Assembly: GCA_016188425.1 (NCBI GenBank)
Contig: JACPHX010000002.1
Location: 2,373-66,372, forward strand
DNA: 64,000 nt
DNA from: Candidatus Uhrbacteria bacterium
Lineage (GTDB): Bacteria; Patescibacteriota; Patescibacteriia; UBA9934; GWF2-40-263
Reading direction: 5' to 3'
This document shows positions 1 to 64,000 of this stretch, piece after piece. Numbering within the stretch: position 1 is the stretch's first letter; each line of letters begins with the position of its first letter. The translations under genes were made by a program, and so were the position numbers. The notes under the pieces are model-generated. The model did no database searches. It was given only the letters and a program-made list of their open reading frames with translations, and was not told where the DNA came from.

Positions 1-496
1 CGAAATATGGATGAACAGTGAATTGGGCTCTGGATTCCCCTTGTTCTTTTTGTTCCGCCATTTCATCCATGGAAGGAGCCATCTCCTCCGATTCCGGCGG
101 GGGCAGATCGTCGGTCGGAGCGGCTGATTCGTGATCTGCATGAGGAGACGGGCTGTAGCCCGTCTCTACGGATGGCGGGGGTGATGGCGTTTCGTCTGGT
201 GCCGGGGGGGACAAATCCTGCTCGCGCAGGTATTCCAACATGGGGGCGATGTGGCGTTGCCAAATAGCCAGTTTTGTGGTGAACGGAACGTTTTGTGCGC
301 GCAACAGTTGGAGGGCATCGGCCGGCCCTTCGTTGGTGGTGACAGAGCGCAGCCTGGTAAAAAAATCAGCGAACGGCGTATCCGCAGGCGGCACTGCCTC
401 TTCTTGAATGGTTTTGAGCTGATGCGCGAGCGACGAAAAAAACGCATCAACTCTGGGCAAACCGGTTTCCTTCACAGATACCTCTTGCTCAAGCAT
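1..496 (-). CDS. Partial hypothetical protein; N-terminus in window (ATG at 496), continues past the window start. No homology recognised
   Basis: Stop-free minus-strand frame from ~660 to position 1 with protein-like composition (MLEQEVSVKETGLPRVDAFFSSLAHQLKTIQEE...). The start is uncertain and the frame stays open upstream to the M50 gene stop. Confidence 0.3.
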   Translation of the reverse strand, partial: MLEQEVSVKETGLPRVDAFFSSLAHQLKTIQEEAVPPADTPFADFFTRLRSVTTNEGPADALQLLRAQNVPFTTKLAIWQRHIAPMLEYLREQDLSPPAPDETPSPPPSVETGYSPSPHADHESAAPTDDLPPPESEEMAPSMDEMAEQKEQGESRAQFTVHPYF

Positions 497-686
497 GGTC
501 GATTCCACCAGTACGCGCGCTTCCTTGGGAACGCTCTGTTTCCATGCTTTATACGCCTGCGCCTCCTGTGTGGTAGAGAAAACGACTTGTTGCCCCCCTT
601 TTTTTATTTCTGGGATTTCCTCTGTAGGGCGTCGCTCTGGTGATCGAGATGTCTTTGGCATAGAAAAAAATGCAATGGAGAAAGCA

Positions 687-1346
687 TCAAAACCCACACG
701 AAACTCCCAGCAACCAAGAACAGGTACTCGACGAGGCAGAGGAAATAAAACCAAAAATATCGATCCCTGTTGCTTGGGGAAGAATGACGGCAAAACCCAG
801 CAGGAACAGCGAGCCGTATCGTTCAAGAAAAAAGCGCGTTTGGACATGCTCCGGCCCATCAAGGAATGCGAAGAGGAATTTGGAGCCATCAAGCGGCGGG
901 ATGGGGATCAAATTAAAAAACATCAGGGACAGATTCAAGATGATCACGAGAAACAAAAAAGCCAAGAGCAGGCTGTCGGATGCCAACGCGCCGGACGCGA
1001 GCAGCCCGCGAAGAATCAGGGCAGAAATCATCGCGAGCAAAAAATTTGAAGCGGGGCCGGCCAGGGCGATGCGAGCGCTGTCCCAGCGGGGATCGCGCAG
1101 GCTGCGGGGATTGTAGGGAACGGGCTTGGCCCAGCCGAAGCCGACGAAGAGGAGAAACATCAAGCCCAGAGGATCAATGTGAGCAAACGGATTCAGGGTC
1201 AATCGCCCCATGAATTCCGCGGTGCGATCACCGCGCAGCTTGGCGATGAAGGCATGGGAGAATTCATGGAAGGTCAACGAGAAAAAGAGGGCGATCAGCC
1301 AGGCAAGAGCGAGAAGGGGGTCGGCGCGGAAGAGGGAGAAAATCAT
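687..1346 (-). CDS. Site-2-protease-family (peptidase M50-like) membrane zinc metalloprotease
   Basis: Multi-TM protein with an HEFSH (HExxH) zinc motif inside a hydrophobic segment and a downstream LDG motif. Confidence 0.7.
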   Translation of the reverse strand: MIFSLFRADPLLALAWLIALFFSLTFHEFSHAFIAKLRGDRTAEFMGRLTLNPFAHIDPLGLMFLLFVGFGWAKPVPYNPRSLRDPRWDSARIALAGPASNFLLAMISALILRGLLASGALASDSLLLAFLFLVIILNLSLMFFNLIPIPPLDGSKFLFAFLDGPEHVQTRFFLERYGSLFLLGFAVILPQATGIDIFGFISSASSSTCSWLLGVSCGF

Positions 1347-1395
1347 AGAGGGTATGGATGCATACGCAAGGACAGATCAATGATCTGTCCGTACG

Positions 1396-2697
1396 TTACG
1401 GGGTGCGGGTAACGATGGCGCCCAAGGCCTTCAATTTCTCATCCAAGGCCTCGTAGCCGCGGTCGAGATGCTCGATGCCGTTGAGTGTCGATTCCCCATC
1501 CGCCATCAATGCGGCAATGACATAAGCGAGGCCGGCGCGGATGTCGGGGACAGTGACGGTGGCGGGGTGGAGTTTCCTGGGGCCAGTGATAACGGCGGAG
1601 TGTTTATAATTCATTCCACGATACCGACACGGAATTTCCCCAAGACATTTAGTCGACAAAGCAATATCGGCGCCCATTTCCACGAGGGCCTTCGTGTATC
1701 CGAAACGTTCTTCGTAGACCGTTTCATGCACAACGGAGGTCCCCTTTGCCTGCGTCAGTACAGCAACAAACGGCTGCTGCCAGTCGGTGGAAAACCCTGG
1801 AAACGTGTCCGTTTCCAGTTCAATGCTTCGCAAAGCTCCTTCAGCAAAAAAACGAATGCCATCTTTTTTTACCTGATATTCCCCACCGATCTTTCGCACG
1901 GCGTTCAAAAACGACACCATATCTTGCTGACGCGCGCCACGGACCGTGATGTCCCCGCGCGTTCCAAGCGCCATACAGGCGAATGATGCCGCCTCCATGC
2001 GGTCTGGGATAACGGTCTGGGTCGCGCCATGCAACGTCTCAACGCCGATCATCTCAATGGTCCGGTTCGCATTCGTCTGGATGATCGCTCCCATGTTCTG
2101 CAGGAGCATAATAAGTTCCATAATCTCCGGCTCGATGGCGGCGTTGTTGATGACCGTTCGTCCGGCCGCAAGAACACCGGCATACAAACCTGTCTCGGTT
2201 GCGCCGACGGACGGATAGGGCAAATCGATCACTGTCCCCGACAATCGTCCTTCCACCGTCGCTGACAATCCGCCGGGCACCTCGGCAATTGCCGCCCCCA
2301 TGGCCACCAAGGTATCAATATGAAAATTCACCGGGCGAGGCCCGATTTTGTCTCCAGATGGTCGAGGAACCGTGGCAGAGCCGTGGCGATGCAACAAAGG
2401 AGCGGCGAGCAAAATCCCCAAACGATTCTTGCTTCCCATCGGGAGAAAATCCCCGGTCTTTATCTCCTTGGTCTGTGCCGTTATCTCGTGATCCCCCGTC
2501 CAGTCGACGACGTTCCCGACCGCTTTCACCAGTTCGATCGCAATGGATGTCTCTTCATTCTTGGGAACATTTTTCAACGTCACGGGTTCGTCGGTCAACA
2601 ACGAGGCAAACAATAATTTTGAGGCGCTGTTTTTTGCGCCGGCAATTTGGACTTCTCCTGTGAGGGGCTTTCCTCCGGTGATGCGATAAGAAGGCAT
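1396..2697 (-). CDS. murA: UDP-N-acetylglucosamine 1-carboxyvinyltransferase
   Basis: 433 aa, typical MurA/EPSP-fold sequence along the full length (KLxGEVxIxGAKNSA N-terminus). Confidence 0.9.
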   Translation of the reverse strand: MPSYRITGGKPLTGEVQIAGAKNSASKLLFASLLTDEPVTLKNVPKNEETSIAIELVKAVGNVVDWTGDHEITAQTKEIKTGDFLPMGSKNRLGILLAAPLLHRHGSATVPRPSGDKIGPRPVNFHIDTLVAMGAAIAEVPGGLSATVEGRLSGTVIDLPYPSVGATETGLYAGVLAAGRTVINNAAIEPEIMELIMLLQNMGAIIQTNANRTIEMIGVETLHGATQTVIPDRMEAASFACMALGTRGDITVRGARQQDMVSFLNAVRKIGGEYQVKKDGIRFFAEGALRSIELETDTFPGFSTDWQQPFVAVLTQAKGTSVVHETVYEERFGYTKALVEMGADIALSTKCLGEIPCRYRGMNYKHSAVITGPRKLHPATVTVPDIRAGLAYVIAALMADGESTLNGIEHLDRGYEALDEKLKALGAIVTRTP

Positions 2698-2718
2698 AGG
2701 ACAAATAAAAGGAAAAGA

Positions 2719-3048
2719 CTAACGGTCATTCCCGGAGCCGCCCAAGACGCCGCGCTCCAGGCGGGAGAATAATTTTTGCAAGTTGGTCCAGGCGACGTCT
2801 TCCAAAGAAAAACCAAGCTCGGAGGAAATCTGGGCGATATACCACATCACATCCCCCAATTCTTTCTTCACGGCTTCCCGTCTTTGGGGCGTCATCACTC
2901 CCCCATCATCACGCAACATTTTTTTAATCTGTTCCGCGACCTCTCCTGTCTCCCCCGCTAGTCCGAGCGTTGGATACGTTACGTTTGACCCAACTTGTGG
3001 ATACAGGGCAGTCTTTCTGGACTGTTGTTGATATTCGTCTAATGTCAT
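2719..3048 (-). CDS. MazG-like nucleoside triphosphate pyrophosphohydrolase
   Basis: LGLAGETGEVAEQIKK...LGDVMWYIAQI EExxE/MazG motifs. Start re-placed on the internal ATG (MTLDEY...). Confidence 0.65.
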   Translation of the reverse strand: MTLDEYQQQSRKTALYPQVGSNVTYPTLGLAGETGEVAEQIKKMLRDDGGVMTPQRREAVKKELGDVMWYIAQISSELGFSLEDVAWTNLQKLFSRLERGVLGGSGNDR

Positions 3049-3148
3049 ACGAGGGCAGTGTAAACAAAAAAGACCCAGGGAGGAAGGCGTCGATCGTCGA
3101 CGGGGCTCCCGAGGGTCTTCCGCAGAGCGCGTCGTCAAACGAAGCGGC

Positions 3149-3385
3149 TCATCGATTTCGATAGGCCAACAGATCAAGAACCTGGGCGAGACTCCCCTCC
3201 TTGATCAGAACGTCCACTTCAGGTTTCCCCGTGGACATCCCGTTTTGGACGCGCGCGCGGATCTCGAGGAAGCGCCGCTGCCCCTCCCGCGCGAAGGCAT
3301 CCGCCTTCGATTGGGCATGGGCGCGCTCGCCATCGACGAGCTTCAAATGGAACAGTTCTTCGTGGGTTCCGTGGTTCATTTTCAT
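3149..3385 (-). CDS. Hypothetical small protein (78 aa)
   Basis: ORF only, no recognised homology. Position and strand fit the murA-mazG operon. Confidence 0.3.
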   Translation of the reverse strand: MKMNHGTHEELFHLKLVDGERAHAQSKADAFAREGQRRFLEIRARVQNGMSTGKPEVDVLIKEGSLAQVLDLLAYRNR

Positions 3386-3518
3386 TTGATACTCTCCTCT
3401 AAAGAAGCATTCATACGATCACACGCAACACGATCATCGTCAACCACTTGTTTTTCCTCAAGGTTTTGTTCACAATGGGCACACCTTCGAAGAATGGAGG
3501 AGGGAGAATGAAGGGTGA

Positions 3519-3591
3519 CGGGCTATGGCGCAGTTGGTAGCGCGCTTGCATGGGGTGCAAGAGGTCGTGGGTTCAAATCCCGCTAGCCCGA
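3519..3591 (+). tRNA. tRNA-Pro (anticodon GGG)
   Basis: Manual cloverleaf: acceptor CGGGCTA/TAGCCCG, D arm GCGC-AGTTGGTA-GCGC, anticodon stem CTTGC/GCAAG with loop ATGGGGT, T arm GTGGG-TTCAAAT-CCCGC, discriminator A. CCA is not encoded. Confidence 0.8.
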
Positions 3592-3592
3592 G

Positions 3593-3640
3593 GCAAATGG
3601 ACGGCCTAAAGCCGTCCGAGCAACCGCAAAAATCCACCGA
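3593..3640 (+). terminator. Hairpin plus T-run terminator downstream of tRNA-Pro
   Basis: ATCCACCGATGAACGTCGGTGGAT followed by TTTTT. A second hairpin AAAAAACCGCCC...GGGTGGTTTTTT lies at ~3683-3713. Confidence 0.5.
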
Positions 3641-3932
3641 TGAACGTCGGTGGATTTTTGATCGAATAAGAATCGGAATCAAAAAACCGCCCTTTAGGGG
3701 TGGTTTTTTGGCGCCTCGCCGAAGCGATTACGGACGATGCCCCAATGGAACGGGAGTGGGTCGTGATGATTGCTTGTCGAGACCACCACGGCTTCCCTGT
3801 AAGTTCCCATGTTCCGGCTACGGTAACCTATCCCATCGCCCGAACCGACGACACGAGGCAATTACAACGTACCACCAGGATGATGATGATGCAATGAATT
3901 TTTTTGAGTTATCCCCAGCCAAAAACATACAT

Positions 3933-3966
3933 AAAACCCGCTTTTTTCAGAGAGAAAAAGCGGGTC
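3933..3966 (-). terminator. Intrinsic terminator of the RSH-domain gene
   Basis: AAACCCGCTTTTT / AAAAAGCGGGT inverted repeat overlapping the stop codon. Confidence 0.5.
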
Positions 3967-5182
3967 AGCGATAAAACCAGCCGAGTTGGCTCAAGAGAGA
4001 CGCGCGGCAACGGGATTCAACGTGGGGCAGTCGCCAGGGCACACGATAAAAGCGCCAAGGGAGCAAACGAGGAAAGTACTCCCGCAACATCTGCCGCAGC
4101 CGATAGAGGCGGTGATTCTCATCCCCTCCTCCGTAGGTGCAGTTGAGATGATCCCGCATGGGGAGTACCTGGAGCTCGAAGGGCTTCTGGTGCAGATGCA
4201 ACAGCATCTTGATGGCGCGGAACCGTTCGTGAGAATTGGCGTTCTCCTGATCGACCGACACGCCGCCGACAAGATTCTCCCCTTCAAGAACGCAGGTTCC
4301 TCCTGCCCGATGGATCAAATCCTGCACGCGGGAGGCGACCTGGCGCGCCACCGTCTCATCCGCCACCACCAGACGAACCGCCCGGCGATCACGCACCGTA
4401 TAGGCGTCATCTTTCTTGCGCCGAAGCTGTCGCATGATCTTGAGAAGCGTCATGAACGGCAGCTTCACTCGATGGCTCAAGTGCACCGGCTCACCCGTGG
4501 TCAAACGGCGAAAGAGAAACGAGTGCTCTTGCATAACGAAGGATCCTCGAGGGATCGGCCCGTCTTCGATCATCGCTTCTCGTGCCCGATAAGAATCCAC
4601 CGGGTCGTACCAGCCACGCACGGTGGCATCGTGGAACGACCCATCGAAAAGTCCATCCTCGAGGATCGCGAGCAGCCCCTCCAAGTCGCTGGAGGCACTT
4701 TGCAAACTTTCCATGCGATCCAGAAACATCTGCCCGACCGCGAGGTCGAACAAACTGATCGCCTGCGACCAGATGAGACGTTTGGTGCGCGACCCATTGG
4801 CGACATACACCTTTGCTCGATTCAGGAGCCGCTCCAATGTCATCGCAAGACTCACCGACATCTCCAGGTCGAAGATGGATTCGTAGGGTGACGCGAAACG
4901 GCCGATGATGTGATCACGCGCGAGCCGTGATTCGTGGATAGCGGTATTCCCCCGCTCTCGATCGTGATCGGACAACCCCTCCAAGAGAAGTTGCCGATGA
5001 GTGACGGCGGATTCAGACGGTTCGTACCAATCCGGAATCCAATCCAACAGCTGCTTCATGCTGTGCAAAGAACCATGCTCCTCTCTGAACAGAAACCACC
5101 GCAGGTAAGCTGCGGTGGCGGATGGGTTGAGTAGGTTGCAGACTACTTCACTCCACAGACACCGCCGCACAGGAAAAGACAT
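3965..5182 (-). CDS. RelA/SpoT-homologue (small-alarmone-synthetase / toxSAS-like) nucleotidyltransferase-domain protein. Has an N-terminal extension and an Arg/Trp-rich C-terminal tail
   Basis: Residues ~228-345 match the RSH synthetase motifs: HRVKLPFMTLLKIMRQLRRKK (gRvK..S..rK), DRRAVRLVV (DxxGxRiv), SHERFRAIKMLLHL (GYrSlHlvv), FELQVLPMRDH (vEiQiRT..H). The true start is uncertain and the N-terminal ~40 aa have odd composition. Confidence 0.55.
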   Translation of the reverse strand: MSFPVRRCLWSEVVCNLLNPSATAAYLRWFLFREEHGSLHSMKQLLDWIPDWYEPSESAVTHRQLLLEGLSDHDRERGNTAIHESRLARDHIIGRFASPYESIFDLEMSVSLAMTLERLLNRAKVYVANGSRTKRLIWSQAISLFDLAVGQMFLDRMESLQSASSDLEGLLAILEDGLFDGSFHDATVRGWYDPVDSYRAREAMIEDGPIPRGSFVMQEHSFLFRRLTTGEPVHLSHRVKLPFMTLLKIMRQLRRKKDDAYTVRDRRAVRLVVADETVARQVASRVQDLIHRAGGTCVLEGENLVGGVSVDQENANSHERFRAIKMLLHLHQKPFELQVLPMRDHLNCTYGGGDENHRLYRLRQMLREYFPRLLPWRFYRVPWRLPHVESRCRASLLSQLGWFYR

Positions 5183-5320
5183 CCTTGCAGGTAAGGATGA
5201 GATCCATGCGGCAAATGTAGGAATGCAATTTCATAGTCCTTTTCTAGGATACCAGATCGAAAGCAAAAGAAATAAAGTTATCCACAGCATACCAAACCTG
5301 ATTCCTGCTGGACTGGCATA

Positions 5321-5360
5321 TAAAATGTGGCCAAGGGGCATGCCCCTTGGCCACATTTTA
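5321..5360. repeat. Perfect 40-nt palindrome, copy 1 of 3
   Basis: TAAAATGTGGCCAAGGGGCATGCCCCTTGGCCACATTTTA reads identically on both strands. It lies between the ndk stop and the RSH gene. Confidence 0.9.
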
Positions 5361-5370
5361 TATGCTGTAA

Positions 5371-5838
5371 TTAAATTCCTTCTCCAAAAACATACCTGTC
5401 TGTTATCTTCTCATAAGCGAACAGTTCATCCTCTTTGAAGAACCGCTTGATTTCCCCGGCGGCCGCATCGACAGAATCTGATGCGTGTACGAGATTGGAC
5501 GGAACGTTCATCGACAAGTCCGCGCGTATCGTTCCTGCGTCTGCCGCACGAGGATTCGTCGCCCCGACAAGTTTGCGCACGCTCTCGATCGCGTCGATAC
5601 CTTCCAGGACAAGAGCCACGACCGGCGTCTGCATCATGAACTGCTTAATGCTCTTGAAGAACACTTTCTCTTTCAGGTGAATGTAGTGCTCATCAAGAAG
5701 TGCGTCGGTGAGACGGACAAACTTGAGGGCAGAAATCTTGAGACCCTTGCGTTCAAACCGACCAAGAACTTCACCCAAGAGATCGCGCTGCAGAGCATCG
5801 GGCTTAATGAGGACGAGCGTGCGTTCGATATTCGCCAT
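5371..5838 (-). CDS. ndk: Nucleoside diphosphate kinase
   Basis: 155 aa with NDK fold motifs (LVLIKPDALQR..., catalytic-His region NLVHASDS). Confidence 0.9.
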   Translation of the reverse strand: MANIERTLVLIKPDALQRDLLGEVLGRFERKGLKISALKFVRLTDALLDEHYIHLKEKVFFKSIKQFMMQTPVVALVLEGIDAIESVRKLVGATNPRAADAGTIRADLSMNVPSNLVHASDSVDAAAGEIKRFFKEDELFAYEKITDRYVFGEGI

Positions 5839-5867
5839 ATGTTTTCCTGAAAACTACCAAGACTCCG

Positions 5868-6815
5868 CTAATATGGCAAGCGCTCGGCGGAAACAGTTGG
5901 CTCCCCGCCCGTGCTTTTCACAAGAATATCTCCTTGCTGATCCGTCCGGAACACCTCTATGTTTCGATCGGCGAACCGATGCAGCACCACGACGTGCGGA
6001 TGACCGTAAGAATTATCCGCCCCTGCCGAAATCAGCGCAATTTCCGGGGTTATCGTATCCAAAAAATACTGGCTATTGGAACTGGAACTGCCATGATGCC
6101 CTGCTTTGAGGATATCAATGTCTCCCATCGAAGGCGCAATCGCTTCTTCCACCTCTTTCTCGATGTCTCCGGTCAAAAGAATCGTCGTGTCGCCATACGT
6201 CAACTTTAAAACCACTGAGTGGTTGTTTGCCGATGTGTCATCGGGCGTATCCGGCATTGCATCCGGCGACAGCACATCAACCGTCACGCCGCCGACATCA
6301 TACTTCTCCCCCGCTCGTACCGATCGGACGACGGCTCCTTCTTCCCCCACAGCTAAATTGAATCGCTTCGCGATCTTAGTATCCCTCTGTGTTTCACCGT
6401 TCCCCCAAATATCTTTCACCTCGTATCGCTCGAGTACGGAGGGCAAGCCGCCGATATGATCAGCATCCAAGTGGCTGGATACCACATAATCGATCGTCCT
6501 ATCCCACGGCTTCATCACCGCGCCGAGCTTGGCAAGCACTTTGGAATCGCGCCCTCCGTCCATGAGCAGCTGCGTGCCATCGGGTGCCTCAAGAAAAAGC
6601 GCGTCTCCTTGCCCGATATCGAACATCCACAATCGCATCTCTCCCAGAGAACCAGACGCCGCAGAGGCCCCAGAGGTGGCGGAGGAGCGGATCAACAAAA
6701 AAATACCCACGCTCATCCAGACGACGAGCAGAAAAACTACGAACCAGAGTTTGCTGCGTCCTTGAGGGCGTCCACGCGAGGTTTGAAGAGCCATAGAAAT
6801 ATCAGGATAAGACAA
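5868..6815 (-). CDS. ComEC/Rec2 C-terminal metallo-beta-lactamase domain protein. Possibly the distal part of a split comEC
   Basis: N-terminal TM helix, then an MBL core: MFDIGQGDALFLE...SHLDADHIGG...AGHHGS. Confidence 0.65.
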   Translation of the reverse strand: MSYPDISMALQTSRGRPQGRSKLWFVVFLLVVWMSVGIFLLIRSSATSGASAASGSLGEMRLWMFDIGQGDALFLEAPDGTQLLMDGGRDSKVLAKLGAVMKPWDRTIDYVVSSHLDADHIGGLPSVLERYEVKDIWGNGETQRDTKIAKRFNLAVGEEGAVVRSVRAGEKYDVGGVTVDVLSPDAMPDTPDDTSANNHSVVLKLTYGDTTILLTGDIEKEVEEAIAPSMGDIDILKAGHHGSSSSNSQYFLDTITPEIALISAGADNSYGHPHVVVLHRFADRNIEVFRTDQQGDILVKSTGGEPTVSAERLPY

Positions 6816-8209
6816 AAGGCACTCACGATCGCGGCCGTATGAGGATCCACCGATTCATAAACCGCATGAGGGACAGAGGCACCTTGCCGTATAACCCATA
6901 ATATCATCGAAGAGAGAAGCACCGCTGGAACCGACAGATACGCGAGGATCGAGGCAGGCAGGAGAAAAGCCATCGGCAACAAAATAAGGCCAACAGCCAT
7001 CAGCAAAGGAACCAAGGGCAAAACGAATACATTGACGACTGGCGCGATCAAGGAGATCGAACCGAAATGCCAAAACATAATCGGCGCGGTCACAAGCGAA
7101 GCCACCAAGCTCCCCACGAGCGCCTCGCGCAGACCAAACACCTCTGGCATCCACGAAAAATATCCCTCGAGGTGATCTGGAATGAACAAAACAGCCGCCG
7201 TCGCCACAAAGGAAAGTTGAAACCCTGGATCAACGAGGAGGACGAACGGATTCAGAAGCAGCATGATCGGAAGCGCAAACGCGAGGAGGCGCATCGGGCT
7301 CCGCGGTCGACGAACCCACTCCGCCAGAAGCACAATCCCCGCCATGATCCCCGCGCGGATGACCGCCGCGGTCGCCCCTGCCAGGAACACATACACAACG
7401 ACCAACACTCCGGTCATGAAAATCCCCCTCCGCCGACCGAATCGTTCAATCGCAAACGCAAAAAAGAAAAACGTGAACAGCGACACATTGAATCCGCTCG
7501 CAGCAAGGATGTGCGACGTTCCCGTCCGCGAGAACGTATCCTGCAGATCATCGGACAACCCGGATGAACCGCCGAGAATCAAACCAGTCACAAACGACGA
7601 GTGCGGTTCTGGAAGCAGTCGGTTGAATCGATCCATCAGCAGAATCCTTGCTCGATACAGCCCTCCTCGCCAGGTCCACAGCCCCGCCTCGGCCGCGACC
7701 GACGACGGGAAGGTGCACAGCGCGTAGACCCCCTTGGTCGCGAGAAACTGGTCGTAAGGAAAACCGTTGAAGGGTTCTGGCCGTTTGAGTTTGCACGTGG
7801 CCGTCAACTGGTCATCTATGAACACCTCCTCCCCCATCGGGAGAAAGACGAGCACTCCCCCTCTTGCCTCCTCCCCACCAATCGTCAAATCCTTCACCGT
7901 CGCTCGTACGCCAGACATCCGCGTATCCACATCCGCGACGCGTCCGTGGATTTCCACTGCATGCTCTGGAAGCGTATCGACCCAAGTGGGCGTCCCCGGA
8001 GCCAGAATGACGCGCAAAATTCCCAAAAACAAACACAACGCAATTAAGCCAACTCGACGAAGCAGACCAGATGAAAAAACCAACAATAACAACGGAACAG
8101 ACAGCGCATACCAGACCCATTCCCCGGGGATCGGGATGAGCAAAGCAACCAAAATACCAAACATCACCGCCAAACAGGCGGTGACGAAAGTCCCAGAGGG
8201 AGAACGCAA
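6737..8209 (-). CDS. ComEC/Rec2 competence-channel membrane domain protein (proximal part)
   Basis: 490 aa polytopic membrane protein with an N-terminal DUF4131-like beta region and competence-domain-like TM block. Overlaps the MBL-domain ORF by 79 nt in a different frame. Confidence 0.6.
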   Translation of the reverse strand: MRSPSGTFVTACLAVMFGILVALLIPIPGEWVWYALSVPLLLLVFSSGLLRRVGLIALCLFLGILRVILAPGTPTWVDTLPEHAVEIHGRVADVDTRMSGVRATVKDLTIGGEEARGGVLVFLPMGEEVFIDDQLTATCKLKRPEPFNGFPYDQFLATKGVYALCTFPSSVAAEAGLWTWRGGLYRARILLMDRFNRLLPEPHSSFVTGLILGGSSGLSDDLQDTFSRTGTSHILAASGFNVSLFTFFFFAFAIERFGRRRGIFMTGVLVVVYVFLAGATAAVIRAGIMAGIVLLAEWVRRPRSPMRLLAFALPIMLLLNPFVLLVDPGFQLSFVATAAVLFIPDHLEGYFSWMPEVFGLREALVGSLVASLVTAPIMFWHFGSISLIAPVVNVFVLPLVPLLMAVGLILLPMAFLLPASILAYLSVPAVLLSSMILWVIRQGASVPHAVYESVDPHTAAIVSAFCLILIFLWLFKPRVDALKDAANSGS

Positions 8210-8240
8210 CGTTTTGTCGATGAGTGACCGGGCGATATCG

Positions 8241-10679
8241 TTAGCGAATCACGAAGCTGATGAGGCGGCCGGGGATGTAAATAACTTTGATGATCTCCTT
8301 CCCTTCCAAAAATTTCTCGACGTTTTGTTGAGCCTGCGCGCGATCGCGCGCATCTACATCGGACAATGTGGGTGAGATCTCGATCGTCCCGCGTACTTTC
8401 CCGTTGATCTGCACTGCGACTGTCACCAAATCATCCACAAGCATCTTCTCCTCAAAGGAAGGCCATCCGCTTTCAAAGACGGATGTCTTGTAGCCAAGCG
8501 TCTCCCAAATCTCTTCACAAAGGTGAGGGGCGAACGGAGCAAGGGCACGCACGAGCATTTCGTAGGAAGATCGCGGCAGCACCTCCGCCGAACTCATTGC
8601 GTTTACAAGGATCATCGACGCCGAGATCGCGGTATTGAACTTCATCGCCTCCAGATCGTTCGTGATCGAATGGATCGCCTTATGCGTTGCCTTCTCGATC
8701 GATGGATTCGTTGCGTCCGCGACAGACTCGCGCAGCTTCCAGAGCTTCTCCAAGAAGCGGCGTACGCCGACCGCTCCGTTGGTATCCCAAGGTTTCTGAT
8801 CTTCCAACGGCCCCATGAACATCTCGTACATGCGCAACGTGTCGGCGCCGTACTGCTCGACGACCTCGTCGGGGTTCACGACGTTCCCTCGCGACTTACT
8901 CATGCGCACGCCATCCGGCCCCATGATCGTTCCTTGATTGCGCAACTTCGTAAATGGTTCCTCGAAATCGATATGCCCCAAATCCTTGAGCGCGTAGCAA
9001 AAGAATCGTGAGTATAAAAGATGCATCACCGCGTGCTCAGCGCCCCCAACGTATAAATCGACAGGCATCCAGTAACGAATCTTCTCCTGATCCGCCATCA
9101 CCTCCTCGTTCTTTGGATCGCAGAAGCGGAGGAAGTACCAAGAGGAGTCGACAAACGTGTCCATCGTATCGCTCTCGCGGCGCGCGGGTTTGTGGCACGT
9201 CGGACACTTCACGTCATGAAACGACTCACTGCGCGCGAGAGGTGATTCGCCTGTGGGCTTGAAATCGACATCCGTCGGAAGTCGCACGGGGAGATCGGAA
9301 GCGGGAACGGCAACCGGGCCGCAGTCCTCGCACCAGATAATCGGAATCGGCGCGCCCCAGTATCGCTGGCGCGAAAGGAGCCAGTCGCGGATGCGATAGT
9401 TCGTGACGCGACGGCCTTTGTTTTTTGCTTCAAGGGCGTCGGTGATTTGTTGTTTGGCATTCTCGTTGGTGAGGCCGTCAAAGATGCCGGATTGAACCAT
9501 AATTCCTGGATCCGTATATGCCCCATCGGACGGCATGAATGCCGTCCCTGCGGGGGGTGCGACGACCTGGGTGATAGGCAGGTTATATTTCTGTGCAAAC
9601 GCGTAATCGCGTTCGTCGTGGGCGGGGACGCCCATGACGGCGCCAGTGCCGTAGGTCATGAGGGCGTAGTCGGCGATCCAAATCGGCACATCTTTGCCCG
9701 TGAGCGGATGCTTGGCGTAGGCGCCGATGAATTGACCAGTCTTTTCTTTTTGCTCGGAGCGATCGAGTTCAGATTTTCGCGCCGTGGCCGCACGATAGTC
9801 CATGACGGCTTTTGCATACGCAGGATCGACGAGGACGTCGACGAGCGGATGCTCGGGAGCCAAAACAACATAACTGACCCCAAAAAGAGTATCTGGCCTT
9901 GTGGTAAAGACAGATATGATTGTTTCTCTACTCTGTGGTGGCCAAGGGGCACGCCCCTTGGCCACATTCACAATATCAAAGTCAATTTCTGTTCCTTCAG
10001 ATTTCCCGATCCAATTCTGCTGCATCGCCTTAATCGATTCCGGCCAGTCGATCTTCTCCAAACCAGCAAGCAAACGATCCGCATATTTTGTAATGCGGAA
10101 GAACCACTGTTCCAGATCCTTTTGGCGCACAACGTTCTTGCACCGATCGCATTTTCCATCAATGACCTGTTCGTTCGCGAGCACGGTCTGGCAACTATCG
10201 CACCAGTTCACAGGAGCCGAGGCACGATATATCAGGTCGTGTTTATAAAAAAGGAGGAACAACCATTGCGTCCATTTGTAATAAGAAGGATCCGCTGTAG
10301 AGATGACGCGCGACCAGTCAAAAGAAAGCCCAAGGGACTTCATCTGCCGTGTATAGTTGGCCATCGCATCATTCGTCGTCTGCTCGGGGTGGACACCCGT
10401 CTTGATCGCAAAATTCTCCGCCGGCAAACCGAACGCGTCGTACCCGATCGGGAACAAAACGTTCTTTCCCTGCATGCGCCGCCAGCGCGTCACGATATCG
10501 ACCGCCGAGTAGGATTCCACATGACCAACGTGGAGGCCGGTCGCGGAAGGATACGGGAACATCACCAGGTGATAGAGGGAATCCTGTGCCTTCGATGGAT
10601 CTTCCGTGGGGAAAAACGCGAAATTCTGTTCCCAACGCTGCTGCCATTTTTTTTCGATGGATTGGTGGTTGAAGGGCAT
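8241..10679 (-). CDS. leuS: Leucyl-tRNA synthetase
   Basis: HVGH (HIGH) motif, KMSKS, class I LeuRS architecture. Start re-placed at [17 protein letters not shown]. Confidence 0.95.
9938..9965. repeat. Palindrome family copy 2, embedded in-frame in leuS
   Basis: GTGGCCAAGGGGCACGCCCCTTGGCCAC with one central mismatch. It translates on the leuS strand as [10 protein letters not shown], inside the variable region before the TTRPDT motif. Confidence 0.85.
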
Positions 10680-10689
10680 AAGGCGGATC

Positions 10690-10745
10690 GTGAGGGTGAT
10701 AAGGGTGGTAGGGGTGGGTCTACAACCCATCCAACGACTGGATAA
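10690..10745. promoter_or_regulatory. Conserved hairpin-containing element in the leuS upstream region, shared with gdh
   Basis: GGTGATAAGGGTGGTAGGGGTGGGTCTACAACCCATCCAACGAC. A near-identical motif sits at 13961-14030: GTAGGGGCGGGTCTCCAACCCGCCCACCGAC. Confidence 0.4.
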
Positions 10746-10811
10746 TGGTACGAGTGTGACAAAAATGGAGGGAAGGGTCAAAAATAAGACGAATTGTCAA
10801 CAGTTTTGGAT

Positions 10812-10841
10812 AAAAAAACGACGTTCCTGGGGGAACGTCGT
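10812..10841 (-). terminator. Intrinsic terminator of the coiled-coil gene
   Basis: AAAAAAA-ACGACGTTCC-TGGG-GGAACGTCGT, a perfect 10-bp stem with a T-run on the minus strand. Confidence 0.6.
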
Positions 10842-10861
10842 GCATAGGGACTTTTATCGAA

Positions 10862-11830
10862 CTACGGCCGCTGGTTCCCCTGATGCCACTCCTTGCGCGG
10901 CTCCTGCTTTTCCACCGGCGGAAGGGGACGCGAATTCTCGATGACTTTCACGGCCAATTCTTGCGACTTCTTATTCGCCTCCTCGACTTCACGGCGGAGG
11001 AGCTGATTATCTTCCGTCTGACGGGTCAGTTTTTCTTGAAAATGAATGATCTCCGCCTGCATGAGCTGACGCTGGGATTCCGATTCTTTGCGTGCAAATT
11101 CCATCTTCGTCTCCCATTCGCGGTTCATCCGTTCCAAGACCCGTGTCTCCGCTTCCGAGATGTCTTTCTGCAAACGTGCGGGGAATGTTTCTACCTGGCG
11201 TTTGAAATCCGCAAACTCAACTTCCTTCGCTTTTATTTCCCCCTCACGCGTTGCCATGTTTTGTTCCTTTTCCTCACGGACAGATTCAAACTGCGCCTCA
11301 TCGCGAGCCCGCTCCAGCTTGGTCGCGTATTCGTATTCTTCCTTCTCCCTATTCCACTGCTTCCGCTTCTGTTCCATCTGTGCAGCGAGCTCCTGATCAA
11401 GCGTAGAATACTCGGCCTCCATCGCCACTTTTTTCTCTTCGTAGTCCGCGAGCAATTGCTCAAGCGCCTGCGCGGCCACTGTCAAATGATACTCATGCTC
11501 GAGCGTCTGCCGCGACAAATCAATGGCCTTCTGCAAATCCAAAAACGTCTGTTGCTGCGCTTCGACTTTTCCCGTCACTTCGCGGAACGTCTGCTCAATG
11601 CTCTGGGAAAGAGTCTCGATGGCTGTCAGTGTCTCCCGCTTTGCGGATTCCATGGTCGGCCGCATAGAGGAAACAGAACGATCTTTTACCGATCGGACAA
11701 AATCGACTGCGGAGGGATCGTGCACCGCGTGGGCATTCGCTTTAAGCTCTTCGACTTGTTTCTGTAGTTTCTCATACTCTTCCAGGAGCTCCGCTTTGGT
11801 CTTTTTCGTGAACAGTATGGATTGCGACAT
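10862..11830 (-). CDS. Hypothetical long coiled-coil protein
   Basis: 322 aa, extremely E/K/Q/R-rich with heptad-like periodicity and no TM segment. Confidence 0.5.
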   Translation of the reverse strand: MSQSILFTKKTKAELLEEYEKLQKQVEELKANAHAVHDPSAVDFVRSVKDRSVSSMRPTMESAKRETLTAIETLSQSIEQTFREVTGKVEAQQQTFLDLQKAIDLSRQTLEHEYHLTVAAQALEQLLADYEEKKVAMEAEYSTLDQELAAQMEQKRKQWNREKEEYEYATKLERARDEAQFESVREEKEQNMATREGEIKAKEVEFADFKRQVETFPARLQKDISEAETRVLERMNREWETKMEFARKESESQRQLMQAEIIHFQEKLTRQTEDNQLLRREVEEANKKSQELAVKVIENSRPLPPVEKQEPRKEWHQGNQRP

Positions 11831-11917
11831 AGAGAATTTTCAAAGACCGTAACATGGGGAGGGAAAAGGTCAAGTATCCTGTACAACCTCCCTTTTTTTG
11901 TCACCATACCATCGACT

Positions 11918-12349
11918 ATGACGCACCAACTCATCCTGACTCCTTTGCAGGTGGCCGTTGCTTCGCTGGAGGCGGCGATCGAAACGCCGGAAACCGGACT
12001 GTCGCCCCTGCAAGAGAACATGCGGCGCGATGCCATCATTCAACGGTTTGAATGCACATTCGAATTGTGTTGGAAAATGATGAAACGAACAATAGAGCAG
12101 ATCGGCGGACGCGAGGAAACAGATGATCTATTTTCAAAAAAAGACCTTTTCCGTCGCGCCCACGAGGCCGCGCTCATCAAAGATCCTGGTGCCTGGTTCG
12201 CCTATCTTTTGGCGCGCAACCAAACCTCCCATGCCTACGACAAGAAAAAAGCAGAGGCCGTGCATGCAAAAGCCATTCATTTTGCCATAGACGCCCGCGC
12301 CCTCCTTACGAAACTCGAGGAGACCTATGCCCCTTCACATACATCCTGA
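11918..12349 (+). CDS. HEPN-domain protein (HI0074 / nucleotidyltransferase-substrate-binding family): toxin of a HEPN/MNT module
   Basis: Fits the HEPN family profile (IQRFECTFELCWKMMKRTIEQ...). Start re-placed at MTHQLILTPLQ. Overlaps the next gene by 23 nt. Confidence 0.65.
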   Translation: MTHQLILTPLQVAVASLEAAIETPETGLSPLQENMRRDAIIQRFECTFELCWKMMKRTIEQIGGREETDDLFSKKDLFRRAHEAALIKDPGAWFAYLLARNQTSHAYDKKKAEAVHAKAIHFAIDARALLTKLEETYAPSHTS

Positions 12350-12626
12350 ACACCTCGACGGGGTGAAAAAAATCCTCCGTCAAATCATTCCGCGTCATCG
12401 AGTGGCCGTGTTCGGGTCACGAGCAACCGGCACGGCCCGCCCGAGCTCTGATTTGGACTTGTTTGTGTACGGCACTGATCCTCTTGACACAGAGACAACC
12501 ACTAACCTCAAGATGGCATTTTCCGAATCGAACTTGCCGTTCTTCGTCGATATCGTCGAGGAGTCAGGTATCGAACAGGATTTTCGAGATGCCATCGAAA
12601 AGCAATTGGTTGATATCCTCCCGTAA
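12327..12626 (+). CDS. Minimal nucleotidyltransferase (MNT/HI0073-like, Pol-beta superfamily): antitoxin partner
   Basis: GSRATGTARPSSDLDL = GS...DxD nucleotidyltransferase signature. 99 aa. Confidence 0.7.
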   Translation: MPLHIHPEHLDGVKKILRQIIPRHRVAVFGSRATGTARPSSDLDLFVYGTDPLDTETTTNLKMAFSESNLPFFVDIVEESGIEQDFRDAIEKQLVDILP

Positions 12627-12635
12627 AACGCTTAC

Positions 12636-12667
12636 AAAAAAACAGGGATTGCAGCCCTGTTTTTTTG
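12636..12667. terminator. Bidirectional terminator between the MNT gene and gdh
   Basis: AAAAAAACAGGGATTGCAGCCCTGTTTTTTT. Confidence 0.6.
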
Positions 12668-12671
12668 TTTA

Positions 12672-13889
12672 TTATTTTATCGCCTCGTTGATCCTCCTAA
12701 GCGCCAACACGAACGCCGCGCGACGCAAATCCGTCCCAAACTCTTGGCTCAATCGATACACATCCTCCGCCTGCTCGGTCATTATTTTTTTGAGACGGCT
12801 CTCCACATCCTCCACGCTCCATTTCTCTCCTTTGAGATTCTGTTCCCATTCAAACGTCGACACCGTCACCCCACCCGCATTCGCGAGGATGTCTGGAATC
12901 ACAGCGATCCCTCGATCAAAAAGAATGTCATCGGCCTCCGGTGACGTCGGGCCGTTGGCAAGTTCCAAAATTACCTTCGCGCCAATCTGAAGCGCATTGT
13001 GTTCTAAAATTTGATTCTCAAGCGCGGCGGGAATCAAAAGGTCACATGGAAGTTCTAATAATGCTTCATTGGAAACCGCACGGCTTCCAGGAAACCCTTC
13101 CGCCTTTCCCGTCTTTTCTTTCCATGCTTCGACTGCCTTAATGTCAAGTCCGCCTTCGTTCACAATACCCCCTCTTGAATCCGAGACAGCGATAATTTTG
13201 TGGCCGTGCTCCGACCAAATCTTCGCTGCGGTCGCACCGGCATTTCCAAATCCTTGGATGACAACCTTAATCGATCCCAAGAGACCGAGTCGTTGCGCCA
13301 ATGTTTCAAACACAAACCAACCGCCAAGCGCCGTCGCGCGATCACGCCCGAGTGATCCGCCGTGGGCGACCGACTTGCCCGTAAACGTCGCTCCCGTCTT
13401 GTCGCCTGTGAGTTTCTGATACTCATCCGTCATCCAATCCATGATCTGCGGCGTGGTATTCACATCCGGCGCCGGCACATCTTTCTGCGGGCCAATCTCG
13501 TCGACGAATGCGCGCACCCAAGCGCGAGAGAGACGTTCCAGTTCGGTCTTCGACAAGGTCTTTGGATCGACTGTTGCCCCACCCTTCCCGCCACCCATCG
13601 GGATGTTGACGACCGCGGTCTTGATTGCCATCCACAGTGCGAGTGCCTTTACCTCCTGGAGATCTGTCTGTTGATGAAAACGGATGCCGCCCTTGTACGG
13701 CCCACGCGCATTGTTGTGCTGCACGCGATAGACCTCGATATCCATCTTGGACCCATCATCGCGATCGATCATCACGTTTTTCTCGTGGATGTGGTTGGGG
13801 GTCTTGAGTTTCTCGATGAAGGATTCCTCAAAAGGAAAAACGGCCTGGGCGCGGGAAAGTTGGCGGAGGGCATTGTCGAAAGCAGACAT
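12672..13889 (-). CDS. gdhA: Glutamate dehydrogenase (Glu/Leu/Phe/Val dehydrogenase family)
   Basis: Catalytic K-rich GGGKGG motif plus an NAD(P) Rossmann GFGNAG. Start re-placed at MSAFDNA. Confidence 0.9.
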   Translation of the reverse strand: MSAFDNALRQLSRAQAVFPFEESFIEKLKTPNHIHEKNVMIDRDDGSKMDIEVYRVQHNNARGPYKGGIRFHQQTDLQEVKALALWMAIKTAVVNIPMGGGKGGATVDPKTLSKTELERLSRAWVRAFVDEIGPQKDVPAPDVNTTPQIMDWMTDEYQKLTGDKTGATFTGKSVAHGGSLGRDRATALGGWFVFETLAQRLGLLGSIKVVIQGFGNAGATAAKIWSEHGHKIIAVSDSRGGIVNEGGLDIKAVEAWKEKTGKAEGFPGSRAVSNEALLELPCDLLIPAALENQILEHNALQIGAKVILELANGPTSPEADDILFDRGIAVIPDILANAGGVTVSTFEWEQNLKGEKWSVEDVESRLKKIMTEQAEDVYRLSQEFGTDLRRAAFVLALRRINEAIK

Positions 13890-14039
13890 AGGAGGGAAGG
13901 ATGACCCGCCGTCGCCCAAATTGCACTGGGCTATGGCGGGCAGGCAGATATTTTAGAGGTGAACAGAGGATAACAGAAGTCGCGACAAAGACAGGTGTAG
14001 GGGCGGGTCTCCAACCCGCCCACCGACACGAAAATGATA

Positions 14040-14306
14040 TCAGAATTTATAAACATCGCTGCGGTGGCCGATACGGATGACGGTTATTTTTTTCGATGTG
14101 CCATCAAGAACGAGAACCAGACGAAATTCCCCGACGCGCAGGCGGGCGTCTCCTAACCGTTTATTGTTCAAGAATTTAAGTACGTTGCTTGGATCTTCCA
14201 GCGAACCCAGCCACGCGAGCTTTTCTGCGATTCGCTTTTGCATGGTTGGATCCAGAGACAACAGCTGTTTTTCTGCCTTGCGCAGAAGAAACAATGTGTA
14301 GGCCAT
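14040..14306 (-). CDS. RelE/ParE-family type II toxin
   Basis: 88 aa. MAYTLFLLRKAEKQLLSLDP...RIAEKL...FRLVLVL...IGHRSDVY fits the RelE/ParE profile. Confidence 0.7.
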   Translation of the reverse strand: MAYTLFLLRKAEKQLLSLDPTMQKRIAEKLAWLGSLEDPSNVLKFLNNKRLGDARLRVGEFRLVLVLDGTSKKITVIRIGHRSDVYKF

Positions 14307-14583
14307 ACCGTTTCTTCAATACGTCAAAAGACACCAGACCTTTTCCTGTTTTCATGGACCGCCGAGCAAGCGCGGCGTCTTTCGCCAATGATTCCGAAGA
14401 ATACATCTCGAGATCCTCCATTACCTCGGCAAAATCTTCATTTGAAAAAAAGAATCCGAGGGTTTTCGCCCCACGGGTAACGCGCGTAAACCCGCGAAGC
14501 GCCCGCGAGGGGCTTCGTTGGATATCGCGGATGGAAGCGGTTCGTTCTTTAGAGAAAAACGGGGAGGGGGGAGGGGTAGGCAT
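14176..14583 (-). CDS. Putative Phd/YefM-like antitoxin. Its frame runs 131 nt into the toxin gene
   Basis: C-terminal region FFFSNEDFAEVMEDLEMYSSESLAKDAALARRS...VSFDVLKKRYGL resembles Phd/YefM antitoxins. No stop codon until 14176, inside relE. A frameshift/indel is suspected. Confidence 0.35.
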   Translation of the reverse strand: MPTPPPSPFFSKERTASIRDIQRSPSRALRGFTRVTRGAKTLGFFFSNEDFAEVMEDLEMYSSESLAKDAALARRSMKTGKGLVSFDVLKKRYGLHIVSSAQGRKTAVVSGSNHAKANRRKARVAGFAGRSKQRT

Positions 14584-14757
14584 AGTGTATAGATTTGTAT
14601 GTAGAGTAGCATCCGAGGGAACGCGGGTCAAAACAAAAAGCTCCGGCGTTCCCATGAGAAAAACGCCGGAGCCGAACGCCAAGGGAACAAGGAACCAAGC
14701 GCCATACCAAGAGCCAAGGATCCAAGTGTCCAAGGACTATAGTGATCACTATAGCGC

Positions 14758-15690
14758 CTATTTCTTGTGTTCCATCGCCTCCAACCACCGCTGCGCGTCC
14801 AACGCGGCCGCGCATCCTGTCCCCGCGGCCGTGACGGCCTGGCGGTATTTCCAGTCGGCGACGTCGCCGGCGGCGAAAACGCCTTCGACATTGGTCCACG
14901 TCGATCCTGGTTTTACCGTGAGATACCCTTTTTCCATTTCCAATTTTCCTTCAAAAATTTTCGTATTGGGCGAGTGGCCGATCGCGAGAAACATGCCGTC
15001 GACCGCCAGATCGGACTCTTCGTTGGTCTTCGTGCTGATGAGACGCAACCCCGTCACCTGTTTTTCATTCCCCATCACTTCCTTCACTCCCGTGTTAAAC
15101 AAAAAATTGATCTTCGGGTTGGTCTTCGCCCGGTCTTCCATGATCGGGGACGCACGCAACTTGTCAGACCGAACCAGTACCGTCACCGATGTCGCGAAGC
15201 GGGTCAGGAACGTCGCCTCTTCCATCGCGGAATCCCCTCCGCCCACGACCGCCACTTTTTTCCCTCGAAAGAAAAACCCGTCGCAAGTAGCGCAGGCGGA
15301 TACGCCGCGGCCTTTGTATTTCTCTTCACTGGGGAGACCCAGATAGTTCGCCGATGCCCCCGAGGCGATGACGACGGCCTTGGCCTGGTATTCCCCTTTC
15401 TCGGTACGGACAACAAACGGACGTCTAGAAACATCAACGCCCAGCACCTCCTCCGCCTTCACGTCGGTTCCAAAACGGACGGCCTGATCTTTGAAAAGCC
15501 GCATCAATTCAGGCCCTTGTATCCCTTTTGGAAACCCGGGGAAATTCTCCACCTCCGTCGTCGTCATGAGCTGCCCGCCCGGCTCCACCCCCTCAAACAA
15601 CACCGGCGCCAAATGCGCCCTTGCCGCATAAATTGCGGCGGTGTAGCCGGCAGGGCCGGATCCGATGATGATGAGCTGGTGCACATCCAT
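14758..15690 (-). CDS. trxB: Thioredoxin-disulfide reductase
   Basis: GSGPAGYTAAIYAAR FAD motif, CATC redox centre, GGGDSAMEEA NADPH motif. Confidence 0.9.
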   Translation of the reverse strand: MDVHQLIIIGSGPAGYTAAIYAARAHLAPVLFEGVEPGGQLMTTTEVENFPGFPKGIQGPELMRLFKDQAVRFGTDVKAEEVLGVDVSRRPFVVRTEKGEYQAKAVVIASGASANYLGLPSEEKYKGRGVSACATCDGFFFRGKKVAVVGGGDSAMEEATFLTRFATSVTVLVRSDKLRASPIMEDRAKTNPKINFLFNTGVKEVMGNEKQVTGLRLISTKTNEESDLAVDGMFLAIGHSPNTKIFEGKLEMEKGYLTVKPGSTWTNVEGVFAAGDVADWKYRQAVTAAGTGCAAALDAQRWLEAMEHKK

Positions 15691-15692
15691 AG

Positions 15693-16010
15693 TTACAAAT
15701 GCTTTTCGATCTTCCCTTTCAAAGACTCCTTGGACATCGACCCCGAAAATTGTTCTACGACCTGGCCCCTCTTGAAAATGATAAAAGTGGGAATCGAGAG
15801 AATGTTGTACTTCTGTGCCAAGGCCCCTTGGTCATCTACGTTTACTTTAGCGACCGTCAATTTATCCCCCATTTCTTTCGCGAGTTCATCCACAAGCGGA
15901 GACATAACCTTGCATGGGCCGCACCAAGGGGCCCAAAAATCCACAATGACGGGGGTCTCGGAGGAGAGGACGGTGCTGTCGAAGTTGGCGGCGGTGAGTT
16001 CGAGAGACAT
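15693..16010 (-). CDS. trxA: Thioredoxin
   Basis: WAPWCGPCK active site. 105 aa. Confidence 0.9.
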   Translation of the reverse strand: MSLELTAANFDSTVLSSETPVIVDFWAPWCGPCKVMSPLVDELAKEMGDKLTVAKVNVDDQGALAQKYNILSIPTFIIFKRGQVVEQFSGSMSKESLKGKIEKHL

Positions 16011-16019
16011 AGGGATAAT

Positions 16020-16059
16020 CGTTACGGATTACGGAAGTGTACGGAATTACGGAAATACG
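16020..16059. promoter_or_regulatory. Phased CCGTAA array abutting the trxA start codon, copy 1 of 2
   Basis: CGTTACGGATTACGGAAGTGTACGGAATTACGGAAATACG = four CCGTA(A) units spaced 8-10 nt. The same 40-mer (2 mismatches) lies upstream of rnc. Confidence 0.5.
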
Positions 16060-16119
16060 AAAAAGAACAACAACCAGGGTTTCACTCTATCATAGGGCTG
16101 GGAGGAGAGGGAGGTGGGG

Positions 16120-16240
16120 TGGGGAAAAAACGTGGGAAGGTTTCAAGGGTCGCAAGGATTTCAAGAGCATCAAGCGCAAACAAAAAAGGCACGGCCCGAA
16201 AGCGCATGCCCTTGCGACCCTTGCCGCCCTTGAAACCCTT
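16120..16240. other. Long nested inverted repeat downstream of infB
   Basis: GGTTTCAAGGGTCGCAAGG ... CCTTGCGACCCTTGCCGCCCTTGAAACC: outer and inner arms of ~11 and 14 bp around a ~50-nt loop. Confidence 0.45.
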
Positions 16241-16246
16241 GGGGCC

Positions 16247-18277
16247 TTACCGCTTCGAAATCCCCTGGATCACCAGCGCGCGCACCCGTCGTTCTTCCTT
16301 GTACGCCTCGATAAGATCCCCGACTTCAGGCTTTACCTTGCCGACATACTGCATCCCGATCTCTTGGCCGGTCTGGCCGGTCTTGATCTCCGAGCGGCCC
16401 AGGCGCAGCTCTTCGATAGTGCCTTCGCCGACGTACTCGCCCAGGTGGGAGAGGCGCAGCTTGAGGCCGGCCACGAGCTTGCCTTGCGTGACCTTGCCGC
16501 CGATGACCCAGCCGTTATCAGTACGCTTGAAGTTCATCAGGACTTCGAAGCGGCCGACTTCCTCGATGACCGTCTCGCTCGGAAGGAGTTTCTCCAGGTC
16601 GGTAATGAGGTCTTCGAAGAGTCGATAAATGACCGTATACGGACGAATCTCCACGTGCTTGTCCCGAGCGAGCGTCTTTGCCGTTTCCGTCGCGGACACG
16701 CCGAAGCCAAGGACGACCGCATGCGTTGCCTCCGCGTTTGCGATATCCGTGTCGTTGACGTTTCCCAATCCTTTTCCAACGACTTTGATGCCGACCTCCT
16801 GGTGTTTCACGGTATCAAGCATGCCCAGAATCGCCTCGAGGGATCCGAGCACGTCGGCACGAATGATGACGTTTACAAACTGTTTCGCCTCTGCTCCATC
16901 GGCCGCCACGGCCTTGATCGACGCGACGTTCTCCGTTCCCACGCGAGACTGCTCGGTCGTCTTCACGCGCTCAAGCGACTTCACATCCTGCGGCACTTCC
17001 ATGATGTCGCCGACGGCCGGCGCCGCTTTCCATCCGAGGATCTTTACCGGGAACGAAGGAGGGGCTTCCTTGACATCCTCCCCGCTCCAATTCTTCATCG
17101 CGCGCACGCGCCCGAACCATTGCCCGCGCGCCGCCAGCGCATCCCCCAAACGCAGCGTGCCGCTTTGGACAAGAACCGTCGCCACCGGACCCGCATTTTT
17201 ATCCACATGCGATTCGATAACGGTCCCGATCGCCAAACGCGTAGGATCGGCGATGATCTTTTCTTTCTCCACCTCGGCCACGAGCAACAGCGCATCCAGC
17301 AGCTTGTCGATGTTCGTCCCCTGCTTGGCTGAAATCGGGACCGCGATCGTCTGCCCGCCCCACTCCTCTGGAATGAAACCGGCGTCGGAAAGTTCGCGCT
17401 TTACCTTTTCAATGTCTGCCCCTGGCGCATCGATCTTGTTGATGGCCGCCACGAACGGAAGCTTGGCGGATTTGATGATGTTGATAACTTCCTTGGTCTG
17501 CGGCCGCACCCCGTCGTCGGCCGCGACGACCAAAATCGCGAGGTCGGCCACCTTGGCTCCACGCGAACGCATCACCGTAAATGCTTCGTGGCCAGGCGTG
17601 TCTATGAACGTCAAAAGCTGGTTGTTGCGCACGACCTGATACGCACCAATATGCTGGGTGATGCCACCGGCCTCCGTTTCCATGACATGCGTCGCACGGA
17701 TGGCATCGAGTAGTTTCGTCTTCCCGTGGTCGACGTGCCCCATCACAACGACGATCGGCGGACGCGGAAGGACACGTTCCTTTTCTTGGGAATCGAGGAT
17801 GGTCTTCAGGCGCATGCTCTCATCTTCCTTCACATCGACCGCCAACCCTTCGTTGACCTCTGCATGGACTTTGTATCCAAGATCCTCGCCGATGATGCTC
17901 GCCGTGTCGATGTCGATGCGGTCATTGATGGAAGCCAGAATGCCGTTGCGCATGAGCTCCTGCATGAGCCGAGGGACGGGAACGTCCAACCGAGACGCCA
18001 ACTCGCGCACCGTCATGACCGCGGGCAAGGTAATATCTTTGATGAGGACCGGGGCTGCGTCGCCCACCGGCCGGCCGGTCATCCCTTTCTGGAGTTCTAT
18101 CTTCTCGGCCAAGTAGTGCTTGCGGCGGTATTCGCCGAACGCACGTTCGATTTTCGGGATCATCCGGTCGTCCACTTTGAGCGCCCGCGCACCGATATTA
18201 AACCCAAGCGTGGGCAGCACGGTGCGAAGCTCTTCGGCAGAACTGTGGAGCCTACGGGCCAATTCGGTAAGATTCAT
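16247..18277 (-). CDS. infB: Translation initiation factor IF-2
   Basis: GHVDHGKT G-domain, DTPGH, full IF-2 domain order. 676 aa. Confidence 0.95.
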   Translation of the reverse strand: MNLTELARRLHSSAEELRTVLPTLGFNIGARALKVDDRMIPKIERAFGEYRRKHYLAEKIELQKGMTGRPVGDAAPVLIKDITLPAVMTVRELASRLDVPVPRLMQELMRNGILASINDRIDIDTASIIGEDLGYKVHAEVNEGLAVDVKEDESMRLKTILDSQEKERVLPRPPIVVVMGHVDHGKTKLLDAIRATHVMETEAGGITQHIGAYQVVRNNQLLTFIDTPGHEAFTVMRSRGAKVADLAILVVAADDGVRPQTKEVINIIKSAKLPFVAAINKIDAPGADIEKVKRELSDAGFIPEEWGGQTIAVPISAKQGTNIDKLLDALLLVAEVEKEKIIADPTRLAIGTVIESHVDKNAGPVATVLVQSGTLRLGDALAARGQWFGRVRAMKNWSGEDVKEAPPSFPVKILGWKAAPAVGDIMEVPQDVKSLERVKTTEQSRVGTENVASIKAVAADGAEAKQFVNVIIRADVLGSLEAILGMLDTVKHQEVGIKVVGKGLGNVNDTDIANAEATHAVVLGFGVSATETAKTLARDKHVEIRPYTVIYRLFEDLITDLEKLLPSETVIEEVGRFEVLMNFKRTDNGWVIGGKVTQGKLVAGLKLRLSHLGEYVGEGTIEELRLGRSEIKTGQTGQEIGMQYVGKVKPEVGDLIEAYKEERRVRALVIQGISKR

Positions 18278-18342
18278 GGGAAATTACAAAAAAGATTGAC
18301 ACAACCTTACCAAGCGCAGGCAAGGGAGTCAATGGAGCTTCG

Positions 18343-18732
18343 TTATGATATAGGCACGAACCTCATGATATCCCGCACCAACTCTGAAAGCGGATGGTCG
18401 GATTTGACCACATACCCAACCGCGCCGAGAGATTTTGCCTTCTCCCGATCCCCCGGCTGCTCGAGGGTCGAGACCAGAAGGACGGGAGTATCGCGCACGT
18501 CATCGTCTTTCTGCACCATGGAAAGGATGTCAAAACCAGTCAGATGAGGAAGGATGAGGTCGGCGACCACAAGCTGGGGACGCCAGCGGTGGATCTCTTT
18601 GAGCACCTGCAATCCGTCCGTCGTGATGCGCGTGTCGACCCCCTCGCGCTTGAGGCGGCGGGCGAGCGTGTCGGCGATGTAGGGATCGTCTTCGACCAAA
18701 AGAACCAATTTGTCGTTCTTGTGCTTTTCCAT
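18343..18732 (-). CDS. Stand-alone response-regulator receiver (CheY-like)
   Basis: LLVEDD...D(phospho-acceptor)...K layout. Start re-placed at MEKHKND. Confidence 0.8.
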   Translation of the reverse strand: MEKHKNDKLVLLVEDDPYIADTLARRLKREGVDTRITTDGLQVLKEIHRWRPQLVVADLILPHLTGFDILSMVQKDDDVRDTPVLLVSTLEQPGDREKAKSLGAVGYVVKSDHPLSELVRDIMRFVPIS

Positions 18733-18776
18733 ACGGCGTGTGACGCTATAATACCACGAGAAAATCACCGCCTTCT

Positions 18777-19550
18777 ATGATTGGATTCCTCCTCATCGAC
18801 AAACCCCTCGGTCTCACATCCAACGACGTGGTCGCGCGCGTCCGCCGGCTCACGGGCGTGCAACGGGTCGGCCACGCAGGCACGCTCGACCCGCTTGCAA
18901 CCGGCCTCCTCATCGTAGGCGTCGGGCGCGAAGCGACCCGAGAATTTCCCCGGTTGGTTGGCTTGCCCAAAACCTACCTCTCCACCTTCATTCTCGGCGC
19001 ACGTTCAACGACAGACGATGCCGAGGGAGAAAAAATAAGCGACCCAGTCCCGTCTCTCACGGAGGAAATCGTCGACCAAGGTCTCCTCCAACTCACAGGC
19101 GAAATCACCCAAACCCCTCCCCAATTCTCCGCGGTCAAAATCAAAGGCAAACCTGCCTACGCCCAGGCGCGCAAAGGGATAGAGGTGGTGATAAAGCCAC
19201 GGCAGGTGACAGTTTCTACTTTCAAAAGAATCGGATCGATCCGTCCACAAGCGGACGGGACGTTTGAGATCGACGTGAGCATCGATTGCTCGTCGGGGAC
19301 GTACATCCGTTCTCTGGCGAGAGACCTGGGGAGAATTCTGGGAGGTGGGGGGTATGTAAAAACGTTGCGACGGACATCTATAGGACCCTTTTCAGCCCAA
19401 GAAGCAATTCCATTACCAGCTGGAATATCCCATACCCAGCCAAGGGGCATGCCCCTTGGCCACATGTCTGATCCTGCCCTTCCAGCCATTCCAGCCCTCC
19501 CCCTGCTCCCCGTCCCAGGCCTTCTTGCCCTCCTCCCTCCCCCCTGCTAA
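18777..19550 (+). CDS. truB: tRNA pseudouridine(55) synthase. The C-terminal ~45 aa are encoded by repeat elements
   Basis: GHAGTLDPLATGLL catalytic Asp motif. The tail ...QPRGMPLGHMSDPALPAIPALPLLPVPGLLALLPPPC is translated from palindrome copy 3 plus the C-rich repeat. Confidence 0.8.
   Translation: MIGFLLIDKPLGLTSNDVVARVRRLTGVQRVGHAGTLDPLATGLLIVGVGREATREFPRLVGLPKTYLSTFILGARSTTDDAEGEKISDPVPSLTEEIVDQGLLQLTGEITQTPPQFSAVKIKGKPAYAQARKGIEVVIKPRQVTVSTFKRIGSIRPQADGTFEIDVSIDCSSGTYIRSLARDLGRILGGGGYVKTLRRTSIGPFSAQEAIPLPAGISHTQPRGMPLGHMSDPALPAIPALPLLPVPGLLALLPPPC
19438..19463. repeat. Palindrome family copy 3 (in the truB tail)
   Basis: AGCCAAGGGGCATGCCCCTTGGCCAC. Confidence 0.85.
19470..19550. repeat. 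C-rich element (copy A); the related copy B lies upstream of tRNA-Glu
   Basis: Shares TTCCAGCCCTCC and CTTCTTGCCCTCC blocks with 54446-54522. Confidence 0.5.
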
Positions 19551-19701
19551 AGTATGCCGGTAAATCGTAACGAATGCCGGCTGCTTCCGACTTGGTATGC
19601 GATCCGCCTTTCTCCAACTTTCCCCTTTCTCACCGATCCGCTATTTCCGGTTGTTCTTATAGTTGAAGGCCGTCCATCCGTCGGTTCAGCGGCAAGGCCG
19701 T

Positions 19702-21264
19702 ATGAACCTCACCACCATTGTCGTCCCCCTTCTCACCCTCGCTGCCGGTACAGGCGCGGGGTATGCCCTTCGTAAACAGATAGCTCTGCGCCATGCCACC
19801 GATGCCGCGGCCACGGCCGAGCGGCTCATCGAGGAAGCCAAGCAGAAAGCCCATGCCACAAGCATGAACGCCCAACAGGAAGCCAGTGAAATTCTCATCA
19901 AGGCAAAAGAACGCGCCTTCAGCCAGCTGGAAGAAGTAAAACGCGAGGAAGCCACGCTTAGGCGTGAAATCCAGGATGCACAAAAGCGCATGGAAAAGCG
20001 CGAGGAGACATTCGACCAAAAAATCCTCGATCTTGAGCAGAAAAAACAACAACTGGAGGATAAGCTCCAGTTCGTCGAGCAGACGAAAACCGAGCTCGCC
20101 CGCGCAAAGGACGAGCATGTAGAACGACTTGAGGCCGTCGCCCATCTCTCGCAGGAGGATGCCCTGGCGCAGCTCCACTCCCACGTAGAAGGACGACACA
20201 CCGAATCCCTCCTCTCCCGCATCCGCAAGCTTGAACAGACGGAGGAGGAAGAGATCGAGAAACAGTCGCGCCGCGTCCTTTCCATGGCCATCACCCGCTT
20301 CGCCTCCTCGGTCTGCGCCGAGCACACGACCTCGGTCGTTGAGCTCCCAAACGACGAGATGAAAGGGCGCATCATCGGGAAAGAGGGGCGCAACATCAAA
20401 GCCATCGAGCATCTGACTGGCACCGAAATCATCGTGGACGAGACACCGTCGGCGATCACGATCAGCGGGTTCTCCCCCATCCGCCGCCAGGTGGCCAAAC
20501 GCGCGCTGGAAGATCTCATCAAGGACGGCCGCATCCAACCCGCCCGCATCGAAGAGGCGGTAAATGAGGCCAAGCTGAACCTCGCCAAAGAAGTCCGCAA
20601 AGCAGGCGAAGAGGCCCTCTACCAATGCGGCATCCCCGTTTCCTCCGTGGATCCGAAACTGACCTCCATCCTCGGCCGCATGCGCTTCCGCACGAGCTAT
20701 GGCCAGAACGCGCTCATGCACTCCATCGAAGTCTCAACCCTCTCTGGCATGATCGCCGAGGAGCTGGGAGCCGATGTGTTCATCTGTAAAAAGGGAGGCC
20801 TCTTCCACGACATTGGCAAGGCCGTGGACCATGACATGCAAGGCGCGCATCCGGAAATCGGGTACAATATCATGCGGAAGTTCGGCTTCCCCGAGGAAAT
20901 CGCCTACCAGTCCATCGCCCATCACGAGGACAAGCCGAGGACTATCGAAGGGGCTATCGTCAAAGCGGCAGATGCCATCAGCGGCTCACGCCCGGGCGCC
21001 CGCCGGCAATCGGTGGAACAGTTCATCCAGCGCATGGAGCAGCTGGAGAAAACCGCCATGGGCTTCACGGGGGTGGAAAAGGCCTACGCCATCCAAGCCG
21101 GCCGCGAAGTGCGCGTCTTTGTAAAGCCCGAGGAAATCGATGACCTCACCGCCTACAAGCTGGCCCAGGACGTCGCCCAAAAGATCGAAGCGGAGCTGAC
21201 CTACCCTGGAGAAGTGAAAGTGACGGTCATCCGCGAAACGCGCGTGTGTGAATACGCCCGCTAG
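19702..21264 (+). CDS. rny: Ribonuclease Y
   Basis: N-terminal TM helix, coiled coil, KH domain (GKEGRNIKAIE), HD domain (HSIEV...HDIGK...HHED). Confidence 0.9.
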   Translation: MNLTTIVVPLLTLAAGTGAGYALRKQIALRHATDAAATAERLIEEAKQKAHATSMNAQQEASEILIKAKERAFSQLEEVKREEATLRREIQDAQKRMEKREETFDQKILDLEQKKQQLEDKLQFVEQTKTELARAKDEHVERLEAVAHLSQEDALAQLHSHVEGRHTESLLSRIRKLEQTEEEEIEKQSRRVLSMAITRFASSVCAEHTTSVVELPNDEMKGRIIGKEGRNIKAIEHLTGTEIIVDETPSAITISGFSPIRRQVAKRALEDLIKDGRIQPARIEEAVNEAKLNLAKEVRKAGEEALYQCGIPVSSVDPKLTSILGRMRFRTSYGQNALMHSIEVSTLSGMIAEELGADVFICKKGGLFHDIGKAVDHDMQGAHPEIGYNIMRKFGFPEEIAYQSIAHHEDKPRTIEGAIVKAADAISGSRPGARRQSVEQFIQRMEQLEKTAMGFTGVEKAYAIQAGREVRVFVKPEEIDDLTAYKLAQDVAQKIEAELTYPGEVKVTVIRETRVCEYAR

Positions 21265-21308
21265 CAACCTTGGCAAACCTTCTCAATTTGCTCTACACTA
21301 CTATCGAT

Positions 21309-21638
21309 ATGAACAAAGCAGAACTTGCCTCACGCCTGGCGGATCGCCTGGGCGTCTCTAAAAAACTCGGCGACGATTTCGTTGACGCGTTCGAAGACAT
21401 CGTCACCAAAACCCTTGTGGGCGGCGGCGAAGTCACCATCGCCGGCTTCGGCACCTTCTCGGCCCGCAAACGCGCCGGCCGCATCGGTGTCAACCCCCGC
21501 GACCCGTCCAAGCCCATCACGATCAACCCGGTCACGGTCGCGAAGTTCAAGGCAGGGAGCGCGCTTAAGAAGATTCTGAAACAGGGGGAGAGGACGGCGG
21601 CCAGCACACCACCCCAGACCATATCCACTCCATCGTAA
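21309..21638 (+). CDS. hup: HU-family DNA-binding protein with a C-terminal extension
   Basis: MNKAELASRLADRLGVSKK...GFGTFSARKRAGRIGVNPR HU/IHF fold. Start re-placed at the internal ATG. Confidence 0.85.
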   Translation: MNKAELASRLADRLGVSKKLGDDFVDAFEDIVTKTLVGGGEVTIAGFGTFSARKRAGRIGVNPRDPSKPITINPVTVAKFKAGSALKKILKQGERTAASTPPQTISTPS

Positions 21639-21642
21639 CAAC

Positions 21643-21675
21643 AAAAGAACCTCGGCATTGCCGAGGTTCTTTTTA
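21643..21675. terminator. Bidirectional terminator between hup and the lipoprotein gene
   Basis: AAAAGAACCTCGGCATTGCCGAGGTTCTTTTT. Confidence 0.6.
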
Positions 21676-21683
21676 ACGTACCA

Positions 21684-22214
21684 TCAGTTGGCTGACATCG
21701 TCCCCAACACCAGTTCCACCGCTTTCTCTTCCTCCAAGAAAACACTCACGATAATCAAGGATTCGTTTCGTTCAAAAACATAATGGGTCTTCTCAAGCCC
21801 CGCCGTCTGGGTGGTGCTGACAATCCTCTTGGCTGCGACGCCCCCGAGCTCGACATCCTCTATGGATTTCACTTCGTCCTTATTGTTCTTGATCGCCTCG
21901 ACAAAACCGTCCGTCGTAAGGCCCTTCGCCGCGTAAAAGTACGCGAGACTGATAGGCTTGTCCTCGCGCACTGTATCGCGCAGCGAGAGGAAGAAATCGA
22001 CATCCAGGCCAAGGTATTTGTACGCGCGTGTGTCCTTGTCTCGCAGATGGGTTTCCATGTACCCGGGGAAACGGAACGAGAACCCGTAATCGGCATCCTC
22101 GTATTTTTCCTTGAATTCGGGTGAGGCCACTGGCTTCACTTCCTCCTGTTTCCCCCACGTACATCCTGCTCCCAGGAGGAGCATCAGTCCGGCAACCGCA
22201 AATAGTTTTCGCAT
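21684..22214 (-). CDS. Hypothetical lipoprotein
   Basis: Signal peptide with lipobox LLGAGC. 176 aa, no recognised domain. Confidence 0.5.
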   Translation of the reverse strand: MRKLFAVAGLMLLLGAGCTWGKQEEVKPVASPEFKEKYEDADYGFSFRFPGYMETHLRDKDTRAYKYLGLDVDFFLSLRDTVREDKPISLAYFYAAKGLTTDGFVEAIKNNKDEVKSIEDVELGGVAAKRIVSTTQTAGLEKTHYVFERNESLIIVSVFLEEEKAVELVLGTMSAN

Positions 22215-22215
22215 A

Positions 22216-23487
22216 TTATTCGTTTACGAACATCATCAATTTCTCCGTGATGTCGGCCAGTGGCACCAGGCGGCTTTCCGCTTCTGTGCGGCCCTTCCAT
22301 TCAATCATCCCGTCGGCCATCGTCCGCCCCGAGAGGACAAGACGCAAGGGGAAGCCCAGAAGATCCGCCGAGGAGAACTTCTCCCCAGGCGACGCATCCC
22401 GATCGTCCCAGAACACCTCGATCCCCTGCTTGGTCCATTCCTCATACAGCTCCGCCGCCCGTTCGCTGACCTGCCGCTGCACTTCCGGATCTTTATTAGA
22501 AAGCGAGACGAGCGTGACCGCAAACGGCGAGACGGACTTGGGCCAGATGATCCCCTTCTCGTCATTGAACTTTTCCACGATCACTCCCATAACACGCGAG
22601 ATCCCGATCCCGTAACAGCCCATGATGGGAAATTGCTTATTGCCATCCGCATCAATGAATGGCAAATCGAAGTCCTGGCCATACTTCGTCCCAAGGTCGA
22701 ATACGTTCCCGACCTCCGACGCGCGCGCCGACTTCAAGGCGCCATCCTGTTTGCGAGGACACGCGTCCCCTTCCTTTACGGTGGCGATTTCTTTGTTCAC
22801 GCAGAAGTCGCACCGCTCGCAGTAGAGGATGTCATCCTCACCCGCATCCGTCAGTACCATGAACTCGTAGGACACCTTTTTGGAAAACGCGCCGCCGGAC
22901 GCTTCCGTCACTTTCGCCGTGAGTCCAAACCGCGAGAACAGGCGGAGGTAGACTTCCTTCGCCTGTTGGTAGAACCGGTCGAAATCTTCCTGGGAAGTGT
23001 GGAAACTGTACATGTCCTTCATGAAAAACTCGCGCCCGCGCATGATGCCGCTCTTGGCGCGCAACTCGTCGCGGTACTTCCAATGGATCTGGTAGACAGC
23101 CAAGGGAAATTGCTTGTAGCTCTTTGCCCGCGACAATACGAGCGGCGTCACGATCTCCTCTTCGCTCTGCCCCAGCGCATACTCGTTGCCGGTACGGCTC
23201 TTGATCTTGAAGAGGACGTCGATACTGTCCCAGCCGCCTGTCTTCACCCAAGGATCTTTAGGATGGAGCGTCGGCATGAGCACTTCCTGCCCGCCAAGTT
23301 TGTTCATCTCTTCACGGACGATCGCCTCGATGCGGCGCAGTACGCGCAATCCCAATGGGAGATAAGAATACACGCCCGCCATGAGCGGATCAACGAACCC
23401 TCCTTGGATGAGGAGGCGGGCATTAGCAGTATCGGCATCGTGGGGGGCTTGGCGTTCCGTTTTGGTAAAGAGGTGGGAAGAGCGCAT
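22216..23487 (-). CDS. proS: Prolyl-tRNA synthetase (class II; no long editing insertion)
   Basis: Class II motifs (FRDE...REFxMKDxYSFH, GCYGIGISR motif 3). Start re-placed at MRSSHLFTKTERQ. Confidence 0.9.
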   Translation of the reverse strand: MRSSHLFTKTERQAPHDADTANARLLIQGGFVDPLMAGVYSYLPLGLRVLRRIEAIVREEMNKLGGQEVLMPTLHPKDPWVKTGGWDSIDVLFKIKSRTGNEYALGQSEEEIVTPLVLSRAKSYKQFPLAVYQIHWKYRDELRAKSGIMRGREFFMKDMYSFHTSQEDFDRFYQQAKEVYLRLFSRFGLTAKVTEASGGAFSKKVSYEFMVLTDAGEDDILYCERCDFCVNKEIATVKEGDACPRKQDGALKSARASEVGNVFDLGTKYGQDFDLPFIDADGNKQFPIMGCYGIGISRVMGVIVEKFNDEKGIIWPKSVSPFAVTLVSLSNKDPEVQRQVSERAAELYEEWTKQGIEVFWDDRDASPGEKFSSADLLGFPLRLVLSGRTMADGMIEWKGRTEAESRLVPLADITEKLMMFVNE

Positions 23488-23723
23488 AGGGGAAGGGCGG
23501 AAAGGGTTGAAAGTGCGGAAAGGATTTAGAAAAACAAGACGGCCCTGTTCGAATAAAGCGTAGCAAATATAGGCGGAGATGCAAAACACCCGTGTCCGGG
23601 CAACCCCTCTTAATCTCCCCTTGGCAGGGGAGATCGAGCTCGTGCTGCGTTCCGAACGTAGCGGCGCGGCTTTAGCCCGCCATCCGGTGAATCGGATGGC
23701 ACGGTAAAGGGATGCCGCTAGTT

Positions 23724-23776
23724 CTCAAAAACTCAAAAGCCCCGGAGATCCGCGTAGAACGTGCGGATTCCGGGGC
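23724..23776 (-). terminator. Intrinsic terminator of the basic-protein gene
   Basis: A-run, then GCCCCGGAGATCCGC-GTAGAACGT-GCGGATTCCGGGGC, a 15-bp stem with a T-run on the minus strand. Confidence 0.6.
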
Positions 23777-23811
23777 TTGAGACGTGGGACGTGAGGGGGG
23801 GACTTGGGCAC

Positions 23812-24267
23812 CTAACGGCGCTTGCGGCGCGGCTGGTGCATGCCGGACGTGCGTCCGGCATTGGAGATCATCCGCGTCTCGGAAACGGCGCGGTGAAGCC
23901 GCTCGACGAGCACCTGACGCTCGACGGCCGTGAGCTTGCGCTCGGGCTTGGCCACGACGATCGCGGGCGCCGTCTTCTGAACGGGAACGTCGACGACCTT
24001 CGGGGCCGGCTTGGTCGCTTGGACGTCGACTTCACGGCGAAGACCGAAGCGCGAGCGCTCCGGCTTGACGTCGAACTTGATCGACTCGACGAGCTCGCGC
24101 TCCTCCGAGGTCAATCGACCCTTGCGACGCTCCTCGGAAACAGCCGAGGTCTGGTTTGAATTGTGATGAGAAACGGGAACCATGCGGGTTCCCTGACGCC
24201 TGAATCCAGTCTGATTGAAGATCATGAAGATCCTCCGTGGCCCGGGACGGCCGAACAATTGGCGCAT
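23812..24267 (-). CDS. Hypothetical highly basic protein (Arg/Lys-rich)
   Basis: ORF with a strong terminator. No family recognised. The start is uncertain. Confidence 0.35.
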   Translation of the reverse strand: MRQLFGRPGPRRIFMIFNQTGFRRQGTRMVPVSHHNSNQTSAVSEERRKGRLTSEERELVESIKFDVKPERSRFGLRREVDVQATKPAPKVVDVPVQKTAPAIVVAKPERKLTAVERQVLVERLHRAVSETRMISNAGRTSGMHQPRRKRR

Positions 24268-24418
24268 TCAAGCACCAAAGCCCTTATTCAACGCGTAAAT
24301 GGCGCCAAATAACGGCCTTTGTGCGTATCTATTTGAACAAATTAACTTGCAAATATACAAGAAAATATAGGTTTTGTCAATAGTCACCGAGCAAAAACAA
24401 AAAGGGCTTGCGTTGCCC

Positions 24419-24916
24419 TTAGTTTACGAACGCCTCACGAAGCGTAGGTGCATTGAGTACCTTACGAAGAGCCCCACGGAACTGTTCACCGTGATCGGGC
24501 AGGATGGAATAGAGAGTGCCGCCTACGTCCTGGCACAAGATCTCCAAGTTGATCTCTGCGAAGAGTACCTGGATACGAACCGGGATGTGGCCCAATAGGT
24601 CGATCGTTGTGTGTAACGACGCCCTCTTAAACAGGGCTTCGTCTGCCTCTTTATTGGGGTATCCGTCCGTCAAACGAACGAACAGGACGACGAGATCCTT
24701 TTGAGACAGGATATCAGCCGCCAGGCGAGAAACCTGCAGGCCGACACCTGGCGGCAGGGAGACAGATCGCCGCTTCTCCATCACGCGAAGATTTTTCACT
24801 TCCCTGCTCTGCGACAGATACTCGCCCTCGATGATCGCGACGCGATCTGGGGGCGGAGGAGCAAATCGCTTGAACGTCTTCAACAAGGGGTACAATTTCA
24901 GGAAACGAGCATTCAT
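24419..24916 (-). CDS. Hypothetical protein
   Basis: 165-aa ORF heading the surface operon; no recognised domain. Confidence 0.35.
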   Translation of the reverse strand: MNARFLKLYPLLKTFKRFAPPPPDRVAIIEGEYLSQSREVKNLRVMEKRRSVSLPPGVGLQVSRLAADILSQKDLVVLFVRLTDGYPNKEADEALFKRASLHTTIDLLGHIPVRIQVLFAEINLEILCQDVGGTLYSILPDHGEQFRGALRKVLNAPTLREAFVN

Positions 24917-24974
24917 TATGTAACCTCCGTCTCATCTATGAGACACGGAACCCTAGCGCGAATAGTGCGAAGCG

Positions 24975-25865
24975 TCAAGGAGCGGGTGGGCGCCTCGACC
25001 GTCGTGATGATTTTAATTCTGGATACTGAATCTTTTTCCCTTGCGGGCAGCTACACGCCCGCTCGCTCTTATAAAGCCGGTACGCCGCCCGCCGCCAGAA
25101 GAAAAAGAACAGAGCAGCCAACAGAAGAAACAGCCAATTGAAAAGCCAAACCGACTTTGGACGAGGATGCAAAACCGTCACCGACGGGCACTGTGGCAGA
25201 GGCAGCGTCGCGGTCGGAACAAGCGGGAGGCAGCTTGGAGCTAGGATGGGGGGAGGAAGGAGGGGGGAGGTTGGAGGGGGGGGAGTGTCCGGCGGAGCCG
25301 GATCCGGCTCCGCCGGAGAGAATGACGGGGGGGAGGTTGGAGGGGGGGCGGCAATCGTGAACGTTGCGTTGCGAACTTGGCGGACGATATTTGTTCCTTC
25401 CCCGTCGCCAGAAAGCACGGAGGCGTTTTGGAACCGAATATCTGCCCGACCTTCCTTGAGCGTCTTAAACTCTGCCGTGAAGACCAACCCGTCGGATCCG
25501 ACGAATCCACCAGGCGTCAAATCGACTCCCGTGAACTGTATCGTCCCTTGCCCGCGATCGATAAACGGTTCCCGGAACCAGTGGCTGATGATAGTCCCCT
25601 CTGTCGTAATCCCTGTCGCCTCGACCAGTTCAGACGGAAACACGATGGCACCCTCAACGGCATTCACGGGAGTATCTGTTTGCACAAACACATGCACGGT
25701 GAAGGTTTGACCAACCATGAACGCTCCCGAGGCCGGAGCGAGTTCTATCGAAGCGGTTGCGGCGGAGACGGAAAAAGCGGGCAGCAGGCAGCTGGCAGCA
25801 AGCAGCAACGCAAAAAACAGCGAAGTCAATGGCCTTGCTATTCCTTTGAACGTTTTTTCCTCCAT
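24975..25865 (-). CDS. Membrane-anchored surface protein with a cohesin-like domain, Pro-rich stalk and C-terminal TM anchor
   Basis: Signal peptide. A ~125-aa beta-sandwich region matches cohesin topology (VGQTFTVHVFV...VNAVEGAIVFP...GTIQFTG...DGLVFTAEFKTLKEG). PPPTSPP stalk. C-terminal FLLLAALFFFFWRRAAYR anchor. Confidence 0.5.
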   Translation of the reverse strand: MEEKTFKGIARPLTSLFFALLLAASCLLPAFSVSAATASIELAPASGAFMVGQTFTVHVFVQTDTPVNAVEGAIVFPSELVEATGITTEGTIISHWFREPFIDRGQGTIQFTGVDLTPGGFVGSDGLVFTAEFKTLKEGRADIRFQNASVLSGDGEGTNIVRQVRNATFTIAAPPPTSPPSFSPAEPDPAPPDTPPPPTSPLLPPPILAPSCLPLVPTATLPLPQCPSVTVLHPRPKSVWLFNWLFLLLAALFFFFWRRAAYRLYKSERACSCPQGKKIQYPELKSSRRSRRPPAP

Positions 25866-26755
25866 ACGATTGCAGATATCATACCAAGAATCAGGAGCAG
25901 CGTCCCAGCGATAAGCCGAACGTCCATCCGATCCCAGAACAGGAGCGGAATTTCTACCGATGACATTTTCACATTCCCTGCCGCATCCGTGACACGAATG
26001 TACACGGTCTTCCCTGCCCGCGATGGTTGGTACACGTCCCCTCCTTTCACCCAGGACGTATCGGACGGAGGCTCGCCGTCCGTTTCTTGGTATTCAATCG
26101 AGGCGATCCCCGTCTGCGCGTCAAACGCGCGTACAGAGACCAACGGGTGGCCCTCGGTCGCTTGGGTGCCAGGAATCTGTTGAATAGTTTCAATCGTGGG
26201 CAGCTGATGATCCGCAACTGGAGCAGGTAAACCTTGCTTTGATGTCACCGCCACCTCCATGGAGGCGTCGCGAGTCACGGGTGTGGCCCCCCCATCGCTC
26301 CCCAGCATGCGTACGCTTCCGAGCGTCAATGACACGTCTCCGCTCTGCAGGGTGTCGAAAGAGATAGAAAAGAGCGTCCCGACTCCCGTGAACCCTCCCG
26401 GGATCATCGCCGCAAAAGGGATCCGCCCGTCCTCTGCGCTGGGACGTTCTATCCAAAGCGCGTTTAGCGAGGAACCTGTTTGCACCACTCCAGGAAGCAG
26501 CTGCAAGACAGGATAGGAAAGCTCTCCCTCGATGGCATTCACCGACTCCCCATGCGTATCAATGACGACGTCAACAGTGGTCGTCGCCCCGATGCCTGCA
26601 GTGGGATGAAGGGTCACCATCCCGGCAGCGACGGAGCGCGGGAGGATGCACAAAAACAACAGAACCACATACGCAATAGCCCATGGCCGACGGCAGACGC
26701 CATTTTTTTTCAGAGAGTTCCCCTCTTCTGTTTGTAAAATGTTTGTCATATTCAT
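25838..26755 (-). CDS. Paralogous membrane-anchored cohesin-like surface protein
   Basis: Same layout: signal peptide, cohesin-like domain (TTVDVVIDT...VNAIEGELSYP...GTLFSISFDTLQSG), extra Ig-like region, C-terminal TM plus KKRSKE. Confidence 0.5.
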   Translation of the reverse strand: MNMTNILQTEEGNSLKKNGVCRRPWAIAYVVLLFLCILPRSVAAGMVTLHPTAGIGATTTVDVVIDTHGESVNAIEGELSYPVLQLLPGVVQTGSSLNALWIERPSAEDGRIPFAAMIPGGFTGVGTLFSISFDTLQSGDVSLTLGSVRMLGSDGGATPVTRDASMEVAVTSKQGLPAPVADHQLPTIETIQQIPGTQATEGHPLVSVRAFDAQTGIASIEYQETDGEPPSDTSWVKGGDVYQPSRAGKTVYIRVTDAAGNVKMSSVEIPLLFWDRMDVRLIAGTLLLILGMISAIVWRKKRSKE

Positions 26756-28095
26756 TCTGTCCAGTTGGCGGCCATGATACTGAAATCAATGAGATCGATG
26801 ACGCCGTCATTGCTCAACGCATTCCCTTCAAACACCCGCGCAAACTCGGAAAGCGGTTTTTTGTACCAATAAGCGGCGATGGAGAAATCTTGCAAGTTCA
26901 CCAGACAATCTCCATTCAGATCCCCCCGCCTTGGACAAACCCGATGCGGCGGCTGCACGGATGTCTCACCGACCTCAAACGAAGCCGCGATCCCAAGCTG
27001 GCTTACCTGCCCATCCACATGCACCTGCGCGCGCGCCACATGCGCTCCAGCATCGAACCCTGCCAACGCAAGGGTATACGCGAACGCCCCGTTTGCATCC
27101 GAGTGCGTCGAAACCTGTTGCTCTGCAATGGAATCGATCACGATATCAACATCAGCGCTCGGAGCCGCGAAGCCGCTTAAGATAATGCTCCCGAAAGAGA
27201 GCTGGGTCAGGTAATTGCTCACCAGCGTCGGGGGAAGGATGATGCCAGACACGGTCGTGCTGGAATTCGCTGTGACCAATTTTGATCGTGTATATAAAGC
27301 AGAACGATGCGTCAGAGGATCGATGGCGTAGAGGGCAAAATCATACCACCCTCCCACAAACCCCAATGCCTCCACAGAAAAACGTCCGGACGCATCCGCT
27401 TTGGCAACCGAGAGCGGCAACGTGTCTTTCAACAAAAACACATCGACGCTTGGATACGCGACTCCCTCAAACTTGATAGACGTCTTGGACGTCGTACTCC
27501 CATCCGCTCCGCCCCCTCCCCCGCCGCCCCCACCTCCACCCCCGCCACCTCCTCCTGCGCCTACGGGTACCGCAAATACCTCTCCCGACCGCGAAAGGAT
27601 CTCCCCACCGACCACAGACTCAACGACAAAATAATACGTCGTTCCATTTACGAGACCCGCGCTTGAGTACAGAAGTACATTGCCGACATTGGTAAACGTG
27701 TAGGGTCCTCCGGAAACCAGCGAGCGGCCGACACGGTACGATTCGACAGTTCCATGCGTCCCCGCGCTCGCAGTCCACAGCAGATCCACTTGTGCATCCC
27801 CGGGAGTCGCGGTCACCACAGACTCCGTCGCAAACGGGAAATACTCATACCCGGATTTCAACCCAAAAGAAGCAGAATCGCTCGCTCCAGGAGCCGCCTC
27901 CCCCATGGCTCCCAACATCTGGAACGAAGCGGACGAAGAGGTGCCACCCGCCTCCGTCACCGCTGGCTTTTTCAATTCAAAAGAGGGAGAGGTGTAGATG
28001 GACGAGGCAGACGCAGGACGCATCGCAAACAGACCGGCGAGAAACACGAACGCCGATGTTCGAAGGATCCACCGATGAAAGGATGTCTGGCGCAT
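26752..28095 (-). CDS. Secreted FN3 / poly-Gly-linker / Ig-like protein with a C-terminal dockerin module
   Basis: Signal peptide, FN3 (LLWTASAGTHGTVESYRV...GTTYYFVV), an 18-Gly linker, C-terminal duplicated Ca-binding loops DLNGDCLVNLQD and SNDGVIDLID typical of type-I dockerin. Confidence 0.55.
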   Translation of the reverse strand: MRQTSFHRWILRTSAFVFLAGLFAMRPASASSIYTSPSFELKKPAVTEAGGTSSSASFQMLGAMGEAAPGASDSASFGLKSGYEYFPFATESVVTATPGDAQVDLLWTASAGTHGTVESYRVGRSLVSGGPYTFTNVGNVLLYSSAGLVNGTTYYFVVESVVGGEILSRSGEVFAVPVGAGGGGGGGGGGGGGGGGADGSTTSKTSIKFEGVAYPSVDVFLLKDTLPLSVAKADASGRFSVEALGFVGGWYDFALYAIDPLTHRSALYTRSKLVTANSSTTVSGIILPPTLVSNYLTQLSFGSIILSGFAAPSADVDIVIDSIAEQQVSTHSDANGAFAYTLALAGFDAGAHVARAQVHVDGQVSQLGIAASFEVGETSVQPPHRVCPRRGDLNGDCLVNLQDFSIAAYWYKKPLSEFARVFEGNALSNDGVIDLIDFSIMAANWTE

Positions 28096-28096
28096 G

Positions 28097-28540
28097 TCAG
28101 TAGGTCACATCTACCTCCGCTTCACGGATCACGAGCGCCGTAGTCGTGCTGTAAAGTATGGCCTTGTTCGCCTTGGGATAAATAATAACGCGATCCCCCT
28201 CCTTAGCTCCCACAAAAAACGGCTTGCCATCAAGGGGAGCCAGGTCGCGGATGGTGGCAACGGTCGGCTCCTCATCGTCTGGTAACGCCGTCTGATTTCC
28301 CACGGTCTCTAACAGCCGCCGGATCGATTCCTGTTTTTCTATATACGAATCGCGCCGTGCTTCCGCCTGGTTGCTGGAGGCCTTTGTAAGACTAAGCTTG
28401 TAGGCAACAAACCATCCGCCACCGATCAAGGCGAACATAAGCAGAGGCCCCAACACGAACAGAACCGGGTGATGTTGTGCCGCGGTTAGTTCTGGCGGAG
28501 GCAGGCCAGAAGGAGGATACCGTTGGATCGGAGTGGGCAT
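28097..28540 (-). CDS. Hypothetical single-pass membrane protein
   Basis: 147 aa, one TM helix (VLFVLGPLLMFALIGGGWFVAY), tightly packed in the operon. Confidence 0.4.
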   Translation of the reverse strand: MPTPIQRYPPSGLPPPELTAAQHHPVLFVLGPLLMFALIGGGWFVAYKLSLTKASSNQAEARRDSYIEKQESIRRLLETVGNQTALPDDEEPTVATIRDLAPLDGKPFFVGAKEGDRVIIYPKANKAILYSTTTALVIREAEVDVTY

Positions 28541-28549
28541 ACAAACAGG

Positions 28550-31500
28550 TTACGGCGCCACGAGCTCTGCCGGAGCTTCTTCCGGCGCCGGCGCTTCAGG
28601 GGCTGGGGTAGGCGGCGCCTCAATCACGGGAACCGCAACAGGCACGTCCTCGACGACAGGTACCACCTCGGCGGCATCGTCTGTCGTGGCTGCATCTGGA
28701 GCGGGTTCAATTGGGGTCGGTTCTTCTTGGGCAGGATCCTGCTCCGCGCTGCTACTCCCCGGCTCTTCCGAAGGGGGGACCTCTGCCTCATCTTCTGAAG
28801 ACAAAGGTTCTTCAAATCCAGATGTTTCCGCCTCTGCAGGAACCGATTCTGCCTCCGGCTCCGTCCTGTGGACAGGGTCAGCTTCCGCCGAAGGCGCCCT
28901 TCCGTTGGTGATCCCGTTGTTGCGGCTGATGTTTCCATCCTTCACTGCAAGGGCGATCCAGCTGAAATTCAATTCCTGCGGAGCATCGACGTCGATGCTG
29001 ATATTGAACCCAAGCTTGGATTTGTTCGTGACGATATAGCGCAGACCGGAGCCAAAGATACTATCCATGCCCATGTCGCCGGATTCAAGCGAGAGGGTGA
29101 TGTTCACCGAAGGATCGTGGAGATAGGGCTCGGCAAAATCTACACGCACCGAACGCTGGCCTTGCGCGACCGCCGCGAACCCTGCCGTGTCTATATTGGC
29201 GGCGGCTTTACCGAACAACAAATCGCCATACACAATCGTTTCGGGGCTTGTGGCAGAACCGACCTGATCGAGCTCAAGCCCGCCGCCTAAGAGCAAGGAA
29301 CCGGAGACGACGAGCGATCCTTCCGCTTCTGTCGCGGACGAAACCAATGCTGATGTTCCACCCCATGGCGCGCTCGCCGAGAGGAACAACACCACGTTTC
29401 CTTCTCCTTCCCCGTCATATTCACTCATCGCGCGGCCGATAATCGGGGATCCTACTCCCGCCTTCACCGCGACGCCGTTCTTCCCAGAGGAGGTCAGATA
29501 ATCTCCTACATGGATGATGCCGTTCGCGGCAGAAGCGCGGACGGACACGCGCCCCGTGATCGCGACGCGAACTCCGTCAAATGTACCGTTACTAACCTCC
29601 ACGCCGGACGTTTTTGTAACGACGCCCACCATGAGGTCATCGGCGGCGAGTTTTGAAGGCTCGACTTTGGGGCCTTCTCCCGTCAAAGAGACGATCGTTC
29701 CCTCGGGGATTTCGGTGTTATCCGACGGGAACATCTGTGTCATGGCGCTCCCGGTGGAAAAATCCGCCGTCACTTTCTTGAGTTCCCAAGATTCTTTCAT
29801 GCCGTCGATGCCCAAATCCGTCTGGGCGGGGGTCAGGTCTTCCGCATCGGCGGGAGCCCCCTCTGGCGTCGCGGCATCGGCAACGGCCGCCTCGGGGGTC
29901 TGTTCATTGTCATCCTGCCACGCGCGGAAAAAATCGACGTCCATGGAGCCGCTCGCGCCGCCCGAGCGAGACTGCCAGTGGAACATCGGCGCCAAGCTTA
30001 TGGTCGGGATATTCGTCGAGCTGCCACCGTCGCACTCGGTGAAAGCCACCCCGTCGCTCACATCCGGATCGATAAAGAAATGGACATCGGAGGTGGAGCG
30101 GACTTCAACCATCATCAATGCGTACTGGGAAGTGGAAACGGTTTGTCCCGCGCACGCGACCGTCGTCTGCGTCCCGCCGGAAATGGTCACGCCGGCCCAT
30201 GTCGTCGACCCTTCCGTAGAAAAGCCGATGAAGTTCGTCGGAGCCGCCGTTAATCCGTCCGTCGAATCCGCCATGCCGGCATAGGCATAGAAATTCGCCC
30301 CCGTATTGTTCGGACGAAGCTTCATGAGCATGACGGGCAGGTTGTCTGCGTCCAAAACGGAACGCGCGTTGTTGAGCGCATCGTCCATCATCAACAGACA
30401 TCCGTTGCCTGAACCCGTGTTTGCTATGTTCACAATCCCGTTGATCGCATCATTGGTTGAAGTAAAGGTGCAGTTGGCATTCTCGTACGCCCCCCATCCG
30501 CCGCCGTCCCCGAGACCTGTTCCGGAAGCGCCGGTCGTATCTACCGTGATCGTTGTGCGCTTTTTTGAAAATTCCTCCTCGATTTTGGAGTTCCGATCGA
30601 TAAATGCGCCGGCGTTCATGGCCAACCCGAAATTCGTGTTGATATCCCGCGCCTGCAGCAGGTTATTCGTGCCATCGCTCCAAGCAAGCAGCCCGGCATC
30701 GACGAATTGCCAGGTGGGCGTCGAGCTGCGGAAACGAATACCGTCGCCGAACTGCGCCTGGCCGATCACTTCCAGTTCATCCGCCACGCGCAGGTCGCCT
30801 GCCCCACCGGACGCATAGCTGAACGCGGAATCGGATCCGACAATCACAGCAGCCGTGTTGTAGAACAGTCCGTTGGCGCCCACGGACCAGGCTGAACCCG
30901 TGATATCGCTTGTAAAGGCGACCGTTCCGGACCCATCCTTGAACGTAATCGTGCGGTCCGCCGTCGGCTCGATGAACGCGAACGTCGTCTCGTTGGCGTC
31001 TGCGACGGCGCCTTCAAACGTAAGCGGCGTCGTACCGCCGCCGATCGTGGCCGTAATCGTAAAAATATCGGACGCGGCATTCCCGATCGCGGTATTTCCG
31101 TTCACCGTAAGATCGCCTGCCGTGAGGACATCGCCCGTTGTTCCGGAGACGGTAAAGTTGGACGTATCGACCGCCATGCCGCCATCCAAGTTTACAAGCG
31201 CGGCGGTAGTCGCTCCGCGCCCGGTCACGGAGGCGAGCGTGGATGTATTGTTCACCGTGACGGTGTCTGTCGCGGAGGTCACGACGTTGATATCCGTTCC
31301 ATCGACGAATGTCATCGTGTCGCCATTGCTGATGGTCTGCGGAGTCGTGCCATCGGTGATGGTGAATGCGACGCCTCCGGAGGTGAGACAGGTGGCGCAG
31401 CCGATGTCGCCTGCCGCGCTTAAAGTAACCGGGGACGTTGCGGACACCGCCACGGTACCAGAGGCATTGGGGAACGTGATGGTTCGATCGGCCGTGGGAT

Positions 31501-31843
31501 CCGCGACCGCAAACGTGGTTTCAAACGCATCTACCGTCGCCCCCTCAAAGACAAGCGGTGAGCCGCCAAGCACGGTCGCATTGAACGTGACGGTATCTGC
31601 TGCATCGGAACCGATGTAGGCATTTCCAATAACTTCGATCTCATCTGCCACGCGTAAATCACCAATGCCACCGGAGGCGAAGCTGAACGCAACATCGGTG
31701 CCGACGATCACCGCCTTGTCATCTTCAAAGACGCCCATCGCGCCATCTTCCCAAAGATTCGTTCCGATGTCGGAAATCCGCAAAGGCGAACGTCGATTCA
31801 AAGGCATCAACCGTTCCCCCTTCAAAGACAAGTGGGGATGCAC
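28550..31843 (-). CDS. Giant beta-strand-repeat surface protein, distal fragment (modules plus an acidic Pro/Glu-rich tail)
   Basis: Repeated modules SPLVFEGATxDAFETTFAxxDPTADRTITFxxASGTVA. The N-terminal 119 nt overlap the upstream ORF in another frame. Confidence 0.55.
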   Translation of the reverse strand: MHPHLSLKGERLMPLNRRSPLRISDIGTNLWEDGAMGVFEDDKAVIVGTDVAFSFASGGIGDLRVADEIEVIGNAYIGSDAADTVTFNATVLGGSPLVFEGATVDAFETTFAVADPTADRTITFPNASGTVAVSATSPVTLSAAGDIGCATCLTSGGVAFTITDGTTPQTISNGDTMTFVDGTDINVVTSATDTVTVNNTSTLASVTGRGATTAALVNLDGGMAVDTSNFTVSGTTGDVLTAGDLTVNGNTAIGNAASDIFTITATIGGGTTPLTFEGAVADANETTFAFIEPTADRTITFKDGSGTVAFTSDITGSAWSVGANGLFYNTAAVIVGSDSAFSYASGGAGDLRVADELEVIGQAQFGDGIRFRSSTPTWQFVDAGLLAWSDGTNNLLQARDINTNFGLAMNAGAFIDRNSKIEEEFSKKRTTITVDTTGASGTGLGDGGGWGAYENANCTFTSTNDAINGIVNIANTGSGNGCLLMMDDALNNARSVLDADNLPVMLMKLRPNNTGANFYAYAGMADSTDGLTAAPTNFIGFSTEGSTTWAGVTISGGTQTTVACAGQTVSTSQYALMMVEVRSTSDVHFFIDPDVSDGVAFTECDGGSSTNIPTISLAPMFHWQSRSGGASGSMDVDFFRAWQDDNEQTPEAAVADAATPEGAPADAEDLTPAQTDLGIDGMKESWELKKVTADFSTGSAMTQMFPSDNTEIPEGTIVSLTGEGPKVEPSKLAADDLMVGVVTKTSGVEVSNGTFDGVRVAITGRVSVRASAANGIIHVGDYLTSSGKNGVAVKAGVGSPIIGRAMSEYDGEGEGNVVLFLSASAPWGGTSALVSSATEAEGSLVVSGSLLLGGGLELDQVGSATSPETIVYGDLLFGKAAANIDTAGFAAVAQGQRSVRVDFAEPYLHDPSVNITLSLESGDMGMDSIFGSGLRYIVTNKSKLGFNISIDVDAPQELNFSWIALAVKDGNISRNNGITNGRAPSAEADPVHRTEPEAESVPAEAETSGFEEPLSSEDEAEVPPSEEPGSSSAEQDPAQEEPTPIEPAPDAATTDDAAEVVPVVEDVPVAVPVIEAPPTPAPEAPAPEEAPAELVAP
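31636..31775. repeat. 140-nt identical block of a ~600-nt tandem gene-internal repeat; partner at 32236-32375
   Basis: Exact 140/140 identity at a 600-nt offset, flanked by ~90%-identical sequence. Confidence 0.85.
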
Positions 31844-33713
31844 CTAAATAGACCGCTCCGGTGAAGTCGTAGTTCCCAGTTCCCGTGTCTCCCGTGTTAA
31901 AGAGGAACACATCGTTGACGTTGACCGAGTCCCCGCTGACCGTGGTATTCGTTCCGTTGGAAAGATTAGTGTCATCCGATATATCCACCGATCCATTCGC
32001 AATCATCGTTCCGGTCACGGAACCGGCATCTCCTGTCGTCACAACCGTGCCGGTGACGTCCGGGACTGTAATGACGCGATCTGCCGTCGGATCGGTGATG
32101 GCGAGTGTTGTCTCGAACGCATTCGCCGTGGCTCCTTCAAAGACAAACGGGGAGCCGCCCAGGATGGTTGCATTCAATGTGACGGTATCCGCCGCATCGG
32201 ATCCGATGTACGCATTGCCAATGACCTCGATCTCATCTGCCACGCGTAAATCACCAATGCCACCGGAGGCGAAGCTGAACGCAACATCGGTGCCGACGAT
32301 CACCGCCTTGTCATCTTCAAAGACGCCCATCGCGCCATCTTCCCAAAGATTCGTTCCGATGTCGGAAGTCGGATCCGCGAACGCGAACGTCGATTCGAAA
32401 GCGTCAACGGTTCCTCCTTCAAAGACGAGCGGGGACGCGCCTTGCAGCACCGCTCCCGTGAAGTCATAATCCCCCGTTCCCGTATCACCTGTGTTCATCA
32501 AGAACACGTCGTTCACATCAATCGAATCCCCGTTGACGGTGGTATTCGTCCCGTTGGAAAGATTCGTGTCATTCGAGATATCCACCGACCCGTTGGCGAT
32601 CATCGCCCCTGTGACGGAACCCGTGTCACCTGTGGTCACGACGGTGCCGGTGACGTCTGGGAAGGTAATCGTCTGATCCGCAGTAGGATCCACGAGAGCC
32701 AGAGTCAACTCAAACGTATCCGCCGTGGCGCCTTCCAAAACCCAAGGAGCTGCGCCGAAAAAAACAGCGCCGGAAAAATCATAGTTCCCCGTCGCGACAT
32801 CGCCTGTGTTGAAAAGATAACTGTCGGCGATATCAAGCGTGACCGTATCGGTAATGCTGTCCCCTGTAACAGTGATGTTTGCTGATCCAGCAGAGAGGGA
32901 AAGCGTGTCCGTCGCCGAATCAGCGACTGGGGCCGTTCCAGACGTGGTCGCGATCGTCTCAAAAAGATTCTGCGAACCAGCAATATCGGAAAGGAAGGCG
33001 ACGGTTCCGCTCGCATCCTGAAAGGTGATCGTCCGATCCGCGGTCGGATCCGTCATGGCGAACGTCGTCTCGAACGCATCTGCCGTCGCACCCTCAAAGA
33101 CGAGCGGCGACCCGGTCTGCAAAGACGCGCCGGAAAAATCAAAATCCCCCGTGGCGGTATCGCCCGCACTGGCAAGGAAATCCGCCGCTCCCATCCCTTC
33201 CAGGGTCCCGGCGTTTATCGCGTAGCCAGACGAACGGATCCTCTGGCGTGGAGAGAGGTTTTCAAACACAGCCAAGGCACAGGAACCCGCTACCTGATCC
33301 CCGACCTCCACGTTGAGATAGGCCTCGTCAGTGGATTGGAAATTGAAATCCAGAAGATCCCCGCCTGCGCCCACATCGCCGATACCCGCGGTAAAGACGC
33401 CCTCTGTCACTTCGATGGTCATGGTCGAGGGCGCGCCAGCCGGCCACAGCTGCGCATCCCCCCCTCCGACCGTTTCATCATCAAAAAACGAAAATTTGAA
33501 ACAGTAATCCGTTCCGCTGGAGCCACCCAATAAATTCCCAGAACCATCCAATAGTCTTCCTTGATAGGTTACTTCTTCCGGAACGCCAACCGCCGCGCGC
33601 GCAGCGAATGCTGGAATGAAATACGACAAAAACACGACAAGCAAGGCCGTGGTAGTGATTTTAAAAATTCCCTTTTGTCTTCGGTGCATGAGTGCCTCCA
33701 CAAAATGGAACAC
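31725..33713 (-). CDS. Giant beta-strand-repeat surface protein, proximal fragment with signal peptide
   Basis: Signal peptide (KITTTALLVVFLSYFIPAFAARAA), same module family. Ends in an out-of-frame tail (FRHRNESLGRWRDGRL) where a paralogous repeat reads PTSDIGTNLWEDG. Confidence 0.55.
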   Translation of the reverse strand: MFHFVEALMHRRQKGIFKITTTALLVVFLSYFIPAFAARAAVGVPEEVTYQGRLLDGSGNLLGGSSGTDYCFKFSFFDDETVGGGDAQLWPAGAPSTMTIEVTEGVFTAGIGDVGAGGDLLDFNFQSTDEAYLNVEVGDQVAGSCALAVFENLSPRQRIRSSGYAINAGTLEGMGAADFLASAGDTATGDFDFSGASLQTGSPLVFEGATADAFETTFAMTDPTADRTITFQDASGTVAFLSDIAGSQNLFETIATTSGTAPVADSATDTLSLSAGSANITVTGDSITDTVTLDIADSYLFNTGDVATGNYDFSGAVFFGAAPWVLEGATADTFELTLALVDPTADQTITFPDVTGTVVTTGDTGSVTGAMIANGSVDISNDTNLSNGTNTTVNGDSIDVNDVFLMNTGDTGTGDYDFTGAVLQGASPLVFEGGTVDAFESTFAFADPTSDIGTNLWEDGAMGVFEDDKAVIVGTDVAFSFASGGIGDLRVADEIEVIGNAYIGSDAADTVTLNATILGGSPFVFEGATANAFETTLAITDPTADRVITVPDVTGTVVTTGDAGSVTGTMIANGSVDISDDTNLSNGTNTTVSGDSVNVNDVFLFNTGDTGTGNYDFTGAVYLGASPLVFEGGTVDAFESTFAFADFRHRNESLGRWRDGRL

Positions 33714-33810
33714 GGCAGAACAAGCGTCTGCTTCCGTTACAGAGAAAGTATATCACACAATTTTTTTCTCTCCCACAAAATGAAAAATCGATCACAAGAT
33801 CGATTTTTCA

Positions 33811-33888
33811 TGGTGCGGGCAGAGGGAGTCGAACCCCCAACCCTCAGCTTCGAAGGCTGATGCTCTATCCAGTTGAGCTATGCCCGCC
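33811..33888 (-). tRNA. tRNA-Arg (anticodon TCG), CCA encoded
   Basis: Reverse complement GGCGGGC-ATA-GCTC-AACTGGATA-GAGC-A-TCAGC-CTTCGAA-GCTGA-GGGTT-GGGGG-TTCGACT-CCCTC-TGCCCGC-A-CCA. Confidence 0.8.
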
Positions 33889-33889
33889 T

Positions 33890-34135
33890 ATGGCTGGAGG
33901 CCCTAGAATCGCGATCTGCTGGCTTACGTCTCCGCGCCAGGCCTCAACGTACCATTGAGGTACGCCTCGGCCTGGTGCTCGCCGTGCGCCAGCATCTCAT
34001 CGATTCTAGAGCCTCCAGCCCGATGTGTTCGTGTGAATAATGGCCTAGATCCATAACGGCCGGAGCGCCTAGAATCGCGATCTGTGGCTTGCGCCGACAT
34101 TTCAATGATTCTAGGCATCCCGGCCTTTTGTTTGT
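33890..34135. repeat. Two inverted-repeat-bounded elements sharing a CCTAGAATCGCGATCTG core, between tRNA-Arg and tRNA-Lys
   Basis: GGCTGGAGGCCCTAGAATCG...CGATTCTAGAGCCTCCAGCC (33891-34019) and GGCCGGAGCGCCTAGAATC...GATTCTAGGCATCCCGGCC (34057-34135). Confidence 0.5.
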
Positions 34136-34197
34136 GGCCGAACTTTAGCAACTTTCTTGACGATGCGCAAGAATATTGGCATTCTTTTCGCACCTAG

Positions 34198-34273
34198 GCA
34201 CTGGTAGCTCAGCTGGTAGAGCAGCGGACTCTTAATCCGTTGGTCGCGGGTTCGAATCCCGCCCGGTGCACCA
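34198..34273 (+). tRNA. tRNA-Lys (anticodon CTT), CCA encoded
   Basis: GCACTGG-TA-GCTC-AGCTGGTA-GAGC-A-GCGGA-CTCTTAA-TCCGT-TGGTC-GCGGG-TTCGAAT-CCCGC-CCGGTGC-A-CCA. Confidence 0.85.
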
Positions 34274-34610
34274 GCATAAAGCCATCAACTTGAGTAGCTG
34301 CAGAATCGGCAGAGGTCTGCCGGCCCCTGTGGATAATCTAGTTGGTGGCTTTTTGTTTGCAGATTTGATGGGTTACTTGCTTTCTCTCTATAAAAAGAGG
34401 GAGGATGGGACGGTTCGAATCCTCATTGCCTCAAACTGTCATTGTGTATGCCACTCGAACCTAAACCGAATTCACGCGTTTCAATCACAAGCCTTAAATC
34501 GAGCCATATCAAACGCATCCGCGCAGCCATTGAGAAGGAATCTGGCCAGCTGCTCGATCTTACCGATACGGAACTGGAGGTGTATGCGGTGGAGATTTTG
34601 AGAGCGATGG

Positions 34611-34928
34611 ATGTTGTATATTTATGAAACAATGACTCCCCATTCTATGAATGTAGATCATGTTATTCTACTTATTTCGTTAGGAATACCTGCTTGTTTG
34701 ATTGCATTCTGTTGGTGCGTTTTACTTTTTACGATGCGTAGGACTACTGGTGAATTGAGACTATTTCTTTCCGCGGAAAATCTGGTTAAAGGCATGGTTG
34801 TTATATTTGTCTTACTAACTACAACTGCCCTGAGTATTCTGGGCATACTCTCGGGCGAGTTAGCTGGTACTATTATTGGTGGCATTATTGGATATACTCT
34901 TGGAACTAAGTTTTCTGTGGAAAAATAG
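34611..34928 (+). CDS. Island small membrane protein (2-3 TM)
   Basis: AT-rich ORF with hydrophobic helices (ILLISLGIPACLIAFCWCVLLF; VVIFVLLTTTALSILGIL). Confidence 0.4.
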   Translation: MLYIYETMTPHSMNVDHVILLISLGIPACLIAFCWCVLLFTMRRTTGELRLFLSAENLVKGMVVIFVLLTTTALSILGILSGELAGTIIGGIIGYTLGTKFSVEK

Positions 34929-34932
34929 TAGT

Positions 34933-35151
34933 ATGAAAATTTTGCTCAGTATGTTGGTGGCGGTCGGATTCGTTGTGGGAATAATCATTGGCGGTTCTCT
35001 AAAAGGTAAGGAGAACTCGGATTGTTATAAGTTTTCTCTGCTCCAAGCCGTGTCCCAGGTTGATCAAGGTGGTTATATTGCTGATGTGCAGGCTCGACAA
35101 AAGGCACAAGATGAAGCGTTGGTTCCGTTACTCACGACTTGCCTCCAATGA
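34933..35151 (+). CDS. Island small single-TM protein
   Basis: MKILLSMLVAVGFVVGIIIGGSL... 72 aa; the ATG was checked. Confidence 0.35.
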   Translation: MKILLSMLVAVGFVVGIIIGGSLKGKENSDCYKFSLLQAVSQVDQGGYIADVQARQKAQDEALVPLLTTCLQ

Positions 35152-35226
35152 TAAGATACATGTTTCAATGCCACTCCTTTCGTGTTGATTGATGTTGCAA
35201 TTTATCGTACGCTGGAAAAAAGACTT

Positions 35227-35415
35227 ATGGATCTCAAACAACAGTTTTTGAAGGTGTATTCAACGCTTCCTTTAGGCATACGTAAAGAGATCGTGATTGT
35301 TTTAGATGCGCCGGTGGGACCGGTCAGTTGGGAGGCGGCATACCTCGAAGTTGAAAACCGTACCGCTGTTTCCGAAGTGATTCTAACGAAGCTTCACGAG
35401 CTTCAAATCATATGA
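35227..35415 (+). CDS. Island small protein A (62 aa from the ATG; alternative GTG start at 35182)
   Basis: First gene of a coupled triplet; its stop overlaps the next start (ATGA). Confidence 0.4.
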   Translation: MDLKQQFLKVYSTLPLGIRKEIVIVLDAPVGPVSWEAAYLEVENRTAVSEVILTKLHELQII

Positions 35416-35645
35416 CCGACAATCAAAAAATCGATACACGGTACTCGGATGAAGAAATCCGTAAGTTGGTCGTGGCGCGACTCTCCGTGCTTTCTTCAGA
35501 TATGCAGATTTCGATTGGCTCCTCTGGTACCTTTACGCGTGACGAGCTCATTGGGCACGTGAACGCAAACGATGATCTTGGACGGAAGATCGAAGAGATC
35601 GAACTCGAGTGGTTGCGCTCGTGGAAAGATAAGGCACACGTATGA
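35412..35645 (+). CDS. Island small protein B (77 aa)
   Basis: ATGA overlaps on both sides. No recognised family. Confidence 0.45.
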   Translation: MTDNQKIDTRYSDEEIRKLVVARLSVLSSDMQISIGSSGTFTRDELIGHVNANDDLGRKIEEIELEWLRSWKDKAHV

Positions 35646-36283
35646 TGCTTGTGACGCGGCCAGACTACGATCCGGCGACACGGTATCTTTCCGCATGGTC
35701 TTCCATCTTGATGGAGGAGGCAGAGCGTCGAAAATTACGAGTCATTGATCTTCCGGGCGAGAAAGCAAGAAAGGCCGACCTTGTGGGTCGGATCAACAAA
35801 TTAAAGCCTGATTTACTCGTCTTGAACGGGCATGGGAGCGACGAATGTATTGCTGGACAAGATGCGGAGGTTCTCGTGAAGGCCAAGGACAACGCCGTGC
35901 TCCTCAAAGGAAAGGTGACGTACGCGGTCTCCTGCAATTCCGCCGCTGTTTTGGGAGAGGAAGTCGGCACCTACTCTGACACGGCGTATATAGGTTTTGA
36001 GAATGAATTCGCGATAATCCAATCGCAGGACCATGCGAGCCGTCCCCTGGATGATCCGTTCGCGAAGCCCTTCATGGAATTTTCGAATCAGGTGGTGACG
36101 GGTCTTCTTAAAGGACACAAAACAGCGGAGTGTGTGAGTCGTGCGAAGGAGACGGGTAAGGCGAAGATCAACGCGCTTCTCACCAGCGATTCCGATCCTG
36201 ACAAGCAGGCGATCGCACGGTATCTTTGGTGGGATATTCAAGGACTTGTGTGTAAAGGTGACCAGAATAAGAAGATATTATAG
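35642..36283 (+). CDS. Island protein C: alpha/beta protein with an HG...C putative catalytic dyad (caspase / clan-CD-like or DJ-1/PfpI-like cysteine hydrolase)
   Basis: Hydrophobic strand + NGHG (PDLLVLNGHGSDE), then ~35 aa later hydrophobic strand + Cys (KVTYAVSCNSAAV). 213 aa. Confidence 0.4.
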   Translation: MMLVTRPDYDPATRYLSAWSSILMEEAERRKLRVIDLPGEKARKADLVGRINKLKPDLLVLNGHGSDECIAGQDAEVLVKAKDNAVLLKGKVTYAVSCNSAAVLGEEVGTYSDTAYIGFENEFAIIQSQDHASRPLDDPFAKPFMEFSNQVVTGLLKGHKTAECVSRAKETGKAKINALLTSDSDPDKQAIARYLWWDIQGLVCKGDQNKKIL

Positions 36284-36332
36284 AAGAAAATTCGCAACCA
36301 GTGTTTCGACTTCATCCACGTTAGTGCACCAG

Positions 36333-36362
36333 AAAAGACACTCTATTTTTGGAGTGTCTTTT
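36333..36362. terminator. Bidirectional terminator at the island edge / xth 3' end
   Basis: AAAAGACACTC-TATTTTT-GGAGTGTCTTTT. Confidence 0.65.
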
Positions 36363-37139
36363 CTATGTTCCTGCTATCTCAATCCCCACCGGACAATGGT
36401 CCGACCCCATCACGTCATTGAGAATAAACGCCTTCTTGATCCGTTTCATGATCGCCTTATCCGCCCAAAAATAATCGATTCTCCACCCAATATTCCTCGT
36501 CCGAGCGTACGTCTTCATATCCCACCAGGAATAGGCCTCGATCGTCTTTGGGTGCAGCGAACGGAAGGTGTCGACATACCCGTGTTTCTCAAGCTTATCC
36601 AACCACTTGCGTTCCATGGGAAGAAACCCGGATGTCTTCTCGTTCTCTTTCGGATGCGACAAATCGACAGGACGATGCGCGGTGTTTACATCCCCGCAGA
36701 TGATGACGGGTTTGTGTTTGCGATACCCCTCGATGAAGCCGAGGAACCGATCGTAAAAATGCATCTTAAAATCCAACCGCTCGCGATTGCGCGCGCCGTT
36801 TGGGAAATACACATTGAAAAGATAAAAATCCTTGTGCTCTGTCAGAATGATGCGCCCCTCCCCATCGAGCGTCAGGTCGCCGAAGTTCGACATCTCCATG
36901 AGCGGCTTCTCTTTCGAGAAGGTCGCGGTTCCACTGTACCCCTTCTTCAACGCCGAATTCCAAATCCCCATGTAGCCGTCGGGATGGATGATGTCGTGGG
37001 AGAGTTGCTCGACATGGGCTTTCGTTTCTTGAAGGCACAGGATGTCGGGGCTCGCTTCTTGAAGCCAGGGGAGGAAACCTTTTTTCACGGCGGCGCGGAC
37101 GCCGTTCACGTTCCAAGAAAGCAGGGTCATGTTTTTCAT
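36363..37139 (-). CDS. xth: Exodeoxyribonuclease III (AP endonuclease)
   Basis: LLSWNVNG...DILCLQETK...GDVNTAHRPVD...SDHCPV EEP-family motifs. Start re-placed at MKNMTLLSW; the ORF-track N-extension is spurious. Confidence 0.85.
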   Translation of the reverse strand: MKNMTLLSWNVNGVRAAVKKGFLPWLQEASPDILCLQETKAHVEQLSHDIIHPDGYMGIWNSALKKGYSGTATFSKEKPLMEMSNFGDLTLDGEGRIILTEHKDFYLFNVYFPNGARNRERLDFKMHFYDRFLGFIEGYRKHKPVIICGDVNTAHRPVDLSHPKENEKTSGFLPMERKWLDKLEKHGYVDTFRSLHPKTIEAYSWWDMKTYARTRNIGWRIDYFWADKAIMKRIKKAFILNDVMGSDHCPVGIEIAGT

Positions 37140-37242
37140 AGGTGAGGTTTCAGACGTCGCAGAGGTTTCAGACGTTTCAGAGGCACATGCCTTCAAACGC
37201 CTCTGTCGCCTCTGGGGCGTCTGCGACCTCTGCTGCCACAAC

Positions 37243-37932
37243 CTACCACCCTTTCTCCGCCAACGCCTTCGCGGCCGCATCCACCTGCGCTTCATGCTTG
37301 GACAGTCCCGTTCCTTTGGCGACCTGCTCTTTCTCCAAATAGACTCCGACGATGAAGGTCTTGGAGTGGTCCGGGCCTTCCTCCGAGAGGACTTTGTACG
37401 AGGGCGTGATACCCACATGCTCCTGGGCGGCTTCTTGGAAGCGGCTTTTGGGATCGATGTAGAGGCGGTGTTCGAGGATGCGTGGAAGATGCACCATGAC
37501 GGTGCGAAGGATGAATTGCTTGGACGGTTCCCATCCTTGGTCGAGATAAATGGCGCCGATAAGCGCCTCGAAGGCGTTGGCGAGGATGTAGCGGCGCGCC
37601 TTCGTGTCCTTGTCGCGGGACTCTCCCCGGGAAAGGAGCAGATCCCCCTCGATATCGAGACTGTGGCAAATTTCGGCGAGCATGTCGGCGTTTACCAGCG
37701 ACGCGCGCCAATTGGTGAGTTCCCCTTCCGGGTTCTCGTAGTTCTGATACAGGTATTCTGTCACGACGAGTTCAAGAACGGCATCGCCCAAAAATTCTAA
37801 ACGCTCGTTGTGGCCAAGCTCAAAAGACGGGTGTTCGTTCAAATACGATCGGTGAACAAGGGCTTGGCGTAAGGTATCTTTATTCTGAAACGTCACGCCG
37901 AGAACTTGTTCGATGTGGGAGAGATCGCTCAT
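37243..37932 (-). CDS. rnc: Ribonuclease III
   Basis: ERLEFLGDAVLELVV signature plus a C-terminal dsRBD. Confidence 0.9.
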   Translation of the reverse strand: MSDLSHIEQVLGVTFQNKDTLRQALVHRSYLNEHPSFELGHNERLEFLGDAVLELVVTEYLYQNYENPEGELTNWRASLVNADMLAEICHSLDIEGDLLLSRGESRDKDTKARRYILANAFEALIGAIYLDQGWEPSKQFILRTVMVHLPRILEHRLYIDPKSRFQEAAQEHVGITPSYKVLSEEGPDHSKTFIVGVYLEKEQVAKGTGLSKHEAQVDAAAKALAEKGW

Positions 37933-37939
37933 AAGACAT

Positions 37940-37980
37940 CGTTACGGATTACGGAAGTATACGGAATTACGGAAGTACGG
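37940..37980. promoter_or_regulatory. Phased CCGTAA array abutting the rnc start codon, copy 2
   Basis: CGTTACGGATTACGGAAGTATACGGAATTACGGAAGTACGG, 38/40 identical to 16020-16059. Confidence 0.5.
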
Positions 37981-38494
37981 ATAACACATCCTGTTTTTCC
38001 TCCCCTTGCGCCCTCTGTGCCTCCTGCGCCCCTTGCGCCTCTTTCTTTTCCTCTTTATCCACCTCCTTGAGCTCTCCCTTCTCCACCATGTCCTTGTAGA
38101 TAGCCCCCAACACCCCGTTCACGAACCTTCCTGATGCATCGCCGCCGAATCCTTTGGCCAGCTCGATAGACTCGTTAATGGCGACTTTGGAGGGGACGGC
38201 TTGGGAATACTTAAGCTCGTAGGCGCCGATGCGCAGGATATTCCGGTCGATGAGCGTCATGTTGGCGATCGGCCATTCTGGGGCGAATTGGACGATGACG
38301 GCATCGACGTCGGCGAGATGGTCGTGCACCCCGTGAACCAATTCGACGATGAAACCGGCGTCATTGAAGTTCGGGGCGAATTCTTGGCGATCGTACTCGA
38401 TGATGTCGTCGATGTTGCCTTCCGGAAACCCAAGGAAATCCCATTGATAGAGGGTTTGCAACGCGATCGTCCTGGCGAGATGACGGTTGGACAT
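37967..38494 (-). CDS. nusB: Transcription antitermination factor NusB with an acidic/Gln-Ala-rich C-terminal tail
   Basis: MSNRHLARTIALQTLYQWDF... NusB fold. Start re-placed; the tail KEAQGAQEAQRAQGEE is encoded by a GC-rich repeat motif. Confidence 0.85.
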   Translation of the reverse strand: MSNRHLARTIALQTLYQWDFLGFPEGNIDDIIEYDRQEFAPNFNDAGFIVELVHGVHDHLADVDAVIVQFAPEWPIANMTLIDRNILRIGAYELKYSQAVPSKVAINESIELAKGFGGDASGRFVNGVLGAIYKDMVEKGELKEVDKEEKKEAQGAQEAQRAQGEEKQDVLSVLP

Positions 38495-38553
38495 ACAAGG
38501 CTTCCTTATTGTAGCAAAACGCCGCCTGTTGGCTAGGCGGCGGCTGCAGGGGT

Positions 38554-38907
38554 TTACTCTTTGGTTTTGGTCGCTTTCTTTGCGGCAGCATTCTTGGCTG
38601 CCTTCTTCGGCTTCTCTGCGAGCGCTTCCTCTTCGTGCGTATGCCCGTCGGAATGGTCGTGACCGGCATGGGCATCGGCGGCAACCGGCTTGCCTTTGAT
38701 CTCCGCGGCCTTGGCGGCCCGGCGATTCTTGCGATCCATAGAAAGGATCATCTTCCCGTCGTAGCGGCCGCAAGAGGTGCAGGCGTGGTGAGGACGGATG
38801 GGGGTTTTGCAAGAAGGACAGGCGGTGAATGCCGCTGGCGAGAGAGCGAAATGCGACGCACGGCGCCGTTTGTGTGAACTTGTTCTTCGATGACCGGGGA
38901 GACCCAT
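38554..38907 (-). CDS. rpmF: 50S ribosomal protein L32 with a ~60-aa His/Lys/Ala-rich C-terminal extension
   Basis: HRRTSSHKRRRASHFAL...CPSC...CTSCGRY matches L32 and its zinc ribbon. Start re-placed at MGLPGH. Confidence 0.7.
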   Translation of the reverse strand: MGLPGHRRTSSHKRRRASHFALSPAAFTACPSCKTPIRPHHACTSCGRYDGKMILSMDRKNRRAAKAAEIKGKPVAADAHAGHDHSDGHTHEEEALAEKPKKAAKNAAAKKATKTKE

Positions 38908-38969
38908 AGGAGGGGGATGTAGGTTTAAGTTGCAGGGAGAGTAACGGGGAACCCCGCTCTTTGTCAAGA

Positions 38970-41456
38970 CTAAATAATGGTTGAGCTCGCCACCGTATCG
39001 GCCGCCGTCTTAAAGCGCATGATACGCACCCCCTGTGTCGCGCGCCCAAGGACCGGGACCGACGAAACGGCGGAACGGATCACCTGCCCTGCCCCCGAGA
39101 CAATAAGCATGTCCCGGTCGTCTTTGCCGTTCACGATCATGGCTTCGATGATCTTCCCGGTCTTGCTCGTGACATGGGCTGTCAGCACGCCGGATCCGCC
39201 ACGTCCTTGCAGCTTGTATTCCGTAACATCCGTCCGTTTCCCGTAGCCGTTTTTCATGACGACGAGGAGATGGAGTTGGTTTTTCTTTATCGCCGTCCCC
39301 TGCTCGATGACTTCCATACCAACCACCAGATCCGTCCCTTTGAGCTTGATGCCGCGCACGCCCGCCGCCACGCGCCCCATGGGGCGCACATCGCCTTCGG
39401 TAAAACGGATAGATTGCGCTTCGGCCGAGACGAGCATGATATCGTCTTTCCCTGTGGATGGCTTCACCCACTCCAGGTTGTCCCCATCATTCAGCTTGAT
39501 CGCGATGAGGCCGCTGCGACGCACGTTCTCGAAATCGTCCAAAGATGTTTTCTTGATCGTCCCTTTGTTGGTGACCATGACGAGGTACTTGAACGCATCC
39601 ATTTCCGACATGGACAGCGATGCGGTCACGGTCTCACCTGGAGCAAGCTCGAGAAAATTCACGAGCGCTTGTCCTTTGGAGGTACGCGACGCTTCTGGCA
39701 CTTCGTACGCCTTGAGCTTGAAGACGCGCCCGCGGCTCGTGAAGAACATCAAATCCTTGTGGGTCGTCGTCGAAAAAATCGTCTCAACCTGGTCGTCCTC
39801 TTTGGTCTCCAGCCCGATGACCCCCTTCCCTCCGCGCCCTTGCTGTTTGAACGTGTCGGGCGGCAGGCGCTTGATGTAGCCCGCGCGGGTAATCAGGATC
39901 ATCGTCGCCGCGTCGGGAATCACATCTTCGACCGAAAATTCTTTCAATCCGGATTTGATTATTTGTGTGCGTCGGTCTTCGCCGTATTTGTCGCGAATCT
40001 CTTTGACTTCCGCAGCAATGACGGAAAGCATGCGCTTTTCCGATTTCAAAATCGCTTCCAATTCTTTGATGAGTTTCATCTTCTCCTCGTATTCCTGCTC
40101 GACTTTGAGACGTTCCAGGTTGGCCAGCTGTTGGAGGCGCATTTCCAAGATCGCGACCGTTTGCGGATCCGAGAGTTTGAACTTCGCGATCAAATTGATC
40201 TTCGCCTCGTCCTTATCCTTCGATTTCTTGATCGTCTCGATGATCTTGTCGATGTGGAGCATCGCGATACGGTAGCCCTCGAGGATATGGGCGCGATCCA
40301 TGGCACGCGTAAGCTCGAACTGGGTACGCCGGCGCACGACGACTTTGCGGTGCTTCAGATATTCCTCCAGGATGGTCTTCAAGTTCAAGACGCGCGGCTG
40401 GATGCCGTCCACAAGAGCCAGCATATTGTAGTGGAAGCTCTCCTGGAGCTGGGTCGTCTGGTAGAGACGGTTCAGCACTTTCATTGGGTAGGCGTCTTTC
40501 TTGAGCTCAATGACGATGCGGACACCTTCCTGGGTGGATTCGTCACGCAAATCACGAATACCTTCCACTTTCTTGTCACGGACATTTTGTGCGATGCGTT
40601 CAAGGAGCGTCGCTTTGTTCACCTGGTAGGGAATCTCGTGAACGAGAATGATCGCATTCCCCTTTTTATCCTCCGCGATCTCGGTCTTCGCACGTACGAC
40701 AATGCCACCTTTGCCGGTCGCATATGCTTGTTTCAAATCTTTGGCGTTGTAGACGATGGCGCCCGTTGGAAAATCCGGCCCTTTCACGAATTCAGAAAGG
40801 TCATCAACCGTCGCTTCCGGTTTCTCGATGAGATGAAGGACCGCGTCGCACACCTCGCGCAGGTTATGCGGTGGGATGTTGGAGGCCATACCAACAGCGA
40901 TGCCGACCGTGCCGTTGATCAAAAGGTTCGGGAGCTTCCCAGGAAGCACCTGCGGCTCCTTCTGGGAACCATCGTAGTTGGGAACGAAATCGACCGTATT
41001 CTTTTCAAGGTCGACAAGAAGCTCCTCCGCGATACCGGCGAGTTTCGCTTCGGTATAACGCATGGCCGCGGCCGCGTCGCCGTCCATGGAGCCGAAGTTC
41101 CCTTGTCCGCGCACGAGCGGCGCGCGCATGGAAAAATCTTGCGCCATGCGCACGAGCGTGTCGTAAATCGCGCTGTCGCCGTGGGGGTGGTATTTCGCCA
41201 TCACTTCACCAACCACGAACGCCGACTTCTTGAACTTCGCCGTGGAGCGCAACCCGATGTTCCACATCGCATACAAGACGCGACGATGCACCGGTTTCAA
41301 CCCGTCACGCACGTCCGGAAGCGCACGCCCGACGATGACCGACATCGCATAATCCAAATACGACCGTTCCATTTCCTCCACGATATTCTGTGGCGAAATC
41401 GTCCCGATCTTAATCTCATCCGATGGTTCACCATCGTGCTTGGAAGCGCGTGCCAT
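38970..41456 (-). CDS. gyrA: DNA gyrase subunit A
   Basis: [26 protein letters not shown] active-site region, C-terminal beta-pinwheel repeats. 828 aa. Confidence 0.95.
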
Positions 41457-41457
41457 A

Positions 41458-41775
41458 TCAATTTTGTTTCTTCAAAAGTTCGGTAAGGGCAGAACGAATC
41501 TCGGTGTCACCGGTGGCAGAGGGCCGAAGTTCGGACTCCTCCCCTGCCAAGGGGAGGGCGGGTGGGGTCGCCGCTGGTTTTAGCGCCTCCAATGTATCCT
41601 GCGCCTGCAGACTCACATCCCCATATCCCGCCTTGAACACATCCGTCACCCCCGCAAACGCCCCTTGCATGAACGCAGCCCAAGCAACGACGATCCCTAC
41701 GGACAAAAACGCGCTCCCTCCATAAAGAGACCACCGCTGAAACTTGGTCGGCTGACGGACAAAACGTACATGCAT
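41458..41775 (-). CDS. Hypothetical small membrane protein
   Basis: One TM helix ([16 protein letters not shown]); directly upstream of gyrA. Confidence 0.4.
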
Positions 41776-41779
41776 AGGA

Positions 41780-42412
41780 TTAGCGAGTCATGGTGACACA
41801 TTTAAGGCCTTCCTCGGGGAGGTCTCTCTTTTGAAGTTTCAACTTCCCTGTCTCTTCCTTCTGGCAGGTACCGACGGCTTTATAAAAATCATCCACCGAC
41901 GCCAATGTTTCTTTGAGATTAGGAACACCGAAAGTCATGGGAATCACGACCCCTGGTTCCACATGCGACACCACCGCCGCCGCCTGCTTCCCATCGAGGA
42001 CTCGGCCACCACCACATGGAACCATCAAAATATTCGCTCCTTGAACGAATTTGAGCTCTTCTTCCGTCAGTTCGCGATCGAGAGTCCCTAGATGCGCGAT
42101 GGACATGTCCTCGGCTTCAAAACGGAAGAGGCGATGCGCGCCACTCTTTATAGGAGCAGACATGGAATAGACGAACAGTCCTTTGGTTTCAAATTCCCCA
42201 GGCATGTCCACGATGAAGGGGCTGCCCAACAACGCACCGATCGCGTTGGCATCCTCCGCGTCGTGGCTTGTGGCAACGACTTGCGCTTCGATGGTCCGTG
42301 GAAACCGCAACCCAGTCGTATTGTCGTACGGATCAACCACAAGCGTCATCTCCCCCGCCGGGGTTTTCGCGACCACTTCAAAACAAGAAAGTCCGTGCCA
42401 AATGATATGCAT
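41780..42412 (-). CDS. MBL-fold metal-dependent hydrolase (UPF0173-like)
   Basis: MHIIWHGLSCFEV...VVATSHDAED...GGG. Start re-placed at the internal ATG; the upstream part of the ORF is a GC-rich repeat. Confidence 0.65.
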   Translation of the reverse strand: MHIIWHGLSCFEVVAKTPAGEMTLVVDPYDNTTGLRFPRTIEAQVVATSHDAEDANAIGALLGSPFIVDMPGEFETKGLFVYSMSAPIKSGAHRLFRFEAEDMSIAHLGTLDRELTEEELKFVQGANILMVPCGGGRVLDGKQAAAVVSHVEPGVVIPMTFGVPNLKETLASVDDFYKAVGTCQKEETGKLKLQKRDLPEEGLKCVTMTR

Positions 42413-42439
42413 AATTGCGTGCTGAATCGTGGGGATCGT

Positions 42440-42600
42440 ATCATGGGGAAGGAGCGGGGACAAGGACAGGCGCAAGGGGCGCAGGGGGTCCAGGGGCGCA
42501 AGAGGAAGGGCAAGAAAACACGAGGTCAAAAGCGAACCGCGCGCTTGCGCGCCCATGTTCTCTGCGCCCCTTGGACCCCCTGCGCCCCTTGCGCCCTGCA
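42440..42600. repeat. Inverted pair of GC-rich CTGCGCCCCTTGCGCC-family repeats
   Basis: CGCAAGGGGCGCAGGGGGTCCAGGGGCGCA ... TGCGCCCCTTGGACCCCCTGCGCCCCTTGCGCC. The same 16-mer occurs inside nusB (38036-38051). Confidence 0.6.
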
Positions 42601-42602
42601 TC

Positions 42603-43286
42603 TTATGCATCCTTCCCCTCCGCCAACACCCCCTTCCAATACTCCACCTCATTCTTCACGTCCGCGAGCTCCGGGTCTCGCTCGGTGACGGAGAGGCCTT
42701 CGCGAAAGGTTTTGACGCGCTCCAGGGCTTCGGTGCGAATCGTGGGCTCCTGGGTCGCGAGGGCTTCCAACGCGTTGATGGCCTCTTCGATAGCCGCGAG
42801 GTTCTGCTCTTCCTCCGCGAGTTTTTTCTTATACGCAGGATCTTCCGCGAGTGCCACCGGATCCATTTCCTCCTTTACATGCGTCTGCGCGTCCAGGAAA
42901 CCGTGCTCGAATTGGTAGCGCTCCTCGGGAGTGAATTCTTTTTCAAACAGGTCGCTCTGCATGATGCTTGCGAGCGACACGCCAGAGGCGACTATTTTCT
43001 CCACCTTCCCGCGCACCGCGGGGTCGAGATGTTCCAAGACGAACAGTTTTGTCTTCTCCTCCACCGTCGCGTCCATAAGCGCATGGTACGCCCTTCGCGC
43101 CGCAAACTCCCCGCGTCCTGTCTGCACAAGCGCCGCCCGGATCTGTTCTTCCGTCGCATCCTGGTTTGCAAGCAATTCCTTATACATCCGCTTCGCCTCC
43201 TCCGCGACTTCGGCTGGAACCGTCGGCACAAGATGATCGATGGCGAACTTATACTCGTCGAGCATGGCTTTGAAGTGGTGGGGCAT
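42603..43286 (-). CDS. Hypothetical alpha-helical protein
   Basis: 227-aa ORF; no recognised domain. Confidence 0.45.
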   Translation of the reverse strand: MPHHFKAMLDEYKFAIDHLVPTVPAEVAEEAKRMYKELLANQDATEEQIRAALVQTGRGEFAARRAYHALMDATVEEKTKLFVLEHLDPAVRGKVEKIVASGVSLASIMQSDLFEKEFTPEERYQFEHGFLDAQTHVKEEMDPVALAEDPAYKKKLAEEEQNLAAIEEAINALEALATQEPTIRTEALERVKTFREGLSVTERDPELADVKNEVEYWKGVLAEGKDA

Positions 43287-43567
43287 AGGGGGGAAGGATA
43301 ACAGAGGTTACAGAGGATGACAGAGGCGAACAGAGGTCGGAAAAAAAGGAAATCAGGAACGTAGCGGCTACATTCCATCAAAATTCTAACACGCCCAAAC
43401 CAAAACCATTTCCCTCCGTCAAGGGAACGCACCGCTGCTAACGCTCGGGGTTGGCAGAAGGGAAAACTGCTAACGCCGAGCGTTAGCAGCGAAAAAATAA
43501 GAGGAGACCGGAAACCGGAAAGCCAAGGTCCAAAGACCAAGCTCTCCAAGTTCCGATCTCCAAGCGA

Positions 43568-43858
43568 CTAGCGCAACTCCCGAGGGGCAGGCACACCCCA
43601 GTACGGAAGGGCAAGGCGGACGTCGCGCACGTAGCAGTGCACCTTGCGAACGCCGCGGTCGAAGTGCACGCCGACCGCGTCCAACCAAAGGCCGTCGCCT
43701 GGGACATTCACCTTGTACCCGGCGGCCGAGACGAACGGGACATCGTCTCCGTTCATGGCCTGCACCCAAGCCCGCTTTTTGGCCTGATTGCCAAAAGCAA
43801 ACCCGCCGTTTTTCTTTCGCAGCCCCCGCAATCTGGCACAAAATTGACTTCCTATCAA
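43568..43858 (-). CDS. Hypothetical protein
   Basis: 96-aa ORF; weak support. Confidence 0.25.
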   Translation of the reverse strand: MIGSQFCARLRGLRKKNGGFAFGNQAKKRAWVQAMNGDDVPFVSAAGYKVNVPGDGLWLDAVGVHFDRGVRKVHCYVRDVRLALPYWGVPAPRELR

Positions 43859-43965
43859 CCTTCCCCTACACTCTCCCTACTTCTTAATTATTGATTCCGT
43901 TGGGACGTGACGACCTCCTCCAGCTGCCTGGAGACAGGGGCCGGTCACCCTCCTGCCGGCCCTCT

Positions 43966-45114
43966 ATGCCCAAGACCAATGCCACCCCGGTCGAACAAAC
44001 CGTTGACCTGTCCCCTCTTGGAAAACTCCTTGAAAACCCTTCCTATCTCCAAATCCCAAAAACAGGGGATGTTGTGAAAGGAAAAATCCTCTCGGTGAAC
44101 CGCCGCGAGGTGCGCCTCGATTTGGCTGGCATGCAGACGGGTGTCGTCCGCGGCCGCGAACTTTTTGCCGAATCGCTTGAGTTCAAACATTTGGATATTG
44201 GCCACGAGGTAGAAGCGACCGTGATCGACATCGAAAACGAAAACGGCGAAGTCGAACTTTCTTTCCGTTTTGCGGGTCAAAAGAAAGCGTGGGAAGAATT
44301 GCGCCGCCTCTTCACATCCAATGAACCGGTCGAGGTCAAAATCCTCGAAGCAAACAAAGGCGGTCTGTTGGTACGCGTGGAGCACATCAACGGTTTCCTC
44401 CCTGTCTCCCAGCTCGCTCCAGACCACTACCCGCGCGTCACTGGTGGCGACAAGCAGAAAATCCTGGAGCGTTTGAAGAGCTATGTCGGCGACACCTTTA
44501 AAGCCCGCATCCTGGACATGAACGAAGAAGATGAAAAGCTTATCGTGTCTGAAAAAGCCGTCTGGGAAGAATCGCAAAAGAACATCATCTCCAAATACAA
44601 AGTCGGAAGTCTCGTAGAGGGAGATGTCACCGCCATCGCGGACTTCGGCGCCTTCGTAAAATTCGACGGCCTGGAAGGGCTCGTACACATCAGCGAAATC
44701 GCCTGGCAGCGTATAGACCACCCACGCGACTTGCTGCACCTGGGCCAGCACGTGAAAGCGGAAATCATCGGCTTGGAAGGAAGCAAGATCTTCCTCTCGA
44801 TGAAGAAGCTCGTCTCCGACCCATGGCAGACAATCAGCGAACGCTACAAGGTTGGCGACGTGGTGCAGGGCAAGGTACTGAAAGTGAACCCGTTCGGCTT
44901 CTTCGTGGAGCTCGATCCGGAAATCCATGGCCTCGCCCATGTAAGCGAACTCTCCGACGCGCCTATCAAGAATATCGACGAGATCGGCAAAATCGGCGAA
45001 ACGCTCCCCTTCAAGATCGTCTCGATTGAACCACAGGAACATCGCCTGGGCCTCTCGATCAAAGCTATCAAAGCCAAGGAAGAGACCAAAGAAAAGGAAG
45101 CCAAGAAAGAATAG
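43966..45114 (+). CDS. rpsA: 30S ribosomal protein S1 (four S1 domains)
   Basis: Repeated S1 OB-fold signatures (GDVVKGKILSV, GSLVEGDVTAIADFGAFV, GDVVQGKVLKVNPFGFFV). Confidence 0.85.
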   Translation: MPKTNATPVEQTVDLSPLGKLLENPSYLQIPKTGDVVKGKILSVNRREVRLDLAGMQTGVVRGRELFAESLEFKHLDIGHEVEATVIDIENENGEVELSFRFAGQKKAWEELRRLFTSNEPVEVKILEANKGGLLVRVEHINGFLPVSQLAPDHYPRVTGGDKQKILERLKSYVGDTFKARILDMNEEDEKLIVSEKAVWEESQKNIISKYKVGSLVEGDVTAIADFGAFVKFDGLEGLVHISEIAWQRIDHPRDLLHLGQHVKAEIIGLEGSKIFLSMKKLVSDPWQTISERYKVGDVVQGKVLKVNPFGFFVELDPEIHGLAHVSELSDAPIKNIDEIGKIGETLPFKIVSIEPQEHRLGLSIKAIKAKEETKEKEAKKE

Positions 45115-45131
45115 TAATTTGGAGGAACCGG

Positions 45132-46985
45132 ATGGGAAGACGAAAGTCTTCCCATCTTGGTTCTCCACCCACTATGAAACCACTTTCCAAACAACTCATC
45201 GCCGTCCTCGTTGGTCTCCTGCTCATCTCCGCCGTCTTTGCGAATATGCGGCTCTCCGGCGCGAAGCCTGCGGTCTTATCAATGAAAGACATCGCCGCTC
45301 ACGTGCAAGCCGCGGATCTCAAATCCATCGAAATCGAGGGGAGCAACCTCAAGATCACGGGGAAAGACGATGTCATCTACACCTCAAAGAAGGAACCGGA
45401 TGCTCCGCTCTCCGAGCAGCTTGCCCAATACGGCGTCACGGCAGAGAACCTCAAAAACGTCGACATCAAGGTCGTTGAAAAAGGGGCGCGCGACTATATT
45501 CTTGGCGTACTCCTCCCTTCGCTTCTTCCGATCATCCTCCTGGTGGGCGTGTTCTATTTCATGCTCCGTTCCATGCAAGGGGCAAATAACCGCGCCATGA
45601 GCTTCGGCCAAAGTAATGCGCGGGAAAACACGCCGGAGTCTGGGAAAAAGGTGACGTTTGCAGACGTCGCAGGTGCGAAAGAACCCAAGGAAGAGCTGGA
45701 AGAGGTTGTAGACTTCCTCAAGAACCCGAAAAAATTTGCCGACCTGGGCGCGAAGCTCCCCAAGGGTGTCCTTTTGATGGGACGTCCTGGAACAGGAAAA
45801 ACACTCATGGCGCGAGCGGTCGCTGGTGAGGCGAACGTTCCGTTCTTCCACTTGAGCGGCTCTGAATTTGTCGAAATGTTCGTCGGCGTTGGCGCCTCGC
45901 GCGTGCGCGACCTCTTTGCGAAAGCAAAAAAGGCGGCGCCCTGCATTATTTTCATCGATGAGATAGACGCGGTCGGACGCCAGCGCGGCGCCGGCTTGGG
46001 AGGCGGACACGACGAACGCGAACAAACCTTGAACCAGATCCTCGTGGAGATGGACGGCTTCGATCCGCACCTGGGCGTCATCGTGATCGCGGCCACCAAC
46101 CGCCCCGACGTGCTGGATCCTGCCTTATTGCGCCCCGGCCGCTTTGACCGGCGCGTCACGATGAACCTCCCCGACATCAGCGAACGAGAGGCCATCCTTG
46201 CCGTGCATGCCAAAGACAAACCTATGGCTCCCGATGCCAACCTGCGCCGTGTCGCAGAACGCACCGTCGGTTTTGCCGGCGCCGATCTCATGAACCTCCT
46301 CAATGAGGCCGCGATCCGCGCCGCGCGCCGCAACGACAAGTTGGTCACGCAAGAAGACATCCTCCTGTCCATCGAGAAAGTATTGCTTGGCCCTGAACGC
46401 CGCAGCTCTGTCGTTTCCGAAGAAGAGAAAAAAATGACCGCCTACCACGAAGCCGGCCATGCGCTTGTCGGGCACTTACTTCCCAACACCGACCCGATCC
46501 ACAAGGTATCGATCATCTCCCGTGGGAATGCGGGCGGCTACACAATGCACCTTCCTTCCGAAGACCGCCGCTTCCACAAGAAAGCCCAATTCGTCGACAC
46601 GATGGCTATGATGCTGGGCGGCTACGTCGTAGAGCAAGAGGTCTTCGGCGACCTGTCGACGGGGGCGTCCGATGATTTGCGCAAATGCTCCCAGCTCGCC
46701 CGCGAGCTCGTGACCCGCTACGGCATGAGCGAAGAGCTCGGGCCACTCGTCTTTGGCGAAGGCCAAGACATGATCTTCCTGGGCCGGGACCTGCACGACG
46801 CGCGCAACTACTCGGAGCACACCGCACAGCGCATCGACGAGGAGGTAAAAAAATTCGTCTTTAGCGCATTGGAAAGCGCTCGTGCTATAATTCGAAAGGA
46901 GCGTGCGTCGCTTGATAAAATAGCGAACGCTCTCCTCGAAAAAGAAACGATTGAAAAAGAAGCATTCGAGGCCTTACTCGCTTGA
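45132..46985 (+). CDS. ftsH: ATP-dependent zinc metalloprotease FtsH
   Basis: Two N-terminal TM helices, AAA+ Walker [18 protein letters not shown] zinc site. An alternative start at 45174 is possible. Confidence 0.95.
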
Positions 46986-47003
46986 TAGACCCGGAAGGAG
47001 GAT

Positions 47004-47975
47004 GTGAAACTCTCGTTCAAACCCTACCGCCACCTCTTATTGGAGGCCTGGCAACAAACCTGCAAACATCCGCATCTTTGGTTATGCGGCGTGTTTGCAG
47101 GTTTTGCGTCTCTGGGCGGGTTCTCCCATCTTCCCCTGTTGGTTCCTTCCAGCCCGCAAGCCGTCCGTACGTTTATCCGATCATTCCTAGAGCCGGGACA
47201 AACCTTCGACGCCTTTGCCGAGGTTGTTCGGTTCTTCATGCGCCATACGCCCCAAGAAATATTTTGGTATATCGCTCTTCTGGTTCTTTTTTGCGCCATG
47301 CTGCTTGTAACAGTATCTATATGCCAAGCCGGTATTCTTGCCGGCCTGCGCGAAGCCGATCCCCAGCGCCCCTCCGATGTGCTGCGCCTCGCCCGCCCAT
47401 TTTTTCTCCGAGTGATTGGGGTGGATCTGGCGTATAAAGCAGTACTGACATTGTTGCTGTTCATCGGTTCTTGTCCGCTGTTGCTCCTGTCTACCCATCA
47501 GACGCCCGGCCGAGCATGGTTCGCCTTCCTGTCTCTGCTTCTTGTTATTCCCGCCGCCCTTTTGTGGCAACTCTTGAGCACCCTTACGCTTGTAGGGGTG
47601 GTTCGAGCCGACCGATCCATCATCCACAGCACCCATGATGCGTGGGTTATCTTCCGAAGGCACCCGCTCGCCACGGTCGAATTTGCCGTCCTGGTTCTCC
47701 TTATGACCGCTGGTATTCTCCTCGTGAGCGCTACCGTTCTCATATTGGTGCTTATCCCGTTGCGTTCATTCTTGCTGCTCCTCTCCTCCTCCCTCCCTCC
47801 TCCCCTCCAATCGATGGACGACCTCTTCATCCTGTTTGTGAGCATCGGCTTCCCAACTATCGTGGGCGGCATCATGACGGTTTTTTCTTACGCGGCTTGG
47901 CAGCGTTTTTATGAACATGCCGCCCCGCTCACCGTCCGTTTTCCCATCATCGCCAAACTGCGTCGGCTCTTCTGA
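47004..47975 (+). CDS. Hypothetical polytopic membrane protein
   Basis: 323 aa, ~6-7 predicted TM helices. Confidence 0.45.
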   Translation: MKLSFKPYRHLLLEAWQQTCKHPHLWLCGVFAGFASLGGFSHLPLLVPSSPQAVRTFIRSFLEPGQTFDAFAEVVRFFMRHTPQEIFWYIALLVLFCAMLLVTVSICQAGILAGLREADPQRPSDVLRLARPFFLRVIGVDLAYKAVLTLLLFIGSCPLLLLSTHQTPGRAWFAFLSLLLVIPAALLWQLLSTLTLVGVVRADRSIIHSTHDAWVIFRRHPLATVEFAVLVLLMTAGILLVSATVLILVLIPLRSFLLLLSSSLPPPLQSMDDLFILFVSIGFPTIVGGIMTVFSYAAWQRFYEHAAPLTVRFPIIAKLRRLF

Positions 47976-48022
47976 AGTCCGCCGCCCGTTGTGGTATCAT
48001 CGACGGGTGAAACCTCTTCTCT

Positions 48023-49750
48023 ATGGCATCGGACATCCCCTCCATTGATGATTTGTTGACATCCAAAGGCGCGGGCCCTTCGGGAAGCACGCAACAGGTT
48101 GCCGTCAGCAAACTGAAGGAAAAGATGGGAACCATCCATCTCAAAGAAAAAGAAGAGGAAACGGCAAAGGCCGCGGCGGCGGCCGGCCTTCCGTATGTGA
48201 ACCTCAAAGGATTCCCCATAAGCCCCGATGCCATCACGCAAATTCCGAAAGCACAAGCGATGGAGCTGAACATCGTCTGTTTTCTGAATACCGGAAGCGA
48301 TGTACGCCTTGGAACAACGAACGCGTCCAATCCGCAAGCAAAGGAACTCCTCTTCCAAATACAGGAACGTCTGGAAGCAAAGGGGGGGCTGTATCTCATT
48401 TCAGAAGCGAGTCTCAAAGAAGCGATCGCGTTTTATGATCGGCTGCCGAAAATTCGGCAGATCATTAAGGGCGTGAAGATCACCTCCGACGAATTGAACA
48501 AATTTTCCGTCTCGAGCAAAACGCCGGAGCAGATACGCGAGTCGCTTGAAAAAGCGAACGTAACTGACATCGTGACGATTCTGATTGCAGCCGCCCTCGA
48601 ACTCAACTCGAGCGATATCCACGTAGAAGCGGAACAAAGCGGCATTGTCGTCCGGTTGCGCATCGACGGCATCTTGCAGGAAATCGCAACCCTCCCGCTG
48701 GAACAATGGAAAAAGATTGTCTCGCGCATCAAGCTGTTCAGCGGGCTCAAAATCAATATTACCGACACCCCCCAAGACGGCCGCTTCACCATTTTCCTCC
48801 AAAGTGGCGATACCGACGTCCGCGTCTCTTGCATCCCCACCACTTGGGGAGAATCCGTCGTCATGCGCGTCCTCAAGGCGTCCGCCATCCAAGTTGAATT
48901 CAACGAACTCGGATTCCGGCCACCCGCCGAAAAAAGATTGCGCGGGGAAATCAACAAGCCCTTCGGCATGATCCTTTCGACCGGGCCGACCGGTTCGGGA
49001 AAAACGACCACGCTCTACACCATCCTGCGGCTCAAAGCGCAGCCGGATATAAAAGTCATCACCCTGGAAGATCCGATCGAGTACAAACTGGAAGGAATCA
49101 ACCAATCACAGATCGACCGCACGAAAGAATACACCTTCGTGACCGGCTTGCGCGCCATCCTTCGCCAGGATCCAGACGTGCTGATGGTGGGAGAAATCCG
49201 CGACCTGGAAACCGCCGAGGTCGCCATCAATGCCTCCCTCACCGGCCACCTCCTCCTCTCCACCCTCCACACCAACGACGCCGCCGGCGCTCTGCCGCGA
49301 TTGCTCTCCATGGGCGTGAAGCCGTTCCTGCTCGCCCCGGCTCTAAACGCGATCATGGGGCAACGTTTGTTGCGACGCGTCTGTACAAAGTGCGGAGTTC
49401 CTGCCACACCGACTCCCGAGACAACGGCGGCTATCCGTGATGCGCTTGCGTCTCTCCCGACCAATTCAGGAGAGACTGTCCCACCAGAGGCGCAGTGGAA
49501 AGTCGTCGCCCCCAAAGGATGCGAGGCCTGCCACAACACCGGCTACAAAGGCCGCGTCGGTTTGTTTGAGGTGCTCCTCATGGACAAACAAATCGAACAG
49601 GCCATGAACGACAATCTCTCGGAAGTAAAAATGAAAGAATTGGCCGCCGCACAGGGAATGGTCACCCTGCGGCAGGATGGAATGCTGAAAGTGCTCGATG
49701 GGATCACGACGATTGAAGAAGTGATGCGCGTGACAGCGCAGGAGAAATAA
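48023..49750 (+). CDS. Type IV pilus / type II secretion assembly ATPase (PilB/GspE family)
   Basis: GspE N-terminal domain, Walker A GPTGSGKTTT, Asp/His boxes, C-terminal tetracysteine CTKC...CEAC. Confidence 0.85.
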   Translation: MASDIPSIDDLLTSKGAGPSGSTQQVAVSKLKEKMGTIHLKEKEEETAKAAAAAGLPYVNLKGFPISPDAITQIPKAQAMELNIVCFLNTGSDVRLGTTNASNPQAKELLFQIQERLEAKGGLYLISEASLKEAIAFYDRLPKIRQIIKGVKITSDELNKFSVSSKTPEQIRESLEKANVTDIVTILIAAALELNSSDIHVEAEQSGIVVRLRIDGILQEIATLPLEQWKKIVSRIKLFSGLKINITDTPQDGRFTIFLQSGDTDVRVSCIPTTWGESVVMRVLKASAIQVEFNELGFRPPAEKRLRGEINKPFGMILSTGPTGSGKTTTLYTILRLKAQPDIKVITLEDPIEYKLEGINQSQIDRTKEYTFVTGLRAILRQDPDVLMVGEIRDLETAEVAINASLTGHLLLSTLHTNDAAGALPRLLSMGVKPFLLAPALNAIMGQRLLRRVCTKCGVPATPTPETTAAIRDALASLPTNSGETVPPEAQWKVVAPKGCEACHNTGYKGRVGLFEVLLMDKQIEQAMNDNLSEVKMKELAAAQGMVTLRQDGMLKVLDGITTIEEVMRVTAQEK

Positions 49751-49806
49751 CAACGACACTCTTAGAAAGAAAAATCCATCGCGTCCAAAGACGATAGATT
49801 TTTAAT

Positions 49807-50223
49807 TTAGGAAGGGATCGTAATGGTTCGTGTCTGTTCTCCTGTGTGTTCAAACCGGATCTCCTGGTGCGCGATCGGCAGAATATTCTTCGGCCATTCG
49901 ATGAGGAGGATCGTGTCCGTCCTCCCGGCGTATTCCTGGAGCCCCAGCTCCCGCGCATCCACCGGTTTGTCGATGCGGTACAGGTCGGCGTGGATGATCT
50001 GTTTGATGACGGGATGGGTTGTTTTATATATCTGCACCAGCGTAAACGTCGGACTGCGCACGGCATCGGTGGCTCCGAGCGCCGCCGCGACCGCGCGCAC
50101 GAAGGTTGTCTTTCCTGCCCCGAGGTCGCCCTCAAGATACACAACCTCCCCGCCATGGAGGGTGGAAGCAAATCGAGCGGCTATGTCGGCGGTTTGTTGT
50201 GGGGAATTGGTTTCGTATTTCAT
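49807..50223 (-). CDS. tsaE: tRNA threonylcarbamoyladenosine biosynthesis protein TsaE
   Basis: GDLGAGKTTFVRA P-loop; 138 aa. Confidence 0.85.
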   Translation of the reverse strand: MKYETNSPQQTADIAARFASTLHGGEVVYLEGDLGAGKTTFVRAVAAALGATDAVRSPTFTLVQIYKTTHPVIKQIIHADLYRIDKPVDARELGLQEYAGRTDTILLIEWPKNILPIAHQEIRFEHTGEQTRTITIPS

Positions 50224-50274
50224 ATCAATTCAACAATTCAATTCTATAGGCGGGGTCTGGGGATCCCGCCTATT

Positions 50275-51378
50275 TTATGAAGATGATTCCCCCAACCGCA
50301 ATCCCGGATCCGCCGCGAGTGTCAGCGGATCCACGAATTTCCCCGCCTTCGCATTGAAATATCCCGCGATGCCGATCATGGCCGCGTTGTCTCCTGTGAG
50401 AGACAGGTCTGGAACGAACAGCGTGACACCCTCCTTGTCCGCCATCTCTTGCATACGCTCCCGCAGCCGTCGGTTCGCCGACACGCCGCCGACCACGCAC
50501 AACGATTTCGGCCGCACCTTCTCGATGGCTTTTTGCGTTTTGAGGACGAGACAATCCACAATCGCTTCCTGAATCGACGCACACACATCCGACAACGCCG
50601 CCGGCGCTGCCGTGCCTTTCACATAATGCAGGACCGCCGTCTTGAGCCCCGAGAAACTAAAATCCAAATCCCCCGAATCCATCATCGGCCGCGGAAACGC
50701 GACCGCATCTATTTTTCCAGCTGCCTGCTGCAAGCTGCCTGCTGCAAGCTTCCCCATCATCGCCCCCCCCGGATACCCCAGCCCCAGTAGCTTCGCCGTC
50801 TTATCAAACGCCTCCCCCGCCGCATCATCCCTCGTCTCCCCGAGGCGTTCATACAAGCCATGTCCCCGCATAAGGATCAATTCCGTGTGACCGCCCGAGA
50901 CGATCAGCGCCACCGCCGGAAATTCCGGAATTCCCCTTTTCCCTTTCCGATTTTCGATTTTCGAATTTGTTTCGGATTTCGGATTTCGAATTTCGAATTT
51001 CTCCGTCTGGTTCCTCCAGACGGAGTAGATGTGCCCTTCCAAATGATTCACGGGAACCAATGGTTTTTGCCAACTCCAGGATAATGCTTTGGCGGTTTCA
51101 ACACCGATGCGTAACGCGGGCAACAACCCGGGCCCCGCCGTGACGGCCACGGCATCGATCTCGTTTCCATCTCGAGGAATCTCTAACAGATCCAGCATCG
51201 GGAACAGACGTTCAATGTGGGCACGCGCGGCCACCTCCGGCACGACTCCTCCGTACTTGGCATGGATGTCCACTTGGGAAGAAACCAAATGCCGCTCAAT
51301 GCCAACCGACCCCGTCGCATCGGAGATGATCGCAAGGGCCGTTTCGTCACAACTTGTTTCGATCGCCAGGATGCGCAT
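50275..51378 (-). CDS. tsaD: tRNA N6-adenosine threonylcarbamoyltransferase TsaD, with a ~27-aa low-complexity insertion
   Basis: MRILAIETSCDETALAI...HLEGH...SGGHTELI Kae1/TsaD motifs. The insertion NQTEKFEIRNPKSETNSKIENRKGKRGI is encoded by TTCGAAA/TTCGGAAA tandem repeats. Confidence 0.9.
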   Translation of the reverse strand: MRILAIETSCDETALAIISDATGSVGIERHLVSSQVDIHAKYGGVVPEVAARAHIERLFPMLDLLEIPRDGNEIDAVAVTAGPGLLPALRIGVETAKALSWSWQKPLVPVNHLEGHIYSVWRNQTEKFEIRNPKSETNSKIENRKGKRGIPEFPAVALIVSGGHTELILMRGHGLYERLGETRDDAAGEAFDKTAKLLGLGYPGGAMMGKLAAGSLQQAAGKIDAVAFPRPMMDSGDLDFSFSGLKTAVLHYVKGTAAPAALSDVCASIQEAIVDCLVLKTQKAIEKVRPKSLCVVGGVSANRRLRERMQEMADKEGVTLFVPDLSLTGDNAAMIGIAGYFNAKAGKFVDPLTLAADPGLRLGESSS

Positions 51379-51504
51379 AAGGGCAAAAGATTACCATTGA
51401 ATCCTTGAGAAAAACAAGGATTTGGGATTTCTATTGTTATAGTGGTGGAAATTGCAGAAGAGGTGGTACTCTTGATAAAAGTTAACTCTCTATGGAATAA
51501 ATAT

Positions 51505-52128
51505 ATGCTGAAACGACTCAATCCGCTGCACGAATACTTTCTTCTCCATTTAAACATTGTCGTCCGCCTACTCATTCTCTCCGATGTTGTGTGGATGGGT
51601 GCCTTGGGATTTCTCAGCCCCATCTTCGCCATATTCATCCTCGACAACATCAAGGGGGGGAACGAGGCGGTCGTCGGTGTGGCGGCGTCGATCTATCTCG
51701 TCACGAAAAGCCTGATGCAGATCCCCGCCGCCGCGATTATCGATCGTATCCGAGGAGAAAAAGATGATTTCTGGATTATGTTCATCGGTTCCTTGATGGG
51801 CGCCTCCATTCCCCTCTCTTATCTTTTCATCCACACACCAATTCAACTGTATATTACCCAATTCGTTCTTGGTGTGGTCATCGCCTTCACCTTCCCCTCC
51901 TACATGGCTATCTTTACTCGCCATATCGATAAAAAACGAGAGGGAACAGATTGGGGTATCTATTTCACCCTGACCGATTTGAGCTCGGCAGCGACCGCGG
52001 CTATTGGCGGCGTCATGGCCGCAACACTAGGCTATCACGCCGTCATCTTCACTATGGTTGCCATCAGCCTGTTTGGAGCATGTGCGCTGTTCCCCATCCG
52101 CAAGCATCTCATCAGAACACCACGATGA
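51505..52128 (+). CDS. MFS-like 6-TM membrane protein. Resembles one half of an MFS transporter; possibly truncated
   Basis: Six hydrophobic helices and a DRIRGEKDD loop resembling the MFS D-R-x-G-R motif. Start re-placed at MLKRLNPL. Confidence 0.45.
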   Translation: MLKRLNPLHEYFLLHLNIVVRLLILSDVVWMGALGFLSPIFAIFILDNIKGGNEAVVGVAASIYLVTKSLMQIPAAAIIDRIRGEKDDFWIMFIGSLMGASIPLSYLFIHTPIQLYITQFVLGVVIAFTFPSYMAIFTRHIDKKREGTDWGIYFTLTDLSSAATAAIGGVMAATLGYHAVIFTMVAISLFGACALFPIRKHLIRTPR

Positions 52129-52195
52129 GGGAAGAGGGAAAGGGGGTCAGGTCGTGAATTGACGGTTCTTGCCATTTTGCTAAGAAATCTTGCCA

Positions 52196-52615
52196 TTATT
52201 CCTGCGCACTCCAATCAACGGTACGCGCGGCTTTTTTCTTTTTCATCCCCTCCTTCTCCCGCAGCCGTCTTTCTTTGGAAGCGCGCGACGGCCGCGTCGG
52301 AATCCTCTCTTTCTCTGGTACCAACGCTTCCTCAACCATCTGTCGCAACAGCGCGACGGCCCGTTCCCGATTCTGGACTTGCGACCGTTCTTCTTCACAA
52401 ACAACGAGGAGATCCCCTTCGGTTGTCATCCGTGTCGCCAACTGTTCCTTGATCCTCTGCTTCTGCGCATCAGAAACCGCCGCCGACCGATCGACGTTCC
52501 ACCGCACCTGCACCTTCGTCTCCCGCCGGTTCACGTTTTGCCCGCCGGCGCCGGAAGATCGCGAGAATTCAAAGACAAGTTCAGATTCGGGGATAAACAA
52601 TAGAGGATCAGTCAT
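52196..52615 (-). CDS. arfB: Peptidyl-tRNA hydrolase ArfB (alternative ribosome-rescue factor B)
   Basis: GGQ motif (SRSSGAGGQNVNRRETKV) plus a basic C-terminal tail. 139 aa. Confidence 0.8.
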   Translation of the reverse strand: MTDPLLFIPESELVFEFSRSSGAGGQNVNRRETKVQVRWNVDRSAAVSDAQKQRIKEQLATRMTTEGDLLVVCEEERSQVQNRERAVALLRQMVEEALVPEKERIPTRPSRASKERRLREKEGMKKKKAARTVDWSAQE

Positions 52616-52639
52616 AGATGAATGTATTCTACATTCGAT

Positions 52640-52880
52640 GTCTCCTCTTTGTGAACGTTTGTTACAATAAGAAGGCCGTGGGGGTGGTCGAGTACGAAAC
52701 CAGGATTGTCATCCATGGTTTCCGGGGTGCAAATCCCCGCACCTCCACGGCATAAAAGTCATTGACTATTTCTATTTTTACTGATACTATTTATTCGGAT
52801 GACAATCCTGGATAGAGTACTCGATCGAAATACCAATCCCCGGAAACGGGGATTTTGGTTTTTTAATATTGACCAACCCA
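52640..52880 (+). promoter_or_regulatory. Structured leader upstream of the VanW-family gene: a cloverleaf-like element, a 15+8-nt long-range inverted repeat, and a terminator
   Basis: GCCGTGG...CCACGGC terminal stem enclosing three hairpins. CCAGGATTGTCATCC (52701-52715) is perfectly complementary to GGATGACAATCCTGG (52799-52813). AATCCCCGGAAACGGGGATTTTGGTTTTTT terminator at ~52838-52867. Confidence 0.4.
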
Positions 52881-52946
52881 AAGATTCCCGCTATCCTCGC
52901 CGCTTCTCATAAACTGTCCTTTTTCATAGTTTCGTAACGTTGTCCT

Positions 52947-53750
52947 ATGCCCGCCCTCTCCACCAAACACCCTCTCCTCTATAAAGCCGCCGTCGCAAAA
53001 GGACGTCTGCTTCGCCATGCCCGCTGGGCACGAACACGCCTCGCGACGCATCGGCAGGCAGACCCTCTGGCGATACGCATCACCTCTCATCAGAGCACAC
53101 TCATGCGCAAACTCGGCGATGTCGACATGCGCCTCCAACGCAACAAGGTGACCAACCTTCGCTTGGCGGCCGACGGCATCAATGGCGTCCTCATCCGCAC
53201 CGGCGAGACGCTCTCCCTTTGGAAACTCATCGGGAATTCCACCGCCAAGCGCGGATTCCTTCCTGGGATACTTCTCTCAAACGGGAAAATCCTTGAAGGC
53301 GTTGGAGGCGGACTTTGCCAGATGGCCAATCTCGTCTATTGGATGGCCCTCCATTCCCCACTGACCGTCACGGAACGCCACCGCCACAGCTATGACATCT
53401 TTCCCGATTCAGGACGAACGGTTCCGTTTGGAACCGGCGCGACTTTGTTTTACAACTACATGGACCTTTCGATCAAAAATGAAACCGACCAGACATTCCA
53501 AGTGATGGTGTCGCTCACCGACGAACATCTCAAAGGAGAAATCCGATCGGAAAAAGAATGGCCGGTCTCTTACCGCCTTCTCGAGCGCGCCCATCGTTTT
53601 TCCAAGGACGAAAACGGCGCCGTATTCCGCCACAACGAGATCCATCGCCAGACGATCGACCGGACGACCGGCAACACTGTTTCCGACGACCTGCTCTACA
53701 AGAACAATTGCCCCGTGCTCTACGAGGTGGATCCGTCCAACATCGGATAA
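52947..53750 (+). CDS. VanW-family protein
   Basis: VanW-domain signature GGGLCQMANLVYW plus surrounding conserved blocks. The start may be internal. Confidence 0.7.
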   Translation: MPALSTKHPLLYKAAVAKGRLLRHARWARTRLATHRQADPLAIRITSHQSTLMRKLGDVDMRLQRNKVTNLRLAADGINGVLIRTGETLSLWKLIGNSTAKRGFLPGILLSNGKILEGVGGGLCQMANLVYWMALHSPLTVTERHRHSYDIFPDSGRTVPFGTGATLFYNYMDLSIKNETDQTFQVMVSLTDEHLKGEIRSEKEWPVSYRLLERAHRFSKDENGAVFRHNEIHRQTIDRTTGNTVSDDLLYKNNCPVLYEVDPSNIG

Positions 53751-53779
53751 GAGGCCATGCGGCCTCTTTTTCGTTCCCA

Positions 53780-53808
53780 TTGACACGCCCCGCGACGCCC
53801 CGTATGAT
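53780..53808 (+). promoter_or_regulatory. Consensus sigma70-type promoter; the ATG follows 12 nt after the -10 (leaderless or near-leaderless)
   Basis: TTGACA, 17-nt spacer, TATGAT. Confidence 0.55.
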
Positions 53809-53820
53809 CGCGCTCGTACC

Positions 53821-54369
53821 ATGCACAAAAAAATAGAACCGGTGCAGCTGCGCATCGAGGATACCCTCGTCCTCCTGGTTGCCTTCGATCGCCACACGGA
53901 TATAGACCTGCTCGCGGAAACCGTCGCGGACCAGTCTTATCCCAAAGTGGGGATCCTGGGACGCTTGAGCGACGGGCCCGTCATCAGCTTCATCCGGCGC
54001 CTGCAAAACAGGAAAATCGACGTGGAGTCGCACCAGCACGAAACCTCCGTCGCCTGTGGCGCGTACAAGGACGGCAACACGCTGCTCATGGCCCGACTGG
54101 ATCCGTTCGGCTTCCTCCTCGCCCTGAAGGCGATCGGCATCACCTACAGCGGCATCGAGGCGGATATCCACGCCTTCGATCAAGAAGAACGCGAGCCGCC
54201 CACACGAAACGGCAAGTTCCTGCAAGACGGCTGGAACAGCATCCCCCACGCGTCGCTTGCCGACATCGACCTGTCCCTTGCCATCGGGTCTCTGTTCAAA
54301 GGGTTCGCCCTGCGAATCAAAGATCAACATGCGGGCATGACCGTCGCAAGCCCGACCCTCGTCTCCTAG
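53821..54369 (+). CDS. Hypothetical protein (182 aa)
   Basis: ORF immediately downstream of a consensus promoter; no recognised family. Confidence 0.4.
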   Translation: MHKKIEPVQLRIEDTLVLLVAFDRHTDIDLLAETVADQSYPKVGILGRLSDGPVISFIRRLQNRKIDVESHQHETSVACGAYKDGNTLLMARLDPFGFLLALKAIGITYSGIEADIHAFDQEEREPPTRNGKFLQDGWNSIPHASLADIDLSLAIGSLFKGFALRIKDQHAGMTVASPTLVS

Positions 54370-54408
54370 GGACTTCAGCACATCGCTGACGTCCTTTTCT
54401 TTTTTCCA

Positions 54409-54437
54409 TTGACACGCCCCTTCACGTTTCCTATCAT
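54409..54437 (+). promoter_or_regulatory. Second consensus sigma70-type promoter (TTGACA-17-TATCAT), near-identical to 53780-53808, upstream of tRNA-Glu
   Basis: CCATTGACACGCCCC is shared by both promoters. Confidence 0.55.
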
Positions 54438-54445
54438 ACCCGCAC

Positions 54446-54522
54446 CAAAAGGTTCCGAATGCCCCACCCTTCCCGCCTTTCCAGCCCTCCCAGCCCTTCT
54501 TGCCCTCCCGGCCCTCCCCCAC
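54446..54522. repeat. C-rich element, copy B
   Basis: TTCCAGCCCTCCCAGCCCTTCTTGCCCTCC, related to 19470-19550. Confidence 0.5.
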
Positions 54523-54594
54523 GGCCCCATCGTCTAATGGTTAGGACGCCTCCCTTTCACGGAGGAAATCGGGGTTCGACTCCCCGTAGGGTCA
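54523..54594 (+). tRNA. tRNA-Glu (anticodon TTC)
   Basis: GGCCCCA-TC-GTCT-AATGGTTA-GGAC-G-CCTCC-CTTTCAC-GGAGG-AAAT-CGGGG-TTCGACT-CCCCG-TAGGGTC-A. One C-A mismatch in the acceptor stem. Confidence 0.6.
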
Positions 54595-54802
54595 CGCCAG
54601 CCAGACGGACTAAATCCGTTTGCAAGCACCAACAAAAACCACTCTTGAAAGAGAGCGGTTTTTGTTTCAAGAAATATCAACATCCTTGCGGTTCCAATCT
54701 GTGCGCAATGTTTGCGCGATTGTTGCGCGATTCGAATTTTCGGTCTCACTGTTTGACGAAGAAGCAAAGTAATTATATGATAATTTCATACTAAAATTTC
54801 AT

Positions 54803-55024
54803 ATGTCTACCATTTCCGTGCCCCTCACCCCTCCGCTCGAACAGTTCATTAACTCCATGATTAAAACGGGGCGTGCTTCAAATAAGGCCGAGGTTGTTCG
54901 TCGCGCGCTTGTGAAGATGGCAGAAGATGAGGCCGTCGAAGCTGTCATGCGGTCCATGCGCGAAGTAAAGGCAGGAAAAATTCTTCGAGGAAATTTGGAC
55001 GAATTAGCAAAGAACATCTCCTAG
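54803..55024 (+). CDS. Ribbon-helix-helix-type antitoxin (ParD/CopG-like)
   Basis: 73 aa, located 5 nt upstream of a RelE/ParE toxin gene, in an AT-rich patch next to tRNA-Glu. Confidence 0.55.
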   Translation: MSTISVPLTPPLEQFINSMIKTGRASNKAEVVRRALVKMAEDEAVEAVMRSMREVKAGKILRGNLDELAKNIS

Positions 55025-55029
55025 GGGAT

Positions 55030-55296
55030 ATGGAGGTTTCTTACGCCCCATCCTTCATCCGGCAGTATAAAAATCTTCCAGCTTTGCTTAAACAAGAAGT
55101 GAAAGAAAAAGTGAGCTTATTTGCCGATATTCGAAATCATCAGGCGTTAAGAGTTCATAAATTAAAGGGCAGCTTGAAGGAACAGTATGGTTTAAATGTG
55201 AATTATGAGATACGAATCGTTTTTTGGTATATGAAGACAAAACCAAAGGAAGCGGTACTTCTCGCGATCGGGGATCATGAGGTGTATAAAAAGTGA
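55030..55296 (+). CDS. RelE/ParE-family type II toxin
   Basis: 88 aa. ...LKQEVKEKVSLF...HKLKGSLKEQYGLNVNYEIRIVFWY...LLAIGDHEVYKK matches the RelE/ParE profile. Confidence 0.7.
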   Translation: MEVSYAPSFIRQYKNLPALLKQEVKEKVSLFADIRNHQALRVHKLKGSLKEQYGLNVNYEIRIVFWYMKTKPKEAVLLAIGDHEVYKK

Positions 55297-55460
55297 CAAT
55301 CGGTTCCCCGCAAAAATCACCTTCAATCGAGCGTGTCCCAAAAAAGGATTACCGCTGACGTAGGTCAATAACACCACCAATGAGAGGTGGTGTTATACAT
55401 CAAAAAAAACCCGCTGCTCTCGCAACGAGTCACGTTTGCCTCCCACCAAAACCCTTTCCT

Positions 55461-56648
55461 TTACGACAATCGCCCTTTGAAATCCGCGTACCCAAACCGG
55501 CGTACGAGGCGGAACTCTGCCGGATCCGGCCACCAGGTCGCCAACGAAGGCAGACGGACGCCGTTGAAAGTCGTCGTCTTGACCGTCGTGTAATGGGACA
55601 TGTCCAGAAAGACAATCTTGTCGCCGACGTTCAACGGTTTGTTAAACGAATACCCTCGGTCACCCCGGGCGCCGATCATGTCCCCCGCCAAGCAAGTGAG
55701 ACCGCCTAAACGATACGAAAACGGCAACTCACCCGGTTTGCGCGCCCCGTACACTTCCGGCCGATAGGGCATCTCCAGCGTATCGGGCATATGCGCGGTC
55801 GCGGACGTGTCCAGCATCGCGATGAGGCCGTCGTTCTCCACGATGTCCAGCACCGTGGAGACGAGAACGCCTGTGCCGATGGCAACCGCTTCTCCTGGCT
55901 CCAAGATAACCTCGAGCCCCGTCCGCTTCTTGAAATCCAGGATCGTCTGCACGAGAAGCCTGCGGTTGTACCCCGGCTTGGTGATATGGTGCCCGCCGCC
56001 CATATTGATCCAAATGAGGCGCGGGAACCAACGGCCGAACTTCTCCTCTACCGCCGCGAGCGTGCGCACGAGCGGCTCGGCCCCCTGCTCGCACAAAGTA
56101 TGGAAATGCAGCCCGCTGACCTCCCCAAGCTCCTCCTCTTTGAACTGGGCGAGCGTCACCCCCAATCTCGAACCGCGGGCGCAGGGATTGTACAAATCCA
56201 CCTCCGCTTCCGAATGCTCGGGATTGATCCGGATACCGATCCGTTTTTGAGATGCTGTCATCATCGTCCGAAACTCCCGCCACTGCGAGAACGAATTGAA
56301 CGTAATATGGTCGCACATTTCCACCATCTCCCGCATGTCCTTTTGGGAGTAGGCGGGGGCATAAGCATGCACCTCCTTCCCCATCATCTCGTAGGCAAGC
56401 CGTGCCTCGTCCGGGGAACTCACGGCCGCCCCCGACAGGTATTGGGCCATGAGCGGAAACGTGTCCCACATGGCAAAGGCCTTGAGCGCCACCAGCACCT
56501 TGCAGCCCGCCTGCGCCTGGACCTTTTCCAGGATGCCCAGGTTCTCCTGCAGCACCTCCAAGTTCACCACCGTGCACGGGCTCTCCTCGCGCAGGTACGG
56601 AACCATCTTCTCAACCCACGAAAACTGTTTCTCCAAGGATGTCTCCAT
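55461..56648 (-). CDS. nspC: Carboxynorspermidine/carboxyspermidine decarboxylase
   Basis: Close match to NspC motifs: FHTLCEQ...INMGGGHHITKPGY...ILEPGEAVA...LDTSATAHMPDTLEMPYRP. Start re-placed at METSLEKQ. Confidence 0.85.
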   Translation of the reverse strand: METSLEKQFSWVEKMVPYLREESPCTVVNLEVLQENLGILEKVQAQAGCKVLVALKAFAMWDTFPLMAQYLSGAAVSSPDEARLAYEMMGKEVHAYAPAYSQKDMREMVEMCDHITFNSFSQWREFRTMMTASQKRIGIRINPEHSEAEVDLYNPCARGSRLGVTLAQFKEEELGEVSGLHFHTLCEQGAEPLVRTLAAVEEKFGRWFPRLIWINMGGGHHITKPGYNRRLLVQTILDFKKRTGLEVILEPGEAVAIGTGVLVSTVLDIVENDGLIAMLDTSATAHMPDTLEMPYRPEVYGARKPGELPFSYRLGGLTCLAGDMIGARGDRGYSFNKPLNVGDKIVFLDMSHYTTVKTTTFNGVRLPSLATWWPDPAEFRLVRRFGYADFKGRLS

Positions 56649-56788
56649 TGTGTCCTCCTTTTGGGATGTCGGGAGCATAACATAAACAATCCTCCCCGCG
56701 TCCAGATCCGTACCCACCCCCACGACCCCCTTAACACCCCTACCCCCTCCCAGACACCCTCTCTTTTTTTTGCTACACTGTACTCGAT

Positions 56789-57850
56789 ATGCCAGGAGGA
56801 ATTCTCGCCCCCACAAACAAAAACCATGTTGTGCGCTGGTTCTTTTTACTCGTCAGTACGGGATTGCTTTTTCTGTTCTGGAAAATGCTGGAACCCTTTG
56901 CGTTCGTCCTGATCACGGCCGGGATTACGGCCATCGTCGTGTCCCCGTTGGACGACCATCTCTCCCATTACTTCCATCACGACAAAATCCGCGCGTTCCT
57001 GCTCTCCTGTCTGGTATTTCTTGTGCTGGTCCTGCCACTATTCCTTACGGCCGTGCTCATCATTTTCCAAGCGAGAGACGTCCTCACCCTCTTGCAAGGC
57101 GCAGACCTCGGCTCCCTCATCCGACCGGAAAAACTACCGTTCGGCTCCCTGGTGGCTCCGTGGCTCTTGGATCTCCTCTCCACATTCCAGTTTAAAATGG
57201 TGACAGAAAAAATCGCCCAATACGCGTTCGCCAACATAGGGGAACTGTTTTCAAGCACCGCGCAGCTCATCTTGAATACGTTCATCTATTTCCTTAGCGT
57301 CTATTACTTCCTGTCTGCCCGCAAACGGATCAAGCAAGAAATGCTCGACCTTTCTCCTCTCAAAGATTCCCTGGACAAGGCGATCATAGATCGAATTTCC
57401 ACCACGATTCGCGCAGTGGTGTTCGGGGCTCTTATCATCTCCATCATCCGCGGCGTCCTGGCCGCGATCGGCATGACGATCTTCGGCGTCCCGGGAGCCA
57501 TCATCTGGGGCGCCATAACCGTCGTCGCCGCCCAAGTGCCGATCGTGGGGGTGGGGGTCGTCTTGGTCCCAGCGACCCTTTTCCTTTTTGCCAGCGGGGA
57601 ATCCGCCGCCGCCTTCGGGTTGCTTGCCTGGTCGACGGTTATCGTGGGGCTCGCGGACAATATTCTGGGGCCGATCATCATGAAAAACCGCACGAACGCG
57701 AACATGCACAGCTTGCTTATCTTGCTCTCTATCTTGGGAGGCATCCAGCTCTTCGGTTCCATCGGAATCATCATGGGGCCGACGGTGCTCGCCGCTATCA
57801 TGATTGTCTTGGAGCTCTACAAACACGGCCTACTGAACAAACCGTCCTAG
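56789..57850 (+). CDS. AI-2E family transporter (PerM/YhhT, UPF0118)
   Basis: 8-TM topology and family-typical loops. 353 aa. Confidence 0.75.
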   Translation: MPGGILAPTNKNHVVRWFFLLVSTGLLFLFWKMLEPFAFVLITAGITAIVVSPLDDHLSHYFHHDKIRAFLLSCLVFLVLVLPLFLTAVLIIFQARDVLTLLQGADLGSLIRPEKLPFGSLVAPWLLDLLSTFQFKMVTEKIAQYAFANIGELFSSTAQLILNTFIYFLSVYYFLSARKRIKQEMLDLSPLKDSLDKAIIDRISTTIRAVVFGALIISIIRGVLAAIGMTIFGVPGAIIWGAITVVAAQVPIVGVGVVLVPATLFLFASGESAAAFGLLAWSTVIVGLADNILGPIIMKNRTNANMHSLLILLSILGGIQLFGSIGIIMGPTVLAAIMIVLELYKHGLLNKPS

Positions 57851-57867
57851 ACCATTTTCACCACCCT

Positions 57868-58560
57868 ATGCTCACCTTTGCCAGCACGTTTCTCCTGCTC
57901 ATCTGGATCGGCTTGTACGTGTTCTCCTCACAAACCAGACGAGAACAAATCATCATGAGCATTGTTGGACTCATTCTGACGCCAGGGGCTTTCGTGCTCA
58001 TTCTCTCCAATACAAATGGCAATGCTTCCATTGAACTTTCCGCGACCGTAGAACCGTTCCTTTTCGCTATTTGCCTCTTTGGCATTGCCGCGGTCGGCTA
58101 CCAGGCCACGCTCTCTCCATATCTGACGGAAAAAAAACCATCCAAAGCCCGCAAACCGCTGTCGCTCGGGCACTGGCTCGGACACCTCCTCATCATCCTC
58201 TCTGTCTGGATACTCATCGGCATCTTTGGGTACCTTATTCTTCGCGAGCCCCCCATCCAAGCCATGGCTTTGGGCGGAGTCCTTGTCGGCACCTACATCA
58301 TCGCCGACCGCAAAGACCTCCTGTGGAACTCCCTCACGTCCGGATTGCTTATTGCCACACTCGTCTTTGGTGTGGAACAATGGCTGGGAGCGATTCTCCT
58401 TCCCGCCACGGCTCTGGCAGGCCGCACGGGCATTATCCTTGGAGGCATTCCGATTGAGGAACTCGTCTGGGCCGCCGTCGTCGGCTTTGCCGTGGGTCCC
58501 CTCTACGAATATATCCGTCACGAACGCCTTATTTTACGCACGCGGTATGCAAGACCTTGA
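57868..58560 (+). CDS. Hypothetical polytopic membrane protein
   Basis: 230 aa, ~7 TM helices. Confidence 0.45.
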   Translation: MLTFASTFLLLIWIGLYVFSSQTRREQIIMSIVGLILTPGAFVLILSNTNGNASIELSATVEPFLFAICLFGIAAVGYQATLSPYLTEKKPSKARKPLSLGHWLGHLLIILSVWILIGIFGYLILREPPIQAMALGGVLVGTYIIADRKDLLWNSLTSGLLIATLVFGVEQWLGAILLPATALAGRTGIILGGIPIEELVWAAVVGFAVGPLYEYIRHERLILRTRYARP

Positions 58561-58936
58561 GCAAGATTTTTTCTCCTCCCTCTCCCCTTCTTCATCCTCT
58601 TCCGAGGGTCAATTGGCGGTAGATGTCATGGAAACAACGGACGCCGTCATCGTCCGTTCCGCGGTGGCGGGAGTAGAGGCAGACGATTTGGATATCCACG
58701 TTGAGCCAGAAAAACTCACGATCCGCGGACGTCGGGAGGAGTGTTCGCAAGAGGAAGGAACGGTTTCCCATGTAGAAGAGTGTTTTTGGGGGGCCTTTTC
58801 CCGCACCATTTCTCTCCCCTCCCCCGTTGACCCAACCCGTACAGACGCAGAGCTCCAAAACGGCATCCTGACGGTCCGGTTGCAAAAACAATCGGAAGGA
58901 GCCGATATCAGCGTGGAGGACGTGGGCGACCTATGA
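58547..58936 (+). CDS. Small heat-shock protein (Hsp20/alpha-crystallin family)
   Basis: LAVDVMETTDAVIVRSAVAGVEADDLDIHVE...LTIRGRRE...GAFSRTISLP...ELQNGILTVRL ACD motifs. Confidence 0.8.
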   Translation: MQDLEQDFFSSLSPSSSSSEGQLAVDVMETTDAVIVRSAVAGVEADDLDIHVEPEKLTIRGRREECSQEEGTVSHVEECFWGAFSRTISLPSPVDPTRTDAELQNGILTVRLQKQSEGADISVEDVGDL

Positions 58937-60834
58937 CCACCGTGAAGCGCACGGCAAAACAAGTCGCCTACTTTACATTATTGGGGACAGTTTTTTTTGT
59001 TTTCGTCTGCACGGCCGCGGGACTCGCCCTTGTCTTCTGGGCAAAACCCCAAGAAGGCCGTATAGCTCCCGGCACGTGGATCGGTGATGTCTCCGTAGGA
59101 GGACTGACTCCACAGCAAGCGCAAGAACAGGTCGAAAAACAAGCAGACCGTATTTTGACAGAAGGAATGATCCTGGAGGGACTGGGCCAAACCGCCACCT
59201 TGCCTCTTTCGACCTTGGTCGGATCCGACTTGGTCGAAGATGTGGAAATCAACGTCCGCTCTGCTTTGGATAAAGCCCAAGCAAGAGCCAACCACAAAAG
59301 CCCGCTCGTGCGGGCTCTCCTTTTGGCACAAGCGAATTTTTTTGGAGGAAATGCATATATCCCCGTTGAGATAACGCTCCACGAAGATGCCATCTCCGCA
59401 AACATCGCGCGCCTATTCGCGGAGAAAGAAACACCCGTCACAGACGCAGGATTCCTGTTTACAAAACAAGATGGTAATTGGGTGGGAGAAATTACCCCCG
59501 CCTCCGTCGGGACGCAAATCGATCTTCAAAGTGCCTTTACCGATCTGACCCGCTCCCTCACAAACCTCCGCCAGCGCCCGATCACCCTCGTCTTCCGTCA
59601 GACTCCCCCGACCATAAACGAAAGCGAAGCTCGTACCGCTGTACCAACAGCTCTTTCCTATCTCTCCCGCGCCCCCATCACCCTCACCATTCCCGCGGAC
59701 CACCCCGGAACAGACTTCATCCTTGATGACCAAAAAATAGCCCTACTGCTTACCCCAGGTGCCATCCCAGGAAAACCAATTGCCATCGATCAAGATGTCC
59801 TTACGCGCACACTCTCCCCGCTGCGAGATTCACTTGAAAACCCAGCGGTAAATGCCAGCCTTCATTTGGAGGAAGGCCGGGTCACCACGTTTTCTCCCAG
59901 CAAGGAGGGGGTGGTGATCGATTGGCAGACGCTCTCCAACTTACTCCAAGATGCCCTTTCCGGAAGTGAGAAGTCCATAGACATTCCTCTCATAAAAGCG
60001 GAACCAGATGTCACCGTCGGAGAACTGAATGACCTCGGTATCCGTGAACTCTTGGGGGTAGGTACCTCCAGCTATCGCAACAGTCCCACCAACCGCATAC
60101 GGAACATCAAAAACGGAGTACGCCTCTTAAATGGCCTTCTCATCGCTCCGGGAGAAACATTCTCCCTGATAAGCGCCCTCAAGCCGTTCACGCTTGAAAA
60201 TGGCTATTACCCAGAGCTCGTCATCAAAGGAGACAAAATCGAGCCGGAACTCGGGGGGGGGTTATGCCAAATCGGCACCACCACCTTTCGTGCCACCATG
60301 ATGAGCGGGCTTCCCGTCAAAGAACGGCGCAACCATTCGCTGGTGGTTTCCTATTACAACGACCCGCAAAACGGGAATCCGGGCACCGATGCCACCATTT
60401 ACGAACCCGCCCCGGATTTCAAATTTGAAAACAATACCGGCTATCACGTCCTCTTCCAGGCGGAAGTACTCGAAGACGTCCGACAATTGCGGTTCAGCTT
60501 TTGGGGCACCGCAGACGGCCGAATCGGCAGCTATTCACCGCCCGTGGTGCACCGATGGATTCCCGTCGGCGAACCGGTAAACACCGAAACGACCGACCTC
60601 AAGCCGGGAGAGCAAAAATGCCAGGAAGCGCATGTCGGAGCCGACGCTTCCTTCACCTACACGATCACGAATCCAGACGGTTCAACCACAGACGAACTCT
60701 TCACCTCTCACTACCGCCCGCTTCCAAAAATCTGTCTTGTGGGCGCAACCGAACCCGCCCCTTCGGATCCGAATCTGCCTCCCGCTGATCCTCTCCAAAC
60801 CCCCGCCGGCGAAACGCCTCTCACCGACGGCTAA
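58933..60834 (+). CDS. YoaR-like membrane-anchored protein with a VanW domain
   Basis: N-terminal TM, then a VanW signature ELGGGLCQIGTTTFRATMMSG. 633 aa. Confidence 0.7.
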   Translation: MTTVKRTAKQVAYFTLLGTVFFVFVCTAAGLALVFWAKPQEGRIAPGTWIGDVSVGGLTPQQAQEQVEKQADRILTEGMILEGLGQTATLPLSTLVGSDLVEDVEINVRSALDKAQARANHKSPLVRALLLAQANFFGGNAYIPVEITLHEDAISANIARLFAEKETPVTDAGFLFTKQDGNWVGEITPASVGTQIDLQSAFTDLTRSLTNLRQRPITLVFRQTPPTINESEARTAVPTALSYLSRAPITLTIPADHPGTDFILDDQKIALLLTPGAIPGKPIAIDQDVLTRTLSPLRDSLENPAVNASLHLEEGRVTTFSPSKEGVVIDWQTLSNLLQDALSGSEKSIDIPLIKAEPDVTVGELNDLGIRELLGVGTSSYRNSPTNRIRNIKNGVRLLNGLLIAPGETFSLISALKPFTLENGYYPELVIKGDKIEPELGGGLCQIGTTTFRATMMSGLPVKERRNHSLVVSYYNDPQNGNPGTDATIYEPAPDFKFENNTGYHVLFQAEVLEDVRQLRFSFWGTADGRIGSYSPPVVHRWIPVGEPVNTETTDLKPGEQKCQEAHVGADASFTYTITNPDGSTTDELFTSHYRPLPKICLVGATEPAPSDPNLPPADPLQTPAGETPLTDG

Positions 60835-60939
60835 TGTTATCCACAAAAATCTCTTCCCAGAAAAAAAGGATGGGCGTACCATCTTTTCACGAGCGCAAAA
60901 AACAAAACGCTCCGCCAGAATGACGGAGCGCCCTGTCAG

Positions 60940-61090
60940 AGAAGAAACTTTTCTTCTCACCTCTAGATGGACAGAAGCCTGCAGACAAGAAATTTTGTCC
61001 GTGGAAAGGTCGAGGCGAACCCCGAGCTTCCGCGAGAGCAAAATCCCATGCTTGTCGTGTCTGCAGGCTTCTATCTACCTTCAGACAACC
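60940..61090. other. 15-bp perfect inverted repeat (AGAAGCCTGCAGACA / TGTCTGCAGGCTTCT) enclosing ~75 nt. Possible structured RNA
   Basis: Seen directly in the intergenic region between the VanW gene and clpP. Confidence 0.35.
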
Positions 61091-61186
61091 AATGATACCA
61101 GGTGGGTTATTTTTTGTCAAGCGGACGAACACAAAAAGCTTTTCAATCAATTACGGCGAAAATTCCGCAAAAATATCAAAGAAAAA

Positions 61187-61203
61187 AGAGGCGTTACGCC
61201 TCT
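61187..61203. terminator. Bidirectional terminator overlapping the clpP stop codon
   Basis: AAAAAAGAGGCGTTACGCCTCTTTTTTA. Confidence 0.6.
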
Positions 61204-61814
61204 TTTTTAATCACCGCATCGATGAGCCCGTACGCTTTCGCGTCTTCCGGATCCATAAAATTGTCGCGTTCCGTATCTTGTTCCACCTTCGCCTTCTTCT
61301 GCCCCGTATGCGAAGAGAGGATTAAATTCAGCTTGTCTTTGATCTTGAGGATGCGCTCCGCATGGATCTTGATGTCCGTTGCTTGGCCTTGCACGCCGCC
61401 CAATACCTGATGAATCATGATTTCTGCGTTCGGGAGGGCAAAACGCTTCCCTGCGGCTCCTGCGGCCAAGAGGACGGCGCCCATGGACGCAGCCAAACCG
61501 ACACAAGTCGTGGAAACATCCGGTTTCACGTATTGCATCGCGTCATAGATAGCGAGGCCGGCGGTGACGGATCCGCCCGGGGAGTTGATGTAGAGCTTGA
61601 TGTCCTTGGTTTTATCCTGCGTTTCCAAAAAAAGCATCTGCGCGATCACGAGATTCGCGACCGTGTCGTTGATTTCGGTTCCCAGAAAGATGATACGATC
61701 CTTAAGGAGACGGGAATAGATATCGTAGGCGCGCTCGCCCATGTGGGTCTTTTCGATGACGGTCGGGACGAGGATCTGGTTAGAAATCTGTTCATGAGAC
61801 ATAGAGGTGTTCAA
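61194..61814 (-). CDS. clpP: ATP-dependent Clp protease proteolytic subunit
   Basis: Catalytic-Ser region [14 protein letters not shown] and the His/Asp region; 206 aa. Confidence 0.9.
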
Positions 61815-62773
61815 AAACGTTCAATGCGATGCGAACCATCGGGGAGCTGATGAATTTTAGCCTTTTCTACGGTAAACCCGGCGGCGCGCGTATGCCCTCC
61901 CCCGCCAAAGGCGCGGGCAATCAGGGACACGTCCCGATGAGAGCTGCGCATGCTGCACGAAACCCCGCCCGCTTGGTTCTCCCGTAACACGAGCAGCGTA
62001 TCAATGTTCAAGACGAATTTCAAGAAATTGGAAAGGCCTCCGACTTCTTCCTCGTCCACGTCCGCCAGAGCCAGGTCGGCTCGCGTAATGAACGTGGAGA
62101 TGAACCCGAACGGTTTGTGCTCATGAAGCCGGTCAAACGCCAATCCCCACAATCGAAGCGAGGCAACGCTGTGGCTTTTCGTCAGCGCCTGTTGGATTAC
62201 GGGGAGACGCCCGCCCAAACGAACCAAATCCGCGATCATACGGAATGATGCTTCGTTTGTATTGCTATTGCGAAGCAAACTCGTATCGAAACCAATCCCT
62301 GCAAGAAGGCAGAGGGCAGCGGGTGGCGAAATCTTCTGTCGAACATAATTCAAAAGCCGGTACAGCAACTCTGCCGTGGCAGGTGCCTTTTCATCAACAA
62401 GGTTCAGATCGCCATAGCGGGAGTTCGTCGCATGGTGGTCGACGTTGATGAGAAGGACTCCTGGAGGAAAACTGGGGCGCAGGGACTCGATATATGGCGC
62501 GTCGGAGCAATCAAAGGAAATGATGAGGTCTGGGTTCAATGCTTTTGCCTTGGATACATCTTGTGTGCAGAGGGAGAGATGGGGCAGGAATTGGTAGAGT
62601 GGAGGGACAAGTTCAGAGACAAGGACGACCACCTGTTTCCCCTCCTGGATCAGGATATCCGCCAAAGCCAAGGATGACCCCAAACTATCCCCATCCACCC
62701 GTTTATCAGGAACAATAAGAATCCGGCTCGCCGCCATGATCTTCCCCCATGCTTCTGTGAACAAAAGTTCCAT
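61811..62773 (-). CDS. nrnA: DHH-family phosphoesterase (NrnA-like bifunctional oligoribonuclease / pAp phosphatase)
   Basis: DHH motifs ([11 protein letters not shown]) and a DHHA1 GGGGH motif. Confidence 0.8.
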
Positions 62774-62832
62774 AAGGGGAGGATGCTACGGGATATTGGG
62801 GAGGCGGTCAACCCTGCTATACTACCCAACGT

Positions 62833-64000
62833 ATGCACCTATCGGGCCTCACCATCCAAGGGTTTAAGACGTTTGCCAAGAAAACAACCCTTCCTTTTTC
62901 TCCGCCGAAAATCGGGCATATCCCGGTCACAGGCGTCGTTGGACCAAACGGGTCTGGGAAATCAAACGTTGCCGACGCGATTCGGTGGGTGTTAGGAGAG
63001 CAAAGTTTAAAGCTGTTGCGTGGCAAAAAATCAGAAGATGTCATCTTCTCTGGCTCTGAAGGCCGTGGAAAGAGCGGCTTTGCAGAGGTTTCTTTGACGC
63101 TTGATAACGCGGACCGCGCGATCGACCTCGATGCCGCCGAAATCACCATCACCCGCCGTCTCTATCGAAGCGGTGAAGGCGAGTACCTCGTGAACCAACA
63201 ACCCGCCCGCCTTCTGGACCTCCTCCAATGGCTCGCCCAGGCCAATGTCGGCCAAAAATCGTACTCCGTCATCGGCCAAGGGATGATCGACCACGTCCTC
63301 ATCGCTTCCCCAGAAGAGCGGAAGACGTTTTTTGATGACGCCACCGGTGTCCGCCCTCTCCAGCTGAAACGTCACGAAGCAATGCTCAAGCTCATCCGCA
63401 GCTGCGAGCATCTCTCGGAAATCCAACGTATCCTCCAAGAAATCGAACCGCGCGTCCGCTCGCTCAAGCGCCAGGTCGCACGGCTGGAGGAACGCGAAGC
63501 TGTAGAACGCCAGCTCCTGGCTCTCGAAGGTCGTTTTTATGGCTCCCAGTGGTGGAGCATTCAAGACGATCTCAAGGAGCTTCAAGGAAAAGAAGCACCG
63601 ATTAAGACGGCTTTGGAAGAAAAGAAGGTAAAACGGAAGGCACTGGAAGAAAAGTTCGCAGCACTCGCGTCTGATGGTCCGTCTCAAGACACGACAGCCG
63701 ACCAAGGACTCGCCGCGCTCCAGTCGGAACAGACGAGATTGCAAAAAGAAATCTCGCGATTGAGGGAGGAACAATTCCAGGCGGAGAAAACCCTCGAGAT
63801 CAAGAAAATCCAATCGCAATCAAGTTGGTCTCCCCTTCCGCTTGATTCGATCACGCGAGAGTTGGGATCGATTACGACGGAACAGACGGCGCTTCTCATT
63901 GAATTAAAAGCGGCGACCACGACCGAGACGATCCAGTCGCTTCTTCCAAGAATCGAACGTCTCTTCGGCCAAAGCGGCGCCCTCCTCAAACGTCTCCAAC
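62833..64000 (+). CDS. smc: Chromosome partition protein SMC, N-terminal part (continues past the window end)
   Basis: Walker A GPNGSGKSN, then coiled coil. The frame stays open to position 64000. Confidence 0.85.
   Translation, partial: MHLSGLTIQGFKTFAKKTTLPFSPPKIGHIPVTGVVGPNGSGKSNVADAIRWVLGEQSLKLLRGKKSEDVIFSGSEGRGKSGFAEVSLTLDNADRAIDLDAAEITITRRLYRSGEGEYLVNQQPARLLDLLQWLAQANVGQKSYSVIGQGMIDHVLIASPEERKTFFDDATGVRPLQLKRHEAMLKLIRSCEHLSEIQRILQEIEPRVRSLKRQVARLEEREAVERQLLALEGRFYGSQWWSIQDDLKELQGKEAPIKTALEEKKVKRKALEEKFAALASDGPSQDTTADQGLAALQSEQTRLQKEISRLREEQFQAEKTLEIKKIQSQSSWSPLPLDSITRELGSITTEQTALLIELKAATTTETIQSLLPRIERLFGQSGALLKRLQ

Follow-up and report, generated by a model that had tools for sequence, protein, structure and literature searches.

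A minus-strand operon of dockerin and cohesin genes in Candidatus Uhrbacteria as a probable surface-display module of Patescibacteria

A minus-strand operon in the 64-kb stretch of Candidatus Uhrbacteria DNA analyzed here (the window) combines the gene of a secreted protein, predicted to end in a dockerin, with the genes of two membrane-anchored proteins whose N-terminal domains are predicted cohesins. We consider it probable that this operon encodes a non-cellulosomal cohesin-dockerin module for surface display, conserved across Patescibacteria (Candidate Phyla Radiation, CPR). We found no publication describing this conserved CPR operon.

Operon layout

The operon of dockerin and cohesin genes is real. 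Its genes have the order, the strand and, apart from the corrections given below, the domains claimed in the initial annotation, with the following features.

31725-33713, minus strand: G1a, 662 aa (NCBI HYV73_00240)
28550-31843, minus strand: G1b, 1097 aa (NCBI HYV73_00235)
31770-31780, minus strand: frameshift site, CCGAC 5-nt deletion near 31775/31776, inside a repeat
28097-28540, minus strand: G2, 147 aa, single TM helix
26752-28095, minus strand: G3, 447 aa, secreted dockerin-bearing stalk protein (predicted)
27817-28005, minus strand: G3 N-module, residues 31-93, conserved, three 'S.SF' motifs (alignment A4)
27571-27816, minus strand: G3 FN3 domain, residues 94-175 (Pfam fn3, E=0.043)
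27508-27555, minus strand: G3 poly-Gly linker, 16 consecutive Gly, residues 181-196
26968-27480, minus strand: G3 stalk, two Ig-like domains, residues 206-286 and 297-376
26755-26937, minus strand: G3 predicted dockerin module, residues 387-447
25838-26755, minus strand: G4, 305 aa (HYV73_00220), predicted membrane-anchored cohesin protein
26240-26626, minus strand: G4 predicted cohesin, residues 44-172, after the signal peptide
25946-26200, minus strand: G4 Ig-like OmpL47-type domain, residues 186-270
25862-25921, minus strand: G4 TM helix, residues 279-298, then a short basic tail
24975-25865, minus strand: G5, 296 aa, second predicted membrane-anchored cohesin protein
25350-25763, minus strand: G5 predicted cohesin, residues 35-172, after the signal peptide
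25152-25349, minus strand: G5 Pro-rich stalk, residues 173-238
25095-25151, minus strand: G5 TM helix, residues 239-257, then a basic cytoplasmic tail
24419-24916, minus strand: G6, 165-aa ORF
24402-24420, minus strand: terminator-like hairpin with T-run, 3′ of G6, closing the transcription unit (consensus scan)
24380-24352: strong promoter-like site for the next gene, downstream of the hairpin (consensus scan)

Neighboring genes had been said to overlap by 1-28 nt, which holds for G3/G4 (4 nt) and G4/G5 (28 nt), while the remaining junctions are gaps of 9 nt (G1b/G2), 1 nt (G2/G3) and 58 nt (G5/G6). In the scan that placed the hairpin, terminator-like sites across the region did not exceed the shuffled expectation in number. 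The 165-aa unknown G6, initially counted as an operon member, is probably co-transcribed, but it has no homologue among the 85 related loci first collected (84 of them distinct, L002 duplicating L001), no family match and no signal peptide; it is lineage-specific and lies outside the conserved module. The whole window contains two cohesin-like domains (G4, G5) and one dockerin module (G3), with none further. The flanking genes are housekeeping genes, for ProRS, RNase Y, TruB, IF-2, RNase III, NusB and GyrA. Just upstream of the operon lie tRNA-Arg, tRNA-Lys and a low-GC stretch.

Predicted dockerin and cohesin folds

G3 comprises, in order, a signal peptide, the N-module, the FN3 domain, a Gly16 linker, two Ig-like domains and the dockerin. 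The top Foldseek matches of its AF2 model (pLDDT 81.7) are tandem FN3/Ig arrays, with strands modelled at residues 94-175 for FN3 (pLDDT 88-95) and a pLDDT of 91-98 for the Ig-like domains, whose homologues carry PF17936 Big_6 or PF19077 Big_13. The linker, first read as Gly18, is a run of 16 residues in a tract reading GAG16, and a Gly-rich linker occupies the same place across the G3 family and in short-form relatives. At E<=0.001 we found 144 homologues of G3, the best being full-length with ~40% identity; many carry PF00404, PF17936 or PF00041, with PF00404 in ~45 of the 120 listed.

The C terminus of G3 shows an internal duplication, 'D.N.D...(N/D)L.DFSI.A..W', and both of the dockerin-like loops quoted in the initial annotation were found there (loop 1, DLNGDCLVNLQD; loop 2, ALSNDGVIDLID), each followed by a 'DFSI.A..W' helix; AF2 places helices at residues 401-409, 417-426 and 435-446 (pLDDT 83-95). 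Taken alone, G3 scores 11.5 bits against Pfam Dockerin_1, below the cut-off of 22.9. The family profile (alignment A5) matches solved dockerins in the PDB (2y3n_B, E=1.1e-8; 5nrm_B, 2.8e-6; CelS 1daq/2mte, 3e-5) over positions 3-56 of 59, i.e., over both Ca loops, so that the dockerin call held up; profile and model together indicate that this C terminus is a two-loop dockerin. In loop 2, A replaces the acidic D at position 1 and S stands at position 3, which makes Ca binding in the second half uncertain.

The best Foldseek match of the G4 model (pLDDT 85.4) is the cohesin+FN3 structure 2w1n (E=7.8e-7), with 2xdh at TM 0.75 (24% identity) and 6kgc_A at 0.74. Cohesins make up 17 of the top 19 PDB matches, at TM 0.52-0.75 except for 2w1n, a construct of two domains (0.46); RbmA and a designed cytokine-receptor complex account for the remaining two. 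G5 scores 186 bits on the cohesin profile, and its paralogy with G4 is borne out by 30% identity over 131 aa (E=6e-12). G4 and G5 themselves reach no Pfam Cohesin score; 17 of 65 family members do reach that model, and the homologue P0004 scores 34 bits (cut-off 24.1). In both profile searches of the PDB, cohesin modules from scaffoldins and from anchoring proteins were among the weak matches. The cohesin call thus withstood the comparison with solved folds, and model and profile evidence indicates that G4 and G5 both adopt the cohesin fold in their N-domains.

Each paralogue had been described as a cohesin, a Pro-rich stalk and a TM anchor. Cohesin and TM helix are present in both, whereas the stalk is found only in G5, and G4 instead carries a second Ig-like domain (OmpL47-type) before its TM helix. 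G4 orthologues of ~290 aa occur in all related loci, and the OmpL47 domain is present in 31 of 65 relatives; G5-type relatives are longer (390-600 aa) and carry additional domains in the middle, which are missing here in all frames. By a crude hydrophobicity test, a C-terminal TM segment is found in 93 of 165 cohesin ORFs. The canonical dockerin-binding sheet of cohesins is formed by strands 8-3-6-5. Three of these four, beta3, beta5 and beta6, are the most conserved strands here, and their face is a possible interface for the dockerin.

Linkage of dockerin and cohesin genes

A cohesin-like gene directly follows the dockerin gene in 79 of 79 evaluable loci (those whose downstream sequence extends over 1 kb or more) from different Patescibacteria species. 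In the reverse direction, all five look-ups that started from a cohesin protein led to a G3-family dockerin gene directly upstream. Across all loci, the dockerin is confined to G3-family proteins. Where enough downstream sequence is available (65 loci), the cohesin genes number two in 50 loci, three in 11, one in 3 and four in 1; one locus has both cohesins fused into a single 686-aa protein, and one has an SLH wall-anchor domain on the second cohesin protein. At least 352 species genomes share this conserved operon, and its housekeeping context varies across many species. The best 80 are almost all Patescibacteria MAGs, and relatives with titles are mostly of Paceibacteria/Parcubacteria type, many of the 80 titles being uninformative or unreliable MAG labels. 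The proposed cohesin-dockerin pairing is thus supported indirectly, by the linkage in both directions, the fusion and the 1:2 ratio seen in most loci. Gene order of this kind shows functional coupling and stops short of proving contact, because operon genes share a phylogeny.

We regard it as unlikely that the two kinds of module are co-regulated without binding each other, the cohesin-like proteins being envelope- or wall-associated structural or glycan-binding proteins and the dockerin-like EF-hand pair binding calcium or another partner (S-layer, host glycan or giant fibre). The Foldseek and profile matches are specifically to cohesins and dockerins, even though G3, G4 and G5 are singly below Pfam thresholds, dockerin loop 2 is degenerate, and the cohesin-like sandwiches resemble CBM and Ig folds, with some Foldseek matches of FN3 or RbmA type. 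Synteny alone cannot prove contact; nevertheless, the dockerin gene abuts cohesin genes in every evaluable locus and reverse check, and conservation is highest in the dockerin 'DFSI.A..W' helices and in strands 3, 5 and 6 of the cohesin, which fits the expectation for a conserved interface.

Under the preferred reading, surface display by a cohesin-dockerin pair, the closest non-cellulosomal counterparts are the Archaeoglobus fulgidus cohesin 2xdh and the Clostridium perfringens GH84C cohesin+FN3 and toxin-complex dockerins (2w1n, 2jh2, 2vo8, 2ozn). They include the best structural matches to G4 (2w1n, 2xdh) and share the succession of a cohesin and an FN3/Ig-type domain, the two-loop EF-hand-like dockerin and a context without cellulose degradation, whereas the CPR cohesins belong to proteins that span the membrane once, by a C-terminal TM anchor, the CPR dockerin protein has no enzyme, and one dockerin gene and about two cohesin genes are joined in a fixed operon. 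With the anchoring proteins SdbA, OlpB and OlpC of C. thermocellum (type II and type I cohesins, SLH anchors), the module would share the capture of a dockerin-bearing partner by a cell-bound cohesin; type II cohesins (2bm3, 5k39, 4fl4) are among the G4 Foldseek matches, and SLH recurs in the relative mentioned above. In contrast to these proteins, the window anchor is a TM helix rather than SLH or sortase, many-cohesin scaffoldins and enzymes are lacking, and the host of the genes is a small-genome organism presumed, as is typical of its group, to be an epibiont. SEML1_0315, the essential dockerin protein of Southlakia, also differs from G3, being encoded by a stand-alone gene.

Fibre-like protein, variable head and proposed surface display

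The giant protein G1 has the signal peptide and repeat modules attributed to it but is not a single ORF here, as the CCGAC deletion relative to the upstream repeat copy splits it into G1a and G1b, annotated as two separate proteins at NCBI. The repeat spacing is 592 vs. 597 nt, with a 5-nt gap followed by 75 identical bases in the pairwise alignment A1, and restoring the 5 nt gives a G1 of about 1721 aa. Of its seven 'FEGAT.DAFETT..DPTADRTITF' modules, five are in G1a, together with the signal peptide (hydrophobic core residues 19-37) and a 'YQG...SGYAINA' N-domain, and two in G1b, together with a conserved C-terminal domain (~residues 840-1000) and an acidic Pro-rich tail. G1a matches the PHROG families tail fiber (E=7.5e-11) and baseplate wedge initiator (E=9.6e-9) and, weakly, NCBIfam Bdello_MAT_N; many of its 4638 homologues carry PF18454. 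G1b has no TM helix and no Pfam or PDB sequence match, and it includes regions without family match; its C-terminal domain is common to the giant proteins of L001, L003, L004 and L005 (E=1e-15 to 1e-21). By its profile matches, the giant protein is phage-tail-fibre-like, close to phage fibres through PHROG and to Bdellovibrio mosaic adhesive trimer (MAT) fibres through Bdello_MAT_N and the Peptidase_S74 intramolecular-chaperone domain of its relatives; unlike such fibres, the window G1 has no S74 domain detectable by Pfam search and is encoded on the chromosome, together with cohesins and a dockerin in one operon. That cohesins display the giant adhesin, as had been suggested, is unsupported: the giant protein lacks a dockerin in the window and in the 85 related loci, so that any such display must be indirect, and its gene is adjacent in about half of the loci evaluable upstream (31/59).

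It seems very improbable that the locus is a prophage or phage-derived tail-fibre cassette by tRNA genes, or a miniature polysaccharide-degrading cellulosome. The tail-fibre and baseplate-type modules of G1, and the tRNA genes and low-GC stretch upstream, would suit a prophage, but the locus has no further phage genes, housekeeping genes flank it, in contexts that vary across species, and IMG/VR yields only generic FN3 matches, with full-length G3 in none of 2.9 million viral contigs. Cohesin-dockerin pairs are classically cellulosomal; against a cellulosome, however, stand the single dockerin per locus and the absence of glycoside hydrolase or other enzyme domains from the window operon and the Pfam-examined genes of related operons.

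Members of the G3 family keep the same stalk and dockerin but differ in the head, which consists of N-module and FN3 in the long form and of a Cys-rich 'CGNG..GEQCD' module in the short form. G2 (TM residues 26-47, conserved outer domain of ~70 aa, no family or PDB match) has orthologues of 36-44% identity at the same position in L001 and L003-L005, and is found upstream in 30 of 53 long-form loci vs. 0 of 19 short-form loci. The N-module is confined to G3-family ORFs and is conserved, yet it is modelled with a pLDDT below 50 (low over residues 30-85), as for a segment folding on a partner. G3 residues 14-110 match NCBIfam NF058579 PamT (E=7.7e-4; 18.9 bits, equivalog cut-off 240), as do 11 of 49 family members at E<=0.01 (best 1.6e-9); in sequence, the head thus resembles the N terminus of this CPR pilus tip protein.

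These features could also be read as a variant of the Pam-type (chaperone-usher-like) CPR pilus, with G3 as tip or pilin-like subunit and its disordered N-module acting in strand complementation, which we hold to be rather improbable. Like the Pam pilus of Candidatus Mycosynbacter amalyticus (preprint 10.64898/2026.03.03.709456), the module is CPR-specific and Sec-exported, with Ig-like modules, accessory proteins with C-terminal TM helices (PamC, PamD and PamR there) and a tail-fibre-like gene nearby; RbmA, the fold assigned to PamR, is among the G4 Foldseek matches (E=3.5e-4), but at TM only ~0.2. However, no operon protein matches another Pam model, and neither PamA, PamB or PamE pilins nor PapD-like chaperones were detected in the operon. 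The G4 N-domain superposes on cohesins, with no PapD-like chaperone in its top 50 Foldseek matches; the Ig and FN3 domains of G3 are modelled complete, not strand-deficient; and the flanking genes scanned in the window show no sign of the ATP-synthase neighborhood in which pam operons typically lie. Anchoring would here be by cohesin and dockerin, vs. donor-strand exchange in Pam, and the relatives are mostly Paceibacteria/Parcubacteria-type, by titles of which many are unreliable, vs. Saccharimonadia or Microgenomatia.

In the surface-display model that we favor, all operon proteins would be exported by Sec because of their N-terminal signal sequences. G4 and G5, as type-I proteins, would remain in the cytoplasmic membrane, with the C-terminal TM helix, the basic tail inside and the cohesin facing outward, held on the Ig-like domain in G4 and on the Pro-rich stalk in G5. 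G3 would be released, its C-terminal two-loop Ca-binding dockerin plugging into the G4 and/or G5 cohesin, and its two Ig domains and poly-Gly hinge would project the variable head off the cell. As the head type found here, PamT-like N-module plus FN3, co-occurs with G2 and the tail-fibre-like G1, we infer that G3 may act as an adaptor that connects the cell with the fibre or with the target of the fibre, in an assembly that may serve attachment to a host cell. The same pairing is found in hundreds of related species, and on that ground we regard it as probably a general device for surface display, not a machine that degrades cellulose.

Layout of the operon and its surroundings

Between a tRNA-Arg gene (33811-33887, minus strand) and a terminator-like hairpin (24420-24402), the window carries seven ORFs, all on the minus strand:

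31725-33713, minus strand: G1a (HYV73_00240), 662 aa, one half of a giant tail-fibre-like gene
28550-31843, minus strand: G1b (HYV73_00235), 1097 aa, the other half
28097-28540, minus strand: G2, 147 aa, small single-TM protein
26752-28095, minus strand: G3, 447 aa, secreted dockerin-bearing stalk protein
25838-26755, minus strand: G4 (HYV73_00220), 305 aa, membrane-anchored cohesin protein
24975-25865, minus strand: G5, 296 aa, membrane-anchored cohesin protein
24419-24916, minus strand: G6, 165-aa ORF

Housekeeping genes flank the operon: ProRS, RNase Y, TruB and IF-2 at one end, RNase III, NusB and GyrA at the other. The initial annotation described overlaps between all neighbours, which we found for G3/G4 (4 nt) and G4/G5 (28 nt) and not at its other junctions. 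It also counted G6 as a member of the operon; we dropped it together with the ORF that follows (23812-24267), both lacking homologues in the related loci described below. Scanning the seven proteins directly with Pfam and NCBIfam yielded no significant match, so that identification relied on family profiles and structural models; G2 matched nothing in PDB or family searches.

The single giant ORF originally reported turned out to be split into G1a and G1b by a 5-nt deletion (CCGAC) near 31775, because of which the two halves overlap by 119 nt. The deletion, at 31770-31780, was called relative to the upstream copy of a tandem ~600-nt repeat (31452-32075 versus 32044-32672). The 75 bases past the gap are identical in both copies and the remainder is 79-84% identical, a pattern that fits gene conversion, slippage or repeat mis-assembly; the deletion may be a real frameshift or a mis-assembled repeat, and the split gene may be a pseudogene, phase-variable or an artefact of assembly. 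Restoring the five nucleotides yields a G1 of about 1721 aa with seven “FEGAT.DAFETT..DPTADRTITF” modules, in agreement with the repeats first noticed in this protein. The repeat modules of G1a are homologous to those of phage tail fibres, with PHROG matches to phrog_38058 (tail fiber, E=7.5e-11) and phrog_8215 (a baseplate family, E=9.6e-9), and 4638 homologues of G1a were found, many of them carrying PF18454, with further Pfam families also represented. G1b matched neither PDB sequences nor Pfam, where a Peptidase_S74 intramolecular chaperone domain was absent at E<=1; this domain is present in the giant relatives of two related loci (L001 and L005), where it precedes a C-terminal domain that they have in common with G1b. 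One relative gives a mere hint of an H-type-lectin-like C-terminal domain (E=0.045). Neither a dockerin nor a TM anchor was found in G1.

Several further features of the neighbourhood were recorded. A low-GC stretch (34001-36300; GC 0.47 versus 0.55-0.59 around it) separates the tRNA-Arg gene and a tRNA-Lys gene (34198-34273, plus strand) from the housekeeping genes beyond them. Several small ORFs lie in it on the plus strand, of which the one scanned (35642-36283) had no Pfam match, and the stretch may be an integrated island. The long ORFs found antisense to ProRS and GyrA (22111-23529 and 39174-41486, both plus strand, and similar ones) had no family matches; most likely they are spurious and due to the high GC content. 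A viral origin of the operon was considered and set aside, the IMG/VR matches being to generic FN3 only.

The dockerin of G3 and the cohesins of G4 and G5

At E<=0.001 there are 144 homologues of G3, of which the best are full-length with about 40% identity; PF00404, PF17936 or PF00041 occurs in many of them, and a few are named dockerin proteins by NCBI. In the AF2 model (pLDDT 81.7), a signal peptide is followed by a conserved but unmodelled N-module (residues 30-85), an FN3 domain (94-175), a glycine linker of 16 residues, rather than the 18 first reported, two Ig domains and three helices (401-446). Dockerins of the type I-like class consist of two ~22-residue segments, each with an EF-hand-like Ca loop (D1-x-N/D3-x-D5 ... 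D12) and then a helix. The C-terminal consensus of the G3 family, “GDLN.D..VNL.DFSIAAYWYKR ... LNGDGKIDL.DFSIMAYYWTG”, shows this duplication, and G3 itself has a “DFSI.A..W” helix after each loop. Its loop 1, DLNGDCLVNLQD, fits the Ca-loop pattern fully; loop 2, ALSNDGVIDLID, is partly degenerate: it keeps positions 5, 9 and 12, and positions 1 and 3 are occupied by A and S. The family consensus of loop 2 is “LNGDGKIDLVD”.

Foldseek of the whole G3 model returned generic FN3/Ig arrays only and was uninformative for the dockerin, and we therefore used a sequence profile. The dockerin profile matched solved dockerins over both loops (positions 3-56 of 59), with E=1.1e-8 for 2y3n_B, 2.8e-6 for 5nrm_B and 3e-5 for CelS, which bears out the dockerin initially proposed for G3; the window's G3 alone scores 11.5 bits on PF00404, under the cut-off of 22.9. 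Folding of this dockerin and its binding to cohesin would be Ca2+-dependent. In the G3 family alignment, many members also have a conserved Cys pair around loop 1 (“CP..GDLN.DC”; G3 residues 387-397, window 26905-26937), others having “C..DLNCDG”; the pair may form a disulfide stabilising the first Ca loop, an unusual feature for dockerins.

The cohesin-like beta-sandwich first ascribed to the two membrane-anchored paralogues was confirmed by fold comparison for G4 and by sequence alignment for G5. The AF2 model of G4 (pLDDT 85.4) comprises a signal helix, a nine-stranded sandwich as in cohesins (residues 45-171), a second Ig-like domain and a C-terminal TM helix. With Foldseek, the first domain superposes on 2xdh (TM 0.75 at 24% identity), 6kgc_A (TM 0.74) and the C. 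perfringens cohesins 2jh2 and 2vo8 (TM 0.71-0.74), all at probability 1.00, and the top match of G4 overall is 2w1n, a cohesin+FN3 construct. The N-domains of G4 and G5 are 30% identical, and G5 aligns to G4 as well as to the cohesin family profile at 186 bits.

Neither protein reaches the gathering score of Pfam Cohesin (PF00963), which had no match in G5 at E<=1 or in the isolated G4 and G5 cohesin domains at E<=10. Their homologue P0004 scores 34 bits (cut-off 24.1), and 17 of the 65 relatives of about 290 aa match this family at E<=0.01; membership is thus at the superfamily level, via intermediates and fold. A five-sequence profile of the domain retrieved 10,607 representative proteins (clusters) at E<=0.001, and the family profiles gave weak matches to PDB sequences, with cellulosomal cohesin modules recurring in both searches. 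The most conserved strands are 3, 5 and 6; with the gene linkage described below, this is indirect evidence from which we infer that the dockerin would be bound on the 8-3-6-5 face.

Outside the cohesin domain, the second domain of G4 corresponds to an OmpL47-type model matched in 31/65 relatives. The Pro-rich stalk initially given to both paralogues is found in G5 and not in G4. A frameshifted or pseudogene G5 was rejected, since no reading frame of the window encodes the middle domains of G5-type relatives; the protein is a truly short variant rich in Pro. In G5-type relatives (for example L006 12096-13589), the TM helix is followed by a cytoplasmic tail that is long, highly charged and probably helical, suggesting a connection to some intracellular partner; unlike them, the window's G5 has a short basic tail only.

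Linkage in related loci and comparison with pilus systems

Scanning one genome per species, we found a G3 relative in at least 352 species-level genomes. Among the best 80 loci, the informative record titles name Patescibacteria lineages, including Uhrbacteria, Kaiserbacteria, Magasanikbacteria and Nomurabacteria, as well as Minisyncoccia and the enriched Candidatus Microsyncoccus archaeolyticus PMX.50, which carries a short-form operon (L080). Linkage was counted with locally built profiles searched against all ORFs of the loci. A cohesin-like ORF lies directly 3′ of the dockerin gene in all 79 loci whose downstream sequence extends for 1 kb or more, and conversely, looking up five cohesin proteins placed a G3-family dockerin gene immediately upstream in 5/5. 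Where enough downstream sequence was available (n=65), there are two cohesin genes in 50 loci, three in 11, one in 3 and four in 1. Across the 85 loci first collected, the dockerin profile matches G3-family ORFs only, and in the window, G3 only.

Variants of this arrangement were also seen. In L098 (698-2758), a single protein directly after the dockerin gene contains two cohesin-like domains; P0125-P0136 likewise have two each, such two-cohesin proteins being 530-970 aa long, and these fusions hint, as a Rosetta-stone-type sign, that G4-type and G5-type cohesins act together. In another locus (L099, 5686-6789), the second cohesin protein bears an SLH (S-layer homology) domain, the wall anchor of cellulosome anchoring scaffoldins. 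The head of G3 is exchanged: short-form proteins replace the N-module and FN3 of the long form with a Cys-rich “CGNG..GEQCD” head and keep the Gly linker, two Ig domains and dockerin. In L064, L067, L075, L080 and L085 this head, “CGNG..E.GEQCD...C...GY.GG.L.C...C.FN...C”, occupies the N-terminal ~100 aa, and we presume a likeness to Myxococcus-type Cys-rich repeats. Orthologues of G2 accompany the long form in 30/53 loci and the short form in 0/19, and 31/59 related loci have a giant ORF no more than 2.5 kb upstream.

Two candidate associations were discarded. PilM, PilN, PilO, PilB and PilT are encoded just downstream of the operon in L001, and the window has a PilB-type type IV pilus ATPase homologue (48011-49747, plus strand; E=1.5e-101 to PilB of L001) 14 kb from the operon; the cassette occurs in L001 only, and a PilB homologue within 10 kb was found in just L047 and L059 besides L001 among 85 loci, so that a type IV pilus is not a conserved partner. 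The essential “dockerin” gene of Southlakia (SEML1_0315) does not represent this operon, as it encodes a stand-alone 927-aa protein beside hydrolase and tRNA genes.

The Pam pilus of CPR bacteria, described in a 2026 preprint, is built of donor-strand pilins with TM-anchored PapD-like chaperones and a co-located tail-fibre-like gene (10.64898/2026.03.03.709456). The N-terminus of G3 weakly resembles its tip protein PamT; the rest of the operon has no match to Pam components. Residues 14-110 align to positions 7-103 of the 241 of NCBIfam PamT at 18.9 bits, far from the equivalog cut-off of 240, and 11/49 G3 relatives match it at E<=0.01 (best 1.6e-9). As judged by NCBIfam, which may not cover every Pam protein, neither pilins of the PamA/PamB type nor TM-anchored chaperones like PapD are among the seven operon proteins and 65 G4 relatives, and no PapD-like chaperone was among the top 50 Foldseek matches of G4. 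We read the likeness to PamT as a shared head module and not as membership in the Pam system.

A candidate attachment mechanism

Literature searches returned no paper describing this CPR operon, which we place among the non-cellulosomal cohesin-dockerin systems. In the best-supported reading, which builds on the folds and gene linkage shown here, G4 and G5 would present their cohesins on the external face of the membrane, the G3 dockerin would plug into them, and the G3 stalk would project an exchangeable head; in this lineage the head probably acts together with G2 and the tail-fibre-like G1 to attach to a host. Binding, its Ca dependence and stoichiometry, the involvement of G1 and G2 and the biological role are inferred.

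A more far-reaching reading, that the operon encodes a previously undescribed, CPR-wide plug-and-socket attachment organelle, appears to us unlikely. According to it, one dockerin, with its two near-identical halves, would bind both membrane cohesins at once, which would explain the conserved cohesin pair and its occasional fusion, and a membrane-embedded socket would hold the exchangeable head. The long-form, PamT-like head would be an adaptor gripping a trimeric, phage-derived tail-fibre adhesin (G1), with G2 assisting. One head module would then present a tail-fibre adhesin in two settings: on the tip of the Pam pilus in Saccharimonadia, and directly on the cohesin socket in Paceibacteria-type lineages, Uhrbacteria among them.

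Host attachment by ultrasmall CPR/Patescibacteria is little understood except in a few Saccharibacteria, where work has addressed type IV pili and Pam pili. For much of the radiation that has not been cultivated, the operon offers a concrete hypothesis that recombinant proteins can test, and the G3 stalk or dockerin is a possible handle for labelling CPR surface complexes or pulling them down. If the proposed mechanism is true, a Ca-dependent cohesin-dockerin joint would tie a modular stalk protein to the cell membrane, and with it perhaps a tail-fibre-like adhesin; the reach of cohesin-dockerin biology would then go beyond the scaffolding of enzymes and include attachment between cells in organisms without glycoside hydrolases in the locus.

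Follow-up and report, generated by a model that had tools for sequence, protein, structure and literature searches.

A predicted minimal caspase-fold peptidase coupled to two small proteins at a tRNA-Lys 3′ end: a candidate conflict module of ultra-small prokaryotes

A low-GC islet downstream of a tRNA-Lys gene in a Candidatus Uhrbacteria genome carries three coupled genes, here called A, B, and C, the last of which encodes a predicted cysteine peptidase of the caspase/gingipain fold. The reading of this locus that is tentatively favored here, at a little short of even likelihood, is that the trio constitutes a mobile, self-contained module in which the C protease is restrained by A and B and which serves a conflict-type (toxin or defense) role. 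The positions of the features are collected in Table 1 and are those of the window, the whole 64-kb stretch of DNA that was analyzed.

Table 1 Features of the tRNA-Lys islet, by position in the window
Feature	Coordinates	Strand	Remarks
tRNA-Lys (anticodon CTT)	34198..34273	+	ARAGORN; Rfam tRNA model 75 bits
Direct repeat, copy 1, GTGCACCAG	34266..34274	+	Final 8 nt of the tRNA and the base that follows
Spacer, 337 nt, GC 0.48	34274..34610	.	Without convincing gene or integrase remnant
TM1, small membrane protein, 105 aa	34611..34928	+	At least 2 hydrophobic segments; GC3 0.30
TM2, small membrane protein, 72 aa	34933..35151	+	N-terminal hydrophobic segment; GC3 0.35
Gene A, 62 aa, acidic, soluble	35227..35415	+	First gene of the trio
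Gene B, 77 aa, acidic, soluble	35412..35645	+	Start overlaps A stop by ATGA
Gene C, 213 aa, predicted minimal clan-CD (caspase/gingipain-fold) cysteine peptidase	35642..36283	+	Start overlaps B stop by ATGA
Direct repeat, copy 2, GTGCACCAG	36324..36332	+	Right boundary (attR-like), 40 nt past C stop
Perfect hairpin	36331..36364	.	13–15 bp inverted repeat I13 with A-/T-run flanks; −23.7 kcal/mol, z −5.97

The trio is a conserved unit within the islet

An earlier note on this DNA had described two small membrane proteins followed by three ATGA-linked genes, and all five are present. By hydropathy, TM1 and TM2 are the only islet genes with membrane segments, and TM1 matches no family. As both are missing from every other trio locus, they were ruled out as members of the module and are islet cargo outside the conserved trio.

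The A-B-C trio is not a one-off oddity but a member of a large unannotated family. The C proteins form 2,386 clusters at 50% identity, nearly all of them 205–225 aa in length. The trio was traced to 60 unique loci, 48 of which are complete. The order A-B-C was found in 29 of 29 loci and subsequently in every other locus with sufficient sequence, which bears out the earlier claim that the three coupled genes are one unit. The peptide pattern used for the locus searches matches 1 of 147 wider-family representatives, and these loci thus represent one subfamily only. Within them, ATGA overlaps or near-zero gaps between the genes are the rule, A is present upstream of B-C wherever upstream DNA exists, and four loci that were found through B also bear the trio. 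No fourth gene recurs across the loci as a conserved partner. The trio occurs in many Patescibacteria and in records labeled as DPANN archaea; for the three archaeal loci the assignment is that of the record labels, and the Pfam matches of the neighboring genes are not diagnostic.

Strong purifying selection acts on A, B, and C alike. In at least seven loci, C has been inactivated by nonsense, frameshift, deletion, or recombination events with A and B intact, and in one locus (L049) B is disrupted by an IS element with C intact. No model of Pfam, NCBIfam, PADLOC, or PHROG matches A, B, or C, and a comparison of the six islet proteins with PADLOC-DB 2.0 at E values up to 1 gave no family match. 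A search of the literature found no paper on the family.

C is predicted to adopt a minimal clan-CD fold

The predicted model of C (pLDDT 97.2) has the architecture of clan CD, with a six-stranded, caspase-type sheet at the center of an alpha/beta/alpha sandwich. Clan-CD peptidases also carry the catalytic His, within an H-G motif, after the third strand and the Cys after the fourth, and the same succession is seen in C: H64, in an NGHG motif at residues 62–65, follows strand 58–62, and C98, in a VSC motif at residues 96–98, follows strand 92–96. The His-then-Cys dyad is where the earlier note had placed it, and the caspase-type fold that the note had suggested is supported. Among 138 representatives that are 28–46% identical to the C of the window, H64 and C98 are 100% conserved, and G63, G65, G72, and D138 are conserved at 99–100%. 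Based on topology and this conservation, His64/Cys98 is the predicted dyad of C. The conserved residues D10, D36, and D138 provide a hint, from the sequences, of a basic P1 residue. The chain of C opens with strand 1 and lacks any hydrophobic segment, and neither a signal peptide nor a membrane segment is found in A, B, or C.

In a fold search with C, the closest structures are gingipains and SAVED-CHAT, both hydrolytic endopeptidases. This search rejected a DJ-1/PfpI identity (class I glutamine-amidotransferase-like), which the earlier note had raised as an alternative. In a viral structure library, nothing beyond weak similarity to giant-virus caspase and clostripain proteins was found. Of the checks that had been proposed, profile comparison returned no Pfam, PDB, or PADLOC match, and structure prediction returned the caspase fold. 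In detail, no C member matches Pfam PF01364 (C25) at threshold (1 of 45 matches at E 0.0017), none of the 45 matches the Peptidase_C14 or CHAT models even at E values up to 1, and a C profile retrieved nothing from the PDB sequences.

These results set C apart from the named families of its clan. The gingipains RgpB and Kgp (MEROPS C25, clan CD) share 11–13% sequence identity with C; they are virulence proteases that are secreted and exceed 400 aa in length, whereas C has 213 aa and is cytoplasmic. The gingipain signal peptide, pro-domain, Ig-like domain, and type IX secretion C-terminal domain are all missing, and C thus has neither the sequence match nor the secretion parts by which family C25 is recognized. 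Membership in C14 or CHAT goes by a Pfam match, which C lacks. Unlike SAVED-CHAT, TPR-CHAT/Craspase (Csx29), and DdvA, which are fused to sensors, C has no SAVED, TPR, or transmembrane sensor, and in place of the CRISPR or CBASS partners of CHAT systems it is accompanied by two small proteins that match no known family.

A and B are small acidic proteins conserved along their whole length

An alternative GTG start for A at 35182, which is the choice made in GenBank, would give a protein of 77 aa; the homologues begin at the MDLK/MELK position. Residues F7, L14, P15, R19, P32, and W35 of A are invariant. The two proteins are acidic, with a median pI of 4.95 for A and 4.83 for B; they are conserved along their whole length and retain 50–75% identity across orders. 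As the earlier note had observed of the small partners, neither is recognizable: A has no match in Pfam or the PDB, profiles of A and B retrieve nothing from the PDB sequences, and a fold search with B gave only noise and no significant match. No toxin or antitoxin family in Pfam, NCBIfam, PADLOC, or PHROG matches either protein, and both consequently lack the family homology by which type II toxin–antitoxin systems are recognized. A paralogous relationship between A and B is unsupported (hhalign probability of 3%). A role for A as a DNA-binding regulator is unlikely, since the protein is acidic and has no helix-turn-helix or ribbon-helix-helix match.

The arrangement of the trio resembles that of the staphopains and their co-encoded cognate inhibitors, the staphostatins, in that the transcript of a cysteine protease also encodes small partner proteins, which would shield the cytoplasm from the enzyme. 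Staphopains are secreted enzymes of the papain fold and staphostatins are beta-barrels; no homology was found between staphostatins and A or B.

A low-GC islet adjoins the tRNA-Lys gene

The left, attL-like boundary of the islet is the 3′ end of tRNA-Lys, which faces the islet. A drop in GC over about 2 kb had been noted after this tRNA, and the GC content of positions 34274–36362 is 0.465, the lowest of any 2-kb stretch in the window (mean of 0.551, sd of 0.024), or about −3.6 sd. GC3 is 0.30–0.35 in TM1 and TM2, 0.48–0.59 in the trio, and 0.61–0.70 in the flanking host genes. The direct repeat that had been described as the last 9 nt of the tRNA is present at the right boundary, but only 8 nt belong to the tRNA and the ninth is the next base. 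A third copy of GTGCACCAG lies at 15676 on the − strand, for a count of 3 in the window versus 0.34 expected. Directly after the second copy of the direct repeat comes the hairpin, in agreement with the terminator described earlier. Situated between C (+) and xth (−), this hairpin would terminate transcription from both sides, and it may be the displaced native terminator of tRNA-Lys.

As in tRNA-integrated islets, the block combines a position at a tRNA 3′ end, a copy of the tRNA tail at the far boundary, deviant GC, and accessory cargo. It differs from them in that the repeat is only 8–9 nt long and no integrase or recombinase is encoded. Positions 34274–36362 contain no integrase-like open reading frame, as had been stated, and a recombination-directionality gene is likewise absent from the islet; the open reading frames of the spacer (34266–34601 and 34442–34627) match no family.

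A rival view of the islet, which is somewhat unlikely, is that the 2-kb block did not arise by site-specific insertion at tRNA-Lys, its 9-nt repeat being due to chance and its low GC to accessory genes that happen to lie beside a tRNA. When the last 50 nt of the tRNA are compared with the 6 kb past the trio, a shared 9-mer is expected by chance (P = 0.64), and several chance repeats of 11–12 nt occur within the same 3 kb. In addition to the lack of an integrase, a search for the empty site with an exact 41-nt tRNA-Lys probe found no match in a metagenome collection, and the terminal repeat is absent at most tRNA-adjacent loci. The closest trio locus (L033, 68% identity) has no flanks in common with the window. 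Finally, the GC3 values of the membrane genes are unlike those of the trio, and their arrival together may therefore not hold.

Because the repeat is short, its support comes from position and replication rather than from length, and its weight is confined to three features. The first copy is the extreme 3′ tail of the tRNA, the second lies 40 nt past the last gene and abuts the terminator, and the layout has a parallel. In that parallel (L057), the terminal GCGCACCA of the locus's own tRNA-Val recurs 31 nt past the C stop and is followed by a hairpin, such that in the window and in L057 alike the tail copy matches the tRNA of its own locus. The att-like, tRNA-side, low-GC setting that the earlier note had proposed is real. 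Two further observations argue against chance. At L042, a second copy of the terminal 9-mer of tRNA-Asn lies between genes, 3 kb beyond the trio, and where a tRNA lies within 1.6 kb, the 3′ end of the nearest one points toward the trio at every locus (8 of 8). By chance, an 8-mer would recur within 200 nt with a probability of about 0.003 per locus; for a tail repeat in at least 2 of 8 loci, the estimate is about 3e-4, uncorrected for post-hoc choices.

The trio occurs in variable surroundings

No neighboring gene family recurs in more than 3 of the 48 complete loci. The GC content of the trio is below that of its flanks in 32 of 43 loci (mean of −2.9 points, Wilcoxon p = 2e-5). The GC of the trio also tracks that of the host (r = 0.85), which, along with the conservation of A and B, fits long residence in the host.

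Conflict-type genes lie within a few genes of the trio in 7–8 of 12 Pfam-annotated contexts, as raw counts. These neighbors include MmeI-type restriction-modification and abortive-infection (AIPR) genes; Eco47II, Dcm, and Vsr; ParE/Phd and HicAB; type I restriction-modification, Shedu SduA, GmrSD, and DpnI; and, at further loci, HicAB as well as Fic with two HicA copies. Type I R subunits, SoFic, PsyrT, and NYN are found beside the trio at unannotated loci. A high density of defense systems has been reported for CPR genomes (PMC12259885). As observations without a control, the defense and toxin–antitoxin neighbors are suggestive of a conflict role, and it is from this gene context that a toxin–antitoxin or abortive-infection function is suggested.

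An alternative role, in lineage-specific housekeeping or regulatory proteolysis of ultra-small prokaryotes, would make C a processing or quality-control protease and A and B its cofactors or substrates. The size of the family and its narrow length range, the purifying selection on all three proteins, and the correlation of trio GC with host GC agree with such a role. Some loci also lie in housekeeping surroundings, namely triose-phosphate isomerase (TIM), a TPR protein, and a tRNA cluster; DprA and TopA; or a glycosyltransferase and MreB cluster. No C relatives were found in phage genomes, plasmids, or viral contigs, a further point in its favor. These surroundings and this absence also count against the module reading, as does the lack of any PADLOC, Pfam, or PHROG link of the trio to defense or toxin–antitoxin systems. 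A housekeeping role is nonetheless unlikely: the trio shows no conserved synteny at all, its GC is systematically below that of its flanks, C has decayed repeatedly, and the trio is associated with tRNA 3′ ends and with att-like repeats. Moreover, restriction-modification, toxin–antitoxin, and abortive-infection genes are frequent neighbors, and no other 2 kb of the 64-kb window deviate as strongly as those that contain the trio.

Discussion

In the favored reading, of a mobile module with a restrained protease, A-B-C would have arrived in the window genome inside an insertion of about 2 kb at the 3′ end of tRNA-Lys, and the empty site before insertion would have read tRNA-Lys...GGTGCACCAGAAAAGACACTC...xth. 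C would be an active, cytoplasmic cysteine endopeptidase of clan CD that represents the caspase fold at its most compact, with an acidic pocket of D10, D36, and D138 that may favor Arg or Lys at P1. Translational coupling would lead to A and B being made in fixed proportion with C, and the two proteins may bind C and either hold it in check or link its activity to a trigger. Upon loss of restraint, through infection or loss of the module, C would cleave proteins of the cell or the invader and growth would stop, a logic that would be that of toxin–antitoxin or abortive infection.

CPR bacteria and DPANN archaea make up a large share of microbial diversity; CRISPR is rare among them, and the majority of their small conserved genes lack an assigned function. 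The broader proposal, which is possible but less likely than not, is that A-B-C is a new and widespread protease-based immune or addiction system, largely specific to these ultra-small episymbiotic prokaryotes, that would combine the smallest known complete caspase-fold enzyme with two partners of new fold and would spread by tRNA insertion between lineages and perhaps between domains. The family to which the trio belongs comprises about 2,400 clusters and lacks any Pfam, NCBIfam, PADLOC, or PHROG entry. If the trio is a protease-based defense or addiction system, a caspase-type effector would be added to the immune repertoire of CPR and DPANN, and a minimal caspase fold of 213 aa would become available for studying how such an enzyme is restrained and released, with two new small regulator folds included.

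A different division of labor, in which A and B form an autonomous toxin–antitoxin-like pair and C is a protease that cleaves the antidote on a signal, is quite improbable. Type II toxins are usually basic, unlike both A and B, and neither protein matches a toxin or antitoxin family or fold. The two do have the sizes of a type II pair and are translationally coupled, and their survival intact in at least seven loci with a broken C would fit a selectable or addictive function of A-B alone. The excess of disruptions in C (7 versus 1) is, however, not significant once gene length is considered (binomial estimate of about 0.1), and searches that are biased against such loci turned up none in which A-B lacks every trace of C. 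A precedent for this arrangement is MaOC1 of Microcystis aeruginosa, an orthocaspase with an adjacent ParE/ParD-like pair that is flanked by direct repeats and whose antitoxin it cleaves (PMC7935541). The likeness to the trio lies in a caspase-fold protease beside two small proteins in a direct-repeat-flanked block, which in the case of MaOC1 places a growth-arrest module under its control. In contrast to MaOC1, which is a C14 member with recognizable ParE and ParD, C does not belong to C14 on sequence grounds, and neither A nor B matches a toxin–antitoxin family; the gene order also differs, in that the small genes of the trio come first and are coupled to the protease. That C is instead a transpeptidase or ligase (legumain-type or GPI transamidase-like), or a noncatalytic scaffold, acting on A and/or B is very improbable, given that its nearest folds are the hydrolytic gingipains and SAVED-CHAT, that its dyad is fully conserved, and that A and B are conserved end to end, unlike precursor peptides.

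Two observations on disrupted loci bear on the roles of the small proteins in the favored reading. The persistence of intact A and B after the loss of C is not expected from a pure antidote role, and the locus with a broken B and an intact C (L049) is awkward if B is an essential inhibitor. At this locus, the IS insertion in B may also silence C.

Gene C encodes a caspase-fold protein of clan CD

The profile searches proposed in the earlier note were run for the product of C, the last gene of the A-B-C trio, and gave zero matches to Pfam, NCBIfam, PADLOC and PHROG models and nothing among PDB sequences. The structure prediction and fold comparison proposed alongside them yielded a complete caspase fold, six strands with helices in a single 213-residue chain, in which the third strand leads to His64 (N-G-H-G) and the fourth to Cys98, as in clan CD. 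The His-Cys dyad that the note had read in this protein is therefore supported by the model, and both residues are 100% conserved in 138 representatives, each 28-46% identical to the window C; in the same set, G63, G65, G72 and D138 are 99-100% conserved. The top structural match is gingipain RgpB (16.9), followed by gingipain Kgp (16.3), activated SAVED-CHAT (15.4), metacaspases (13.5 and 12.9), legumain and asparaginyl ligase (12.8), separase (about 12), MALT1 (11.8) and caspases (10-11). A weak Peptidase_C25 match in one C relative (E 0.0017) agrees with the top match. An exhaustive profile search gave 2,386 cluster representatives (383 at E <=1e-30), nearly all 205-225 aa long. By fold, gingipains and CHAT proteases are closest to C, yet its sequence places it outside their families and outside C25, C14 and CHAT. 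We therefore assign C to a new sequence family among the clan-CD cysteine peptidases; its fold assignment and family distribution are solid, and it is probably catalytically active.

The two partners, which the note had placed in no recognised family, likewise gave no Pfam match when every family member was scanned at lenient thresholds, and none among PDB sequences. Both are soluble, acidic (median pI 4.95 for A and 4.83 for B) and strongly retained in sequence across the family, with invariant residues F7, L14, P15, R19, P32 and W35 in A and L19, R23, L24, S28, G36, G39, D44, G57 and W67 in B. A literature search on C and the trio family found no paper. We rate the trio as new in two respects, its clan-CD family and its three-gene arrangement.

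A-B-C is the conserved unit

Loci carrying relatives of the trio (L numbers) were collected by exact look-ups of C homologues, exact look-ups of homologues of A and of B, a scan of species-representative genomes and a scan of metagenomes. This gave 60 unique loci, 48 of them complete, drawn only from the subfamily nearest the window, as the search pattern fits 1 of 147 wider C representatives. HMM searches over all ORFs found A-B-C in the same order and strand in every locus with enough DNA, with overlapping or near-zero gaps as a rule. By their record titles the loci come from Uhr-, Andersen-, Buchanan-, Gottesman- and Shapirobacteria, Microgenomates and Gracilibacteria; titles alone also assign some of them to archaea, as Woesearchaeota, Nanoarchaeota and an "uncultured archaeon". 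The trio is common in Patescibacteria and no one-off. Of the gene families next to the trio, none is shared by more than 3 of the 48 loci, and the membrane-protein genes TM1 and TM2 of the window occur in zero other trio loci; the conserved unit is therefore A-B-C rather than five genes.

A TATAAT(T) box, often with TG before it, lies 20-50 nt upstream of A in L011, L022, L050, L054, L055, L057 and L058, apparently giving the trio a promoter of its own. The window trio lacks an obvious box at this position and may share a transcript with the membrane genes.

The islet at tRNA-Lys

The ORFs of the islet, with ATGA overlaps at the A/B and B/C junctions, are as the earlier note had described them, and its 9-nt repeat followed by a perfect hairpin, its GC drop after tRNA-Lys(CTT) and its missing integrase (zero integrase-like matches among islet ORFs) also hold. 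Hydrophobic segments occur only in TM1 and TM2 among the islet proteins. GC3 is 0.30-0.35 in the membrane genes, 0.48-0.59 in the trio and 0.61-0.70 in host genes on both sides; the difference between membrane genes and trio suggests that the two may have come separately. The right flank is housekeeping, all on the - strand (exonuclease III family, RNase III, NusB).

Features of the window islet and its surroundings, and of individual trio loci (prefixed by L number)
Feature	Position	Strand	Details
662-aa ORF	31725-33713	-	
tRNA-Arg(TCG)	33811-33887	-	ARAGORN + Rfam
Spacer	33888-34197		RNA fold energy -148 kcal/mol (z -8.7)
Spacer hairpins	33892-34020; 34058-34128		
tRNA-Lys(CTT)	34198-34273	+	ARAGORN + Rfam
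Repeat GTGCACCAG	34266-34274; 36324-36332		
Low-GC region	~34300-36450		GC 0.37-0.50; flanks 0.55-0.62
Lowest-GC 2-kb stretch of the 64-kb window	34274-36362		GC 0.465; window mean 0.551, sd 0.024
TM1	34611-34928		105 aa
TM2	34933-35151		72 aa
A	35227-35415		62 aa; 77 aa from annotated GTG start, 35182
B	35412-35645		77 aa
C	35642-36283		213 aa
Perfect hairpin	36331-36364		After second repeat copy; -23.7 kcal/mol, z -6
Exonuclease III-family ORF	36363-37418	-	
L030			C broken by in-frame TAG
L071			C frameshift
L073			C broken by TGA
L086			C internal deletion, His and Cys gone
L087			C N-terminal deletion
L089, L090, L091	about 6965-7117		C cut to ~40 aa; A and B intact; three different contigs
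L093	7231-8277		C recombined after ~residue 60, just before NGHG; A and B intact
L049	1040-2035		~1-kb IS630-like DDE transposase inside B; A and C intact
L043	539-1213		C homologue with one in-frame TGA
L094	4616-5093; 6595-7072		478-bp direct repeats, 91% identical, bracketing the trio

Judged only by its length, the 9-mer repeat of the window does not reach significance: 64% of shuffles contain an equally long match between the final 50 nt of the tRNA and the 6 kb on the far side. The repeat is the extreme tRNA tail, and its distal copy lies 40 nt past the C stop, abutting the hairpin. The same layout is observed in a distant relative, L057 (C ~39% identical), which reads tRNA-Val, 1.2 kb of other DNA and A-B-C, with its own tRNA-Val tail, GCGCACCA, 31 nt past the C stop and a terminator hairpin directly after. 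The two repeats differ by one base, each copy matching its local tRNA. Because the distal copy and hairpin of the window (CACCAGAAAAGACAC...) are much like the DNA after the genuine tRNA-Val in L057 (CACCAGAAAGGACAT...), they fit the idea of a displaced original tRNA end with its terminator. At a third locus, L042, the last 9 nt of the neighbouring tRNA-Asn reappear in intergenic DNA 3 kb beyond the trio; the remaining tRNA-adjacent loci have no such repeat, and a search of metagenomes for an empty tRNA-Lys site found none. Since the repeat is the tRNA tail beside a hairpin, L057 shares the layout and L042 has its 9-mer, insertion of the islet at the tRNA 3' end is likely but unproven.

Where the nearest tRNA lies within 1.6 kb, its 3' end points towards the trio in 8/8 loci (binomial 0.004), and the distance is below 150 nt in 4/48 loci against ~0.9 expected by a rough estimate. 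Facing tRNAs at 63-146 nt are Glu (L027), Asn (L042 and L059) and Thr (L009), and tRNA-Asn is a trio neighbour in two distant lineages.

Decay of C and gene neighbourhoods

Trio GC tracks host GC (r = 0.85) and lies below that of the flanks in 32/43 loci (mean -2.9 points; Wilcoxon p = 2e-5). C is inactivated with A and B intact in at least 7 independent loci, and a C-less trio seems to persist in a population (L089, L090 and L091). In L093 the C reading frame runs on into 290 aa of unrelated sequence that gives a weak polysaccharide-lyase match. The reverse, B broken and C intact, was seen once only (L049); given the gene lengths, the excess of C over B disruption, 7 versus 1, is only a trend. 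The TGA in L043 stands where its closest relatives, L017 and L018, have Gly ('EVGK'); this organism may use genetic code 25, with TGA as Gly, and its C homologue would then be no pseudogene.

Pfam searches of the neighbourhoods identified an MmeI-type restriction-modification enzyme directly upstream (L001-3), an AIPR abortive-infection gene directly downstream (L004/5), Vsr, Eco47II, Dcm, PD-(D/E)XK and GIY-YIG (L006), a methyltransferase, ParE/Phd and HicAB (L007), HicAB with a UPF0175/DUF3368 pair (L092) and Phd/ParE with PemK (L093). L031/32 carry type I restriction-modification, Shedu SduA, GmrSD and DpnI upstream and HD and Tad4 downstream; L009, L011 and L095 have housekeeping genes only. 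Among 109 neighbours from unannotated loci were type I R subunits, SoFic, PsyrT, NYN and DpnI, and also fumarase, a tRNA synthetase and a proton pyrophosphatase. These defence and toxin-antitoxin neighbours, seen without a background control, are suggestive of a role in conflict; an abundance of defence systems has in any case been reported for CPR genomes (PMC12259885). Searches of viral contigs, phage genomes and plasmids gave no relative of C. In L094, each direct repeat holds one copy of a duplicated DUF7387-HicA pair, which thus flanks the trio, with Fic and an rve integrase immediately upstream.

Proposed function of the trio

The best-supported account, which we hold tentatively, is that C would be a cytoplasmic clan-CD protease produced in a set ratio to A and B, that these small acidic partners would restrain C or couple it to a trigger, and that freed C would cause growth arrest or the breakdown of invader proteins. 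The analysis establishes the fold, conservation of the dyad, a gene trio that is obligate, the absence of export signals, and accessory, mobile behaviour; catalysis by C, its binding by A and B, and the biological role, the last drawn from gene context, are inferred. C may prefer basic P1 residues, because the conserved D10, D36 and D138 sit at pocket-like positions, which we take to be analogous to pocket residues of metacaspases and gingipains. System-level analogues are the CHAT/caspase-like effectors of CRISPR type III and CBASS, MaOC1 with its toxin-antitoxin pair, and protease-inhibitor operons, but none has partners resembling A and B.

That the trio instead serves lineage-specific housekeeping is unlikely, as this would sit poorly with the lack of synteny, the GC offset from the flanks, a C gene that has decayed many times over, and the tRNA-linked and att-like features. 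The main rival, less probable still, takes its model from the orthocaspase MaOC1, whose cleavage target is the antitoxin in a neighbouring ParE/ParD-like pair with flanking direct repeats (PMC7935541): A-B would be a toxin-antitoxin-like pair activated by C. That A and B stay intact where C has been lost favours this rival; the acidity of both proteins speaks against it, as does the lack of any toxin-like fold.

Features adjoining the islet

The spacer between tRNA-Arg and tRNA-Lys contains two related long hairpins that share a 17-mer, CCTAGAATCGCGATCTG, absent from the rest of the window; it has no Rfam family match and could be a small palindromic repeat element or structured RNA. The 662-aa ORF beyond tRNA-Arg, without a Pfam match, has an N-terminal hydrophobic segment and several ~100-aa internal repeats ('FEGATADAFETT...DPTADRTITFPD') and is probably a repetitive surface protein. 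A start at 37418 would give the exonuclease III-family ORF an Arg/Ser/Lys-rich extension of 95 codons, which overlaps the RNase III gene at its 3' end; because the Pfam domain begins at residue 100, the true start is probably Met96 (MKNMTLLSWNVNG).
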